Positions 1 to 64,000 of a stretch of DNA of 64,000 nucleotides are shown here, one piece after another. Under the pieces are notes generated by a model. It was not told the DNA's origin. It did not search any database and saw nothing but the letters and a program-made list of their open reading frames with translations. The DNA lies in assembly GCA_030295235.1 (NCBI GenBank), contig AP026129.1, positions 682,001-746,000 on the forward strand, given 5' to 3'. This DNA is from Fistulifera solaris (lineage: Eukaryota). Both the position numbers and the translations under genes were made by a program. The first letter of the stretch is position 1. Every line of letters begins with the position of its first letter.

Positions 1-1
1 A

Positions 2-268
2 AACTACACCTCTGATTGTTTTGAGAAAGTCCAGATGCTTTTGAGTGACCGCTTCAAAGGCTTTTTCCTGGTTCCCCAAGGAACCGCATGGAACTACAAC
101 TTTCAAGGGGTCAAACACAGCGTTGGTATGGATTACAGCCTCAAAATGGACGTTCCGCAACCATTTTACGCCGAATGCCACCGACCGCAGCACTTTTTGT
201 CGTTTGTGCAAATGGAAGGAGAAGAAAATGATGACGATGGAGCCGATTTGGACGACTTTTTATCGTAA
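2..268 (+). CDS. PRP8: Pre-mRNA splicing factor PRP8, C-terminal end (PROCT domain); gene runs in from the left edge
   Basis: Frame is open from base 2: [25 protein letters not shown]...[10 protein letters not shown]...[14 protein letters not shown], matching the conserved Prp8 C-terminus ([13 protein letters not shown], WNYNF, FYxExHRPxHF). Confidence 0.95.
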
Positions 269-363
269 GAGCGTAACATGCTATTGAGTTCCTCCATATC
301 TTGTTATCGTTCAAAAATGAAATTATGTGGTTAGTTGATGTTCGCTATTCAGTAAGCATAAAT

Positions 364-2683
364 TTACAACTCGTCGCCATCTTCTTCGCAACCGTTCCTT
401 ATGGTTGTGCCAAACATTTGTTCCACATTAACATCAGCGTCAACCCCAGATCGATTCATAGCATCCGAGACTACCAGGAAGCATGCGGAAGGCACAGAAT
501 GTGATACCATCCACGAAAAAAGCCAGAGCAGAACTCTGTTTTTGCTGTCCTGCAAGGTCGAGAACCAGCAAATGACGTCGCTACAAGTCATATTTCGGAG
601 CACCACAAGCATCAGCAACTCCATTTCTTCCTTTAAAAAAGATTTCGTGTCAGTGCATTCAAGCGTTTGAACACACGTCTGAATGGCGGGGGCCAGATTG
701 ACCTGTAATGAAAAGCGGTACGATCGAATGGCTTTACAGGCCGAAACTACAACTTTTTCGTTGCCCCCTTGTTCGAGGACCTTGATGAGAGTTTTCAACA
801 CCCCTCTGCAATCTAGAACTTCTCGACTAAGGCTTTGAAAAATGACAGCCATCGAGTTGCATGAACCCCAACAATGCCTTTTCCGCGCAGATCGCTGTTT
901 CCAACTTAAAACGAGATTGTCTGCGTTGCTCGGCAAACTCCTTTTCATTCGCCGTTCAAGTGCGTAAACGATTTTAACAACATAAGGTACAAGTTGCTCA
1001 ACGTCTGTTTGCGTCAAGAACAGTGCCGCTATTTGACCAATGGATCGAATGGCATTATTGATTACCTTTTCATCGTCGTCTTCTAATTTCTCAAGGCATT
1101 GATGTGAGACGATAATCCACAACGGTATTGAATGCAGATTCGCTCCACTAGAACGTAATGCAAAAGACAAATTGCCAACAACAAACAGTGACATACACCG
1201 AACTTGAGCATTCTTTTCGTGCATAGTAGTTCTGACAGCTTGAAGAATTTTGCTCTGTCGAGTATTCTCGGAGTTCGAATCCATACATAGGTTGGAGCAA
1301 ACATTGCCCAACCCTTTTAAACTCACAGCACGCCATTTTGTATTGATTCTCTGATCGGTGCAAAATAAAATCATGCTTTCTAATAAATTGTCGATGTTCT
1401 CCTGCCGAGCCCAATCTTCGGCGCGCATGTACCCACAACACGAACAAACCGTTGCAGCAACGGAATGATCTTCCGCAAGACCAACCAGGATGTGATCCCA
1501 CCAAGCGGGTGGTATGATCCGGTGATAGGTGTCCTCCAAATAGCGCCCTTTTAGTATTGCTTCCAGCAAATCGAATCCACGTTTCTCTCCTTGGAGAGCG
1601 AACAGCGTGTCTTGGAATTGATACCACAGCACATCATGATTAGCGAACATGACATAATTCGAAGTCAAAATAGAGCACAAAACAGGTCGCAAGGAAGTCA
1701 TTTCTATTCGATTCCGATTCTCTTGAAAGAGTTGCAAAAGTTCTGTGACCCATTTAATCCCACGGTCCGAATCTAACCATACTTTCATGAAAGGACTCAT
1801 TGGAGTTTTACTTCCTTCTGGTGTTACTTGTCCGCCGCACAATTCGAGAAAGACACCCCGTACTTTCTTGTCTGAAAGAGAATCAATCAATGAAATAATT
1901 ATATCGTCACAAGGACTTTGCAGTGTCTCCTGCCAAGGAATACACCGTAAAAGGCTTTGTATCAGCGAAAGAATTTCTCGTGATTTTTCTCGTTGAAAGC
2001 AACAGTAAGCGACTCGCAGCGCTGAATCGATTCCTTGAACAAAGCGTAGTGCAAAGAACCTTTTGGCTTAACCACAGCGTCAAGGGCCAGTGTTGAATCG
2101 CCAGTGTCAAGATCGATGCCGCTAATGTCGTTTCGGAATGCATCTTTCGCAAGAATTGACTAGACTCGCATTGACACTCACAATCCTTAGTGTTTTCTTT
2201 TTGAAACAATAAAGCATTCGCAAATGCCCGACTTGTCTCTGGATGTCGTTGTAAAAAGGCCCACAAGACGTCGAGTCGTTTCGTCCCATATTGGAGCATC
2301 CATGCGACCGGGACATCACAGAATGTTCCGTTGGCGTGTTTTTTGGTTCCTTCGAGTGTGCGGGCAACATGCAATGCGCGTACTAAACAACCCCAGTAAT
2401 AGGACGTATTGCTGGAGGATGAACCTTCTTGTAGCTTTCGTTGTAACGTGCGAAATAACAAGAGACGCGTGGGATGAGGAGACGTCAATTCTTCGATGAT
2501 TCCGTTCTGTTCCACGGTTTCGGTGACAGGAGCCATCAATGCAGCGGGATACCGATCGAGTGCATCTTGAATGCTTAAACAAAGATTGTCGTTGGAATGC
2601 AAGAGGCTTTCGTGTAACGCTTGCACGGCGTCACTGGCGGTTGCGTGCATTGTAGCGTTATGTAATGAATGATTTTGTGACAT
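364..2683 (-). CDS. HEAT/ARM-repeat protein (HEATR6-like), split by one frameshift
   Basis: Helical HEAT-like motifs (VRCMSLFVVGNL, DDDEKVINNAIRSIG, WGSCNSM, NEKVVVSACKAI). The frame of ORF 364..1890 stays open upstream to a stop at 2068-2070 and overlaps ORF 1907..2683, implying a frameshift near 2000. Confidence 0.6.
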
Positions 2684-3256
2684 GTTCTACGGGGAGGCTA
2701 TGAAATTAATACGGTATTCGCATTCCTCATGATGAGTGTTGGAAGTTCGCAGCAAGGAAAAGATGCTATAGTCGATGAGGCTTTTGCCATGCCTCAATAT
2801 CGCATCCACCATGGTCATTTTTTTTATAAGCGGCGTGCACGCCCTAATAACTTAGTGCCGGGACTGAACCATCGATTGAGTCGTCAGAAAAGGGAAATTA
2901 GTATACTGTACGCATCATATGATAGTCATACACCGAACCTTGTAAACCTTATCGCTAGTAAATGTTCGTCGATGCGGCAAACCGCACTTTTGCGGTTCGC
3001 ATTTCGCATACAAAGTACTCCGTATTATTGTTTTGGTTGTTTTTGATGGTTGTTCTTGATGGCGATTTTCTGCAATGTCATTTAGTTGGATGCGAACCGC
3101 AATCAAATTATGCGAACCCTCTCATCCAAACCATCGTTTCTTTAGGATGGGCGTATTGGATCGCCCACAACTGCTTTGCCTTTGGTGCACATAAAACACA
3201 TCAAATCATCCATCAATATCAAAGCATACAAACTGTCAACACAAAGCAGCAAACAC

Positions 3257-5326
3257 ATGATTTTCGCGGCTCTGTTCCCTGTCTTACCTCTACTCGGTTA
3301 CGGATCGGTGGGTATCCTTGTACTACTTCTTCTCGTTGTGCGATTGGCGCGAAAATGGAGCCAGATCCCCGGCATGAATTTGACAAAAGATCAAATTCAC
3401 CCCATGCGTGCGGAGCACTTTACACCGGATAAAGTCGATCCGTCTGTCACCTGGGATACGATTGTCATCGGGTCGGGTTCCGGCGGCTGTGCCTGTGCGA
3501 ATCTGTTGGCGCAAGCGGGTCAACGAATCCTTATCCTCGAACAGCATCCGGATCGGAGTGGCGGTTGTACTCATTCCTTTCGTCAACAGAATTGTGAATG
3601 GGACACTGGTTTACATTACACCAGTACTTGTATGAGTGATGCCACTCAGCGAGCCGGGGCGTTGTTACATTTCATGACCAAAGGATTACAAAAGTGGAAA
3701 CAGTTGCCGGATCCCTACGATCAGGTGGTGTTTCCCATGCCAGGCGGCGGAGACGCTCAACAACCGCCTGTCTATTATTCGTTCGTTCAAGGCGGAGACG
3801 CGACGATTGAGTCCATCTTGAAGGATTTGGATCTTTCTATGTCATCCCTTTCCATTGACGTTCTTCGAGATCGCTGCGAAGAATGGATGAAACTGTGCCG
3901 ACTCATCAACGATGGATTCACGGCTTTGGGTTTGTCGAGAATACTTCCGCCCTTTCTACATTTCCTCCTTCGTCGACAACTCAATCAGCTCTACAAGCTT
4001 GCATCTTATACGGTCCGAGACGTTCAATATGCCGTCTTCAACTTGGGCTACACTCAGGCTGATTTGTTGTGCGTGAAGCAATGCCCCACCTCTCCGCCAG
4101 GCGCTGAACCGGACCCCGTGCTGCGACGACTGAAGGCAGTATTGACCCATCCCATTGGAGATTACGCCGTCCAACCTCGTGACGCCACCTTTGCCGCTCA
4201 TGGAATTACCATGGCCCATTACATGGAAGGAGCTTCATACACTGTTGGACCGACACAAAACATTTCCATTCGTAGCACGTCTGTAGTCCGGGCATTGGGT
4301 GGTGAAATTTGGGTGGACGCTACCGTCAAAGAAATCATCTTGGATGAAAAGACGGGTCGTGCCATCGGTGTGAAAGTTCAAAGCACAAGCCAGCTAGCCG
4401 AGTGGAAGAAACTCTGCGAAGAAGGAGAAGAAGTACCTCCGCCCACTGTAACCGAGATCCGCGCACGAAAAGCTGTGGTGTGTGCCACAGGTGTGTACAA
4501 TCTATACCACAAGCTCCTACCGCCTGCACATCCCGTGGTGCAATCGTTTCAACAGTGTCCCTCTCAACGCAGCATTGAGCCGAGCAACGGTCACATTTTT
4601 TTGTTCTGTAAAATCAAAGGTGATGCAGCTACTTTGAAACTTCCAGAGCACAATGTCTGGTACTTCAATGACGATGACATGGATAGTGCCTTTGACCGAT
4701 ACTTCGCCAATCCGACCGAACATCGTCCACCCACCGTGTACATAGGCTTTCCGTGCACAAAGGATCCTACCTGGCCGCAAAGATTCCCTGGGGTAAGCAA
4801 TTGCATCTTGATTTCGGATGGATTATGGGAATGGTTTACACCGTGGGAAAATAAGCCCGTTCATCTCCGCGGATCAGAATACGAAGCTTTCAAAGAAAAG
4901 TTGGCTCGACATCTGTTGGATATTCTTTTGGAGTCGGTGCCACAGCTTTCCATGGACCAAATCGAATACTGGACACTTGGAACGCCACTTTCCGAGGTGA
5001 CCTACTTGTCGTCGTATCACGGTGGAAGTTATGGTACCAAATGTACACCGGAAATGTTTGCGACCATCAATCGTGGCTGGACCACCAACCCTCGAACACC
5101 GATACCAGGATTGTTCGTGGCGGGAAGTGATGCGTTTCTCCCTGCGGTCTGTGGTGCTATGTATGGTGGTTGCTTGGGGGCAAGCGCGGTATTGGGTTGG
5201 ACAGGATCACTTCGACTATTCCTGGCTTTCTGGAATTACTACGCTGCAATCATTCTTGAAGAAAACCCGAAGTTGTTGAAATGGCAAGCTTACCGCTTGG
5301 CCTTTCGAAGATTTGTGAGCGACTAG
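3257..5326 (+). CDS. FAD-dependent oxidoreductase of the retinol saturase (RETSAT) / CrtI-CRTISO family with an N-terminal membrane anchor
   Basis: Rossmann motif DTIVIGSGSGG, LEQHxxxxGGCTHSF, EWDTGLHY and C-terminal TPIPGLFVAGSD. First ATG at 3257 is followed by a hydrophobic segment. Confidence 0.85.
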   Translation: MIFAALFPVLPLLGYGSVGILVLLLLVVRLARKWSQIPGMNLTKDQIHPMRAEHFTPDKVDPSVTWDTIVIGSGSGGCACANLLAQAGQRILILEQHPDRSGGCTHSFRQQNCEWDTGLHYTSTCMSDATQRAGALLHFMTKGLQKWKQLPDPYDQVVFPMPGGGDAQQPPVYYSFVQGGDATIESILKDLDLSMSSLSIDVLRDRCEEWMKLCRLINDGFTALGLSRILPPFLHFLLRRQLNQLYKLASYTVRDVQYAVFNLGYTQADLLCVKQCPTSPPGAEPDPVLRRLKAVLTHPIGDYAVQPRDATFAAHGITMAHYMEGASYTVGPTQNISIRSTSVVRALGGEIWVDATVKEIILDEKTGRAIGVKVQSTSQLAEWKKLCEEGEEVPPPTVTEIRARKAVVCATGVYNLYHKLLPPAHPVVQSFQQCPSQRSIEPSNGHIFLFCKIKGDAATLKLPEHNVWYFNDDDMDSAFDRYFANPTEHRPPTVYIGFPCTKDPTWPQRFPGVSNCILISDGLWEWFTPWENKPVHLRGSEYEAFKEKLARHLLDILLESVPQLSMDQIEYWTLGTPLSEVTYLSSYHGGSYGTKCTPEMFATINRGWTTNPRTPIPGLFVAGSDAFLPAVCGAMYGGCLGASAVLGWTGSLRLFLAFWNYYAAIILEENPKLLKWQAYRLAFRRFVSD

Positions 5327-5865
5327 AGCGGCATACAGCCGATATCCCTTGTACCAAGCGAAAAATTCTACTCCGTCTTTCTTTCCATTCCAGAAGTATA
5401 GTTCATGCAACTAAGTTCTTCGTTTTATTTCGAGTATAGAGAATCTTGTTTATCATTTTTCGATTGTGATTATTTTGCAACACAGAATGCGATTGATTAT
5501 GATGGATATCCGACGTTGTGTTCTCAGACTCTTTCACTCTGTCATGACCACATTCGTTTTACTTGTCGGAAATCTTAATCGAAATTGGGATCTTTGACGA
5601 CCAATACGTTCCGAACCCAGTTACACTGGGCTTTCACTTGAGGCGACGAGAGATCTAAAGAGTGCGCGTCGTACCTTCCGCGTGAAGAAGAGATGCATAA
5701 AATACTAAAGAACATGGACACGTTTTAGTTACCCTCCGATATTCCTAATACCGCCTATTCCTTAACCAATAGAGCTGAGGAACATCGACAAGTGAAAAAT
5801 GAGTGTCGTTGTCGTTGGCCCGAAGTTGACTACGGAGTATTTTTTTATTCTCGCAACATGTACTA

Positions 5866-6995
5866 ATATTTATTCCTAATTTCCTAAAGTCAGAATACAA
5901 ATTTGACATTCGACTGAATTTTCCATTGTTCTTTTTCATTTTCTTTGGTTTCTGGTCCTCAGAAGCTCCGATTTTTGTATCCCACTGTACCACGATTAGT
6001 AATGAAGTGACAAACCTGAACCAGATTCCCAGTGCGGTGGATTGCGCTGTTGCGCGCCATCTCTCGGATTTCGCAATAGCATGCTTTTTACCGATCGATG
6101 AAATACCACTGGGCCAGAATTTCTGGAGCATCAAAGGTTTTCCTTATAAGTAAAATGCACCTGGTCAAGATTTTCTGGAGCATCAAATATTTTCTGTATG
6201 ATTGAAATACATCTGGTCCAGATTTTCTGGACCGCCCCAAATTTTGTATGAATAAAAACATTTGGTCCAGATTTTCTGGACCGTCCCCAGATTTTCTGTA
6301 TGATTGAAATACATCTGGTCCAGATTTTCCGGACCGTCCCTAGATTTTCTGTATGAATGGAATACACCTGGTCCAGATTTTCTGGGCCGCCCCAAATTTT
6401 TGTATGAATGGAATACAGCTGGTCCAGAATTTCTGGACCGCCCCAAATTTTGTATGAATAAAAACATTTGGTCCAGATTTTCTGGACCGTCCCCAGATTA
6501 TCTGTATGAATGGAATACAGCTGGTCCAGAATTTCTGGACCGCCCCAGATTTTCCGTATGAATGGAATACACCTGGTCCAGATTTTCTGGACCGTCCCCA
6601 GATTTTCTGTATGAATGGAATACACCTGGTCCAGATTTTCTGGACCATACCCAGATTTTCTGTATGTGTGAAATACACCTGAATTTCTGGAGCATCAAAG
6701 ATTTTCCTTATGAGTAAAATACACCTGGTCCAGAATTTCTGGTTCTATTCAGATATTTTTTCGTTATGAGTTATGAATGGAATATCCAGGTCCAGATTTT
6801 CTGGACCGCCCCAAATTTTGTATGAATAAAAAACATTTGGTCCAGATTTTCTGGACAGTTTCCGATTTTCTGTATGAATGAAATACACAGGGTCACGAAT
6901 AAAAAATACCAGTACCATTTATATTTATTCCTATTTTCCTAAAGACAGAATTTAATTTGACAATCGACTGAATTTTCCATTTTTCGTTTCATTTT
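5866..6995. repeat. Imperfect ~75-bp direct repeat (5866-5942 and 6921-6995) bracketing the minisatellite
   Basis: atatttattcctaatttcctaaagtcagaatacaaatttgacattcgactgaattttccatt versus atatttattcctattttcctaaagacagaatttaatttgacaatcgactgaattttccatt. Confidence 0.85.
6108..6890. repeat. Minisatellite of about 14 units of 49-53 bp, each with a palindromic core GGTCCAGA-ttt-TCTGGACC
   Basis: The GGTCC core recurs at 6215, 6264, 6317, 6370, 6421, 6470, 6523, 6575, 6628, 6727, 6789 and 6839. Degenerate copies lie at 6111 and 6163, and a partial one near 7020-7055. Confidence 0.95.
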
Positions 6996-7922
6996 GTCAT
7001 GGTCAAGGATTCCTTTACAGTCCCCGGATTTTCTGTATGAGTAAAATACAAATGGTAAAGAATTTTTGTTTTCGTTCTGCGTTCTGGCACTGGGCACTGG
7101 AAACTGCCACCTGCTACCACATCATCATCTTTCTGTTTTCGGCGTTTCGGAGTCACATTCTACAACAAGTATGTATAGTTAAACATTAGTGCGGAGGTTT
7201 TCTACTCTTGAAACCAGAAACGATTTCCGACACTCTCTTAGATCACAGATCACAATGTGTGAGGTATTTAGCAACGAAAAGGACGTTGAAGAAGGAAGAA
7301 GTCGTAGGAAAGGAGTACTGTATAGCCATATGCCATATCCGTCTTTGGTAGTAGGTCAGAGTACGATACACGGTATAATATCATCCTGTCAAGACGGAAA
7401 TCAGTTCTCCATTTGTTCTTTAGTTTCCAAAACCCAATACTTACAATTTTTTTCTTCTCAACAAGCTACAAGTACTAGATACTGACTACCACTTTGTACT
7501 GATTGTACTATACATAATTAATCAAAGACATTCGATTACAATTGTGCTTTGTACTTACGCGACTTAAGCCTATGACCAATTAGTGGAACGCCTCAGGAAT
7601 TTTCGACAGTAGTTAAGGACACGTCAGCACGTCAGTTGTTTTTACTGTAGTCTGTGCCGTTTTGAGTCACAAACTCTTGGACAAGTGCCCTTTTCCGCTT
7701 TTCGGGCTTCATCTTCGGGCTTGGGTTTGTGCTGCTCCTTCTTTCCTTTCTCCTTGGCATCCTCTACTTGACTCGCCTCGGATGTAGATTGATCAAGACG
7801 AGTAACGGTTCCGGACCAACAAAGGAGCGAAATCAATTGCCTTCAAACTTTTGTTTCTCGATTCTTCAGTGATTGTACAAGTCAATCCCTGAAAGGAGAC
7901 CGAAAAACAAAAGATATTCTAG

Positions 7923-10640
7923 ATGTCTTCACCTTCCAATTTAAAACAGAGTATGCGCCGCAGCGCCGCACCTCAACATGCCGAAAGTGACAGTCAATGT
8001 ATGTCGCGGACACTGTTTCTGCGTTTGGTCTTTGTTGCCAGTCTAGTCACAGCAGCGGCAGTTTGTGGCTTTGTGGCGTTCCGTGTTATAAGAAATTTAG
8101 AGCAAGAGGTCGGAGAGCAGACTTATGAAAGTGTAGCAAACAGTGCACTCACCACAACTCAAGAAATATCACTGCGAAAAATTCAGGGAGGAGACATTAT
8201 GGCAACGATATTAAGCTATGCATTCCCAAATAAAGAGGCGTGGCCTTTTGTGGCATTAGATGGATACGAAGTCATTGCCGGAAAAATAGCGAACATGTCC
8301 GCATCATCGTCACAGATCGTAGCCGCTGTTGTGCTGCCAGAGCAGCGGGCCGACTTTGAAACGTTCGCGCAAAATTTATACAGATCAAACGGCTACCCAG
8401 AGACATCTGGATTTAGTGATTTTGGATTCGGGGCCTGGGCCACAGATAATGAAACAAGTCCCTACGACGATGGGCGTGTACATGATGTTAACGGAACAGT
8501 ATCCCCACAAAGTGATCGAGGCATTTTAATTATTCTTTACCAACACAACTTGGTGACTGCTAACAGCATCATGGCAAATCTGCATTCAATACCCGTCCAG
8601 GGAAACGCTCTGGTCCGTATTCTCGACTGTGTCGATAAGTATGCGACGGAAGAGACACCCGCGCCGTCGTGCGGGTTTATTACAGACTTCACCGAACTCA
8701 TTCGACGACCCGGACCTGCGTGCATGATATTCAAGCCCATCTACCCTCAAAATGACCAAACCTCCGCGGTTGCGTTTGCAGGAACCACCATGTACCTAGA
8801 CGAGGTCTTGGTCAATGTTGTTCCGGACTATGTTAGAGGCCTGTACGTTGTCTTCTCCACCGATACAGAGTCGCATACGTTTATGATGGATGCGGGGGTC
8901 CCGATACTTTTAGGAGAGGGTGACTTGCATGACCCTAGTTTTGACGAATATGCCCGTTCGGCTGTTTTATATTCCGTCGAAACAAAGGCAGAAGGCAGTG
9001 CAACGTATACAATTACGTTGTATCCCAGTGATACGCTATTCGCCACGTTTGAAACAAACAGTCCGATGGTAGTATCACTTGGGTTAGTTATGGTGATCTG
9101 CTTCAGCATCAGCATGTTCTTCTTATACGACTACTTCATGAAATACGAGTCACAGCAACGAAAGACACTCTTGGAAATGAAACGCCGCTTTGTGAGATTT
9201 GTATCTCATGAAATCCGCACCCCGCTCAACACAGTGGGAATGGGACTTGCTTTATTACAATCTGAGATGATGTCAGGTGTGCTTGAGACACTTCGCAGCA
9301 ACTCTCTGATAGATTGTGCTGAAAGTTCTGGCGAGATCAAGAGGAGCTCGAGTTCGCCTGAAATGGCTCTGACTTTCCTGGGGAATAACACTGGGGCTTC
9401 AGAAACGGACTCGAAAGACGCGACTATAAGTAGGCCTTATTATAGCAAGGAACACGTGGACTTGTGTGTAAAAAACTGGCTGTCGTTGACGAAAGAAATT
9501 TATGAAAACTCAGAAGCGGCTGTTGCTGTTTTAACGGATTTATTGGATTTCGACAAGATTCAAACCGGGACGCTGAAGTTGGATGTCAGTAGGGTTCAGA
9601 TATGGGAACTGGTCCACAGAACATCTAATCAATTTCAAATCCATGCAAACAACAAGCACGTTACTTTGGAACTTTTGTTCCCACAAGTTTCCCTCGACAC
9701 GATGGACCAAGGACGCGTCGTCAAGGAATTTGAGCACTTGCTAGTAATAGGCGATGACATGAAGCTAAGTCAGTGTCTACGAAATCTCATCTCGAACGCA
9801 CTAAAGTTCACTCCAGAAAGCGGAATAGTGATAGTTGAAACGTCATATATGCCAAACGGCTTGCCAAATGTACTGTCCACAGAGTATTGCTTCAAGGGCG
9901 ATGTTTTCCGTCGTTCTGGCTCTGTTCGGATTTCTGTCAAAGATACTGGACCTGGTATGTCTGCAGAACAGCAGGAGCAGTTGTTTCAGGAATTCGTGCA
10001 ATTCGATCCCAACAAGCTACAAGCAGGCGGTGGCAGTGGATTGGGTCTTTGTATTGCGAAGGAAATCATTGAGCAGCATAAAGGTTGTATTCTTGCAACA
10101 TCAGAAGGACTGGGCAAGGGATCGAATTTTATCATTGAACTTCCTTTGTATAGCTTCCCGATGTACAGGGAAGACTCCTCATGCCGACAGTCGAATCAGA
10201 CCTCTATATCAGAAGAAATCTCAGATTTGATTGCGAATTATCACCATCACATTCTTGTTGTTGATGATGTCTTATCGAATCGAAAATTCTTGGCAAAATT
10301 GTTGGAGCGAGCGGGACATACAGTGCAACTTGCGAAAAATGGACAAGAAGCTATCGACGCTGTTAAAGCCGATCTCGAAAAGTTGCAATCGGAGCGACAC
10401 GTCCCCTTCGATACTATTCTCCTCGACTCCGAAATGCCAGTTCTCTGTGGGCCGGAGGCTGCGAAGAGTATTAGAGAACTCCGGCACCCGGCAACAATTT
10501 TGGGATGCACGGGCAACGTTCTTCCCGAAGATGTGGATTACTTCAAGTCTTGCGGTGCAGCCACCGTGCTACCAAAACCGATCAAAGTTTCAATGCTGGA
10601 GAGTTTTTGGCGAGAACAAGGCATCGCATCCACAATATGA
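7923..10640 (+). CDS. Membrane hybrid histidine kinase (TM, CHASE-like sensor, TM, HisKA, HATPase_c, receiver)
   Basis: H-box FVSHEIRTPLN, N-box LRNLISNALKFT, G1 VKDTGPG, G2 GGSGLGL, receiver LVVDD...ILLDSEMP...LPKP. Two TM helices flank the sensor region. Confidence 0.93.
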   Translation: MSSPSNLKQSMRRSAAPQHAESDSQCMSRTLFLRLVFVASLVTAAAVCGFVAFRVIRNLEQEVGEQTYESVANSALTTTQEISLRKIQGGDIMATILSYAFPNKEAWPFVALDGYEVIAGKIANMSASSSQIVAAVVLPEQRADFETFAQNLYRSNGYPETSGFSDFGFGAWATDNETSPYDDGRVHDVNGTVSPQSDRGILIILYQHNLVTANSIMANLHSIPVQGNALVRILDCVDKYATEETPAPSCGFITDFTELIRRPGPACMIFKPIYPQNDQTSAVAFAGTTMYLDEVLVNVVPDYVRGLYVVFSTDTESHTFMMDAGVPILLGEGDLHDPSFDEYARSAVLYSVETKAEGSATYTITLYPSDTLFATFETNSPMVVSLGLVMVICFSISMFFLYDYFMKYESQQRKTLLEMKRRFVRFVSHEIRTPLNTVGMGLALLQSEMMSGVLETLRSNSLIDCAESSGEIKRSSSSPEMALTFLGNNTGASETDSKDATISRPYYSKEHVDLCVKNWLSLTKEIYENSEAAVAVLTDLLDFDKIQTGTLKLDVSRVQIWELVHRTSNQFQIHANNKHVTLELLFPQVSLDTMDQGRVVKEFEHLLVIGDDMKLSQCLRNLISNALKFTPESGIVIVETSYMPNGLPNVLSTEYCFKGDVFRRSGSVRISVKDTGPGMSAEQQEQLFQEFVQFDPNKLQAGGGSGLGLCIAKEIIEQHKGCILATSEGLGKGSNFIIELPLYSFPMYREDSSCRQSNQTSISEEISDLIANYHHHILVVDDVLSNRKFLAKLLERAGHTVQLAKNGQEAIDAVKADLEKLQSERHVPFDTILLDSEMPVLCGPEAAKSIRELRHPATILGCTGNVLPEDVDYFKSCGAATVLPKPIKVSMLESFWREQGIASTI

Positions 10641-10680
10641 TCTTAGAAGCAATTCTTAAAAGCTTTATTACAAATGTATT

Positions 10681-11984
10681 TTACTCAATACACTGACAGA
10701 AAGACTGCATCATAATTGGTTTCGATTCGCCATTCCAGGTTAATTCAATTTTTGTTTCTTCCGGGATATACTCGTAATCGAACAAAGCCTGCCACTCTTC
10801 CAATGATACAATTTCTACCGACGGACATTGATGGACTTGGCCTGCCGCGGCGTAAGCAGCTCGAATATGCGGTGCATACTGGTCATGCACCGCAGAGTCT
10901 TGCAGATACGACCAGAGACATGGAGGGATACGATGCGTCGCATGCCGTGTGCACCACAAGAATTGCGGATCGAAGACCGGTCGCTCCCCCGTGGACGTTT
11001 TCATGTACTTGCGCCACCTTTGACACCAAGTTTTCGGCAATATGCAGTACCTTTGACACGGCTCCATATTGATTGAGCCATGTCGACTGAAAAAAGCTTG
11101 CAGCGCGTGTCGAATCGGCTCTTGCTTCTTGTGAAGGGCTTGCTGAGCTTGACGTTGGTACTCTTGTTGCTGACGCTGCTCCAACTGCTGACACTTCCAA
11201 CAAGAGTCATGAGATACAAGTGGTGTTGATTCAGGGAAGAGTCTTCGTAGAGCATTCCAATCTTGCGACTTGAGCATGCGTTTCCGAGCACGGTCACTTT
11301 TCTGGTTCGAGCAGAGCTTTAATTGTAAGTGTTCGCACAAAAGATCGGCATTCATGTCAGGCCACGGAGGCATGGCATCCGAAAGACGTCGTTGTTGACG
11401 ACGCGCTACCTTCTTTTGCGTTTTTGGGTCGTGTTTGCTTGCTTTCGATGCTCCATCGATTCGAGCCACAGTAAAGCCGTTTTGCACCAAGCTTTACTGA
11501 CGACGAATTCCCCGCAGTCTTTGGCTTCCGGTTGAGACAATACTCGAGCAACAATGAGGAATTCCATATTGCGCAAATGTTCGAATGTTAAAGTCTCACT
11601 ATTTGCAGGGGCGTACTGCACGGGTTCAGTTTCAAACCCAGCGGTGAGGTGCTTGGGGTAAACGTGGTCCGCGGCGTGTCGAACGGTTTGATTCACCAAT
11701 GACGGTTGAGCATAAAATCGGCAGGTCTGATGCACGGCTGCTAAATCAAATGCTCGCAAAAATGTCAACATTTGTACTTGCAACTCGGGAGGTAAAGAGA
11801 GCAGAGGACATAAAGTAATAGCTGAAGGCTTGTTCGGGGTACCAGTACTGAGAGGAACAGATGTTTCGGTGATTGTCACTGTGCTATCATCCTGGTTCTC
11901 TTTCGAATGCAGCACTAGATTACAGGTTTCCTCAAGAAGATGTTCAAGCTCAGTTAACCGGTTATTCTCGTGCGTCTTCACCAT
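10681..11984 (-). CDS. F-box-like plus two DUSP-like domains; split by a frameshift near 11410-11460
   Basis: F-box motif LLSLPPELQVQMLTFLRAFDLAAVHQTCR. DUSP-like motifs FVVSKAW..., NADLLCEH..., DWNALRRLFP and YCILPKTWCQRWRKY...LWCTRH...VSLEEWQAL. ORFs 11406..11984 and 10681..11490 overlap. Confidence 0.6.
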
Positions 11985-13010
11985 TTTCGTGGCCCACCAA
12001 ACAGGTGGCGTGTTTTAGCTGCGGCTGTTGTCAACTGTATCAAATTAAGGCCGTTGTAACCCAGATTCCTTACCGCTCTCTCTGGAAATCGAACAATCAT
12101 ACAAGTAAGAACGATGTACGACTGGTATTTAATAAAATGATCAAGTGAAGTTGGAATAATGAAGATAAGCATGTCTTTTTCAACAGCGTCACCCGTCACT
12201 CTTCATGAGGGAGATTCAAAGTGGAACGCCGGTCTGCATCGAGGTGTTCTGTGTTCTGCTTTCGTTCTGAGAATCTTCCGTGTCACATCGTTACAACTAC
12301 GTCACCGAACACGAACACCGAACACCGAATAGCAACAAAACTGGCTGGCCGTCGTCACAAAGGAGCGCTCTCATTTTGAAATGTGTTTTCTCCACACCAA
12401 TTTGATTATATTACCATGTGATACATTTGCGATGCGCAATTAGATCGTTGAGCTATCATTTCCGCTGGATCTAGAGGTCACAGATCCTACCTAAACGCCT
12501 CGGGTACACATTTAGCCATATCAAATTTATACTGTACTGTTTACTGTAGTATCGACAAAGGAGGTAAGAAAAATAATCGAAGCGCTGCGTTTTGTTCTTG
12601 TTGTTGTTGATGGTAAAACAATCAAAAGAACCCTTTAACAGCGTAATGGGGTTTTAGTTGCTTTCACCGCCCTCATCGCTGTTTTGGCTAGTTTTCTAGC
12701 TGAGGCGGTTTGTATACTGAAACGAAAGTTTCACGTTTGTTTTGCTGTAACAATCTTCGTCTCTTGCACTCCGAGGAAATTGTGATCTGTCTGATGCGCC
12801 AATCTGTGCCAAGCAGCGGGGAAAACTGCTCGTTACTGTTAGCTTTGAATTTGTTTGCAATAAGAGTGTAAAAGGCCTTCGCCAAGATGCATATTAGATG
12901 ATGCTACGAGAAGTCGCCGATGAAGTCCCCATTTGTCTTGCGGCGTGTCGCTAAATTGGTCCTGCAAGTTGGAACGATTGTTGGGGCTGACAAATGATAT
13001 GAGAAAGAAA

Positions 13011-13031
13011 GAGAGAGAGAGAGAGAGAGAG
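13011..13031. repeat. (GA)n microsatellite inside the transposon
   Basis: About 10 GA units. Confidence 0.9.
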
Positions 13032-13586
13032 CTGTTGGCCATGGTTCGAAGATTAATAACCAAAAGGTGTGTTCGCAATATTCTTTTCATGTTTCATCTC
13101 AGCACCTCTCAGAGACAAGGCCGACCAATGTCCATGAAGTAGACACCATTCAACGCAAATCATGTGTGTTCTTCATTTTTTGACTTAAAAAATACGGCCC
13201 TATGTAGTTAAAAGCTCTCATTAGAGTTTCTCTTCTTGACTTCTGACCTGCTCTTACCACAACGTATCATTTCTAGAGTCAATGATCTTTTTAACTGACA
13301 GACCAATAATGAGCATTATTCCCTTAAATAGTAACTAGTATTCTGAAACTAAAGATCGCTTGCGGTGTATACCTTGCAATCGTTAGTTGGTCTTATTTAT
13401 TGAGACATGCCGGGACTGGAATTTCTGGTCGTTTGGAACGCATCGTCTATTGGAACGCGCAGATGCACATTCTCGCATTTACAACTACTCCGTATTACTA
13501 CTATTTTATCTCGCATTATCATCGACCACAAAAAGGCGCGATCGATCCTCCAATTTAAATCATTATGCAGTCTACTATGAGTGTCA

Positions 13587-16500
13587 TTACGCTTCTTTGA
13601 AATTAAACTCGACACCTTCCCCGCGAATCACAAAGCTCGTTGGATCGAATTCGCTCATATCGGCATCCTCGTTCTCAATGCGCCACAATCGTTTCTCGTC
13701 TTCCATTAAAAAGGCTTTCCACTCTTTCCATTTAACATCTTTTGCTGCTCGATTATCAGGGACAACAATGTTTTGAGCTTGAATTTCTCTCATGAATTGC
13801 GCGAAGTGCAAATTCTTTCTGAGGTCGTTCACCGGAATTCGCCCCGCAGCTCTACCTGGTAAGTCCACTCCTCTCTTTCTCGATCGTGAGTTTGCTTTGA
13901 GTGGATCATCTTTAACCTGTAGCAACCCCTCAACAGCCGCATTTGTTCGCAATGCTTGCAGCCCATTTTGCTTTGACAGTAAGCGCGTTTCGATCATTGA
14001 TCGAGCAGCGCTGTATTCTTCTGCCCCCAAGCGCAAAGAGATCGCTGCCAGTTGTGTTTGCTTTATACTGGCCATATCGGCAATGTACTTGATTGCATCT
14101 TTCTCCCGAAGCCGTATTCTTTTACCAGAATCTCGTCCGCCATCGCTATCGCTCTCCTCTGTTTCATCGTCCTCTCTGCTGCTGCCCATAATGAAATCGT
14201 TGGATGCGATAGCCATTATATTTGCGCCTGTCTCTGTCTTTCCTGTTTTTTTGATGTTAGCGGTGGCTTTTACAAGTCGTTCTTGATTTTGCGCTGAACT
14301 TGGTTCCGCGGCGAAATGACTTAACACAAATGCTCTGTGCGGGTTTGCTAGAGTATTGCTTCGGTCCCAGATATCGTTTCCATTGGCAATAAATTCAAGA
14401 ATAGCCACACACTGAGTCACCAAAGGGTCTGCTCGAGTTGCCGCTATTGAATCCTTGGAGTGCTCGCGGAGCCACTTATTGAAATTATGTGTGTTGATTG
14501 ATCTTCCTATCATTACCGATTCATATTGAGGAGAATTCAGTTGACAATCAACCTCATGGCCCAACAGAAGTAACGATACTATTCTCCCTGTTTCATGTTC
14601 TCCGAAAGCTGCACGAAGAAGCCGCAATGAATTTACGTAGCGCTGATTGTGTTTAATCACCTGGACTATTGCTATTTTGAAAAATCGCTCTGGGAGCTCT
14701 TCTTTGGTCGCGTTCTCTTTGGTAGTAAGGCCGTTCAAAATTGAAACAAAGTCAGCAAAGTTTGGATGTGTTCGCCATGATCCTTGTAGTTCCTCGAGCA
14801 ACTTGATGTCAGAAAAGTATCTTACAACGCGATGAAACGTAAGAAATCCAGGTTCTCCAATATTTGGATCAAGCTTCCCGTTCCACTTCATAGCCGGATT
14901 TACAAATGATTTAGCAAAGGCTGCAATAAAGGCCACATCAGCATGCAGCATTGATTCGCTCATCAAAGAAAGCAATCCGCTTGCAATCCTATTGGATCTT
15001 GTGTCGCTTTTGTTTTTGTTCATGACCATTGTACAGATGACCAACACTATTTGATAATAAAGAAGAAGCCACGCCGCTAGTTTCCCAAAAGTCCACCAAC
15101 GGGTGATCAGGGGCTCTTGAATGTTGGCAATAAGTCCTTTGGGAACCTCTACATTTGGATAAGAGATCTTCCAACATTCAGCCGCAAGCATGCGCCACGA
15201 ACCAGGTGAGTTTGCCTCAATGTCTTTGTACATATCAAAGACGGCGTGGATTAAATGTGCCGCATTTCGATTATCTATCCCACCATCACCGATAAGTTGC
15301 TTACAGGGAAGGCGCAAAACAGATTGGACATCGTGATTGCCACAAGAATTTCCTCCATTCTGATGGCGTGCCTGGTCAATTCGGTTAAGTTCGTATAGCA
15401 TGTTAAAGAGCGACTCTGGTGTTCCGCCACCTGAATCACATGTCAGATCACATAGACGAAGTGTCGGTAAGTTGAAGGTGTTTGTAAGCGTAAAGTCAAT
15501 TCCGTGGGCAATCTCACTGGCCTTCTTGCCACTTTTTGCGAGACCAGCAAAAATTCGTACAATTGAACCCTCTGATGTTTGTGTTGTATTGCTCGCATCC
15601 CAAAGATTGAATGCTTGCACAGAAGACCCATCGGGGGCCCCATCTTCCTGGACCTATACTTCATCTGCTTTTTCCATACGATCTGCAGCAATTATGGTCT
15701 GATCGACTGCAAGCTCTTTTATGTAGTCCGTTATAGTTGAGGCCGCAGGAGAGCAATTTGCTATCTTTCCGATTGAATATACTTCGCCGTGGATTTTAGT
15801 ATTCAGTCCTAACTCAGCAAAAAATGTCCACCTAGCAATTGCGATGAGACGTGACGTGGACTCTACGGAAACGGTGGGGTGGGCGGCGGCAAACGCAGCG
15901 ATTAGCGTACGTGATTGTTTTGTTGACACGCACGACTTCATTTTTAGTTTTGCTCGAATTGCATTCATGAAGAGCTTTTCCTTTTGAGCTTCTTTAGGCT
16001 GCTCTTGTCAACAACACAGTAATTGTTTGGCACATCTCTCACAACATGGCCGCATTTAACTTTCCAATCGGACAAACCCATCCCTGACTTGATTTTTTCT
16101 TTCTGAAGTGGGCTTCTTTCATCAGCGATGTAGTGGACCTTTTTAGAGAGTAAGAGTCTCGTCTGAAATCAAGGCTGTTGTGTATCATGATGGGTGGACC
16201 CGCGAAGTGCTCTGATGGACTCTTCATTGTAAGCCATTTTCCAGGCGATGCGCATCTTATCAAGAGCTTGCTGTCGTGGATCTGTAGCAACAATTGCCTC
16301 TTTTGTTTCTTGTTGTTGAGCTTCAATTGTTTTCTTTTCATCTTCTGTTATTTTTGTATTTACTTTTTTGACTCTTTCATTGGCTACGGCTTGCATCCCC
16401 ACTTCAGGAGAAGGAGGAATTTTACGACAGAAGCTGAGTGACTCGTCATAGCGATCCTGCCATTGTTCTACTGTAATGTCTGTGCTGAGTAAAGCCTTCT

Positions 16501-16699
16501 TGATGTGCATAGTGCCACTGTGTATTAAATAGAAGTTGCACAAAGTCGGGCGCTGACAGCCTTCCCGAGTAATGGAACCGGATTGCGTTTTAATGGAGAG
16601 TGTATGCAGATCGGCGCCATTGGTTCCTTCAGCAAATTCTCTCAGCACTCGCGCAACCGTTTTTTGGGGGGAATGGAGTAGCTGTAAAGCAGCCAACAA
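13587..16699 (-). pseudogene. Disrupted DDE transposase (hAT/hATm-like)
   Basis: Candidate D1 in EV*VQEDG (in-frame TAG at 15654-15656 joins ORFs 15654..15968 and 13587..15620). Also D2 in LTCDSGGG, a CxxH motif CGNH, TRWW, and candidate E in PSSAQNQERLVK. Further frameshifted fragments extend to about 16700. Confidence 0.75.
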
Positions 16700-17970
16700 G
16701 AATCGTCCAAGCTTCTGGTGGCATCCACCTCCCGTGAAAACGTGGGTCGGCTAAGATTTTCTTTAGAAGCTCACGTGCATCTTGTATTGTCATTTTTGTA
16801 GCCAAAACGACACGAGTTAAAAGATGCTTAAAAGATGTTGTAACTTGTGTTTAATTTTATGTGTTTATTAAATGGTCTTTTAATTGGAGCTAAAATGATG
16901 ATGATCGAAGCAGTTTCGTGGAAACCTTTCACTTTTTGAGCATGGCTTTCGTGGTTTTGTGGGAGAAAAGTTTTTCGACAGGTTTTGAGGTGATTCGTGA
17001 ATAAAAGCAGTCATGAGCAGAGGCGTTTGTAGGGGTTTTGTGTACTCTAGGATCGTTGGTCGTGGATCTTGACTATACACCGAAAGTGTTGGCGACTTTT
17101 CGACAAGACTCAAGTTAGCCTCAAGCTCAGTCCTGAGTATGAACTAATGGTTCGCTAGTTTATTTGTCAAATTATCGAAACGCTCTCATTTTGAAATGTG
17201 TTTCTCCACACCAATTCGATTATATTACCATGTGATACATTTGCGATGCGCAATTTGATCGTTGAGCTATCATTTCCGCTGGATCGTTGGTCGTGGATCT
17301 TGACTATACACCGAAAGTGTTGGCGACTTTTCGACAAGACTCAAGTTAGACCCAAGCTCAGTCCTGAGTATCGTCACTCGAAACTCGAAACCCGAGACTG
17401 ACTCACTCCTCGATCCTCGACAAGAAAATATGCCCACACTGTAGGGTTTTTTGTGGGGAAGTGCGTGTCTCCGTGTATACCGAAAGTCCAAGCACTATAA
17501 AGCTACTGTGAAACGAATACGGTAAGTTGAACCTAATCTTTCAATCTGTCCGAATGCGTTCTACGACTACGATGTGCAGCAATGCGGCTTCATTGAAGTT
17601 TCCAGTTTCCTGTTTCCTGGGTTGTATGTGGGGAGACTTGTAATGCAACTTGCACTAATTTTTGTCGTACAACCTCATAAGGGCCTTCTACACGACAGAC
17701 TATAGTGATTACTGGTTATTAAGACCCTTGTCCGAAGTGTTTCGTTACAGTAAGATACTATTTCTTCTAACTTCTAATTTAAAATTATAAACTGTACAGC
17801 GAAGTCGAACAACCAAGCAAACAAAGAACTAACCAACTCATTCTCTTCCGTCTTTCGTCATCCTTCAACGTCCACGTTCACGCGCTTGCCGCAGAACGAT
17901 CAGGAAGCCCGAACCGCAAAAGCATTCATTATTATTGCAACGAACAAACTTCAAAGCGACGATTGTTAAG

Positions 17971-18633
17971 ATGGAGCTTACCACCATTAACTTTTCGGAT
18001 TATCCAGACAATCATAGACCATTCACCGGCATCAGCGGTGGTTCCGAGCACACGGCAATGACTGGGTCGCCACGGAGACGGAAAGAAGCGAAATGCAACA
18101 GCGACCCACGAATATGGATCCGCTCGAATCATAGTCTCCAATCCGCTGGGAAAGTAACGAAGCGCTCAAAGTCTGTACAAAGCTCTATTTTACCCTTTTA
18201 CAAACGAAAATCTTACACAAAGTGTTCCCACAATGCTTCGTTTGTCACGAACGGAGATACGACATCAGGGATGGATTTGATCCACGCCATGAGATTGAGT
18301 AATCATCTTGGAGGAATACGAGATCGTAAACTTGAAAGTAGCCTGAAATTAGAAGCACTTTGTATACGAAACCCCGAAACGACAAGGAAGAACATTTTCT
18401 TTTTTAAACCGGAGAGCGTGTCACGGCCTACCGAAGATACCATTCTTTCGACGAATAGTCCATCCTCCACGAATGTCAAGGTGAATCCTGCGTGGAAAGA
18501 AATTCTGCATACAAAAGATATTTTTAGACTCGACTATCCTCCGTGCTCACAAGTCGAAATTGATCACGATGCACAGTGCGTTATGAGCCGCTCGGAATCA
18601 TGTGTTACCATTGATTCGATGTTGGTCGACTGA
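17971..18633 (+). CDS. Hypothetical protein, no recognisable domain
   Basis: About 220-codon ORF from ATG 17971, Ser/Lys-rich. Supported by length only. Confidence 0.4.
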   Translation: MELTTINFSDYPDNHRPFTGISGGSEHTAMTGSPRRRKEAKCNSDPRIWIRSNHSLQSAGKVTKRSKSVQSSILPFYKRKSYTKCSHNASFVTNGDTTSGMDLIHAMRLSNHLGGIRDRKLESSLKLEALCIRNPETTRKNIFFFKPESVSRPTEDTILSTNSPSSTNVKVNPAWKEILHTKDIFRLDYPPCSQVEIDHDAQCVMSRSESCVTIDSMLVD

Positions 18634-19575
18634 CGAATCTACCATACTTTTTTCATTCTCAATCGGACGAATGCTTCTCGATCCAATGCATAACTTGAAC
18701 AAATTAAATCAGGCTCGCCAGATTTGCGTCATGTGCGACGGTGAAGAGGTGTCTTGCCGCGCAGTATTCAATTGGCTTTAACGTATGCTTCTTAGTTCTT
18801 TATCTGAAATCGAATAAACTTTCAATGCTGCCACTCCCAAGTATAAAGCTCTTTATAATTTTATTATGTATTTTCTCAATGGCATCGACCACCGCAAGTA
18901 TTCGTAGCGGTAAATACTGCTTGCAATCAAGTTAGGCTCATCGAAAAATAATGATGCATTGACTGCTTTGACTATCCTTCTGCACAAGTAGCGAGTTTTC
19001 CGACATACCAACAGAAGCCTGTGCCAACTAGGTGTCACGTAACTGAGCATCGACGTCTCAGGTCGTGGTCCCTTGCAGGGTAATGGCTTTGATTTGGCCG
19101 TTGAAATTCTAAGAATGGAGTGTGAAGTCATGGACAAGGGGCAGTTAATGCACGACGATGGGGACTTTGCTCTTTCCCGGCAGCCATAATCTCTAAGAGA
19201 TCTGTTCTGACTTCGGCCTACTTCTTGCGTTGCAAATTATTGGACGTGGTTAAGGATTATTGTAGGTTGGAGCGTTTTTTGTATACCTTTTTTTAAAGCT
19301 AACGCCGCACCGAACACCGAATACCAGGAAGATGATCACCATGCTATAAAGAAGTGGTGACTGACTCCTCGGGACTCGCGGGACAGGGGACATTTCCGTT
19401 GACCGAATAGGGACACGGTCATTTTTACGTGCTTCTGGTCATTCTATTATTTTGGATAAATCATTCATCAACTCTTTGCTCCGTCAAGGGGAGCCAGAGA
19501 TCTCGCTGCTGCTCCATTCAAGCGACCTTTCGGTTCTTTGGCCACGCCAAAGAAGCAAAAGATCATTCCAAGACC

Positions 19576-20915
19576 ATGGGTTTCGTTTCGATCGCTGAAG
19601 CTCCCGATCCTAGTATCTTTGAGGGGAAGTGCACGATCTCTGAAGAGGAAGCGCTCTATGCGGAAATCAGCGCCATCAAAGATGAACACTTCGTACTCGA
19701 TGCCAAGGTAGCAAGAAAGGTTGTCAAAGAGGCCGAGAAAAGCTTGGAGGGTAGATTGCCTCCTCGCGACAAGTCGAAAATCAAAGTTCCTTCGTTGTCG
19801 CCACAAGATCTGGATGTTGGTGCTATCTTGGCACTTGGAGGATTCGGCCTCATCAAATCCGTGAAACCGAAGAAGTCGCTCGGCACCGACAAAAAGCTCG
19901 TTTTGAAGACTATCAAGCCACAACCAAAATGGGAAACATTGATTTCGGGCGCCAATCATCTTATGCGCGAAAAATACTTCTTGTCGCAGTTGGATCATGA
20001 AAACATCATCGCGCTTCGCGCCTACTCTTCGGGAGGAAGTCTACGAGCTATCGATGATACCAAACGACTTGATAGTTGCTTTCTCATTCTTGACTACCTC
20101 CCAGAGACGCTTTCTGACCGTATAACAGTGTGGCGCAAAGATAACAAGCCAGAAGCAAACTCTTCGGGGGTAAAGGTTTCTTCTTCAAAACCGAAAAAAT
20201 GTCCACAAACAACAAGCTGCTGGCCATACAACTCCAAATCGCGATGGATATTGCTGCAGCTTTGACCTACTTGCACGAAAACCGAATTATCTACCGTGAC
20301 TTGAAGCCTAGTAAGTACGATCGTACTGTTGTCCTTCCTAACTGAAATTGTCCAGTGTTTCTCGTGATTATCGATCGCTAACACATTGCTCTGTTTCCGG
20401 ATCTTAGCTAACGTCGGGTTTGACCAAGATGGTGTTTTGAAGTTGTTTGATTTCGGTTTGGCGACTCAGCTAGCCAAAGATAGCGACTTGGATTCTACGC
20501 ATGATCACCTTTCGGGCAAAGTAGGCACAACAAGGGTACGAACCGCTGAAAAGTCCTAATGTTTTCTTTCTCGTCCAAAGATGACGCCTCTAACTATAGT
20601 TCTGTTGTTCTTTATCCCTCTTCACTTTAGTACATGGCTCCCGAAGTTCTTCGCAAGGAACCCTACAATGTCAAAGCGGATGTCTTTTCGTTTTCTTTGG
20701 TCCTATGGGAGCTTCTGGCAATGGAGAAGCCTCATGAGAAAATGCCTGGAGCTGCGGTATATGGCGATAGACCTAAGCTTCCTCGATCTTGGCCGGAAGC
20801 TTTGAAGCGGATCATTGAAAGAGGATGGACGGAAAGCCTGAAGGATCGTCCTCATATTATGGAGTTCAAGTTCGTTCTGAGAGATTTGAAAAGACAAGCT
20901 GACTCGTCGAGTTAA
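19576..20915 (+). CDS. Protein kinase (TKL-like), 2 introns, frameshift near 20195
   Basis: LALGGFG, VLK, YRDLKP|TNVG (intron 20311-20407), DFGLA, GTTR|YMAPE (intron 20536-20630), KADVFSF. The frameshift sits in the A-run at 20195-20200. Confidence 0.88.
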
Positions 20916-21677
20916 TACTTGATGCATCTTCGTCTTTCGAATGGAAAACCATCCGGAACGGCTGCAAAAGTACTAAAATTTGTTGTTTTATTTTAATCTA
21001 ATCTTTATCTAGATTCGTCTGACTTTTTGCCACGATAAGTGGTACGGAACACTGTCAAGACTTGATTGATTGGGATTAGGCTAGACTAGATCAGAGTTCG
21101 ACGCTTTAGGAGCAACGAGAAAAGAAAGATCATGCCTGTCGTCCAAGGAAAACATTATTTCAAGCGTTCTACAACAAAATATTCTCTTGTATTTTATGTC
21201 CAACAAGTTTAGATGATGGCAATCACACCTTTTATGAACGTACCAACTCTTTCCTCAAACTAGGTCCACTCGCATCGTTTAACCTTGGAAAGAATGCGCT
21301 AATGTTTTCGATCACGCTTTTATTGGGTCATGGGTCATGCGTGGCTGCTCTAGGAAATCTTACGAGAAAGACGAAAGAACAAAAACTTTAGGCCCAACCA
21401 GATCGCACTTTATCCGAAGCCGACTACATGGTACACTTTTCTATCGATATTTTCTACTCCGGAGAAATACCGATATGGTTGCGAATGCAGCTTTGTCAGA
21501 TTTTCTGGATTTTCGGTGAAGGCTCACCAAAAAAATTGCTTCTGCCAAAATAAAGCCAAACAGAGAAAGACCAAACGGGTAATGGAGTAGACGCGAAGTA
21601 CCTCTCATTAGACCATCCACCGAGAAGTCGCTGACTTCATTCACATTCCCTTCGAATAGGACGCTGCAAAGAAGATC

Positions 21678-23139
21678 ATGGGGTTTGTTACGGTCAAGCA
21701 TACGCCAGACCCAACCAAGTTTGAAAAGCAACAGCAGACTTTCTTGCACTCGACGACCAGCCGAACGGTAGATACATCGTACCCATCGATCGGCAACAGC
21801 TCACGAGATGTGAATAAAAATAACCGCCTAGGATCATCAGAATATCTGCTGCAACACAGCCATAATAGTCGACAATCATCACAACAGAGTAGGCAGGAAG
21901 GACAACAATTGCAAAACAGCCAGTCACAAGGGACCTCAAAAGCCCTCTATGAAAGCCAATACATAGATCAAGCAGATCTTACACTAGACGACCAACAAAT
22001 TACTGAAATCGGTGAAATCATTGCTAAAAAAGACGCCGCGATATGAATTCATTTCTTCGACAAAATCTCGTTCAACTTTACAATTGTCACTCGACGACCT
22101 AATAACAGGGCGTGTAATCGGTATAGGAGGGTTCGGAATGGTTCGTAAAGTCAAATCTCCCATTCTCAAAGAAAAAACATTACGCCCTTGTGTTATAAAA
22201 ACTTGTAAGCCATCGTTGGGCCCAAGCATTGTATCGAGTGTAACGCATTTGATGCGAGAGCGCTACTATCTCAGTCATCTAAAACACCCACACATTGTAC
22301 GGATGGTGGCGGCTTCCGAGCACAAAGATCCCATAGAAGCCATTCTACAATCGAAGCGTATCGACGCATGTTTCTTGATACTGGAATATCTTCCTGAAAC
22401 ACTACAGGATCGGATACAATCATGGAAAAAGAGACGACTAGAGTTAGCCAAAAGAGACAAGACAGTGTCATGGAACTTAATACGTGGCCCGCACAACAAT
22501 CGGAATGACACCGCGTTCTCCTTGTTGTCGCAGGCCGACAAAGACTTGTTTGCTCAACAACTCATTGTGGCCTTAGAAGTGGCCAGCGCATTGGAATACT
22601 TGCATTCGCAACGCGTTATTTTTAGGGATTTGAAGCCGTCCAACGTGGGACTCGATTTGAAAGGCAGCGTCAAGATTTATGATTTTGGATTGGCAACGCA
22701 GCTGGCCAACAAGGTAGATTTAGACACCACACACTCATTACCTGGTCGAGTGGGGACGACACGGGTACGTACGAAAAGAATCAGAGCCACAATTACGTTT
22801 TTTTGTTCCTCCATCGACTGTGTAATTTTGCATGCCTTGTACTCATTTCTATTTCTTCAGTACATGGCTCCGGAAGTACTGCGGAATGAACCTTATAATG
22901 TTAAAGCAGATGTCTTTTCCTTTAGTCTTCTCCTTTGGGAAATGATCGCTTTGGAACGTCCGCACGAAAACATGCCGGGCGCGGCTGTTTACGGTGATCG
23001 ACCAAGCATCCCTAAATCATGGCCGGGACAATTTCGTTGTGTACTGAAGCGCGGCTGGTCGGAAAATCTTTCGGAACGACCGCACATACGTGACATGACC
23101 AAAGTGCTGTTGGATTTGTTGCAACAGATGCAGCCGTGA
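21678..23139 (+). CDS. Protein kinase (TKL-like), tandem paralog, 1 intron, frameshift near 22030
   Basis: MGFVT..PDP start resembles the paralog. IGIGGFG, VIK, FRDLKPSNVG, DFGLA, GTTR|YMAPE (96-nt stop-free intron 22765-22860), KADVFSF. Confidence 0.88.
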
Positions 23140-24014
23140 AAGCATAGGAGTGTGATACTGGCTTCGTTGTTGGTCGACTTTGTCTAAGGCGTCAACACTT
23201 TGATGTAAAAAATGCTAGGTTTGGCGCTGTAAAGGAAGATGAATCCAGGTCTAAACCACTCCCTAGTTTGTTCGTTAACCACTACAATTATGTCCTCTAT
23301 CCCTCGCCTCGTATCATTTATCATGGGTTTGCCACTTGCCACTTGCCATTTTCCATTTTGCCAGTTAGGTTAATGATTCTCATGTGCCTTGTAACTTGTA
23401 ACACGGACGATGGTCATCGCTCTGTAGTAGGATAATGGATGGATGAAACAAAGATAAATCAAGATGAAACAGATGTGTCGCAGTGTTCGGTAGACTGTCG
23501 TCCAAGAAAGTCAAGAATTCGTTCAGCATGTGGTATTGATTTGATAGACGTCTTAAAACGCTAGCAATAATATTTTGATGTATCTACAATCTACAACTTC
23601 ACTTTCTGACTGTGCGTTTTCGCTCATTCCACGTGAAAAACCACTTTGCTACACATTCCTACTATTGTCTGATTCACACTTAGAACGCAACAGAGTACGT
23701 AGTCCACGATCTACTACTTTCAGAACAAGAAGCGACACGGGTTTTCAATTGAGGTCCATGTTCTAAAGAATGATGCTACAAGCTTCATCGCATCTTGCAC
23801 TACTCTTTAACTCTAGTCTTGCCCCAAGTCTGGGCATTTTTCGAGCGCACGCCTTCCACAAAAGAGAGAGAGTTTCGAAGGCGGTCCACATTGGCGCTGA
23901 AAGTAGAGCAATAAAGCATAGGTTCTCCTTCCCGCCTTCCTTTCCTGCCTCAATCAACAGCCGAAAAAGCTTCGTATTACCGATTGACACAACATACATC
24001 ATTACGTACAAAAG

Positions 24015-25009
24015 ATGCAGACGAATACAACGAATCATTACAATGGGTCAGGTAACTTTCCCGAACGATTACACTACGTCTTAGACGAGATGGCGCGCGA
24101 CCATCAAGAGCACATCATGGGCTGGGACGAGACTGGTTCAGGCTTTCAAGTCCACGATCGAAACCTGCTTGAAAAGGAGATTCTACCGAAGTAAGTACAT
24201 CCTCGTCACGGTCGTCGTGCTCAACTTACCAGGGACTTAATGCTCGCCTGCTCGCCCCTCAGCTTTTTCAGACAAACAAAATACACCAGTTTCCAGGTGC
24301 GCATGAGAAGTCCGAACTTCAAGACTCGCTTGATTTTGCTGACCGCCTTTCTTTTCTCTTTATCCAGCGTCAGCTTAACATTTACGGTTTCACAAGGATC
24401 ACCACAGGTAAGTAATGCAGAGTGCAAGAAACAGGCAGGTCGATACCTGTGTGCTAAAGGCCACTATTCTTTCACATTTCAGGACCGAGAAAAGGAAGCT
24501 ATTGCCACGACTTGTTTATACGCAATATGCCGGAACTTGCTCAACAGATTCCTCGCAAAGACATCAAGAAAGGTATTCGCAGTCAAATCAGGGCTAGTTC
24601 TCAACAATCGGTCACGGCAGTGCCCAAAGATCTGGTCTATCCTGGACTTCAACACACAACATCTCGTCGCGGGTCACTAGCACAAGACCGCAGTCTTGAA
24701 GGTGTTCCGCTAAATTGGTCGATGCGGAACATTAATCGTTCACCGTCACTCAATTTGGCCTACCTTTGTGCCCAAAATGAAGGAGCCGGCCCGATTATTA
24801 ACTCTGTTACGAATCCTTCTACTTTCGGAACTTCTCTTGCATTTGCTTCTCGCCAGTTTGCCTCCCAATACAATCAAGGTAATGCTCTTTTAGGACGTGA
24901 AGTTCCCAATGGCGTTCTTCATAGCCCGCTCAGCCCCGCAGCGAATTCCCAAGACCTCATCAATAAGGCCTTAATATTGATGCGTTCCAACAACAATCTC
25001 GGCCGTTAG
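24015..25009 (+). CDS. Heat shock transcription factor (HSF-type DNA-binding domain), 3 introns
   Basis: Splicing introns 24191-24262, 24297-24367 and 24408-24482 gives NFPERLHYVLDEM...IMGWDETGSGFQVHDRNLLEKEILPNFFRQTKYTSFQRQLNIYGFTRITTGPRKGSYCHDLFIR. The ORF track does not show this gene as a unit. Confidence 0.92.
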
Positions 25010-26285
25010 ACCGAATTTTGGAAAGTTCATCTTTTTCATGAAAAACTGTGTATCGTAGCAGCAAAACGAGACGACGGAGAAGTATTTATAGTAATGTATA
25101 TTGTTTCATTTCATTGCGAGTGCTTTAGTAGCGCCACGACAGTATCTGCATCCTTTATTGCTCCGCTCCGCAGTCATCCCACATTAGCACTGACCATTTG
25201 TCTTCTCACTTCTGCTCCCTGGGATTCTTTTCTTTCATCGGGCAACATTGTTCTAAATAGTGGCTCTCAACTTTTTCCAACTGAAAGATCCTACTACGAG
25301 GTATTCTGTAGAGTTCCCCACTCATTGACCTCCAGCATTTCATGTCGAGCATTATTTCTTTGTTCCCATTACTTCTTCACACCCGAGCATCAGGAAATTT
25401 CCAAAGTGTTCTCGCGTGCATCCAACGACGAATGCGTTGAAAGAAATTAGTTTGTCGTGTGCTCGCGCTGGTTTCCACCGAAGGCTTTCACGGCTCAGGT
25501 TTTCAAACGTAGAAGTGCATTCTCGAAGTCGAACCATTTTGATTCACTTTTCTGGAAGAACCTTCCTTCCTACCAAAGGAGAAGTAAGGAAAGGCGCTGC
25601 ATCATGCGTCTCATTTGGACGGGTATCAATCATGAATTTTATTTTATTGGCCGTGGACTCGTGTTTGCAATGAACGTTGTGAGCGCTTCTTTACCCTGGT
25701 ACATTGCATCTATTACAAGAATCGCTCATTTGCGCTCTTTTTAACGCAGCGCAATCTTTTGATGCCTCATCGCAACAACTGTGGCGTGCTCGAGGCTCGT
25801 GGTATTGTCAAGGAAAGATTTTAAGGAGACAAAAGAGAAGGCAAGCGAAGGCATTGTATGTGTGATTAGTAATTGGTCTTTTTCTTGACCTTGAAGTCAT
25901 TAACGTACATTATGTGCTAGTGTCAATGTTCTTTTGCAGTATCTCGCATAACCTTTGGTGTATTTTGTATTTTGGGCTTGATGAGGGGGAATTTCTTCCA
26001 TAGGAAGTAGGAAGCCGAATGCCGCTGGCCTACATCAATCTCCTTTGGCCAGATCACAAATCACAAACCACAAACAAACCTTTGAAGTTTAGTTTGAAGT
26101 GACCTTGCGGTCTGTCATCATCGGTACCTATTATTATCCGAACGGTTCTAAACCGAAAGGTCACTGCAACCGTCACACAAAACACCATGAAATGCATGAC
26201 CGCATGACGCATTTTTTCTTATTTCACCAGAACGATTGACAAGAAATTTAAATTCTGTATCAAACATTTTCGAAAAGAACCCTGC

Positions 26286-26931
26286 ATGCATCGTTCCACA
26301 TACGCTCTCGCTCTTTTAATTTGGGCTTTCTGGCATACTTTAGGCGACGCCTCTCTCAGTGAGTTCCTTCTTCGGAGCGGCGTCCTTCTTCGTCATTTCT
26401 AACACGAATACTTTATTGCCACCAGTCGATCGACTGGTAAGTACCGCATGTGAACTTGCGGAACCTCGTATCGATGGCGATGACTTGGCTACGTGCGATT
26501 GTAACGGCAGTTTCCGCGTGTTTGGGGGACTGCGAGCCAAGCTCATGTGTACTACCAATATGCGCGTGTGCTATGAGGGCACAGCTTATTGTGGATACGC
26601 GAAAGTGGATGCCTCGTTGGGTGCTCGTATCTTTGGACGCTCAGGCTTTCTAGGAACTACCATTTCGGTCGATATGGATGAAGGCCTTCCGAATTCTTTG
26701 ACCGAAGCTCCTCCCATGACGGTGCGACTGTTTCCAGTCGGATTGAATTTCTTGTTCAATACTTGTGAAATGTTTTTGGGAGATCAGAAATGTGCCTCTT
26801 GTGTGGTATGCGAGGAAGGCGTCGAGTTTACTTACGATTGCAGCAATACCGACTTGGCGCCCGGCAATACGTTACTTTTCGTCCCTGGTCCCAAAAGTAC
26901 GACTTGCATTTCTTTCATGCCTGCGCCGTAG
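26286..26931 (+). CDS. Secreted cysteine-rich protein of unknown function (frameshift near 26360)
   Basis: Signal-peptide-like MHRSTYALALLIWAFWHTLGDA from ATG 26286 in a different frame, followed by the Cys-rich ORF 26359..26931 (TCDC, CASCVVC, DCSN). Confidence 0.6.
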
Positions 26932-28084
26932 TCTAATCGTTTCATAATTGATATCTGTAATCGAATATACTCTTACTTTCTGAGACTTTAATATATTTCA
27001 GAATCCCCAGTTGCTGATTAGGTTGAAAGTTTAACTCACTAGCCCTCTCCGTCTATTGTCGACCGAATAGACCAACACAGACCGTGATCGAACAACGATG
27101 CCAATCATCATTTGATACGATGTGCGTTTGCGGCGCGCGAGGTTACTTTCTTTCGGAATCCTAGCAGCTATGAAACGTCGCGCTGAGTGAGTCACTTGCG
27201 TGTCAGCAGCTTCGAGTCATCAGCATGATGGTATGTTGTGTCTTCATATGATGAACGATTACGAATTACTTGATGAATTCCAAATTTTTCATAAGGTTGC
27301 AAAAAAGTTGTTAGCCTGCAATGCTCGACGCTAGCTCTGATGTCATAACTATCGGACACGAGATCATGGAAAGCGCTGGCTTCAAAGTTCTACAAAGGTC
27401 AACCCTATTCGAAAGTTGATGGCCTGGAAAACAGTCTCTGACGTCAGAAGCTGGAGAAAAAGGCGATTGGCTCTCGGACTCGGAGCTCGCTTCCACACTT
27501 GACTGAGTCATCATCTGCTCGATGGAACGTGACACGTAAGACCTTGCGTAATTCCGTAAGTCGATAAGGATAGTCAATAGTCAATCATTCGTCAATCCCG
27601 CCACAAAGCACAAAGACGCGGAGCGCGGAGGAGTTTCCTTCCTCCGCTTTTTTTCATTTTTACGAAGTACAAGTAGTGACAACGGAAAAACGAGCTCGAT
27701 CGAGAATCGAGAACGACCTGGCGACGCAGAAGCCGAAGCCGAAGAAACGTACCAGGTACCAGATCGTCGTATAACGTAAAAGGAAAGCCGACATTATTCC
27801 GTTTTTATCACAGATCTGTTCTAGTGTTTGTCCGCCCCGGGCCCCGAGTCCCGATTTCGGATTTAATACGCGTACGTGTCGCAAGTACTGTACCTGGTAC
27901 ATCATAGGTTCAGGTCTTAAGTAGAGCGGTAAATTTCACGACCACCTTTCTTTTCACTCGACCCCCCTCCCCGACGGCAATTGTGATCATATTTGATGCG
28001 ATTGCATCAGCTTGTCCTCACAAAACTCATTCTCGATCTAATCTCAAGCAATTTTACATTCCTTTTAAAACAATACTGAAGATC

Positions 28085-28645
28085 ATGACTGAAGTTGGCT
28101 TTGCTGATATGATGAAAGTGCTGGAAAGCTGGCAAGCCGTCCGACAAAGAGAAGACTTCGAAGAGCAACTTGGTATTGAAACTCTGATGCTCATGTTCGA
28201 CCTCGACCCGAAGGTTCAAGAAGTATTTGGCTTTGCTCCGCATAAGAAAATAACCGGGTTGCAACGTATGGGGCTCTTGATTCACGGAAGTCAAGTTGTA
28301 CAAGTTTTCGATGCCATCTTCTCCGCCTTGGGACCTGACATCGACGAAGTACTCCTGCCCATTCTCGAAGATCTGGGAGACGAGCACCTGATATTGCGTC
28401 TATCTCCTGAACAGTTTCAATCTTTGAGCAAGGCGTTGGTGCAGATTCTTCCCGGAAAACTAGACGGTTGGTCACCGGCCCTCGAGTCGGCGTGGACAAA
28501 TGTAATGAATGCTGTCACAAGTCAGCTTGCGGAATGTGTACGTAATCGTGCTCCATTAAAAACACCAAAGCCCGTGACATCCACACACAGCAGTAATGTT
28601 GTTGTAAAGAGTTTGTCGTTTGCGACGGCTGATCGGCGGTTGTAA
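28085..28645 (+). CDS. Single-domain globin (3/3 fold, neuroglobin-like)
   Basis: A-helix ESW, CD1 Phe (EVFGF), distal E7 His (LIHG), proximal F8 His (LGDEH), H-helix ESAW. Confidence 0.88.
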   Translation: MTEVGFADMMKVLESWQAVRQREDFEEQLGIETLMLMFDLDPKVQEVFGFAPHKKITGLQRMGLLIHGSQVVQVFDAIFSALGPDIDEVLLPILEDLGDEHLILRLSPEQFQSLSKALVQILPGKLDGWSPALESAWTNVMNAVTSQLAECVRNRAPLKTPKPVTSTHSSNVVVKSLSFATADRRL

Positions 28646-29413
28646 AGTAGAAAAGTAGAATTGTAAATACAAGTTAAGTCGAATTGTTACTTATCATTCA
28701 ATAAACTCTGCTGCTTAGGCACCATGTGATTGTGCTTCGATACGCTTCAGTAACGACAGCAAGTAACACAGCGCCTTGAAGACGATCCTCGCCTTGTTCC
28801 AAACGATTGTTCGGGCGCATCCATATTCATTTTTTCCGGTTTCAGACCCACACGATCGCATAGATTTTGGAAGTTCAGATGAGAACTCTCGATGCCCAAG
28901 CTACTAAGCGCGACTTTCAACTACAAAACTAAGAAATACGCCGATATTGAAGAAAGTAAAACATTTTTAGATGGTCCAACTCTCCAGTAAATATATCTTC
29001 GTCCGACTATACGGTTTGATGAACGCTCCAAATTGGGAGGTACTCCGTACAATTTTTTTCTTCCTTTTCCAAATGTAAGGTTTGGCTTTGGATAATATTG
29101 TCGTTGCTGAAAATTAGAGTTGAGGGTAGAGAGAATGTACATTATTTCCTCGATGCTTTCGTGATTGATTATGGCAAAGCGAAGAGAGAAGAAGAAAAAT
29201 CTTCCATTTCGACCGTTCGTTTGTAAACAACGATGTTGGAAGTATTTACTTGAAGGGAGATAGTTTGAACAACTAAAATCTAAAACAATGCATTATTTTA
29301 TTGTCTAATTGCGAAAATCACCACAGGTGGTCCGGCGTAACTTTCGTTATATTTCGACATTATGTGCAACAAAAATGCAACAACGGCGAAAAATCAAAAC
29401 AAAACAAAAATGA

Positions 29414-29980
29414 TTATGCAGCGCGGGTCAGAGAGTACGAAGAAGCCACGCCAGTTCTTGACAAAGTCGAAAGGCTATTGCTGGGAGCGGTTTTCTCCAT
29501 TCGCTTAAGCATGCTCTTGACAATCTCAGCATTCACACATTCGATGACCTGTGACCAGGCGGCCCGAACATCCTTAGTCCATTCAGTGTCCATGATCGTC
29601 TCCAACACCCCCATCACAGCACCACACAAGAGGGTGAAATGATCGGGTGTTAAGCCATGCTTGCAGTGCTGTTCTCCCATTTCGGTGACGACGTCGTAGA
29701 ACAGTTCTTCGTCGGGCCCCAGGGCTGAGAGGATCACATCAAACATTTTGACAACTTGAAGACCATAAATGAGAACACCCATTCGCTGCATGCCTTGAGC
29801 TTTGACTTCCTTTTCAACGGCGAAGCCGTAAATTGGTTTAACCTGCGGATCCATTTTGAAGAGGGCAAGGAGAGTGTCGATATCGAGCTGTTCATCGAAA
29901 CCGTTTCTTTGTCTTGCGGTTTCCCACCTGTTGATAACTTTCATGACACAAGCAGGACTTGCTACTTCGATAGATGTCAT
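29414..29980 (-). CDS. Single-domain globin, paralog with Tyr at E7 and CD1
   Basis: NRW, PIYGF, LIYG, MGEQH (F8), WTKDVRAAW; aligns colinearly with the neighbouring globin. Confidence 0.88.
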   Translation of the reverse strand: MTSIEVASPACVMKVINRWETARQRNGFDEQLDIDTLLALFKMDPQVKPIYGFAVEKEVKAQGMQRMGVLIYGLQVVKMFDVILSALGPDEELFYDVVTEMGEQHCKHGLTPDHFTLLCGAVMGVLETIMDTEWTKDVRAAWSQVIECVNAEIVKSMLKRMEKTAPSNSLSTLSRTGVASSYSLTRAA

Positions 29981-31390
29981 CTTGATTTCGAAAAGAGAGG
30001 CGTAGAATGTTTTGCAATCTACTGTTGGAAGCGACTTGTACGGAACGAACAGAGGCTGTGGCAAGCAATCGGCCTTTCAGCGATCTCTCGAACTCGGACG
30101 CAGTCATCGTTCATCATCAGAATGTGTTTCCAAACGAGATTCACAGCTGAATCAGCACAGATGATGTATGATGTATGGCACAGGTTAAAAAATCCAGCGT
30201 GATCAAAACTAAAAATAGGGGTATGGAGGCTATATTATTTTTAGTACTGTACAACCTTATGTAAAAAATAGACATCAAACAATAAACAATGATTTCGTTA
30301 TGATTTCGTTTACTCTTATGGACTTATCGATTATCGATGATTCTTGAAATAACCGCCAAGACCAATTTTCAAATTTTAATGTACCAGTGAGTTATAAGCC
30401 GATAATCAACCAATCATAGAGCGTTATCGGTCATCGTCAAGTCGTCGAGAGTCGAGACTCGAGACACGCAGAACACGGAACACGGAACTCAAGACTTCAG
30501 TTAGTAATTACGGAGTAGTAATTTATGAGCCGTGGCTGGGTCGTTTTCAAAAGGCTTTTATGGTTGAGGACTGAGGACTTGAGGACGGGGGCGGAGAACC
30601 ATGGGAGAACGGCGAAACGTTGAAAGAGCTCTTTCGTCTTTTGTCCCTCATCCCTCATCATCTCTCGGCTCTCACAGCTAAATACAAAAAAGACCTCGAA
30701 AGGAGTAAAAGATAAAATACCTTTTTTTAATATCTACGCAACATTGAAAACTCAAAAAGGCGGGCTATAGCTCGGGCAAGGGGAAATCTCAACTCCACCA
30801 CACCACCCCGGCCAATAGACATAGGCAACGATTTCCTTGTTTCGATGCGACGTGGTTGCAGGAGTTCATGTCGAAAAGCCTTTTGCATGTTGCTTGATCC
30901 ATCAAAAACTTTATGTGTTAGTGGCTCTTAGACGAACAAACGAGACAACGCCGAAAGTTTGACAAGAAAAAAAACGAGTGTAAGCATGCGGTACTAGTTT
31001 CCGGGACTGCAAGAATAACAACGATTAAAAATCATGCGAAGCAAAGCTCTGTCATTGGTTGAAGACTATTTCGGTCTCGGGTGTGGTAGTTCATAGTAAA
31101 AAGTAACTAAATGCCATTAATTTATCCGGGACTGACAATGAGCTGAGTCGGATCGTAGCCGTCAAAGCTGCTTTTTATAACAGAGTCCTGGTACCGTACC
31201 GGTAATCGTCCTCGCAAAACTTGTTCGTGCTTCTGCTCCTACTTCTGCACTTCGACCATGGAGATGTCATTTGCGCTGTACTTGTACCGGCTCGAACCAC
31301 AGGCGGATCTTCAGGTACATTCATTGGCAACTATACGCTCATCTATCAAACAAGCGCTTCTTTTTCCGCTTCTCCGGCGCACAAAATAAT

Positions 31391-32026
31391 ATGGATATTG
31401 AACAAGAGCGAACGCCATTAACCAACACGGTTGAGAATCCGTACCAAGCAAGCGGCAGCAACAATACACCGGCGGCCAAAGCATTGCTAAGATTGCAACG
31501 ACTGGTGTATTTGATTTTGAGTTTGTTTGGTCTCTACAAATTACATTTCTATCGAGCTATTTTCGTTTCTGTTCGAATACGGCACCTTCCTTTTCAATGG
31601 GGTTTGGCTTTGACGATCGGTGCGTAATAAAGTAGACAGGCGTTTGTTTTCCGTATTACTTCTCTCTCTTGCAACGATACCTAACAGATTATCGCTCGAA
31701 TAGCCATGTTCCTCATCAAGGCTTACGTGGAGCTCTATCAGGGTCAATTGCATCAGCAAAGAGTCAATTATCAAAATTTCCGACAAACGACTCATCTGTT
31801 TCTGTTGCTTTGGACTGTGACCAGCGCTTGCTTCTTCGTTGCTTTATGGCCGCATTACAAATGGAATACAATCTTGGTATTGTGTTTACTAGCATTTGGT
31901 GTGGTTCTGCAATTTCTGCTACTCGTCCCCAATCCGTGGGCGCAGAATGCTATTGCTTTGGTGGGGTTGACATTCTTCTTGCAAGAATACGCAGGCTTCG
32001 GGGCCACCCAACGAATTGGAAGCTGA
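31391..32026 (+). CDS. Multi-pass membrane protein, TMEM128-like, 1 intron (31620-31703)
   Basis: Several hydrophobic helices with AYVELY...Y...CFFVALWP motifs. GT..AG intron with a ctaac branch point at 31681. Confidence 0.6.
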
Positions 32027-32201
32027 AGCTGAAAAGTATATGAAATTTTCGACCTTACATTTCCTTTCCGATCACAACAACAGTCACTAGGCCCTCTAAG
32101 CCAGGGTGGCATTCCTTCATTCACACTAAGTAAACCGCCGTAGTAATTTTTCATTGAAAGCTGAGCCTAGTGCTTGATTCTCAATCATTTTATCGAAATA
32201 T

Positions 32202-33313
32202 TTAGTTCAAAATCAACCCACTGACACCGTCACGCTCCTCGATGGCATCCCGCAAAACGCTGGGAGTTAAGTACAAGTACTGGATGTTAAAGCCTTCGGA
32301 GACAATTTCGACACGCATAGTCGTTAAAGTTGGTGTCAAGACTTCGATTTGCCGTGAAAAATTCGCAAATGTATCCCATGCTTCCGTGGGAGTAAACCCA
32401 ACAAAGATTTCATAAAGATGTGTTGTATTCATATCGACCAAATCAAACGATCCTGCACCTTCCGGTGAGGCAATTCCAGCATGAACGTCATAAAAACCTG
32501 CTACTGGGATATCCCATTCGAACTCAAACCAACTGTTTAGGACCAAGTTTCCAAAATACGCCGGAACGTCGCCGTCAGCGGGAACCAGGCTAACTAAGCT
32601 CGAGTTGGTGACATCTTCGATTCCCACTTTTCGATGCAAGAAAGGCTGTCGACGATTGGCCGGATCTACGGGTGTCAAACTTCCGCTGAACTCGCTAGGG
32701 AACATCGTAATCGTTGTCAAAGTGGAAGTGTCGCTTTCTTCAAGGGTCTCGATGATGCTGGGCATCATGGTGAGTGTTGGTACGCTTGTGCTCGGAGCCA
32801 TGCTGATAGTTGGCGTCATACCTACTGTCGGCGTAGTTGGTGTCAATGGAGTTGGCCTAGGCGGTACAGCCGCGCCTGTTTCTGTCGTTGTCACCGTCGT
32901 TACAGGTGGAACGCCAGGAGTCGAGTTCGCGGCGGTGGCGTTCGATGTTGTGGTAGTGGTTGCCGTCGCAACTGGCTCAGGTGTCGCCCCAGTAGAATTA
33001 GAAATGGAACCTGTAGAAGTTGTGGAATTAGTCGCTACCCCTGTTGCTGTTGGGCCTGACGTGGAGATAGAAATAGGTTTTGGTAACGAAAGCCCACTTT
33101 GTTGTGTAATATTTGTAGTAGTTGTACCTCCGAGAGGCTGCAACGTTGTTGTTGCCATCAGGGCATCCGAATCAGCTGTTGCGTTCGGCGATGCGATCAC
33201 GGTTTCACCCCGGGCATCGTCCGGTAAAGAAGGTCGCAAAAGCTCTTTTGCGCGCTACAGGAAGCCACCAATAAGCAGAGCACCAACACTCTTGAAAATC
33301 TTCCCTGAAGCAT
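32202..33313 (-). CDS. Secreted Thr/Pro-rich protein with one C-terminal CBM6-like module (cluster gene A)
   Basis: Signal MLQGRFSRVLVLCLLVASCSAQ from ATG 33313, with a frameshift in the T-run near 33240. Mucin-like stalk, then NSWFEFEWDIPVAGFYDVHAGIASPEGAGSF...W...GFNIQYL. Confidence 0.75.
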
Positions 33314-34606
33314 TCCTTCACTGTTCACTGAGCTAGTAGACCTATCGATTGGTGCACTTGATTCCTTTCGCAATAGATATACGTCACTCTTCTGCCAGAA
33401 TTGCTTTCTTGTTCGATTCGTTGTGCAGAGGCTTTCTAGAGAATAGAGGAGGAGTGCCAGTGCATTGGAAAAAGGTCTTCCGACGACTTTTAAAAATGTG
33501 CAAGACTTCAGGACTTCGTCCTTCTATGTTCTTTGGGGTCGAAGTCGCCGGTCGCGGAAGAAAGGTTCACGGCCACTTTAATTAAATCCTAGACAAAGCA
33601 GTGACCCTAATGTGTGGCCTGTGACGTCTATGGTTTATGACTGTGACTGGTACGGTACCTGGTCACTGGTAATCAAGCGTTCTGTGTTTGGTTTCTGATT
33701 TCTGATACACTAGAGGCGGTACGGTATCAAGTAGGATCTGTCATTCGTCATTCGGTCAAAGTCATAAGTCATTGTTTCGGAGTATCTCTTAAAGTTAGTT
33801 CTACGAAGTAGCAGTACGAACTAACCTCACGAGCAAGTATTCGTGACTCATAACTCATCACAGTCACGGAAGACTGAAAATCGGGCAAATGAATTTTCGA
33901 CATGAATAAATGAAGGGGTGCCTTGCAGCTATTATGGAAAGCAGCTCTTTACGGATTCCTTACAGGGAGGAAACAGAGAGGAAACAGAGAGGAAACAACA
34001 ACTCTTGCGTTCATTTGCTTATGAAGGGTTTATTTAGTAAACACTCGCGCACGAAAGACGTTGCAAAATGTAAGGTCTCGTTGTCTCGTTAAGATCCGTT
34101 CATGACCCATAACTGAAATCCATTCGCGACAGACCTGTTTATTATAGAACATCTAGTCTGACAAATCCAGGATCCTGTTCAAATGGGAGCCTAAGTGCAT
34201 CGTTTATGCCTCTTTCCGAATCGGATTAGCTGACGAAATTTGTGGATCGGAAGCGTGGAAACCTAAAGCATTTGGGAGTGGCCGCGCATCCATTGTGTGA
34301 TGAAGATTCTGCATCTAGCAAACTTATGAATGTTTTGAGCTTTGAAATGTTCGATACAGCTAAGATTCAAACTCTAGCTGGCTATCGTCTTGTCCTGATA
34401 CGAGAGCCAAGCCCACTGATCAATTTAACTGGCCAACGCCTATAATCGCAATTTTTGATACGAATCAGAGGGCGAGCGCGGACCGAAAATGTAAGAAAAT
34501 CACCATCACTTGTGATGGTAGAGCGCGCCAAAACTTAACACTGAAATGGGTATCAATCCTTAATCGCTTCTTTAAACGCCTTTTCCAATCGAATTGTAGT
34601 CCGTAC

Positions 34607-35957
34607 TCACGAGTCATTGTTACGTTCAGCAATCGCTTCTTTGAGATCACTGGGTTCAAAATACAGCCATGCCAAATTGAATCCAGGTGTTGTTACATTA
34701 ATGGAGTACAAACGCTCACCTTGTTCCAATAACACCTCTTGCGTGATTCGAGTATACTGATCCCAGGAACCAGACACAGGAAAGTCTTCAAACGAAGCAA
34801 TCCATTTCAACGACTGTTTCGAGGATGATGTACCATTAGGCAACCCCACTACATTTGTCGCCGTCACCGTTGACATAGAAGTTGCTGTGTTTGCACTCGT
34901 TGGACCTACGCCAGGCCTTTGTAACGTGGTTGGCGTTGCTATTGCAGCCGTCGCTGTTGCCGGCATGTCTGTAGGCATCTCCTCAACACGCATCAAATCA
35001 AAAGATCCGTCCCCATTCAAACTGGCCAAACGTACATGAACATTGTATAAACCTGTGATGGGCACGGACAATCGAAATTGCATCCAACTTGTCCAATTCA
35101 ATTGGCCGAAATTGCTGCGTCCCTCTCGAATAGACTGTTCAACTACCAAGTCATCACTTCCTGCAATGAAGTCGTCGATTGTAATGAACCTGTCAAAAAG
35201 GGCACTCGACCCAATGCGGGAGCAGTTGGTTTAGGACGTTTGGGGTTCAAACTTGTCATGCCGGGTACGTCTCGAATGTTTCCTGCAATGAAATAGAAAA
35301 ACATCCAGTTGAAACCGCCTTCACGGACGACAGCGCGCAGCTTAGCCGTATCCTGATTTAAAAAGAGGGAAGGCAAAGTCATATTCGACGTGATCAGCAT
35401 TGTTGCGTATCGTTGCCAGGATCCTGTAGCATTGACATTAGTCACGTTGGCCAACAAGACGAGTTCTTCAGTTCCAGTTTCGTTCTGAATCACATGATAA
35501 AGCAGAAAAGAACCATCACCGGAAGGACTAGAATACCTCATTTGCAATTCGTAAAAGGATCTCGCGCCTTACTGGTCGACGAGAAGCCTTTCAAATCGAA
35601 CTCGAAAAAATGAGACAATTGCAGTTCACTCAGACTTGAATGAACTTCTTTGGACCCTTCCACCACAATCCCTCGGCTTCTGTTGGTTATCTGTTCCGTC
35701 GTAATGAAATAAAAGGGATAATCGCGATTTTTGGAGGCCTTTTTTTCTGCGGATGGTTTCATAGGTGAAATTGGGGCGGTTGTTGAGTTTGAAAGCGATT
35801 GGTTTGTGAAGGAAGAAGCCGGGCTTTTTAAAGGCGTTGTTACGGAAGTGTTGGTTGTACTAGAAGCATTGCTCATCCCGAGACTCGTCGTGATCGCCGG
35901 TCGCAACGATTGAGCCAGGGCGGACTCCAGAACCATGAGCAAGTACCACAGTTTCAT
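34607..35957 (-). CDS. Secreted protein with two CBM6-like modules (cluster gene B); two frameshifts (near 35565 and 35195)
   Basis: Signal MKLWYLLMVLESALAQSLRP. Module 1: YELQMRYSSPSGDGSF...TGSWQRY...GGFNWMF. Module 2: SWMQF..PITGLYNVHVRLAS..GDGSF...SGSWDQY...GFNLAWL. Confidence 0.75.
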
Positions 35958-36977
35958 GTTTAATTTGCAGCTACGGAACAACGCGGCGCGTGACGTCAAT
36001 TTGTTGTGTTGCGCCATTTCAGTTATGCGAAGCGAAGCAGCAATTACAATTGAAGAAATAATGAAGCCCCGTGAGCGGTTTGTCAACTTGACGTTTTGTG
36101 ATCACTGCCAAGCTTCCTCTTCCTGGAACCAGGGGAATGGTCTGTGTGCTGTGTGAGGGCTTAGATCGTATGAGAATTTTTGAAAAACGATTGGCACACT
36201 TAGACTGTATATTCAAAAATGTACGAGGTACCAAATACCATAATGATGTAACGATGACCGACAAAAACAAAGGAGGGACTTTTCTCAACGAATGCTACGG
36301 AGTACATGCTTCCGCCAACAACAGCACGCCCAACTATGAGTGACGAGGCCTGAAAACCAATCGCAAATCATAGCGACAATCGTTGGCAATTGTCTCTGGA
36401 ATGAGGCAACAAAATAATGGAAGTATCGTGATTCCGCGTTTTGATTATGACTGAAATCCAGTCTTGGCTCAACGCCGCCCACGTTTGAGTCTACAGTGAA
36501 ACCCTCATGTTTGCGAGGTTTGTCAAAGACGACAAATAAGTATTTTCATCAAACATAGCCTAGAATCATTACCGTTACTTTCGAAAACTGAAAATAAAGT
36601 CTAGTTTAGGGCTACTGCACGAGAAACTAGAATCGCGCGGATCGCCTGCAACGTCTTAGTCCGGGACTCGATTTCGATGCCAATGACGCGAGTCGCGAAT
36701 ACGTCAGTCCGCTGACGCTCCTACATACCGACAGACGATCCACTACAGAAAACACAACACTCGACCTTCCACGTGTGGTCGATCGAACAGGATCGAGTTG
36801 CCAGAGGTTGAAACGAGGAGGATCGATCAAATAATTGTTCAAAAGAAGTTGCCATGGAACCGCATTGTTTGCACTTTCCTTGTTATTCACGACGATTCTA
36901 ACTTCAATTTTTAATCATCTTACCGTATAGGCTGACTAGTCTGCAGTTCTAAGAAGTTTCCGAAAGAATTTGTAGCG

Positions 36978-37878
36978 ATGCAGCGAAGAAGATCCATATT
37001 TGTTTCATTTTTGCTTGTTATACTTTCCACGACGTTGGCTTTTGTTATTTCCCCTCGTGCCTCTCGAAGTAATACCTGCCGTCTGTATGCAGCTGATCCG
37101 CAGAACTTTCGAGAGGCTGAAGTTCTGGGATTGAAATACATGCAAGATGGAGAATATGAGAAGGCACTGAACGGTGAGTGAAATTATCGTGCGTCGGATT
37201 CGCCGGAATCAACAGTAAGGCAATTCAGACTCACAAAGCCCTCCTTGAATTCGTTCCTGACTTCTTGCGAAACGCGTCTCTTTCATTATTGAATATGCAT
37301 ACAACCGGGCTTTCTCACGACACTCAAACAAAAATAACTAAACGATTGACACATACATCCATCATTGCAGCATTTCAAAAGGACTGAAATTACCGGGAAG
37401 CCGCGTGGATGTGGTCAGAACACAGCGCGTGTCGGGTCCGTCGCCAGTCGGTGGTGCAAAGGGAGGTACCAACTCGGAAACGGTGCAATCTTTGGATGAA
37501 TTTGAAATTCAAGCGGCTTATTACAATATGGCTTGTGCACAGGCTCAACTGGAACGATACGACGACGCGTTAGCGTCGTTACGGGTGGCTTTAGAGAATG
37601 GTTTCGACAATCTGGCCACTGTAAGATCCGACCCAGACTTGGCTATTTTACCACAAACAGATGCATCAGCTAAATTTGACGCACTATTGGAAGAATTCGA
37701 ATCCAAAAGCAACAACAACGGAGAAGGGGGCGGTTTCTTTGGCCTGTTTCAATCGAAAAAAAGTAAAACTCTCGCAGTTCGCACCACGCCTTCAGCTCTC
37801 AATAGGCGTTTCCAAGTCCTGCTGGTGTCATCGATGATCACTCGCGCTGAAACATATAGAATCAAAATGCACGCTTGA
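36978..37878 (+). CDS. Plastid-targeted TPR protein (MET1-like TPR domain), 1 intron, frameshift near 37380
   Basis: Signal peptide cleaved before Phe (TLA^FVISP). Intron 37174-37370. AYYNMACAQAQL...ALENGFDNLATVRSDPDL. The true stop may be near 37765 if the terminal A-run is miscalled. Confidence 0.75.
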
Positions 37879-38258
37879 GTGTTCTAATCTAGTCGCCCAC
37901 TCATATAACAGACTATGTCGTAAGCATTAACTATAGGTTTCGTCTCACCATTGCTGACTCGTTTTGTCGTGAAAACTCTATTTTGTATGATGTTTTCACT
38001 TGAACAGAAAAACCTGGAGATGCGGTGTTTTCACATCCCCAGAAATCTGCGCGTGTGATGTTGTCACTCATACAGAAAAACTGGGAGTGTAGTCGCACAG
38101 AAAGTGCACACGCAACACGGAACCAAAAGGGACCTAAGTGACCGAGAAAGCAGGAGACGCCACAACCAATAAAGAAAGCACTCAAGTCCTCGACTTCGAC
38201 AATAGTCTTACGTCTTAAGTAGCTTACATTCACATAAATGTCTTTAGAATTGAAGTAC

Positions 38259-38549
38259 GAGTAACTATACAGCAATGGATGGCATTTCGATTCTCTAAAC
38301 TCTCCCACACTCACTGGCGCGATCGGTTTCCTTGACCTTGGGGACTACGGCGAAGGTGCTTTTGAAGCTATCGATATGGCGACCCAAGAAATGTACGTGA
38401 CGGTAGACCGTTTGCCTGTCACACAAACCTAGGAGGCATGGGAAATTGCGTTTACATCGGTGACTTTGCCGAGCGGTCCCATTTCTTTGATGATTCGGGT
38501 ATTGCAAGAACGCTGGAATATGGAGTCCTTGCGCTTAAAGGTTATTTAA
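38259..38549 (+). pseudogene. Decayed CBM6-like module (cluster remnant)
   Basis: Manual translation: SNYTAMDGI / GAIGFLDLGDY-GEGAFEAIDMATQEMYVTVDRLPVTQT*EAWEIAFTSVTLPSGPISLMIRVLQERWNMESL. It has an internal deletion of about 20 codons and a TAG at 38430-38432. Confidence 0.75.
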
Positions 38550-38706
38550 TTGTAACAAGGGCTAGAGAAGCTATTGCTAATTACATCGAGCAATAACGAA
38601 TATTGTTCGTATACATTCACTACCTGGTATGTGTTTTTATTGTTTTTCTCTATAAGCTGCGACACGGTTTTGATAAAAAGCCTGAAAATTATCATTGGCC
38701 GATTCC

Positions 38707-39488
38707 TTACTTGCGCAAACGTAACAGTAATCCTTTGTTCGATTTGATCTTCTTTTGCAACTGAATCAATCCGTACAAAAGAGCTTCAGCTGTCGGAGGA
38801 CATCCGGGCACGTAAATGTCGACAGGGACAATCCTATCACAGCCACGAACAATGGCGTAACTGTAATGATAATAGCCACCTCCATTCGCACAAGAACCCA
38901 TCGAAACGACCCAACGCGGTTCCGGCATTTGATCGTATACTTTACGTAATGCTGGAGCCATCTTGTTCGTGAGAGTGCCAGCGACAATCATGACATCGGA
39001 TTGACGGGGACTAGCGCGAAACACCATACCAAATCGTTCCATATCGTATCGCGATGCGGCGGCGTGCATCATTTCGACGGCACAGCATGCCAAACCGAAT
39101 GTCATGGGCCACAAACTGCCCTTGCGGGCCCAATTGACTAAATCATCGACTCGAGAAATGGCGTATTCGACGTTGTCTGCGACAGGAACATTGCCACCAC
39201 CAGTGAGCATTTCTTCAACATTGTCGAGTTTTCCCAGCTAAAATAATGATTAAACAGTACATTCAAGTGAAGAAGCAGTTGTAACGAATAAACAAAATGA
39301 TTAAAGGATAAAAATAACATGTTAATGAGCAAGCAGTTGTAACAAATAAGGAAAATCAATCGAAAATCGCAGACACGTACCGCGGAAGTTTGACTTTGTG
39401 CCGTTCCCGCCATGGCACGCGACGCCAAGTAGCACGATCCCTTGCATCGCAAAGATGAGTTTAGCATTAACTTGTGTGCAGCCAACAT
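38707..39488 (-). CDS. NDUFS7: NADH:ubiquinone oxidoreductase PSST/20 kDa subunit, mitochondrial precursor, 1 intron (39238-39380)
   Basis: [47 protein letters not shown]; an N-terminal presequence exon starts at ATG 39488. Confidence 0.97.
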
Positions 39489-39897
39489 GATTGATATTAC
39501 AAATAATAATTGCGTACGATCGCTTTGCTTTGTTGCGTAATGTCGCTGTATCATCGTTGTTGTCGTCGTCGCGGCGGCTGCTTGAAGCGAAGGACGAACG
39601 AATGCAACGTGACTCCTTTTCAATCACGATAATAATAATGTCCTTCTTCCTTCGTGTCTCACTGTCTCACATTAAAACACTGCGTTGGATAGTATCATCC
39701 ACCGCCAATTTCGGCCAATGAACTGTCATGACATGCTACTGTTTTATATGACCCTTTTGTTATCGGTTTCCAAAGGAAGCCCAACCTTGAAATGATAGGC
39801 TTCGGGCGACATGTGCCAATTTCTCGGTCACAATCATCTCCCCTTTTGTTTATTCATTCAATAAAAGAAAAATCATTCTTCGTGAAAGAGAACCACC

Positions 39898-41169
39898 ATG
39901 GCACTGCAACTCTCAGGAAACAATAGACAAGCCATGCTCCAGATCCTTTTGATACTTGCTTTCTGGTGCGCGTCCTCGGCGACAGCGCACAGCGAACGCG
40001 ACTTGAGTTGGGGCTCACACAATGGAATGTTTTATTCGCTCATTTCCGCCACCAATTACGTCGAGTCGACTGGAGAAGTCGAAACAATTACAACATCAGA
40101 TGGTATTCGAGCGGTAGGCTTTCTGGATCCTGGTGATACGATGGGTTATGCGTTGGATGTTCCTATCGCCGGTATGTATTCTTTACTTCTTCACGTTGCC
40201 AGTCCGGCTGGCGAAGGCTCCTTGACTATAGAGAATGCCGAAACAGCGGAAGTCTATGCTACTTTTGACGAATTGCCATCTTCGAGTGGAAATTGGTCGT
40301 ACTATCAAACTACAGGCGAAAATATCACATTACCTCAAGGTCAGCTCGTCTTGCAAGTGAGTGTCCTTGAATCTGGTTTCAACTTAATGTGGCTCAGTCT
40401 CGAACAGCTTGCGGAGGAACCTTTCGTACCGGCCGAGTCCGCTGCACCTGTAGCACCAGTAGCTCCGGTTCCTTCTGAACCGGTTGCCCCAGTTCCGACG
40501 GAGCCAGTTGCTCCAGTTCCGACGGTGCCTGTCACACCTTCTCCCTCACAAACACAGACGACGGCCCCGACTATGGCACAAACACTAGCTCCGACTGTAA
40601 AACAAACTCCAACAACAACCCCCGCCCCTACCATGAAACAAACTCAGGCGCCGACGACTGCTCCAACGATGAAGCAGACTCCAGCTTTGACGGCTGCTCC
40701 GACGGCGTTGACGCTAACTGAAACGAACCCTCCTATTGTTTCGGAACTATCTTTGTACACGGAGCAATGTTTTTCGGCTGGAAACTTCTTGTCGTACCAG
40801 GGATGCGACGAATTGCCACGGGGTGTTGGTTTTGTGGGACCCTTTGTTACTTCAACAATGATTACGTATCCCTTCCAAGTGCCTATCGCAGGAGTATATC
40901 TGCTTCAAATGAGTGTGCAGGGAATGGGAGGAGTGAAGGTGACTTGTGAATCAACTGGAAAGCAATACGCGTACATCGAGTCTCTTCCAATGTATCGTAC
41001 CACGAATACAACTGACGTCTGGTATACCGCGTCCAGCGTCATGTCTTTAGATGTGGGAAGTCACAAGTTGCAAGTCGAAGCTGTAGTAGGAGGATGGAGT
41101 ATCCAAAGCTTGTGCTTGCTTCCTGTAGCATCGCATTTCGTGAGTTGCTCGGTCGATGCAGCACGCTAG
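39898..41169 (+). CDS. Secreted protein with two CBM6-like modules and a Pro/Thr repeat linker (cluster gene C)
   Basis: Signal peptide, then RDL. VGFLDPGDTMGY..PIAGMYSLLLHVASPAGEGS...GNW...GFNLMWL. PVAPVP and TAPTMKQT repeats, then a second module ending GGWSIQSLCL. Confidence 0.85.
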   Translation: MALQLSGNNRQAMLQILLILAFWCASSATAHSERDLSWGSHNGMFYSLISATNYVESTGEVETITTSDGIRAVGFLDPGDTMGYALDVPIAGMYSLLLHVASPAGEGSLTIENAETAEVYATFDELPSSSGNWSYYQTTGENITLPQGQLVLQVSVLESGFNLMWLSLEQLAEEPFVPAESAAPVAPVAPVPSEPVAPVPTEPVAPVPTVPVTPSPSQTQTTAPTMAQTLAPTVKQTPTTTPAPTMKQTQAPTTAPTMKQTPALTAAPTALTLTETNPPIVSELSLYTEQCFSAGNFLSYQGCDELPRGVGFVGPFVTSTMITYPFQVPIAGVYLLQMSVQGMGGVKVTCESTGKQYAYIESLPMYRTTNTTDVWYTASSVMSLDVGSHKLQVEAVVGGWSIQSLCLLPVASHFVSCSVDAAR

Positions 41170-41554
41170 ACGCAAGCTAGAGATACGTGATACGTCACAA
41201 GTCACAAGGAGGTCACAAGAATTTGACCCTCTCGATTCTTTACTGTTAATGATCCTAAATACGGAGTAACTTGTAACTTCTTCTTCTCAAAAGTCATTTA
41301 CTATTTACTGTAGTCATGACGTCATGACTTCAAATCATGATGTACCATGTACCTTTCATCCTTCCTAAAAGCAGTACTGTACTGAGTTCGAGAATTCGAC
41401 GTAATTTTTCCGTCCTCGAAGAATACGAAAACTTAATGCCATAATCATCCACGATCGGCACGCACTCTTTCAATCCACAATCTTTCTTCCACTCATTTGA
41501 TTGTCTATTTTTCCACTCAATTCGAAACTTCTATTTCAAAAATCGATCTAAAGA

Positions 41555-43511
41555 ATGAGGCTTCTAACAACGAGGATAGTGCTGTCGCTCTTTTGCTATG
41601 GAAAAGGGTGATGGCTGTCGAGTGGCATCCACCTTCTCAACAAAGACATGGGCAACTGCGAGGCAGAGAAGAGCGTAAGCTCAGATGGGGACTCCATGAT
41701 GGTCTCTTTTACAATGTCATCTTAGCTGCGAATCACATTTCTGTGCAAGGAGATGTCTCCATTCAAGAATCGTCCTTGGATGAACTTCCGTATGTGGCAT
41801 ACCTTGACGCTGGCGATGTACTCACATGCAGAGCTGTTTTGCAATCAATCGGGAAATATCGGCTGGAACTCCGAATTGTAAGTCCTTCTGGAGAGGGTGG
41901 CACACAACTGCGCAATTTTCAAAACGATACGCAAGTATACCCTTCCCTTGATACAAAGTATGTTGCCCGCCTCAGGCGATTGGAATTCGTGGCAAACAGT
42001 GGAGGCGACATTCAAACTGCTAAGCCTCAAGTTCAATCTCGACTTCGTCGTTGTTGAGGCAGGTCGCAACTTGCTTTGCTTATCCCTTGAACTGCTCGAA
42101 GAAACCGATAGTACCGCAAAGCTAGCAGAGCCTCCTGTCACTGCCCCTACTATTGAGCCACCTCCTACAACCTCTCACATGAATGACACCCGCATAGTGT
42201 CTTTGGGCGCTGGTGAATACACCATTGTCGATGAAGGAGCGCAACTGTCACTCGAAAACATCGCGTTGAAGCTGGATACCAGCTCGTGGGCTGTTTGTAG
42301 TGTTCAAGTTCCAGTAGATGAAAAAGTATCTAAGGCAAATGAGAATGACTCTCACTTCGCCCACGGGATGCAGAAACCAAAGATTTTTACGCAAAAGAAT
42401 CAACAATTGATTCTTGGCGCAATACCAATGCTGCTCTTGTTTTGGAAGCAGGGATGCATGATGTGAAGATCCATATTGTGAAGGATCGTGGACACTATCT
42501 TCTGTATGCCTTGACGGAATCGATTGCGTGAATGTGCACTATCTTGAGTCCATAAACATCAACACTACAGCTCCAACGAATCCAAAGGAAACCGTCCCAA
42601 CTGCGGCACCGATGGTAACAACTGATGAGTCGTCGACAGCCAACATGGCACTAACAAGGCCGGCGACATCAACACCGACTAAAACATCTCCGTAGTCCAA
42701 AAATATGGAAACCATGGCACCAACGACTCCGACAGAAGCTGCGACATCAACACCAGTTGTAATATATTCGGAGTCTAGCAATACAGACACGACGACTTCA
42801 ACGAGCCCAACCGAAGCTGCAACACCAGTCGTAACATCTGCTGAGTCGGACAATACAGGCACCATGTCCCCAACGAGCCCAATCGAAGACCCGCCAACAA
42901 TAGCACCAGCCGTGGTGACCATGAAATCAAGCATTACCAGCACTATGACCCCAACCAGTTCGTTACAACCTTTTTACATCAGCACGACCCCTCGAAGCGC
43001 CAACAAAAGCAACAAACAGTTCGCAGACGGAGGCATCCGTCGCTTCGTCGAATAACATGGCCTCCTTAAAGTCCCAGGAAATCGTCCTGCAGTTTTTAGC
43101 CGACGAAGCATCTTCCATGTACGGAGCTGTTGTAGAAGAGACCAGGTAACGAGAATACAACCTGCATAAGACAGCTCGATGCGTACGATTGGGTCCGCTA
43201 TCCCATGTCGACACTCGTCGGAGGCAATTACACAATGAAAAATCGTGTGTCCACCGCTTCAGGAACCGGCGCCTTCGATTTAATCGATTATGGCACGAGA
43301 ATTACTTTACACTTCGATGGAATGTTTTCCAGCCACAGGGGACGGCAATGGGGAAACCGTCAGTAACCGTGTCACTTTGCCGGAAGACGACGTCCGCTTA
43401 ATGATTCGTGTACGAGAATCCGGGTGGATCTATTCGTGGTTTCGGTTTAGCGAGACTTTTGATTTAGCCCCCGATTTTGAAACCATCTCACATGCAAGCT
43501 TTGTGACCTGA
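41555..43511 (+). pseudogene. Degenerate three-module CBM6-like gene (cluster gene D)
   Basis: Signal start at ATG 41555, RKL motif, VAYLDAGD...SPSGEGG...SGDWNSWQT. It has several frameshifts plus substitution stops (for example TAG at 42693-42695). The last module ends VTLPEDDVRLMIRVRESGWIYSW. Confidence 0.75.
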
Positions 43512-44140
43512 TAAGGGGCGCACATCATTCGACACTCTATTGGAGTTAATGCATGCTTTGAATCGTTGTGCCGGAGTGTTCGATATGGCTTTTGCCACAA
43601 TTCCTTCGTGTCCGCCTTAATGATTATTTCTTCATTATTTGTTGATACCAGGTAGGCGATTGACAATAAAATAAAAGAGAGTTGCGATGGAACGCTTCGC
43701 GTCAAAAACGATCGACATGGATTCGTGACTGAAAGTTAGCCCGATCTCAAATATTGCCTTCCACTTCCGAGAACACTTGGGACTACAAAGTAGACGGCAT
43801 GAGGCATGATTTGCGAGAAAATCCGAAGTACGTAGTACCGGTAATCCCCTACAAAACGGAAACCAGAATTACACGTATAATTTTTTCCGGAGTAATTAGT
43901 AATTGATACTTTGAATCGTAATGGTCCTGTCTTTGGCGTAAACGTACTGTGATAAGTGAGAGGACCTTCATACTTTCTACAAGGTATTCACATTTCACCA
44001 GTCGACTTTGGGCCTAAAATTATTCTACCCCGCAGTACGGTTATGCGAAACGCCTCCATCCTCCATCACCGACATCTCGACATTTCAATCTTCACTTTTC
44101 ACCGCACATATTTCCGAAAAGCCACAAAGGAACACCAATC

Positions 44141-46126
44141 ATGAATAGCAAGAAAAATATGCAAGCGGTCGCATGCCTTTTGCTGTTGGCTGCACTAATA
44201 CCATCATCTCAGGGCTCGACGCTATTTCTACGGCGGCGTTTACAAGAGAGCGCTTGCCAGTTTGGCTGCCTCGAACCGCGGATCGCGTCGATCGCCGGAA
44301 GTGCTTTTGTCGAGCAAAATGGAGGCATCGTAAATGAAATCGAGCATCTTATCACACTGCAAACCAGCGACTGGGTTGTTTACAATGTTACAGTTCCCTC
44401 CGACGGTTTTTACTTGCTGCAAACGCAGCTTTCGTTCGGCAACGGGTCGTCCTTGATCATGGACGATCCTCAATCATCCAAGCAATACGCCACGATTACT
44501 GGAAATCCCACTCATGCCAACAGTATCGTGTCCTTACGATCAGGTATCCAGCAAATAAGACTATATGCGGAACAGGGCCCGATACAAGTGAAATCTCTTC
44601 TTGTCGACATTATCGATTCCATGGACGAACAAGCGAATAACGTTCCTCCGTCAGACCAGGAGCCTGAGATGAATGTTGGCAGTACCGATACCGTGTTGGA
44701 ACTAGTAGAAGTCGCCTCGGATGAGCCATTGTTATTAGAAACGAGTGAAGATGTTGACGGCGACACAAGTGAGCCAGAAAGTTACGATTCTTCCTACGAA
44801 CCCAACAGTGAGATAGAGTCATCACCGGTCATTGAAAATGGAGGCAACTCAAGCGATCCAACAAGTGCATCCAATTTCTCATCTACTCCTGTTTCCTCCC
44901 AACAGCTGAAACAGCCTGCTATTGTTATGATGACTGCGTCCAGCTATTCATCGATGAACGGTGTTGAACTTGATAACGCGACTCACCATGGTCTTCCTTC
45001 CACAAAGCTACTTGATGCAAATGATTCAATATTGTATTCTGTGACTATACCGAAAGCTGGCATTTATGAAATGAAAATGAGCGTTAATAGTCTCGCTGGA
45101 GAAGGTTCTTTTGATTTTGTAGATGAAGTTACGGGAACTTTGTACACCTCTGTCACTGGTTTACCGACTGCAGTTAACGCAACTAGTTGGGACACTGTAT
45201 CAGCGGAAATTAATCTAGCGAGCGGGCCGCAACAATTGAGAATTAATGTAACCGAAGGTGGGTGGTCCTATACGTGGATAAGACTGACAGAAAGATTGGA
45301 TCAGAATAGCACGGGCACTACTGATCAACCAGCAGATCAGACACAGTCCAATACCACGATAGACCTGGCTCAACAGCCTCCACCGCCAGATGATCCATCA
45401 CAAACGGTAACGCCAGCAGATCCAGCGCAAGCGGCATCACCAGCTGACTCAGCACAAGCGGCAACACCAGCTGACCCAGCACAAGCGGCAACACCAGCAA
45501 ATCCAGCGCAAGCAGCAAGCCCAGCTGACCCGGCACAAGCGGCAAGCCCAGCAAATCCAGCGCAAGCAGCAAGCCCAGCTGACCCAGCACAAGCGGCAAG
45601 CCCAGCTGACCCGGCACAACCGGCAAGCCCAGCGGATCCAGCACCAGTAGCAATTCAAGGGGATAGTGGCAAGCCTGCGACTCCTTCTAACCTTTCTCAA
45701 AGTTCAACTGATTTGCAGTCCGCGTCACCTGAACCAGATCCACTTTTAGCAAGCTGTGACGCTGTTATAGAGGCCGCAAAATATACCACAATGTCAGGTA
45801 TCCAAGTACAAGGGTCAACTGAAAGCATGGACAACATTGGATGGTTGGATCCTGGAGATTGGGTCGAATATTCTGTCTCCATTCCGTCAGCGGGCAGCTA
45901 TACCATGGACTTCCGTGTCGCATCGCCTGAAGGCTGGGGAAGTTTTGATGTGCTCAACGGTAGCGCAGCACTGACATCAATCCCAACTCTGCCAAAATCA
46001 AGCGGATGGCAAGACTGGAAGACCGCATCTCGCAAAGTTTCACTGTCATCGGGTCCTACCAATCTTCGTATCAATATCTTGACTGGAGGTTTCAATTTAG
46101 TCTGGATATGCTTGACTCGCGCGTAA
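44141..46126 (+). CDS. Secreted protein with three CBM6-like modules and PADPAQAAS repeats (cluster gene E)
   Basis: Signal peptide, then RRRL. The C-terminal module NIGWLDPGDWVEYSVSIPSAGSYTMDFRVAS...SGWQDWKT...GGFNLVW is a near-consensus CBM6. Confidence 0.88.
   Translation: MNSKKNMQAVACLLLLAALIPSSQGSTLFLRRRLQESACQFGCLEPRIASIAGSAFVEQNGGIVNEIEHLITLQTSDWVVYNVTVPSDGFYLLQTQLSFGNGSSLIMDDPQSSKQYATITGNPTHANSIVSLRSGIQQIRLYAEQGPIQVKSLLVDIIDSMDEQANNVPPSDQEPEMNVGSTDTVLELVEVASDEPLLLETSEDVDGDTSEPESYDSSYEPNSEIESSPVIENGGNSSDPTSASNFSSTPVSSQQLKQPAIVMMTASSYSSMNGVELDNATHHGLPSTKLLDANDSILYSVTIPKAGIYEMKMSVNSLAGEGSFDFVDEVTGTLYTSVTGLPTAVNATSWDTVSAEINLASGPQQLRINVTEGGWSYTWIRLTERLDQNSTGTTDQPADQTQSNTTIDLAQQPPPPDDPSQTVTPADPAQAASPADSAQAATPADPAQAATPANPAQAASPADPAQAASPANPAQAASPADPAQAASPADPAQPASPADPAPVAIQGDSGKPATPSNLSQSSTDLQSASPEPDPLLASCDAVIEAAKYTTMSGIQVQGSTESMDNIGWLDPGDWVEYSVSIPSAGSYTMDFRVASPEGWGSFDVLNGSAALTSIPTLPKSSGWQDWKTASRKVSLSSGPTNLRINILTGGFNLVWICLTRA
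45412..45645 (+). repeat. Coding 27-bp tandem repeat (about 9 copies of PA[DN]PAQAA[ST])
   Basis: ccagctgacccagcacaagcggcaagc-like units repeated in frame. Confidence 0.9.
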
Positions 46127-46254
46127 CATAAGCCAAGCAGATTAATTATTGCGTTGAATCTTCATGTATTTATAACTTGACGGGTGACTTGCGCTCGACT
46201 TTTTCCGTGAAAAAGTGCGTAGCGATTTCTTCCGCTCACACACTGTAACATGTT

Positions 46255-48731
46255 TTATCGCACTGCCGTGAAACACAACCAGGCTAAGTTCCAGCCACCG
46301 TCGGATATATTGATGCGAAGCGTTTGTGGTCCAGCGGGAAGCATGACATCCGTTGCGTCGGTGTACCAACTTTGCCATCCACCTGACGGAGTCAGAGAAT
46401 TGACTGCACCATACACTTGACTCATGTCTTGGGATGTCACTTGAAAGCTTCCACCTCCATCGGGGGACGCGATGCGATAACTCATCCTATATGTTCCTGC
46501 AGTCGGCAAATTGACGTCGTACTCCAACCAGTCACCAGGGTCAAACCAACCCACATTTGTAAGTCCTTCTGTTGATGCCTCCGAGTCGACGCCAGACATT
46601 GCGCGGTAATTGTTCGCGGGGATGACAACATCACATGAGCCCGCTTCGGAGGAAGGCAAAATGGGATTGGATGGAGCTGAGGGATCAGAAGGTGGTGCTG
46701 GCAAGGCTGGATTTGCGGGAGATGCTGGAAGAGCTGGGTTTGCGGGAGATGCCGGGAGGGCTGGATCGGCGGGGGATGCTGGAAGAGATGGGTCGGCAGG
46801 TTCTGCTGGCAAAGCAGGATTAGCGGGCCCTGCGGGCAAGGCCGGATCGGAGGGCGCTGCGGGTGAACTGGGTAAAACTGGTGCACTTGGATCTCCAGGA
46901 CCGCCTGAATTCGACGGTCCAGGATCGCCTGATGTTGGCAAGCCAGGTGCACTAGGCTTTCCACTATCAGGGGGTACATTACCTCCGCTATTCGGGTCGC
47001 CTGGTGCTCCAGCGTTGGGTGCTCCAGCGTTGGGTACTCCACTATCAGGAGGGACATTAGGTCCACTATTTGGCACTCCAGTGTTAGGACCGCTCGGAGC
47101 TCCACTATTTGGCACTCCACTATTGGGACCGCTTGGCAATCCACTACTAGGTAATCCATTATTTGGCATACCGTTGTTTGGACCGCTAGGTAACCCATTA
47201 TTTGGTACACCGCTGTTCGGACCACTAGGTAATCCATTACTTGGGAAACCATTGTTCGGTCCACTTGGAAATCCACTATTTGGCGTACCGCTATTTGGAA
47301 CGGCGCCAAGGTTCACATTACTTCCACTGCCTGTGCCTGTATTTGAATACGGTGCCGCGGGATAACCACCATTGTTTCCACCGCCTGTCCCAGCATTGGG
47401 ATACGGTGCTGCGGGATAACCACCAATATTATTTCCACTGCCTGTCCCTGCATTTTGATACGGTGCGGCGGGATAGCCCCGATATTTCCACTACCAGTTA
47501 CTCCATAGTTATAACCACCCCCACTGCTGTAGATGTGATTGTGAACATGAATTTCGGGTTGCGTGAGTCCCCCACAACCGCAGCCTCCCCCACACCCACA
47601 ACTTTCGCTAGAGCCCTGACTCGACTCCACGTCTTGTAAACACAACGACGCCAAATTCCAACATCCGTTCAAAACGCGCACTTGCAGAGTATGAGATCCT
47701 GCAGAAAGGTCCATCACAGTATTCACATTCGTCCACATTCGAGAGTCTCGAATATTCTGTACTACTGCGTAGTGTTGATTGTTTTCCATATCCCTTACTT
47801 CCAATGCTCCACCGCCCTGTGTATCCATAGCGCTCAATTGAAGCATATAGGGCCCATCGTACGGTGCCGTGATCGTATACGCGGCCCAGTCACCCGCGTA
47901 CAGTTTGACAAAATCTTTGTCTTCCGTCACGTCGCTACCATTCATCGAGATGTAATCAACAGCGGCCACCGATTCCAAGCAAAGGACTTGCGGAGGTAAA
48001 GTGGTGTTCGACATCTGTTCTCGCAAAGTAGGTGCGGCTGTCGCCGAGTTTTGTTCGGAAACAGTAGGCATGGCCGTGGATACATTAGGCTCTGACAAAC
48101 TCGGCTCGACGATTGATGTATTTTGCGACGAAGCATCGGATATTGACGAAGTTACGTTTTGCGATGGCGAATCCGGCGAGACGGAAGACTCGTCCAGTGA
48201 CGGCGTGTCGAGTTGCTGAAGCGAGAGCCATTGCAAATCACATCCTGATTCGATCACTTCTATTTTCATCACCGATGTTCCTTCCGGCAGCGTCATATTC
48301 CTTGATACAACCGACCACTCATTCCACTCTCCCGTCACGGGTAATTCATCGATGGTGTCGTATATCTCATCCGTCTCCATGTTCTTGACAGATAGTGACC
48401 CTTCGCCGTCAGGGCTAGAAACATACATTTGTAATTGATATACGGCAGTCGAAGGCAAATCGATGCGATACGCCATAAAATCTCCACGATCGAGTTGTCC
48501 CACGGTTCTTAATCCTTCTGATGATGCCTCGTTAACGGTAACACCATTCATGAGCGTGAAATCGGCCGCCGAGACGAGCGTAAAGAATTGATCCTTGTGA
48601 CTGCCGAGTGACAGCCCTCTGTCGCGAAGATTTCCTGTCGAGAAATCCTCTTCTCGTGCTGTGGATGCAGTAAGAGCGGTAGTTGCTATAGCACTGCAAA
48701 GGCAAATTCGCATTAGGAAGCTTCTTGTCAT
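46255..48731 (-). CDS. Secreted protein with three CBM6-like modules and Gly/Pro/Asn repeat blocks (cluster gene F); frameshift near 47478
   Basis: Signal peptide, RGL motif, two modules, CGCGGGCGC. Adding one G to the G-run joins GYPAAPY x3, PNSG/PNNG repeats, PA[DN]PALPAS repeats and a final module NVGWFDPGDWLEY...SGGWQSW...GGWNLAWL. Confidence 0.85.
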
Positions 48732-49143
48732 TGTTTCTGGTCTTTAATGTGCCCGTCTCGTGTTCACTTTTGTTTTGCGAACAAAAAGTATCGCTGAAAA
48801 GTTGCCTCCAATAGGCTTCCGTTTGGGAAAGAATTTGGTGATGCATGACTGCTTCCTACTGTCACGTCGGAAGAGACATAGGGCGTGATTGACAAAAATT
48901 GTGACCATCGTTCCGTTGCATCCGCCACAGTCCTCTGCAAGGTGTGGGAAAAAGTGTACAATCACGTAGACCCCCGTAGAGAAATGTACCAAGCAGAGGT
49001 GCGTTCCCGTGTCTCCCTGTAAAAAGTCCTGTGTCCCAGTGACGAGTACTCTCTCAAAACCGATCGGCAAACCACAACGTCGACGACTTCTCTTCTCACT
49101 TTTCTCGCGTGGCTTTTCTTGTCACCCTCTAGTGTCAACAAAG

Positions 49144-50060
49144 ATGATGACACGAATATCGTTTCTTCTATTATTTTCCATTGTATCAAGAGCAGCATCT
49201 TTTCAAGTTGGAATCGCTGTCATTCCAGGAGTCGACTCGGAGCGCCCATCCAAAGTGTGCCAAGATGCGTATTTTGTCAAAGAAATAACGACGAATGATG
49301 AGAAACTGTTACTGGTCGGCGTCTTGGATGGACACGGCAAAGATGGACACATCGTTTCGCAATTTTGTGCCGAGCGACTGCCTGTTTTCGTAGAAACGCC
49401 AAAGGGCCACCTCCGGCGGATTTTCTCGAACGACTTTACACACTCGGTCGAGCCACTCGCGACAACGATTCACTTCATCCGAAACACCGAATCTTGATCG
49501 ATGCGTTTCATCGCGTCCATTACGATGCCATGCAGTGTCCGACATGCCCGGCCGGACGAAGTGGCACTACCTGTGTGGTTTGCTGGATCGAACCAGACGA
49601 AGTGCACGTGGCGTACGTAGGAGACTCGCGAGCCATTCTCATCGACGGCGATACCATTACGCCATGGGCCACGGAAACGATAGTGCGTAAATTACCGAAA
49701 GAAAAAGAACGTATTGACGCCTGTGAGGGTCGTATCGATGGAAACGGAAATGTATGGTACGGACCCGTAGCGATTGCCATGACCCGCGCACTTGGGGACG
49801 CTGCAATGTTACGCGCCGGCATTTTACCCACCCCGATCACGACAACATTCCCACGCAAGAAAGGGACCGTCTTGGTTCTAGCAACCGACGGTATTTGGGA
49901 CCAATTGTCGAATGATCAAGTTTTGGAATTGGTAAAAAGCAACATTGCAAATACATCCTTGGCTGCCGAAGCCGTTAGCAAGCGCGCACGACAAAAATGG
50001 ATAGGAGACTTCATTGAAGAAAAAGCAGATGATATTACATGTTTAGTGGTGACTTTGTGA
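49144..50060 (+). CDS. PP2C/PPM-family protein phosphatase with an N-terminal signal peptide; frameshift near 49395
   Basis: CQDAY, GVLDGHG, SGTT, AYVGDSRA, AMTRALGD, LATDGIWD, DDITC. Confidence 0.9.
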
Positions 50061-50117
50061 TTGTGCTATGCTGGCGAGCACATACCAGTAAGTTGAAGCT
50101 TTGAACGCGTTTGATTT

Positions 50118-52718
50118 TTACGAGATCACTTGAAAGCTCCCATCGGTTTTCTTCATCAGAATACCATTCCCTCGCAGTTCATCAAGAACGGAAGGAAATT
50201 CACTTAATCCACAACCAACCTTGTCTGCAATCTTACGCTGCAAGTGCAATACTTGTTTAGAAAATAAAATTTCTTGGGACAAAGACAAATGAAATACGAT
50301 GGACACTTACTAAATCATCCATCGTGCAATGCCCTCCTGGACCGAATATCACTTGCAACTCTTTCTTAAAAGAGGTTTTCATTTTGCGATTACTAACGCC
50401 CCCGGCACCGCCTCGGCCACGATCAAGACGCCCGTTATCATCGCTGTGAACTTGATCCACCGACGTACTTAACAGCTCAACGACATCCAGAGCGTCTTCC
50501 TTTAAGCAGTATTCGCGCAAGCACGCCTTTGCACGAGCTTGACACAATCGGATGAGTGCTTCGAGTTGTCGAGTCGTAATAGGAACCGAGTCGCCATTCC
50601 GACGTCCGTCTGCGGGATACCTGAAGTCAAGTGCATGAAAGATTAGCTTTGCTTCCCGGTGGAGATACATGCTGATGGAAAATTGACTTACCGGAGCTGC
50701 ATGAAGTAATCCTTCAAGACTTCTGCTGCTTCTTTCGTCATTTTTGGCTTACAGTATTCTCTTGCGTAAGCAATGTAGTCTCTGACGAGAGTCGCGGGGA
50801 GAGGCTGCTTTTGGAATTCGGACACCCAAGCCAACCGCTCGGACAAAGGCAGCACGCGACCATCTACAGCTTTTACTGTGTCTGGCAAATTTGTTTCCTG
50901 TGCTGACGTCGTCCAAGAAGTAGTGTTACCTTGACAATTTCGGTATAAGTTCATTATATTGGAGGAAACCAGGCGATCTTGTGATTGATCTGCACGATCT
51001 CGTAGAATGAAGACCAGGTCGAAACGGCTTAGGATGGGTTTCGCCATGTTCAAATTTTCGCTGACGGATTTATTCATCGAGTAACTCCCATGTCGTGGAT
51101 TCGCTGCGGCAACGATGCTGCATCGAGCTGGTAGTGAAGCAACCACGCCTGCTTTTGCAATGGATACTTGTTGTTGTTCCATTGCTTCCAAGAGGCCTGG
51201 GTAACAAGCATAAAAGTGTAAATTAGCAGGACAGTCATGCGTTATCATATAGCAGAACAAATCCAATTGACGAACCATCTTGGTGACTTTTGTTCATCTT
51301 ATCAAATTCGTCGATGCAACAAATACCTTGATCAGCTAGTACTAAAGCTCCAGCTTCAATTCCAGTTTCTCCTCGTTCTTCTTTCGTGAGTGTCACCGTC
51401 AAACCCGTCGTTGACGATGTGTTTCCGCCGACGTACACGCTACGAGCCGCCAACTGCCGAGCCGCTAAGAGCATTTGACTTTTTCCCATACCAGGGTCTC
51501 CTACTATTAAAATGTGAGAGTTCGACCGTATTCCGTTGGTGGGTGTACCACCTAAAAGACACAAGAGAATCCCAGCCTTGACATGGTGATGTCCAATAAT
51601 GGCAGGACACAATGAGCGAACGAGCAGGTCGAATGGGAAGGCACGCCTCTCAGGTAGTCCAAAGTATCGGTGATCAGCGTGACAGAGCGACGTGATGGCC
51701 TGCAATTGTTGTTGTGTGTAAACTACCGTATGTATATCGCTATTTTGCTGACTTTCCGACAAGGAGGAAACCGAATGCCCTCGCAGAAACAACTCGTACG
51801 TACTGCCACTTTCTTTTCGACGTTTACTTGCATCACTTTTCAAAGCAGCGACAGTGCAAACCATCTGCACAACATCTCCAGCGCGACATGCGTTGACCAA
51901 GTCATGTTCGACCTCCACCGCCATCTGTCGTGGTGTCCGTCCTGCTTGAATGGTGCGTTCATCTGCTGCTTCCTGCAGCTTTAATTCTTGGACATCTATA
52001 TATCTTGCTGTGGCTCGTTGAAGCGAGAATGTTTTTCGACCTTTGCATTGAGGACAACACGATGTGGGCAAGGAATATTGACCCTGAGGGAGTGAGTGTG
52101 TCAACGTATGCGCACATTTAGAGCAAATGAAATCCGCGGTCGCCACTCTGAGTCGTTTCGAGCGTGCTTTTAAGACGTGGCCTTGCAATGAAATGAATTT
52201 GCCGACTAGACCCGTCCTTATATCCATCATATTCACAAGGGGCAAAACGTGCAGAAATCTGACGACGATTTGAACCGTATCCCAGTATTCCTCGGGTGCC
52301 TTTTTACCTACCCCGGAAGCCAGCGCCAAAGAAACGCCTAAAGCAGGAAGTGCTTCTTCGGACATGTGATAAAGGAATGCACCGAACGATTCCTTTTGTA
52401 TATATTCTTGTGTCGGTGCTTGTCCCCTTAGTTCAAAATCATGCAGTTCATCCATGAACTCTTGATGATGAAGAGATAAGACAATGCGACCCGTTTTGAT
52501 CCCAAGTTGAGCATACTCTTGAAAGCAGGACGGAACTACTTCTTTTGAAGAACAAAACGGAAGAAGTTGTACAGACGCGATATAAAAGCCAGGGCGTTGG
52601 GAGGAACGCGAGTAATCTTAGATTCTTCATGCGTAGGCACACCAACTAATTGACGGTTACAAGCCCTCCACAACCGAAGGATAATGTCTTGAGGTATTTC
52701 ATCAAACTTAGAACTCAT
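50118..52718 (-). CDS. MCM8: MCM8 DNA helicase (several introns; frameshifts near 52450-52545)
   Basis: Zn finger CSKC...C..C, GRTPR, Walker A VGDPGMGKSQ, Walker B CIDEFDKM, arginine finger LSRFDL, PITTRQLEALIRL. The subfamily call rests on GNTSSTTGLTVTL and overall similarity. Confidence 0.82.
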
Positions 52719-53104
52719 ATTTGTTCCAATCAGTGACGAGGTAATAGATTGTTGTCCGGCGTCGTCGTCATTTTTATTTACTTGTAAGAGAAAAAAGTAT
52801 ATGGCCACCTTCCAGTTCCGGGTACCCCCTACCTCGATAAATTTCCCTATGGGTCCTACGTGAAATGCACGTAGACATTCGCAACATAGCAACTATCCTC
52901 TCTCATTTACTTCGATGCTTTGTATTGTCCCGTGGTCACTAAGGACGCAAAACCCGTCTTAGTTGTTGCTAATGAAAAAACTCCTCTCGAACAATTCATT
53001 CCATATCAAAATCTTACGTACAAGATCAAGATTATGAAAACATCACTCTATTCATTTATTTGGCTCGCGCAAAAGTGCCAAGTCCTCGTCTCTTGTCAGG
53101 TAGG

Positions 53105-56100
53105 TTACAAATCTTGCACAAATTGCTCCTGAAAAGCGTTGTCATCTGTATCATGGGCCACTTCTGCTATTTCATGGTAAAGCTGACTGACTAAAAACGC
53201 CAAAATGGGAATAAGAGCGAGCAACAACCATGTAAGAAGGGATTTCTTAGTCTTCTTTCCGCCATTTCGCTCAATGCCAGCGAACGACTCGGGTGCCTCA
53301 GTGACCGGGATCATTCTCATCAAGTAACCTACTGGAAGAGAACCGGCCCCAAGTACTACCGTATACTTCCATTCATCTAAACTCAAAGGGTATGTTTGTG
53401 TGAAATCTCCACCATATTCGACGAGCAACCATTGCGACGCTACTGTGAAGAAAATAACCATCAGAAAGATCGGGCTTTGCGTGATTGAACGGATGGGGTC
53501 AAAGCGGTCACCAATCTCTCGTGCATTGAACTCGTTGAACACTTGGCAAAAGACAAAGGCGTTGAAGATGATCGTGAAATGCTGGCGCGATCCGTCTTCG
53601 CAGCCAAAGAACCGGGGCCCGCGGTTCAAGAGAACGACAAGCACAATTAGCTGGTATGTTGCCTGGCAAAGAATGTTCCTCCACATGGGGCGACTAATCA
53701 AACTTGCGTCTCGGCGGTACGGGCGACGATCAAGCAATTCAGCGCGTGGAGGTTCAGTTCCCAGCGCCAATGCACCCATAGTATCCATGATAAGATTGAC
53801 CCACAACATCATTACCGCGTTTAAGGGAGGCTGATATCCCACCACAGCAGACAAGAAAGTGATTGTGAGAGCCACAACGTTAACAGTCAACTGAAACTGC
53901 AAAAACCGTCGGATGTTGTCAAATACAGATCTACCCCAAAGAACAGCTTTGACAATGGACGCGAAATTATCGTCCATAATGATAATGTCGGATGCTTTTT
54001 TAGCCACGTCAGTGCCACTTAATCCCATTGACAATCCGACATCGGCAGCTTTGAGAGCTGGTCCGTCATTTGTCCCATCGCCAGTCACGCCAACGACTTC
54101 ACCCACACCGTTGCGACTAGACGCCCACTCATCTTTGAATCCCGGAAGGATCAAATTCTTTTCTTTCTCGAAATCTCTTCCAGGGTGTGCTTCTAACCAT
54201 TCCTCTGCCGTTGCAGGTATCAACGCCCCATTTAGACGCTGTACCAATTTGTGTTTGTCTTCGGGACTTGATCGAGCTAAAACTTGCAATCGAGGAAGGA
54301 TTTCGTCCAACTGAGCGGGTGTTAGCTTACGGAAATCTTCGCCAAGCATAGAAAGGCCACCTTCGATGTAGAAATGTCAGCAAATTTAAACAGAATGTAA
54401 ACAGAATCTTTCTTCCCAAATAGAAGCGTACTTACCTTTTGTGAAAATGCCAGCTTCTTTGGCAATCGCCTCAGCAGTATCAAGATTATCTCCAGTTACC
54501 ATTCGAACGAATATACCAGCTTTTTGACAAGTGGCGACAGCTTCAATGACATCGGGACGTAGAGGATCCATGATCCCAGTAATTGCGTCAAGACACATAT
54601 CTCTTTCTAACTTCTGAGCACATTCCTTTTCACTGATGTTGGACGGATCGCATACATCCTGGACATTGTCACGGTGACACAGAGCGACACATCTCAGAGC
54701 CTTTGAAGCGAAGCTTTGAATCATACGTTCAAATTCTGCTCGCTTCTCATTGGTCATGGTGTGCTCTGTGCCATCAATCCCCAAATAACGCGAACAGTCT
54801 GTCAAGCACAACTCTGCTGCACCTTTGTGATAAAGAGTCCACGTCGGCTTATTTGCCCTTGACCCAGTCAAATCAATAGTATTCTGTTTCGTGACCAAAA
54901 CTGACATTCGTTTTCTCTGACTCGAAAAAGGAAATATTCGGCTTCCTCCGGGTTGACCAAAGTTAGCGGCGGCGCGGCGCTTGTCCGTGTTATCCTTACG
55001 TGACCAAGCCGATTGAGCAAGTAGCAGTAGAGCGGCTTCCGTTTTGTTTCCAATAATCACAGGCCTGTCTCCGTCCTCACTTTTGATGACTTTGGCCGTC
55101 GTGCAGCATGCAATTCCTTCCAAAATGATCTGAAGGGACTTGTCACTAATCAACACCGGAACTCTATTGATAGTATCGTCGCATCGGGTATCGGCAAACA
55201 TTCCCTTGACAACAGTCATGCGGTTCTCAGTCAAAGTACCCGTTTTGTCGGAGCAAATATTCGTCGCATTGCCCATGGTTTCACAGGCAGCCAAATGGCG
55301 GATCAGATTCTGGTCCGCCAACATCTTCTTGGTCGAAAACGCTAAACTGATGGTTACAGCCAGGGGTAGACCTTCAGGCACGGCAACAACGACGATTGTG
55401 ACACCAATGATAAAGGCCTCGAGCGCGTAACTGAGAATCGTGTGTTCTTTCAGATATTCGGGCTGCACAAAGATCTTGATAGCCATCATGGCGATGAACG
55501 TTGCACCAGCTGCTGCCATACCCACGTAACCGATCATGGCTGCCATATCATCCAGCTTTTCTTGCAGCGGAGTCTGTTCCTGCTCCTTCTCCAGATGACT
55601 CTTGATGATTCCCCATTGACTCGATTTGCCCACCGCAATGGCCACCAAACGAGCCGAACCATGCTCCACGGTACATCCTGACAAAAGGAAGGGATCATCT
55701 TCTAGTGTCTTATCGACATCAATTGGTTCTCCTGTCAGTGCCGACTCGTCGACTTGCAAGCTTCCGCCGCCGTCCAAGTGGACTAAAATTCCGTCACACG
55801 GAATCTGATCCCCAGTTTCGAGGCACACAATATCTCCTACAACAATCTGATCTACCGGAATCTGCCAGTGCATACCATCACGAACGACCACAACATCGAG
55901 ACGCTCACTCTCGGCACTGAGCTCACGAAACTGCGATTCCTTTTGGTAGTCGTTCCCCGCCGTAACGACACTGACAATCAAGACCGCCGCGAGAATGGCG
56001 CATCCTTCGACATAACCTGTCGCCGGATCATCGTAAATCCCAATGGCAAGACTGACAAGAGCGGCGGCAATGAGAATCTTCAATGTGGCGTCATCGAATG

Positions 56101-56416
56101 TGTCGACAAATAGCTCCATGAACGATTTGCGCGGCGAGGATGGCAAACTATTCTCTCCGAATAACTCACGACGGGTTTCCACTGTCGCTAAACTGATTCC
56201 GCGATCGACTGTCGAGTGCAACCGACGAAGAACTTCCTTGACGCCTCCTATCGATTTGAGTTGAGCCAAGTTATTGCCGAGTGCCTGCGCTTGATTAAGG
56301 GATGTCAAGAGTTCATCGGTGCTTGTTTTTTCTTGAGTCAGCGTCTCGTTGATTGGGCTGTACGGAGGACTTTTCGATCTACTGAGCGATCGGCTGAAGG
56401 CTCTGGTGACTGGCAT
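53105..56416 (-). CDS. P-type IIB (PMCA-type) Ca2+-ATPase, intron near 54361-54433
   Basis: DESALTGE, VVAVPEGLPLAV, CSDKTGT, KGAAE, MVTGDN, TGDGTNDGPAL, LWVNLIMDT. Confidence 0.96.
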
Positions 56417-56905
56417 GACGATACGAAAGGCTTTTGCTTATGACAAACACGCTTTTGGGGACCAGCAATTGTCTTTGGATCGTCGTTGGATGTGAATGGA
56501 GTGAAATTAATTGTCAACAACGCGTTTTGATTCTTTGGTTCGTGATTATGACCGTTGGGTCTCTCTGATGTACTCTCTGTCGTACTCTTGAAGGGGGGCC
56601 ATTCTGAACCCCAACGGATGGAATGCAAGACATCCGCGTGGAAGTTGAATGTTGAATGAAAAGCATGGCGCACCTTGAACCTGAACCCTTTTGGAAATAA
56701 AACGCACATCATTATCCCATCATCACGCAAAACAATGAGGCATTGCAATTCCATGTCATCATTTTTATCCAGTCGAAAATCGATTTCGAATGGCTTGTTT
56801 CCGACTCGCTTCGAAAGCTAACGTATCCTTTATTTTCAGTATTTTTCATTATAAGAAGCATATACAATTTGATTGACTCGATAAATGTATAAATTCATTT
56901 GCAAT

Positions 56906-57721
56906 ATGCTCCGACTCATTTCCTTTCTAATATCGTGCACCGTGGCTACTTCACTATCGAGCCCTATCGTCACCCGAAGGACGGCATTGTTGTCTTCAAC
57001 CTGGTTCCCTATTGCATCCGCATCCGCTGCTACAACGGCGAGTCCAGAAACACTCATAGATTTATTGAAAGACATTCCGACCTTTGCCATTGTCGATAAG
57101 CAAGGTGTCCCTTACATGGTCGTCGGTGAAGATGCCAAAGTGACAGGATATTTCTTTACATCCTACGAGGAAGCGAAACGTATTTTACAGACCGCGGATG
57201 CCAGTGCCGATAAATTGGTTCGCGAATTAAAACGAGAACAGCCCAATACGGACCCCAAAGATTTGATTAACCCGTGGAAACTAGCCACCATCACCACGGT
57301 CCCGTTGGATGTCGCCGTGTCTTTAACGGCAAACACGGTCGCCAAGACGGCGAAAAATTATTTCAAAATAGCGCCGTCGGCCAATGATATTGAAGATGCC
57401 TTGGACTTATCGGGGCAAGCCGATTTGGAAGAAGGAAAAGTTCCGCTGTTCTACGTTGAAGAGTTCCGGTCACCCAACGGGCAACAGCCGCTTTATTTTT
57501 CCAAGTCACAGCTGTTGAATGATTATAGAGGAGATGGAAAAGTCCAGGTGACTGAGTTGTTCGCGACACTGAAAGAAATTTTAGTTGGGGAGGATCCCGA
57601 CCTTCTCAAGCTGACATTGATACCTCCTGCCGATAGCATCGCTAGGGCGCATAAAATCACACAACAATTCAAGCAAGAAAAGGCCCCGTTTGTGCTAGGA
57701 CAGCGCATAATAATTTTATAG
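56906..57721 (+). CDS. Tic22-like plastid import chaperone
   Basis: Signal peptide plus transit-like region; LKDIPTFAIVDKQGVP, GYFFTSYEEA, TTVPLDVA, KVPLF, QPLYFSKSQL. Confidence 0.75.
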   Translation: MLRLISFLISCTVATSLSSPIVTRRTALLSSTWFPIASASAATTASPETLIDLLKDIPTFAIVDKQGVPYMVVGEDAKVTGYFFTSYEEAKRILQTADASADKLVRELKREQPNTDPKDLINPWKLATITTVPLDVAVSLTANTVAKTAKNYFKIAPSANDIEDALDLSGQADLEEGKVPLFYVEEFRSPNGQQPLYFSKSQLLNDYRGDGKVQVTELFATLKEILVGEDPDLLKLTLIPPADSIARAHKITQQFKQEKAPFVLGQRIIIL

Positions 57722-58176
57722 CTCTTTTTCTACCATGAAGTATCGGTCAAACCCCGATAATATTTTTGGTTGGGCTGTCGGCTGATGTGTCAGTCAGCGG
57801 TATGATCTTATTTCAATTATTGAATACAAGAATGAGACTGGACCCTCTTAAGCATTCGTGACTAACGACTTGGAAATCTTCCGGGACACAAATCGACATT
57901 CAGTATCCGTTGACTAATGACTATATCTTTCAATGTATTTTCGTGCCATAATAAACTCAGACCTCTAAGGAGTCCAGTGTCGTTGAACCTCCGTTGAGGG
58001 TTGTTGACCAGGTTTACTTAGACGTCTTTTGGAGATGATGTATCCTACTTACCTATGCCAATTCGTGCAGCGTGTTGGCTCGCCTTGATGATGTGCTTTT
58101 GTTACTGTTTCGGAAAATAGACGGCGAGCTTGATTCGATTGTTGTGGTTATAACCAGCACTCGGTGATCAACCTCA

Positions 58177-60736
58177 TGATGGAAGACGACATTGACTCGG
58201 GTGGCTTCCGCGCCTTACTGGAAAAAGTCCATCGCGTCGAGGAAAATGCCGATTGGAGCATCCATTCAGTTGACTATGAACAATTTAAAAACCGTCTGAA
58301 ATTTTTCGCTGAGAGGCGTGTCAAGGTGTGGTCGATTGTGCGTGATTCTCCCGACGGGAGAATAGCAGAAGATGAGTGGTCTGGTATTGCTGGTTGGAAG
58401 CTTCCAATGCCTCCATCAAGACGGGGTAATAACGACGCTGTTGAATTGTCTGCTTTCCAAAGAGCCACAGATCGTTACGTTTCGATGGGAGATATTCCCT
58501 TTCAAGAAGACTCGAAGGAATCCGATGAGTCAGTCAGCTCACATGACAGTTTGTCGAAGACAAGAAGGCGAACAAAAAGACACTTTATGCGGCGCCTTTC
58601 GAATACCGAGCGAAACGAACTGACATTATTCCTTGCTTGGGAAATGGATAAGGCAATGATGTTTTACTTGACGCAGTGGCAGAAGCTCTCACGTCGAATT
58701 GAAGACAAAGATTTCGATCGTTTTGAGGAAAGCACACCTACTCTTGATTTAGACATTGCGAACGAACTTCTCGAGCTATTCGCATTCTGCGTGATAAATA
58801 TAATTGTGACGCAACAAATCCTTATTCGATATGATGCGTTTGCACGAGCGTTCGAAGGAACACCGATGCGAAACTACTACTTGAAACAAGTAAAAAAAGA
58901 ACAGACTGCCTATCGCAAAATCCTTTGTCATGAAGAGCTGAAAGCGATTGCTGATAGTTTCGTCGAAGTGCAACTTCCGTCAAATCAATTGAGCCACTTC
59001 TGCGCTCAAAGAATGATGTTTGAGAGTATACTAGCATCTCTCGAAAGTGAGTCTGTCCACGATACGGTATTCAGATTGGAAAATTTGGCTATTTCAGCGA
59101 GAAGTCTTTGGAAATGGTTCATGGTGGGCCTTCGTGAAGGTCGCCTTGGCCTGGAACCGGCATACCTAGCTGGGAATGAAAAGAGTCTGACTAATCAGAT
59201 ACAACAGCTGGTGGAATGGCGGCAAAAGAAAAAGGAGATTCAGCAACCTCGTAAACAAGAGAGGAAACTGTCGGACATGCAGAAGTACCATCTGACGCTG
59301 AATCTCATGAGCGCATTTTTCTATTGCATGAATTATTACATCGTGGAACCATCAAGTACCTTGTACTGTAACCGGCTAGGAGCGCAAGACACTATGTCGG
59401 GACTTCTGATTGGTATGACTCCTCTGGCCGCGTTTATGTCTTCGATCCCCTATTCAATGTGGACAAATCATTCATTTCGGCATCCGTTCATTTTGTCGTG
59501 TGTTATGCTAATGCTTGGAAACATGTTGTACGCCTTCGCTGATATTTTCCGCAATTTCCCTATGGCAATAATGGGGCGGTTTATTTGTGGAATGGGGGCA
59601 CCAAAATGTATTATACGTCGCTATATGGCGGACACGACTCCAGTGAGTCTAAGGACGGGGGTGAATGCCGGTTTTGGGATGGTCGTAGCAGCTGGGTCTG
59701 CAATGGGACCGGCGATGGCAGTTGTTCTGAGCAAGTATGAGCAGGCCATAGCCGTTCCCCACGTTGGATACGTTACTTTGAATGGTCTAACGTTGCCAGG
59801 CTACTTCATGGCTGCGATCTGGTTGACATTCGCGCTGCTCGTGATCGCCACTTTTGATGAACCACAGAGGGAAGGTCTCCTCGAACAAAAACAGTTGGAG
59901 GAGAGTGAGAGAATATCCGATCCAATAAAAAACGAAATCCCACTTCCTTCATCTCTGGAAGTTTCTGTTAGTCAAATGAGCGAGCAAGACATAGAACTGA
60001 GAATGATCTTTAGTGGAGAAAGCCACGATTATGCTGGTCTCAAGGAAATGCAAGAAAAGCGTCCCGCCTCGCATCATTACCTGCAAGCACTTCGAAACTT
60101 CGCGGGGCTAATAACTTTTCCTGTTCGTGTCTGCCTCGGTCTTCTCTTCGCAAAAGTATTTACTATTGAAACCTTGGTAAGCTCAACTTCGTCGCTAACC
60201 AAAAACAGGTATCGCTGGGTTGTAACACAGGTTGGCGTTCTCGGTTTCACAAATGGATTGTTGGTTATACCTTTCTCGATCTTTATCGGACGATTATCAC
60301 TTTCTTTCGAAGATAGGATACTCATGAGATGGCTTGTTATGGCTGGTTGTTTCGGTTTCTTCCTGTTAATCGACTTATCCGACCTCGTAGAATCTCCCAC
60401 CGGAGATTACAATAAGGGACATATCCTGGCAGTAACACCACAAAGGTATATTGCAGGTTACTTCATCGCCTATCTCTCCGTTCAAGCGTTCGAAGGTGTA
60501 ATAGGATCTGCCTTGAGTAAGCTGATACCGACCGCCCTTGCCTCGGGTACACTGAACTCGGGGTTGCTCGCAACGCTGGTCGACACTTTGGCCGCGCTTG
60601 CGGTGATATCTTCATATCAGTGGTTGGTTGCATCGATTTACGGCAGCTATTGAATCTTCTATTCATACCAGCATTTGTGATAATGCTTACTTGCCTGGTG
60701 GTAATTGAAAAGTTCCATGACATGCTCTCGGTATAG
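58177..60736 (+). CDS. SPX-MFS vacuolar phosphate transporter (PHT5/VPT-like); frameshift near 60588
   Basis: N-terminal SPX-like region (W...VDYEQFK, EMDKAMMFY, QILIRYD) followed by multi-TM MFS. Correcting the T-run gives DTFGRACGD...LLNLLFIP with a stop at 60734-60736. Confidence 0.85.
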
Positions 60737-60855
60737 TCTTATCGCCAGCAACGAATAGAGCCGTGAGAAGTATTACGGCCAAACGTGCTATGCTTTACAC
60801 TTTAAACAATTTTTTAAACAAGTTTGACTTCATTTTGGTTGCTTTTTCGTTCTCC

Positions 60856-61692
60856 CTATTCTTTTTCTACTGCTACCATGTAATCAAAACCCAATTGAAG
60901 ACTACCGGTCGGGGATCGCTGTGTTGCGGCCATGCTCTCCTTTTCTAAATCATCTAGCTGTAGGGCCATCGCTTTCGACAAGGCACTGTTGTTGAACAAA
61001 AGAAGTTTGGATCTCGCTACATTGATCTGGCGCACCATTGTAGCATGCCGATAGAGTATAGGAAACTTCTTGGACGCAACAAGTCGCAACCCCGAAATCT
61101 GGTCGCATTGTCGCTCAATCCATTCTATAGGGTATTCTCTATAGCATCTATGCCCCGCTAGTAATATACAAGCATCTCGGACCTGTCGAATTCGACACAT
61201 GACATTCGCATCTCCGTCAACTCGGTTCGGCAATGGCTCCAAGCCGACAATGTACATACGGCCACCCGGTTTTAATAAAGCGGTGAGTTTGGTGAGCATT
61301 TGATCTTGTTGGTAGGGCGAAAAACCGTCCATAGCACCAATCAAATAGTCGACCAGTATGGTATCGTATTGTTGCTGCTCCAAATTGAGCCTACTACTTT
61401 CGGATCCAAACCAATTGCCTATGAGTATCTCTCCAATTGTGTCTACACCCAGAGCTTCGGCCTCTCTTTGTACATTGAGCTGCATGGTCGTATCAGCAGT
61501 AATGGCCGTGAAGGATGTCATTCCCTTTTCCGGCAATGTCGCGATCCAACGAAGTGAATGCATTCCCGTGCCCGCATCCAAGATTTTCCCAAAGGGACGA
61601 TTTTCGTGTTGCGCTTCGATGGAACCAAACAATGCGTCGTCTTTCCCGAAAACGAGGCGTTTCTTCGCATCGGGAGAGGGAAGAGGATCCAT
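60856..61692 (-). CDS. Class I SAM-dependent methyltransferase
   Basis: KILDAGTG motif I, YDTILVD, LLKPGGRMYI. Likely start is MDPLP at 61692. Confidence 0.85.
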   Translation of the reverse strand: MDPLPSPDAKKRLVFGKDDALFGSIEAQHENRPFGKILDAGTGMHSLRWIATLPEKGMTSFTAITADTTMQLNVQREAEALGVDTIGEILIGNWFGSESSRLNLEQQQYDTILVDYLIGAMDGFSPYQQDQMLTKLTALLKPGGRMYIVGLEPLPNRVDGDANVMCRIRQVRDACILLAGHRCYREYPIEWIERQCDQISGLRLVASKKFPILYRHATMVRQINVARSKLLLFNNSALSKAMALQLDDLEKESMAATQRSPTGSLQLGFDYMVAVEKE

Positions 61693-62558
61693 AGTAGTGG
61701 ATTGTCGCAGCACTTGAAATATACGTGGGCAAATGTGGGAGCGGTTGAAAAAGAATGCCGATGATTTGGGTGAAGATACTAGAAAAACGAATGGCGATAG
61801 TTGGCTCCAGTGCATGGAAGCAGTCAGCACTGTTCTCTTGTCTTTTCTTGCACAAGTGTAGATCACTTGCTCGAAATACTTGGAGAAGCTTCTCCCTTTG
61901 TTTGAGATCCTCTTAAATAAGGCAAGGGAGCCCTCTTGGTTATTGTCGTTTTGTTGAGCTCGTTATTATTATATTGTCAAGTCCGTTTTGTCTGTCCATC
62001 TTCCGTTGCCATGCAGTCACTGACTGTAGTCCTTAAAGTAGTCTTGGCACCTAAGTCCAACGTGATTGAAAGGACGACGACGACTCCTCTCCTCGGGAAC
62101 CAAATTCCTTCCGATTATACCTGGTAAAAATGTCTTCCGCCTCGTCGTTGGAAAAAAATTCTTTGATTGCCGAAATTGTTCCTTCGGAGGATGATGACGG
62201 AGATGATAATTCTTCTCTATCAGAAATATCAATCAATCAGAGCGCACAAATAGTAACCTCTTCATCTGTTATTTTCTACGTCGAAAATCCTCCCCGATGC
62301 TGCACTTCAATCTAGTATATCCCCAAAGTGTAGGCTTGACTTCGGCACGACTGGATATCAGTCACGAGAAACGCGATTTTTGGAACGTTGTTGTACCTGG
62401 TAGTGGTTTAATTTATTTATTCATTAATGATTGATTAGAATTCCTTGCTACTTCAATTGCTATCGCCTGCTCGCTTTCCATCTGACTTTATTTTAATAGT
62501 TTTTACTCCACGGCTGAACCGGCAATAACAATCGATCCGAACGAGCACTCTAAAAAGA

Positions 62559-62759
62559 ATGGCACCCACATTTACATCGCAATCACAACCACCAAACAAG
62601 CTGAGAGACGGGCCGTGTGCCGAAATATACAACAAACTAGAAGCTTGTCGACAGAGAGTTGCCGCGAAATCTCCTCAACAAGCGCTTACGTTATGTGTCA
62701 ATGAAACAGATCAACTGATCCAGTGCGTTCATAAACATCCCGCCTATTTCCAGCAATAA
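62559..62759 (+). CDS. Small twin CX9C (CHCH) protein, probably mitochondrial intermembrane space
   Basis: CAEIYNKLEAC and CVNETDQLIQC, two CX9C motifs in 66 aa. Confidence 0.7.
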   Translation: MAPTFTSQSQPPNKLRDGPCAEIYNKLEACRQRVAAKSPQQALTLCVNETDQLIQCVHKHPAYFQQ

Positions 62760-62786
62760 AGGATAGCATGTTATGATGTTAACTTA

Positions 62787-63903
62787 CTACAATTTACTTA
62801 ATGCGGCTGCCGACTCTAACATATTCACTTCTTCGGTATCCAATGTCCAACCCAGACAGCCCAAGACTTCTTTGGCCTGAGTGGGACTATTGACTTCGGG
62901 CAAAGGAACACCACCTTTGGCAATGACGTAATTGAGTGCTACTTGTGTCGTGGTAATATCCGTGTTGATCTGAGGCGGTGGGCCGTACTTGCTTTTAAAT
63001 CGTTCTTGGGTGTCTCTCATGTTTCGAATCACTCTCGTCCGAACCCTCTCAGCCACTGTTTCCAGTACGCTATGGACCGCTTGGTACTTTTCGAGCTCTT
63101 TGAACGTGTACTTTTTGTTGCTGCTCGACAAGGAAAGGACTCCTCTTCCGCCACCGGTCGGATTCATGGCGGTGAAAATACCACTCGCCAAACCATGGTC
63201 GAGGGGGGTTCGTGATAAGAGGAATCACATTGAATTCTTTGCAAATATCAATCAAGGCTTCATTTTTCCTATTTGTCAAGGAAAATTCAAAGGCATTGCT
63301 CGTGAGACTGTAGTCCGCCGCCGCCAACTGATTGCACAATTTACGAATCTTGTGTCCCTTCGTGACGCCGACGACACCGACCGCATTCGCTTGACCGGAT
63401 TCGAGAACGGAAATGAGTCCTTTGGACAATGCACTGGTACTACTGTACCACGAGTAAGGAACTTGCAAGAGCTCAATGGTAGGTAAATCACCGAGTTTCG
63501 TCAGCGACTTTTCCAATGAATTCACCATGGCCTTTTCTGTCGTCACCACTGTATTCATGGAAAGTGTGGCGAGTATGGTTTGTAACGTATTTCCGGAGTA
63601 AGTTTCCGCAATCTGACATTCCGGAACACTTTCGGGTCGTTCAGCCAAACAGCGTTTCAATATATCATGCGCACTCATCGTCCCCCCGTACGAGGCGGAA
63701 GTCTCTACGAACGTAATGCCCGAAGCGAGTAATTCATTGTACGCCAATTGAATATCACCCGGCACAAACAAACCCGACTTGATGGCCCGTTTGGTCAATT
63801 TTCCGTTGGCGACAAAATTTCGTTTCGGATCTCCCCACGCGATGGTCGTAATGCCCAGACGATTGGGGATATGAAAGTCATTTTCGTCCTCATAATCTGC
63901 CAT
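62787..63903 (-). CDS. Aldo-keto reductase-like protein; frameshift near 63205
   Basis: LGITTIAWG, GITFVETSASYG, SLEKSLTKLG..IELLQV, AVGV, TTTQVALNYVIAKG.VPLP, GCLGWTL. The frameshift lies in a six-base homopolymer. Confidence 0.8.
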
Positions 63904-64000
63904 GTAGTCGACAATCGGGGTCTCGTATTTTTGTTTCGAGACATCTTTGTCTTTTTTCTTTCTTGTCGTCGGTATCTTCTTTCGTAGGGGTTTTTTTATT

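Follow-up and report, generated by a model that had tools for sequence, protein, structure and literature searches.

A Recently Moved Transposon in a Diatom Host Repeat

The window—the whole 64,000-nucleotide stretch of Fistulifera solaris DNA analyzed here—contains a 4,578-bp element at 12472..17049 (unstranded) that runs from TAGAG to CTCTA between two GGATC direct repeats (12467..12471 and 17050..17054, likewise unstranded). Its 30-bp terminal inverted repeats (TIRs) lie at 12472..12501 (+ strand, on the 3′ side of the transposase gene; TAGAG ... AAACGCCTC) and at 17020..17049 (− strand, on the 5′ side). They agree at 21/30 positions, and the match is perfect over the outer 5 bp and over AAACGCCTC (positions 22–30). 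A sequence-only reading of the window had proposed these boundaries, the duplication, and the TIR identity; recomputation gave the same coordinates and values, and the second copy and empty sites described below agree with them.

That second genomic copy (G000:C14:788931-793510; the C14 copy) is 99% identical to the window copy, carries the same sequence in the TIR on the gene's 3′ side, and sits in unrelated flanks with a GACTC direct repeat on both sides; an empty counterpart of this insertion on C13 carries a single GACTC. The window insertion is matched by seven paralogous empty sites, each with GGATC once. The insertion target is a host repeat of ~190 bp, of which a neighboring uninterrupted unit spans 17181..17371 (unstranded; empty-site GGATC at 17281-17285). 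An eighth paralogous unit is a variant with GGATT instead of GGATC. In run X1, an independent diatom run, the element is present with the C14 flanks.

Considered alone, the end structure barely stands out from chance: Of 20 windows obtained by Markov resampling, 1 equaled its combination of a 5-bp repeat, five perfect terminal bases, and 21/30 TIR identity. A chance arrangement or assembly artifact, with no transposon at all, could appeal to that figure, but it is refuted by the second copy, the empty sites of both copies, and the independent run holding the element with C14 flanks, and we assign it practically no weight. Because the second copy and the empty sites are evidence independent of end structure, they settle the reality of the element: It is a recently moved cut-and-paste transposon of a diatom, and its copy in the window inserted only recently, in a small host repeat. 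Genome searches with the whole element, terminal 20-mers (2 mismatches allowed), the bipartite TIR, and the protein found no copies or MITE-type derivatives beyond the C10 and C14 copies, a count to be read as a lower bound.

State of the Transposase Gene

The transposase gene occupies 13587..16793 on the − strand, with its ATG at 16791-16793 and, in the window copy, its stop at 13587-13589. Once the coding differences of run X1 are applied, except one at 13600, it forms one frame of 1,069 codons, the N-terminal pieces of which match homologues P0115 and P0007. In the window copy, the gene reads as broken by an in-frame TAG stop (15654..15656, − strand), where both the C14 copy and run X1 read TAT (Tyr), and by frameshifts. 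Relative to run X1, four frame-breaking indels fall within 15981..16666 (− strand): Those at 15981 and 16666 are common to the window and C14 copies and lie within homopolymer runs, and those at 16139 and 16218 are in the window copy alone. As assembled, the window copy thus does not encode the full enzyme, and the run X1 copy appears, from its sequence, to be intact and intronless. An intron separating the C14 copy's two long frames was also weighed but rejected, because an additional base at 15981 in run X1 joins them. The gene is therefore probably intronless.

Conserved hAT-Type Motifs

We mapped candidate catalytic residues in an 806-aa frame, which sets the numbering, and scored conservation across 117 aligned homologues. 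On the − strand, the predicted first catalytic Asp is D122 (15642..15644; D in 80/82 rows with a residue), and the predicted second is D191, within DSGGG (15435..15437; 86/91). A CxxH motif follows (C222 and H225, 15333..15344; C in 90/95, H in 95/95), then an RW motif (R303 and W304, 15096..15101; 97/104 and 99/102) and the predicted catalytic Glu, E576, within QERLVK (14280..14282; 65/66). The D..D, CxxH, RW, and ERLVK motifs picked out in the sequence-only reading are thus present in the window copy and nearly invariant among the homologues, in the order and spacing of hAT transposases. Median spacings are 66 for D1–D2 and 280 for R–E, compared with 68 and 254 in Hermes (D180, D248, R318, W319, E572; PMC6027215).

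A rough propensity scan gave strand(D1)–strand–strand–helix...helix with the Glu at a helix start; it did not clearly call the strands that should precede D2 and CxxH. The family also has signatures of its own—DSGGG, GxGG, and TRWW—and its Glu motif reads ERxVK, or HTxxVExxVK in relatives.

A 5-bp Target-Site Duplication across Related Families

Homologue searches returned 561 representatives (50% identity level, E up to 0.001), with branches ~22% identical. The elements are ~4.0–4.6 kb with a single long transposase frame of 1,029–1,177 codons (three examples). Sixteen metagenomic loci were collected, 7/16 of which were left out of the target-site count: L009, L010, L014, L016, L017, and L021, short or incomplete loci whose ends were unmappable, and L022, with left end TACGTG and 2 flanking bases only. 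Among viral contigs, 17 pattern matches gave 0 confirmed relatives, and none was found in plasmids. One 1,365-bp contig from a bacterial genome bin matches the family and is probably eukaryotic carry-over.

Five elements could be mapped at both ends. In four of the five, the only exact direct repeat among lengths of 2 to 9 bp is one of 5 bp; the remaining element, L007, carries GAGTC/GACTC, 5 bp with one mismatch. The three metagenomic relatives delimited at both ends all run TA...TA, two with exact 5-bp duplications and one with a 5-bp pair bearing one mismatch. Terminal bases of the four families are TAGAG, TATGG, TAAGG, and TACCT. The second copy and the relatives thus show 5-bp rather than 8-bp duplications and TA termini, in keeping with the sequence-only reading. 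Target sites are biased toward nAnTn, with A at position 2 in 10/11 and T at position 4 in 9/11 (binomial 2e-5 and 3e-4, respectively; these 11 sites, six of them single ends, belong to four related families and are not fully independent).

An alternative placement puts the ends one base further out (CTAGAG...CTCTAG), making the true duplication 3 bp. This placement accommodates both genomic copies (G-NNN-C) as well as L020 (A-NNN-T)—the two genomic sites alone fit either reading equally—and positions 1 and 5 of the target site are complementary in 6/11 cases. They are non-complementary in the other 5/11, however; in L012, flanked by CATTT left and right, the extra bases do not complement each other, and within its family the base adjoining the left end differs from site to site (T, T, G, G). 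The 5-bp reading, in turn, yields identical TA ends in all four families. We choose 5 bp because the relatives' sites decide the matter, and regard a 3-bp duplication as very improbable.

The three families with exact duplications occupy widely separated branches of a quick IQ-TREE phylogeny (no outgroup) of 62 rows, comprising 56/117 alignment rows and 6/9 locus frames after rows with core cover under 75% were left out; for this reason, we take the 5-bp duplication to be lineage-wide.

Relationship to the hAT Superfamily

Similarity searches reached no described family. Pfam gave no match to any family, and its hAT families, including the C-terminal dimerization domain PF05699, matched 0/47 homologues (E up to 0.05) and 0/3 element pieces; PDB sequence searches gave no match; an NCBIfam search gave 0 relevant of 20; and a profile search of a word-indexed protein collection gave 10 matches without reaching a named family. 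An N-terminal BED zinc finger was also absent from what was scanned: The upstream frame of the C14 copy, 262 aa long, contains no CxxC pair (the first ~40 residues lie in another frame, outside the scan), and zf-BED of Pfam matched neither window frames nor homologues. Profile comparison (hhalign) with seven canonical diatom hATs gave probabilities of 0.06–0.08, like shuffled controls, against a hAT set that was shallow and lacked the first Asp.

Among named clusters of a language-model Atlas, 8 of the best ten belong to the family or clan of the top match, a hAT-derived RNase family, and scores to named hAT clusters are 0.82–0.87 with 93–124 shared features, a lead-level result by the tool's own grading. 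The published hAT terminal consensus, (T/C)A(A/G)NG (PMC6027215), is fitted by two of the four families (TAGAG and TAAGG) and not by TATGG or TACCT. We consider it probable that the element represents a deeply divergent hAT-related lineage of autonomous-type cut-and-paste DNA transposons with its own 5-bp duplication. The sequence-only reading had suggested an undescribed diatom lineage of the hAT/CxxH DDE group: The hAT-type motifs and, as far as the literature searched shows, the lack of a described match bear this out, and the diatom host, supported by one line of evidence, holds for the window family alone, since the relatives come from metagenomes.

The same element and mechanism might already have an entry in Repbase or Dfam, perhaps within hAT5 or under a diatom hAT family that makes 5-bp duplications. 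Duplications of 5, 6, and 7 bp are on record for hAT families (PMC12730594; PMC9004415), and many Repbase entries lack a description in indexed papers. We nevertheless judge prior cataloguing unlikely. The literature searched gave no description of the family. Ordinary hATs would be expected to match hAT Pfam models; 0/47 homologues did. hAT5 (Putnam et al. 2007, as cited in PMC12730594 and PMC9004415) does share a 5-bp duplication in a hAT-type element, but it is reported from invertebrates and fish, within an animal lineage containing Blackjack; set against that description, the diatom family has a diatom host and no hAT Pfam match. The supplement text of PMC12730594 does not mention hAT5, hAT6, or hATm.

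A different classification would make the family a separate superfamily-level CxxH-type DDE group, sister to hAT and of a rank like Dada or Kolobok. Links to hAT through Pfam, NCBIfam, PDB, and profiles are all absent, the lineage numbers 561 representatives, and DSGGG, GxGG, TRWW, and the 5-bp duplication are kept across its divergent branches; Repbase splits superfamilies by missing PSI-BLAST convergence (PMC4455052). Against separate rank, the family resembles hAT in its RW motif, motif spacings, and TA termini, the closest named Atlas clusters are hAT families, and the negative profile test relied on the shallow hAT set. We think it a minor possibility. The fuller claim—an unrecognized, widespread eukaryotic cut-and-paste superfamily sister to hAT, missed by Pfam, with TA...TA ends, a 5-bp stagger, and nAnTn targets, and mobile to this day in a diatom kept in culture—is one we advance as speculative; if it were true, movement could be caught in the act in culture and used for tagging.

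Proposed Mechanism and Implications

Established hAT chemistry, together with the motif set, suggests how the divergent hAT-related element may move. The enzyme would have an RNase H core in which D122, D191, and E576 form a metal-binding triad, with a large helical insertion presumably carrying CxxH and RW. It is predicted to bind the element ends, the perfect AAACGCCTC at positions 22–30 being the likely binding site. Excision would leave hairpins on the flanking DNA, the two 3′ ends would be joined to target strands 5 bases apart, and gap repair would produce the 5-bp duplication. The target bias of Hermes is nTnnnnAn; the palindromic nAnTn bias could be a shortened form of it and would fit two-fold symmetric target capture.

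Classification of DNA transposons draws on duplication length, which reflects how the target is bent by the transposase. A large hAT-type family with a fixed 5-bp duplication, apparently separate from the hAT5 of animals, offers a natural comparison for the enzyme parts that set the stagger, and the apparently intact, intronless diatom copy of run X1 opens the mechanism to direct testing. Hundreds of public proteins labeled "hypothetical" or unnamed can now be read as transposases, a family that annotation relying on Pfam will miss.

Comparison with Known Transposon Systems

Canonical hAT elements (Hermes, Ac, Buster, and Tip groups) share with the diatom family the order and similar spacing of D, D, CxxH, RW, and E, a single transposase gene, and short TIRs, of which TAGAG fits the consensus. 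They differ in their 8-bp duplication, whereas the diatom family has 5 bp and a protein of ~1,050 aa that lacks a BED finger or dimerization-domain match and shows no detectable sequence similarity to hATs and no profile similarity to the shallow seven-sequence hAT set.

The sequence-only reading had likened the glutamate motif to that of hATm. ERxVK/HTxxVExxVK does resemble the hATm motif, and window-family termini share its first three bases, TAG; published supplements' text yielded no hATm or hATx protein motifs. The likeness goes no further: hATm has TAGGGTG termini, 8–9-bp duplications, and, in hATm-6, PF05699 (PMC6004678), whereas the diatom family has TAGAGGT/TAGAGTA (TATGG, TAAGG, and TACCT in relatives), 5 bp, and no PF05699.

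Among C/DxxH superfamilies, which also include P, Kolobok has TTAA duplications and RR..YY ends, neither of which the diatom family shows. MuDR/MULE elements have 8–11-bp duplications and mostly long TIRs, in contrast to 5 bp and short TIRs starting TA. Dada differs in its 6–7-bp duplication, absence of TIRs, and small RNA gene targets; Dada-like RNA-gene targeting was rejected here, with no Rfam gene at 5/5 loci scanned. Transib makes a 5-bp duplication. The CMCT group has 2–5-bp duplications, mostly CA..TG ends, and C(2)C and H(3-4)H motifs (PMC12730594). Transib and CMCT elements thus resemble the diatom family in duplication length, but the diatom family ends in TA..TA and carries CxxH and RW.

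Boundaries and Target Sites of the Element

The window insert measures 4,578 bp: A left GGATC at 12467–12471 leads into the TAGAG of the element start, and a right-hand CTCTA finishing at 17049 is followed by GGATC. Its terminal inverted repeats agree at 21 of 30 positions; the five outermost bases match perfectly, as does AAACGCCTC (positions 22–30). This end pair ranks first among 691 such pairs window-wide, but by themselves the ends are weak evidence because 1 of 20 resampled windows reaches an equal score. Searching the genome assembly (51.7 Mb, 62 contigs) located a second copy at C14:788931–793510, 99% identical and set in unrelated flanks with GACTC on either side; further searches of this assembly found no other copy or derivative, the counts being lower bounds.

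The insertion in the window interrupts a unit of a ~190-bp host repeat present on contigs C10, C8, and C4. Across the four loci examined, a single GGATC occurs in seven other units, including the neighbor at 17181–17371, and an eighth has GGATT in its place. The C13 counterpart of the C14 site is 72% identical and carries a single GACTC. Together, the second copy and the unfilled sites prove the boundaries independently of end structure. The insert size, TAGAG...CTCTA termini, 21/30 repeat agreement, and GGATC duplication described in the sequence-only reading were confirmed in the window. The interrupted repeat unit lies at 12366–12471 and 17055–17140, beside its uninterrupted neighbor. This repeat forms short tandem arrays on the same three contigs (12 matches), and no Rfam family was detected for it at the window target locus.

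The window and C14 targets both read G-NNN-C and are equally compatible with CTAGAG ends and a duplication of 3 bp. A metagenome contig scan yielded 16 loci with relatives, among them a 4,264-bp element in L020 (TACCTG...CAGGTA; ACAGT on either side; 22% protein identity), a 3,980-bp element in L012 (TAAGGC...GCCTTA; CATTT on either side), and a 3,986-bp element in L007 (TATGG...CCATA; GAGTC/GACTC, one mismatch). The 3-bp duplication is disfavored, as the CATTT pair of L012 cannot be a perfect end under it; read from their sequences, these relatives resolve the question in favor of a 5-bp duplication. The 5-bp length first proposed for the window recurs exactly in the C14 copy, L020, and L012 and with one mismatch in L007. 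Three long imperfect palindromes lie within and adjoining the L007 element (457–541, 1098–1168, and 5292–5487).

Six additional single ends were positioned via alignment to these three elements, and 7 of the 16 loci were left out of the site count for want of a usable end. L011 contributes its left end alone because its right flank, unlike its left, is common to L012. The gene-oriented sites are biased, with A at position 2 in 10 of 11 (binomial 2e-5) and T at position 4 in 9 of 11 (binomial 3e-4), the sites not being fully independent.

Transposase Gene and Age of the Window Copy

The transposase is read from minus-strand frames of 688, 117, 193, 102, and 73 codons in the window and from frames of 873 and 262 codons in the C14 copy. 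In its assembled form, the window copy is interrupted by a TAG stop at 15654 and by four indels that break the frame. In contigs from sequencing run X1 the element sits between the C14 flanks; relative to the window they show seven substitutions and six indels. Applying the coding differences gives a single frame of 1,069 codons from the ATG at 16791–16793 to the window's stop, and a deletion at 13600, common to X1 and C14, gives a longer C-terminus. Homologues match N-terminal transposase pieces, and their ends fall near the window's stop. The indels at 15981 and 16666, both within homopolymer runs, occur in the window and C14 but not in X1 and may therefore be assembly errors. Even the stop in the window copy may not be real. 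Single open frames in L012 (1,029 codons) and L020 (1,177 codons) suggest that the gene is probably intronless.

The element's 3′ noncoding part includes an (AG)n run at 13005–13030 and, at 13427, lacks 14 bp that C14 and X1 both have. Two small runs, X2 and X3, cover only noncoding 12659–12996 of the element.

Twelve substitutions separate the window and C14 copies, X1 agreeing with C14 at seven and with the window at five. The X1 and C14 elements are one and the same insertion, and the window copy is about as distant from X1 as is this same-site copy, a divergence that argues for a very young window copy. At both element ends the X1 contigs continue only into C14 flanks; this hints that X1 lacks the window insertion, although contigs cannot prove such an absence. 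The element is a real, recently mobile transposon.

Other Features of the Window and Genome

Tandem 51–53-bp units with a CTGGTCCAGATTTTCTGGA core occupy an AT-richer stretch at 6083–7068, with a further unit-like match at 21483. A hybrid histidine kinase (HisKA, HATPase_c, receiver) fills a single 905-codon frame at 7923–10640, and a CBM6/CBM35 carbohydrate-binding gene cluster spans both strands at 39886–48743, with coding repeats of 27, 39, and 54 bp. A 172-bp direct repeat (20625–20796 and 22855–23026; 72% identity; spacing 2,230 bp) overlaps a protein kinase frame and is possibly a tandem gene duplication. An 80-bp inverted repeat (28260–28339 and 29711–29790) has 70% complementarity and 1,371-bp spacing. 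Elsewhere in the genome, a canonical hAT (PF05699; L027, C8:758584–761811) is split over three frames; a database protein 98–99% identical to it is continuous, and the split reflects either real decay or assembly indels. One canonical hAT protein of this genome shares 98% identity with an NCBI entry labeled Fistulifera solaris, which identifies the host as this diatom or one closely related to it.

Protein Family and Relation to hAT

Among 1.84 billion representatives, phmmer matches numbered 561 at E ≤ 0.001, 253 at 1e-10, and 33 at 1e-30. Ten word-indexed matches lack any Pfam domain and bear either no name or the label "hypothetical"; the same labeling holds for members of ten clusters that were inspected. 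We aligned 117 rows (the C14 frame, the 10 word-indexed matches, and 106 mostly longer phmmer matches); numbered on an 806-aa frame, D122 (80/82), D191 (86/91), C222 (90/95), H225 (95/95), R303 (97/104), W304 (99/102), and E576 (65/66) are among the best-kept residues. The D..D, CxxH, RW, and Glu motifs noticed from sequence alone thus prove near-invariant, with median spacings of 66 (D1–D2), 30 (D2–C), 80 (H–R), and 280 (R–E). A crude propensity scan places a strand ahead of D1, two strands behind it, then helices, one beginning at E, and calls the strands expected ahead of D2 and CxxH weakly. An RNase H fold is inferred from the motifs. In a quick 62-row tree without an outgroup, the window, L012, and L020 families are widely separated, which makes the TA ends and the 5-bp duplication family-wide traits. 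Viral contigs and plasmids yielded no confirmed relative. One relative (L029, 780–1286) was binned with a bacterial genome; its 1,365-bp contig is probably eukaryotic DNA carried over into the bin.

Pfam hAT families matched 0 of 47 homologues and none of the window's frames, NCBIfam gave nothing relevant for 20 proteins, and neither sequence nor profile searches matched any PDB entry. Canonical hAT is also present in this genome; against a 7-sequence alignment of its relatives, the family profile scored a probability of 0.06–0.08, like reversed or shuffled controls, a weak test given a shallow set in which the first Asp is missing. In the Atlas, a protein-cluster resource compared by language model, unnamed eukaryotic clusters rank top (0.90), followed by hAT-derived Pfam families (0.82–0.87; 93–124 shared features), which is lead-level evidence. 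A separate superfamily seems unlikely; hAT membership is likely, and we favor, with moderate confidence, a divergent hAT-related lineage not yet described.

hAT biochemistry involves two-metal D/D/E catalysis, hairpins on donor flanks, and symmetric target capture. By analogy, the element would work like hAT: D/D/E would direct two-metal catalysis, CxxH and W would help donor flanks form hairpins, and the target would be captured symmetrically. What is new here is the stagger of 5 bases.

Comparison with Known Systems

Searches of the open literature turned up no account of a family of this kind, a scope that limits the claim of novelty because it leaves aside Repbase, Dfam, Repbase Reports, and subscription papers. 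An Ectocarpus survey reports 4 hAT and 51 unknown DNA families, with no 5-bp family turned up by term search of its main text, and its supplements may bear on the point (PMC12477816). That the family is already catalogued seems improbable, and all remaining explanations together are very improbable.

hAT duplications are usually 8 bp, with 5, 6, and 7 bp in hAT5, hAT6, and hAT7, and hAT5 and hAT6 nest among animal hATs, Blackjack included (PMC12730594). hAT5 is known from invertebrates and fish (PMC9004415); membership in it looks unlikely. Duplications of 8 bp occur in hATx-6 and hATm-3 (PMC8721813). We rejected hATm membership, as hATm has TAGGGTG ends and 8–9-bp duplications (PMC6004678), versus TAGAG ends and 5 bp here. 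hAT termini follow the consensus (T/C)A(A/G)NG, and Hermes has D180, D248, R318, W319, and E572 (PMC6027215). Its spacings of 68 (D–D) and 254 (R–E) compare with family medians of 66 and 280.

Follow-up and report, generated by a model that had tools for sequence, protein, structure and literature searches.

A cluster of enzyme-free CBM6 genes in the diatom Fistulifera solaris encodes candidate secreted, lectin-like glycoproteins

The window analysed here, a 64-kb stretch of the nuclear genome of Fistulifera solaris, a diatom, contains a cluster of CBM6-only genes at 32.2-48.7 kb. The cluster consists of the genes A, B, C, E and F, the pseudogene D and one decayed relic (Table 1). An earlier note on this DNA had listed five genes and two pseudogenes, and we take D and the relic to be the two latter. 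With one module in A, two each in B and C, and three each in D, E and F, 14 CBM6 modules are counted in addition to the relic, which agrees with the about 15 modules estimated before. The neighbouring genes are ordinary eukaryotic ones (MCM, PP2C, P-type ATPase, globin and NDUFS7-like). Comparison of the run contigs with the window revealed GT..AG-type joints at 31618/31703 and 39237/39381, both in neighbouring genes, and none inside the cluster genes, in agreement with their description as genes with no evident introns.

CBM6 is mainly a bacterial domain, which would fit a bacterial contamination or a mis-assembly. Such an artefact is extremely improbable, however. The eukaryotic neighbours, the spliced intron and poly(A)-type end nearby, and the even depth of 17-40 of the DNA-like run X1 over the whole cluster all argue against it, as do the eukaryote-style linkers of the proteins and the named F. 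solaris copies at 80-88% identity.

Table 1. Genes, pseudogene and relic of the CBM6 cluster, with positions in the 64-kb window.
Feature	Position	Strand	Content	CBM6 modules
gene A	32202..33313	-	signal-like N-terminus, ~200-residue Thr/Pro/Ser-rich spacer, one diverged CBM6	core 32265-32555
gene B	34607..36017	-	weak signal-like N-terminus, Ser/Thr-rich spacer, two diverged CBM6 modules	B1 35296-35559 plus upstream strands; B2 34655-35197, with Pro/Thr-rich insertion
relic	38265..38546	+	single CBM6 module, in-frame stop 38430-38432, internal deletion	own-profile stretches 38349-38426 (14.7 bits) and 38436-38540 (23.7 bits)
gene C	39898..41169	+	423 aa: signal peptide, RDL, C1, Pro/Thr/Ala-rich spacer, C2	C1 40018-40407; C2 40750-41124
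pseudogene D	41555..43454	+	signal-like start, RKL, three modules in pieces	
gene E	44141..46126	+	661 aa: signal peptide, RRRL, E1, acidic/Ser-rich spacer, E2, PADPAQAA repeats (27-nt period), E3	E1 44285-44596, very diverged; E2 44906-45292; E3 45749-46120
gene F	46255..48731	-	signal peptide, RGL, F1, F2, Cys/Gly cluster, ~280 residues of Gly/Pro/Asn/Tyr-rich repeats, F3	F1 48213-48599; F2 47628-47987; F3 46261-46647

Several reading frames are interrupted in the window. The ORF of gene A covers 32202-33158 as it stands; the window lacks one A after 33237, and with the additional A of X1 the frame reaches an ATG at 33313 (MLQGRFSRVLVLCLLVASCSAQ). Gene B, for which Met at 36017, 35957 or 35936 are start candidates, has two frame breaks, one at 35194 that is closed by an additional A in X1 and one at 35541-35568, at a T4 run, that remains. 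The start of D at ATG 41555 becomes signal-like after addition of a T behind 41590. Because the DNA-like run restores the frames, the breaks in A, in B (35194) and at the D start are homopolymer errors of the assembly. Gene F is represented by the ORFs 47313-48731 and 46255-47169 and a stop-to-stop frame 46258-47490, with one remaining break near 47490-47500 at a G run, which is one base short in comparison to the neighbouring repeat unit. The five genes had been called apparently functional; this has to be qualified for B and F, which carry frame breaks, one still standing in each.

Pseudogene D is of another kind. Its pieces lie in frames 1,2,3,1,2,3 and match the D-like relative P0055 (558 aa) in tblastn at 42-76% identity per piece. 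The frame junctions are not at homopolymers, and contigs of the run X3 (41721-42270 and 42459-43272) span two of them without gaps. D is a pseudogene with several frameshifts that still lies under RNA-like contigs. The relic, which tblastn with P0055 aligns over 38349-38546, sits between two unrelated genes.

RNA-like contigs of the runs X2-X4 match parts of A (as a 90%-identical variant), C, D, E and F, and in C the X2 contigs cover 40041-40602 exactly and also 40647-40977. X2-X4 are taken as RNA runs because the run-typing tool guesses so and because a neighbouring gene shows one spliced joint and a loose poly(T) end; the cluster is probably transcribed. The 26 listed differences between the A module and its transcript-like variant comprise 19 synonymous and 7 nonsynonymous ones, and the module is under purifying selection.

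Ten ORF translations from 32202-48731 were scanned with Pfam, in which CBM_6 (PF03422) has a gathering cut-off of 28.9 bits. Four of them exceed it, namely C (55.2 bits, E-value 1.1e-14), E (124.4 bits, 4.3e-36) and the C-terminal and N-terminal ORFs of F (83.3 and 73.7 bits; E-values 2.2e-23 and 2.1e-20). The C-terminal ORF of B (22.6 bits) and the second D ORF (13.5 bits) match below the cut-off, and A, the middle and N-terminal ORFs of B and the first D ORF are without any CBM match in Pfam. An assignment to CBM35 (PF16990/PF18099), which the earlier note had proposed to compare, is rejected. CBM_35 and CBM_35_2 score below CBM_6 at every co-match, with 38.7 and 28.2 versus 124.4 bits in E and 18.5 and 33.0 versus 83.3 bits in the C-terminal ORF of F.

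Our own profile, made from seven window modules, was run on the six-frame translation of all 64 kb and gave 20 stretches at E<1. Nineteen of these lie within 32265-48599; the other one, at 16669-16737, has about 7 bits and is at chance level. The A module scores 63 bits. Among solved structures the module profile matches 8zvk (1.5e-45), 1uxz (CmCBM6-2; 4.4e-28) and 5fui (the CBM6 of laminarinase LamC; 2.3e-19). E1 and the A module, both missed by Pfam, were folded with input alignments consisting of only the nine window modules. The E1 model has a pLDDT of 92.5 and its best Foldseek match is a CBM6 (1uxz, E 7.6e-9, TM 0.75), while the A-module model (AF2) has a pLDDT of 79.7 (core about 90) and finds 2y8k, 1uxz and 5fui on top at an rmsd of 1.6-1.8. 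According to these models, the fold of both modules is the CBM6 beta-jelly-roll. In the ten cluster ORFs Pfam matched neither a glycoside hydrolase nor any other catalytic family, and no hydrolase gene was found among the 24 other large ORFs of the window, which is in line with the non-catalytic character assigned to the proteins before.

In CBM6 proteins two aromatic residues and an Asn act in the sugar site of cleft A (PMC10284105). This triad is Tyr34/Trp92/Asn120 in CtCBM6 and Y33/W92/N121 in 1uxz, the latter corresponding to positions 35/92/121 of our profile. It is complete in C1 (F/W/N), D1 (Y/W/N), E3 and F3 (both W/W/N), partial in A1, B1, B2 and F1, and lost in C2, D3, E1, E2 and F2; of D2 only a fragment aligns, with Ile at position 92. 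Thus only three of the 11 modules of the five genes (C1, E3 and F3), or three of the nine single-frame window modules, carry the full triad, compared to 119 of 141 bacterial-type modules. C, E and F therefore each have one canonical site and not several, and because eight of the 11 modules are without the full triad, most of each protein is without a predicted sugar site. This weakens the proposal of the earlier note that the proteins cross-link glycans multivalently. Among the structural matches found by Foldseek are modules for xylan, beta-1,3/1,4-glucans and agarose. As CBM6 binds many glycans, membership in the family does not reveal the ligand.

Signal peptides were called by eye and hydropathy. 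The cluster proteins have hydrophobic, signal-peptide-like N-termini, as had been claimed, with the restriction that A needs the 1-nt homopolymer correction first and that the signal peptide of B is weak (KD19 maximum 1.01). Outside the N-termini the cluster proteins contain no hydrophobic 19-mers and no hydrophobic C-terminal tail, so that the lack of a TM or GPI-like tail noted before holds. A and B end in similar short C-terminal tails. Within about 25 residues or less past the signal peptide, RXL-type tripeptides follow in C (RDL), D (RKL), E (RRRL) and F (RGL), and none was found in A or B. An RXL domain is described as typical for diatom biosilica-associated proteins and as cut off proteolytically (PMC5525289); the corresponding arrangement, in which a short stretch with RXL at its end comes after the signal peptide, is present in C, D, E and F. 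As a three-residue motif common to paralogs it counts as one observation, not four. The spacers between the modules are long and rich in Pro, Thr, Ser, Ala and Gly (gene A: T 18.6%, P 9.4%, S 9.7%), are eukaryote-style with many N-x-S/T sites, and are probably O-glycosylated.

The missing triads in eight of the 11 modules and the RXL propeptides would also suit glycosylated structural or silica-associated wall proteins, whose CBM6 modules have mostly given up sugar binding and act as rigid spacers or bind proteins instead. We consider such a scaffold quite unlikely. In each of C, E and F precisely one canonical site is intact, and in P0055 the first module still has Y/W/N, which argues that sugar binding is retained. 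Moreover, the cluster proteins show no lysine-rich or pentalysine-type clusters or other silica-targeting features; the Lys content is 0.5-2% in A, C, E and F, and B has trivial K..K pairs only.

The modules group by sequence as C1-F1-P0055m1, C2-F2-P0055m2, E2-P0055m3 and E3-F3 (SH-aLRT 84-92), which points to whole-gene tandem duplication as the origin of the cluster. Copies of the genes are also found elsewhere in the databases. E has relatives at 79% (P0002) and 80% identity (P0003, FisN_16Hh306, a homeolog-like copy), C has a homeolog-like copy at 88% (P0160, FisN_16Hh309), and further CBM6-only F. solaris proteins with three modules each are encoded at different loci (FisN_5Hh050/5Lh050 and FisN_8Hh123/8Lh123). 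The relatives carry the automatic UniRef label 'CBM6 domain-containing protein', and no paper describing such a diatom CBM6 family was found in the literature search, in agreement with the first impression that it is not a described one.

A tandem expansion with a pseudogene and a relic, together with fast divergence of the binding site (the triad being kept in 3/9 versus 119/141 modules), is a pattern of recognition families. The proteins could accordingly be secreted lectins for bacterial or other foreign glycans, used for agglutination, defence or recruitment in the phycosphere. This is unlikely, as the differences in the A module are mostly synonymous (19/26) and indicate ordinary constraint rather than diversification, and as losing a binding site is not retargeting it.

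The earlier note had also suspected that the module was acquired horizontally. In a tree of 79 rows a branch with SH-aLRT 95 has all 32 bacterial-type modules to one side, so the diatom modules do not fall within the sampled bacterial ones. Only three loci, at 37-38% identity, came up when bacterial and archaeal genomes were scanned, and no close donor above 38%. Horizontal acquisition is conceivable, but these results weaken the proposal. The situation differs from the CBM32-PL7 alginate lyases of Nitzschia sing1, likewise duplicated, secreted diatom proteins with a bacterial-type CBM, for which an HGT origin was argued and which have a clear Vibrio sister group (PMC11960938). There another CBM family is attached to an active lyase, whereas the cluster modules have neither an enzyme nor a close donor.

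Among solved structures, the nearest relatives are CBM6 modules that bind beta-glucans and share family and fold with the cluster modules, namely CmCBM6-2 of the Cellvibrio mixtus lichenase/endoglucanase 5A (1UXZ, 1UY0), whose cleft-A residues are kept in C1, D1, E3 and F3, and the CBM6 of the Zobellia galactanivorans laminarinase LamC (5FUI). Both are single accessory modules on bacterial beta-glucanases, in contrast to the enzyme-free diatom modules, most of which lack the full triad. Bacterial proteins consisting of CBM6 repeats only do exist, such as WP_062060197.1 from Cellvibrio sp. OA-2007 (803 aa; cluster representative P0028, with four CBM6 stretches), and Saccharophagus degradans CBM6E (PDB 8J3X/8J3Y) is also a bacterial non-catalytic multi-CBM6 case; the architecture itself is therefore not new. 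However, the bacterial multi-CBM6 proteins have short linkers and often type IX or other bacterial domains, whereas eukaryotic signal peptides, long mucin-like spacers and RXL propeptides mark the diatom proteins. Outside the diatoms, the nearest relatives are proteins with several CBM6 modules. Most of them carry a sorting domain for type IX secretion (24 of the 36 top matches in the database), and several have GH5 or GH16. By Pfam the corresponding Por_Secre_tail and CHU_C are absent in the window proteins.

Marine Bacteroidota have been described to capture laminarin with repeat proteins that consist of CBMs only (10.1101/2023.09.07.556657), and the diatom proteins could be a eukaryotic counterpart, that is soluble or surface-held glycan catchers that act with secreted hydrolases in feeding or sensing. 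The nearest non-diatom CBM6 modules, which sit on GH5, GH16, lyase and esterase proteins, would fit, as would the eukaryote-like relative P0051, which combines CBM6 modules with a weak GH5 match (1.3e-14). We assign a low probability to glycan capture. No hydrolase gene is found in the 64-kb window, a membrane anchor is missing, and the mucin-like spacers and RXL propeptides suit wall or matrix proteins better.

In their predicted secretion and Pro/Thr/Ser-rich spacers the cluster proteins resemble the Trailins of the adhesive trails of diatoms, which are described as secreted, with domains of this composition that are probably O-glycosylated and with some domains that stem from bacteria (10.1101/2023.03.06.531300). 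The defining feature of a Trailin is a CAA and/or GDPH domain. Neither was matched in the ten ORFs (Pfam, E<=1; GDPH may lack a Pfam model), which speaks against membership; CBMs are not mentioned in the Trailin paper.

The reading that we prefer, at a probability of roughly 0.55, is that of a raphid-diatom tandem family of secreted, non-enzymatic, lectin-like glycoproteins. An N-terminal signal peptide would take each protein into the secretory pathway, and in C, D, E and F a short propeptide with RXL at its end would follow, similar to those that diatom wall proteins lose on processing. After maturation, one to three CBM6 beta-jelly-roll modules with long, probably O-glycosylated spacers between them would make up the protein. 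C1, E3 and F3, with their canonical cleft-A site, may bind an extracellular polysaccharide, for which a beta-glucan-type polymer is the best guess because of the nearest solved and bacterial relatives. The modules without canonical site presumably bind something else or serve as structural spacers. In this way the proteins would decorate or tie together the polysaccharide of the cell-surface coat or EPS.

A more far-reaching version, which is speculative and rather doubtful, is that diatoms built from the bacterial-type CBM6 a lineage-specific, self-assembling lectin-glycoprotein network of wall or EPS that would organise the organic coat, adhesive or biofilm matrix of raphid species. The one retained lectin site per protein would grip the matrix polysaccharide, and the heavily glycosylated spacers and retargeted site-less CBM6 modules would add further contacts, possibly to glycans of sister proteins or to the silica-associated organic layer.

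Little is known of the proteins which organise the polysaccharide-rich coat, adhesive and biofilm matrix of diatoms, and in the literature searched no endogenous lectin-type component of the diatom matrix was found. A clustered, probably transcribed, enzyme-free CBM6 family provides concrete candidates for such matrix organisers. F. solaris can be transformed and edited, reportedly also by CRISPR/Cas9 RNP in one paper. For annotators it is relevant that homopolymer errors, in an assembly from the pyrosequencing era, account for several of the 'pseudogenes' in this region. The cluster also adds to the examples in which a eukaryote has taken a carbohydrate module known mainly from bacteria into use without the enzyme, and the repeated loss of the canonical site offers a natural series on what CBM6 folds do after sugar binding in the usual cleft ends.

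Ten ORF translations from the CBM6 cluster (32202-48731) were scanned against Pfam. Four of them (C, E and both F ORFs) exceed the CBM_6 gathering cut-off with 55-124 bits, two score below it (22.6 for the C-terminal ORF of B and 13.5 for the second ORF of D), and for the other four no CBM match was found in Pfam. As CBM_6 outscores CBM_35 and CBM_35_2 in every case, the earlier assignment of the modules to CBM6 holds. A profile of our own, built from seven clear window modules, was run on the whole 64 kb translated in six frames and gave 20 stretches at E<1, of which 19 lie inside 32265-48599 and the remaining one scores about 7 bits. The cluster encodes 14 modules (A 1, B 2, C 2, D 3, E 3, F 3), numbered here per gene, and one relic, in agreement with the about 15 modules counted previously.

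Two modules missed by Pfam, E1 and that of A, were folded with an alignment of nine window modules. The E1 model (pLDDT 92.5) is by Foldseek closest to 1UXZ (7.6e-9), followed by 5FUI. The A model has a pLDDT of 79.7 with a core near 90; its first strand was cut off from the folded fragment, and its best Foldseek matches are all CBM6 with an rmsd of 1.6-1.8 Å. Among solved CBM6 chains the module profile matches 8ZVK (1.5e-45), 1UXZ (CmCBM6-2, 4.4e-28) and 5FUI (LamC CBM6, 2.3e-19). The name of the best PDB match 8zvk, AaBglC, was not found in open-access papers or bioRxiv. A protein-atlas comparison of C returned generic CBM6/35 clusters only, which at 0.84-0.85 are under the meaningful level and contain no diatom taxa. 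Pfam, our profile and the folding thus confirm that the CBM6 cluster exists as it had been observed.

The DNA of the window is nuclear and eukaryotic. Among the proteins with 79-88% identity to E and C are entries under the name Fistulifera solaris (FisN_16Hh306, FisN_16Hh309), and P0001 and P0024 are the entries of the protein collection for the window's own E and C proteins. The large ORFs flanking the cluster encode an MCM protein, a PP2C, a P-type ATPase, two globins, a protein kinase, a hybrid histidine kinase and the 20-kDa subunit of NADH dehydrogenase. A bacterial contamination as origin of the cluster was dropped, since these are ordinary eukaryotic functions. According to Pfam none of the large ORFs around the cluster is a glycoside hydrolase. 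No tRNA was found in a scan of 31-50 kb, and among the six upstream regions compared no 9-mer occurs in more than two.

Features of the window and cleft-A residues of the CBM6 modules (profile positions 35/92/121)
Feature	Position	Strand	Remarks
Hybrid histidine kinase ORF	7923-10637	+	HisKA, HATPase_c, receiver; 905 codons open, stop to stop
Globin-domain ORF	27908-28642	+	PF00042, 1e-11; faces the next ORF
Globin-domain ORF	29417-30076	-	PF00042, 9e-13
Single-base differences between X1 and window, A or T runs	33237, 34492, 35194, 37376, 37755, 38008, 41590, 48782, 49400		window: eight missing, one extra
Relic CBM6 module	38265-38546		in-frame stop and internal deletion
NADH dehydrogenase 20-kDa subunit gene	38603-39554	-	PF01058, 1.2e-29; mid-cluster, adjoins the module relic
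Intron of this gene	39238-39380		143 nt, CT..AC on the + strand; seen in X2-X4
E spacer	45386-45644	+	27-nt repeat, 9.6 copies (PADPAQAAS/T)
F spacer	46650-47600	-	about 280 low-complexity residues
High-copy element	48937-49021		between F and the PP2C-like gene
Complete triad			C1 F,W,N; D1 Y,W,N; E3 W,W,N; F3 W,W,N
Partial triad			A1 N,W,N; B2 Q,W,N; B1 ?,W,N; F1 Q,W,D
Triad lost			C2, D3, E1, E2, F2
D2			only a fragment aligns; Ile at position 92

Four coded sequencing runs, X1-X4, were compared with the region 31000-50000. X1 has contigs up to 24 kb and an even depth of about 17-40 over genes and spacers alike, and therefore behaves as genomic DNA. We guess that X2-X4 are RNA-like, judging from their patchy cover, the joint in the NADH dehydrogenase gene that is common to all three, and a poly(T) loose end, which is found in X2 and X3 at the poly(A)-type end of this gene (about 38603). 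A deviation from the even X1 depth is a summed contig depth of 1134 in bin 48752-49385; many X1 loose ends begin there at 48937-48965 and 49007-49021, which together indicate a high-copy element of the genome, though the window itself holds no second copy.

At the nine listed of 15 places X1 differs from the window by a single base in a homopolymer. With an additional A behind 33237, gene A gains upstream sequence as far as an ATG at 33313 and thereby a signal-like start, an additional A behind 35194 joins two B ORFs across the middle of a module, and an additional T behind 41590 provides D with an ATG at 41555, which is likewise followed by a signal-like start. Since with each of these three changes the reading frame becomes longer and plausible for this family, the window is taken as erroneous there; homopolymer errors in the assembly create false pseudogenes. 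F. solaris is described, in part of a preprint, as an allopolyploid that was first sequenced by pyrosequencing (10.1101/2021.11.10.468027). Two further breaks are, we think, errors of the same kind. The one in B (35541-35568) is located at a T4 run. A GTAAG found there was rejected as the site of an intron, which would be shorter than 40 nt and would remove residues that align with the module core. At the break in F (near 47490-47500) the window is one base short in a G run in comparison to the neighbouring GGYPAAPY repeat unit, and the frame downstream has 411 codons, leading to a high-scoring module and a stop. D is a different case. Its alignment with the relative P0055 (558 aa) consists of six pieces, in frames 1, 2, 3, 1, 2, 3, whose junctions are not at homopolymers, and two of these are spanned gap-free by X3 contigs matching the window. 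D is therefore regarded as a real pseudogene and not as a further assembly artefact, and it appears to be still transcribed. None of the cluster genes shows a spliced joint in X1-X4, so that the description of these genes as having no evident introns stands.

Signal peptides had been proposed for the cluster proteins in general. Hydropathy supports them clearly for C, E and F (Kyte-Doolittle 19-mer maxima of 1.5-1.8) and, once the homopolymer is corrected, for A, whereas the N-terminus of B is weak with a maximum of 1.0. There is no further hydrophobic segment and no hydrophobic C-terminus, as expected from the proposed lack of a TM or GPI-like tail. Not more than about 25 residues past the signal peptide an RXL tripeptide is found in C (RDL), D (RKL), E (RRRL) and F (RGL), and relatives such as P0005, P0007 and P0112 also have one after the signal peptide. 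An 'RXL domain' that is removed by a protease is typical of diatom biosilica-associated proteins according to part of PMC5525289. Lysine clusters were looked for in the cluster proteins and none was found.

The spacers between the modules are rich in Thr/Pro/Ser/Ala or in Gly/Pro/Asn/Tyr, and several consist of tandem repeats. They are similar to the PTS-rich domains of diatom adhesive proteins, for which O-glycosylation is expected (10.1101/2023.03.06.531300, in part). Read from F2, the F spacer comprises a CGCGGGCGCGG cluster, three GGYPAAPY-type Tyr/Pro/Gly units, about a dozen Asn/Gly/Pro units and PA(D/N)PALPAS repeats; its composition is tyrosine-rich and adhesive-like. The E-like protein P0002 has 710 aa in comparison to 661 in E, and an X2 contig has 31 other letters instead of 45526-45700, which indicates that the repeat number of the E spacer varies between copies.

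By alignment, profile positions 35, 92 and 121 correspond to Y33, W92 and N121 of 1UXZ, as numbered by counting in the alignment. In cleft A these are the pair of stacking aromatics and the Asn. In the C. thermocellum CBM6 the equivalents are Tyr34, Trp92 and Asn120, whose role is stated in a passage of PMC10284105. This triad is complete in three of the nine single-frame window modules, in 19 of 40 modules of eukaryote-like relatives and in 119 of 141 bacterial-type modules (best module per protein). Each multi-module protein is accordingly predicted to have one canonical site, together with one or two modules that lack it, which is an argument against a simple multivalent cross-linking through identical sites, as the earlier note had considered. 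A rival explanation is that the proteins form a scaffold in which sugar binding has largely been given up.

When 1.84 billion representatives were searched with the module profile, 9509 matched at E<=1e-3, and 4167 of these reached E<=1e-10. Among the best 36 of the 9509, 24 carry by Pfam a type IX secretion sorting domain (Por_Secre_tail 23, CHU_C 1), which is typical of Bacteroidota, and several have GH5, GH16 or esterase domains. Thirteen relatives have signal-like starts and CBM6 only, with none of the bacterial domains (P0005, P0006, P0007, P0055, P0161, P0079, P0100, P0112, P0164, P0060, P0089, P0071, P0075). We infer that they are eukaryote-like, a label which is partly circular because the proteins were chosen by their likeness to the window profile. 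P0060 and P0071 are the only named clusters among the eukaryote-like relatives, and both are from other loci of F. solaris. P0007 and P0060 (FisN_5Hh050/5Lh050) are both listed with a longest contig of 19,638 bases at NCBI, a hint that F. solaris may have a second small CBM6 cluster at another place. P0051 (1014 aa) shows eukaryote-like features and three CBM6 stretches together with a weak match to the GH5 cellulase family (1.3e-14); if it is derived from a diatom, the CBM6 family has catalytic members too.

In a tree of 190 rows most eukaryote-like modules group with seven window modules (SH-aLRT 98), while E3 and F3 are found among the bacterial ones. For a second tree of 79 rows, 32 bacterial-type modules were taken, namely the 18 closest to E3 and a random 14 of the remaining 123, next to 7 window modules and 40 eukaryote-like ones; the long branches A1 and E1 were left out. 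In this unrooted tree of about 130 columns all 32 bacterial-type modules lie on one side of a branch (SH-aLRT 95), and the group nearest to them is E3-F3. This would fit diatom modules that arose once, E3 and F3 being the least changed. The proposed horizontal acquisition is plausible, because the CBM6 family is so largely bacterial, and old if real. However, the bacterial-type modules stand apart in the tree, and a scan of bacterial and archaeal genomes with the F3 module pattern found only three loci with 37-38% identity. Within the cluster, C1-F1-P0055m1, C2-F2-P0055m2, E2-P0055m3 and E3-F3 group together in the 79-row tree, and A and B have a C-terminal tail in common, which indicates that whole multi-module genes were duplicated and that modules were then lost and reshuffled.

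RNA-like contigs cover parts of C, D, E and F, while parts of 31000-50000, including most of B, have no X2-X4 cover. As contig depth cannot rank the genes, this cover is read as presence only. A is covered in part by a variant RNA-like contig with 38 differences in 399 bases, probably the homeolog. Among the 26 listed differences, 19 synonymous changes stand against 7 non-synonymous ones, a signature of purifying selection on a module that is below Pfam detection.

The cluster proteins are probably secreted, glycosylated and lectin-like components of a cell-surface coat or of EPS, and each would bind polysaccharide via its one canonical CBM6 site. CBM6 structures matching the cluster modules bind xylan, beta-glucans and agarose; judged by analogy to the nearest solved and bacterial relatives, a beta-glucan-type polymer is the most likely ligand. 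Such binding might instead serve glycan capture for feeding or sensing, or the recognition of bacteria. CBM6-only proteins exist in bacteria too, for example CBM6E of S. degradans or a Cellvibrio 'carbohydrate-binding protein' (cluster representative P0028, four CBM6 stretches). For diatom-encoded CBM6 proteins no paper was found in open-access literature and bioRxiv, searched by titles and starts of abstracts; the papers listed concern bacteria or are unrelated. To that extent the family is undescribed, as had been supposed, apart from automatic domain names: relatives from F. solaris are already called 'CBM6 domain-containing protein' in UniRef. The cluster is real and coherent, public databases already show which domains it contains, and with its predicted function it is worth an experiment.
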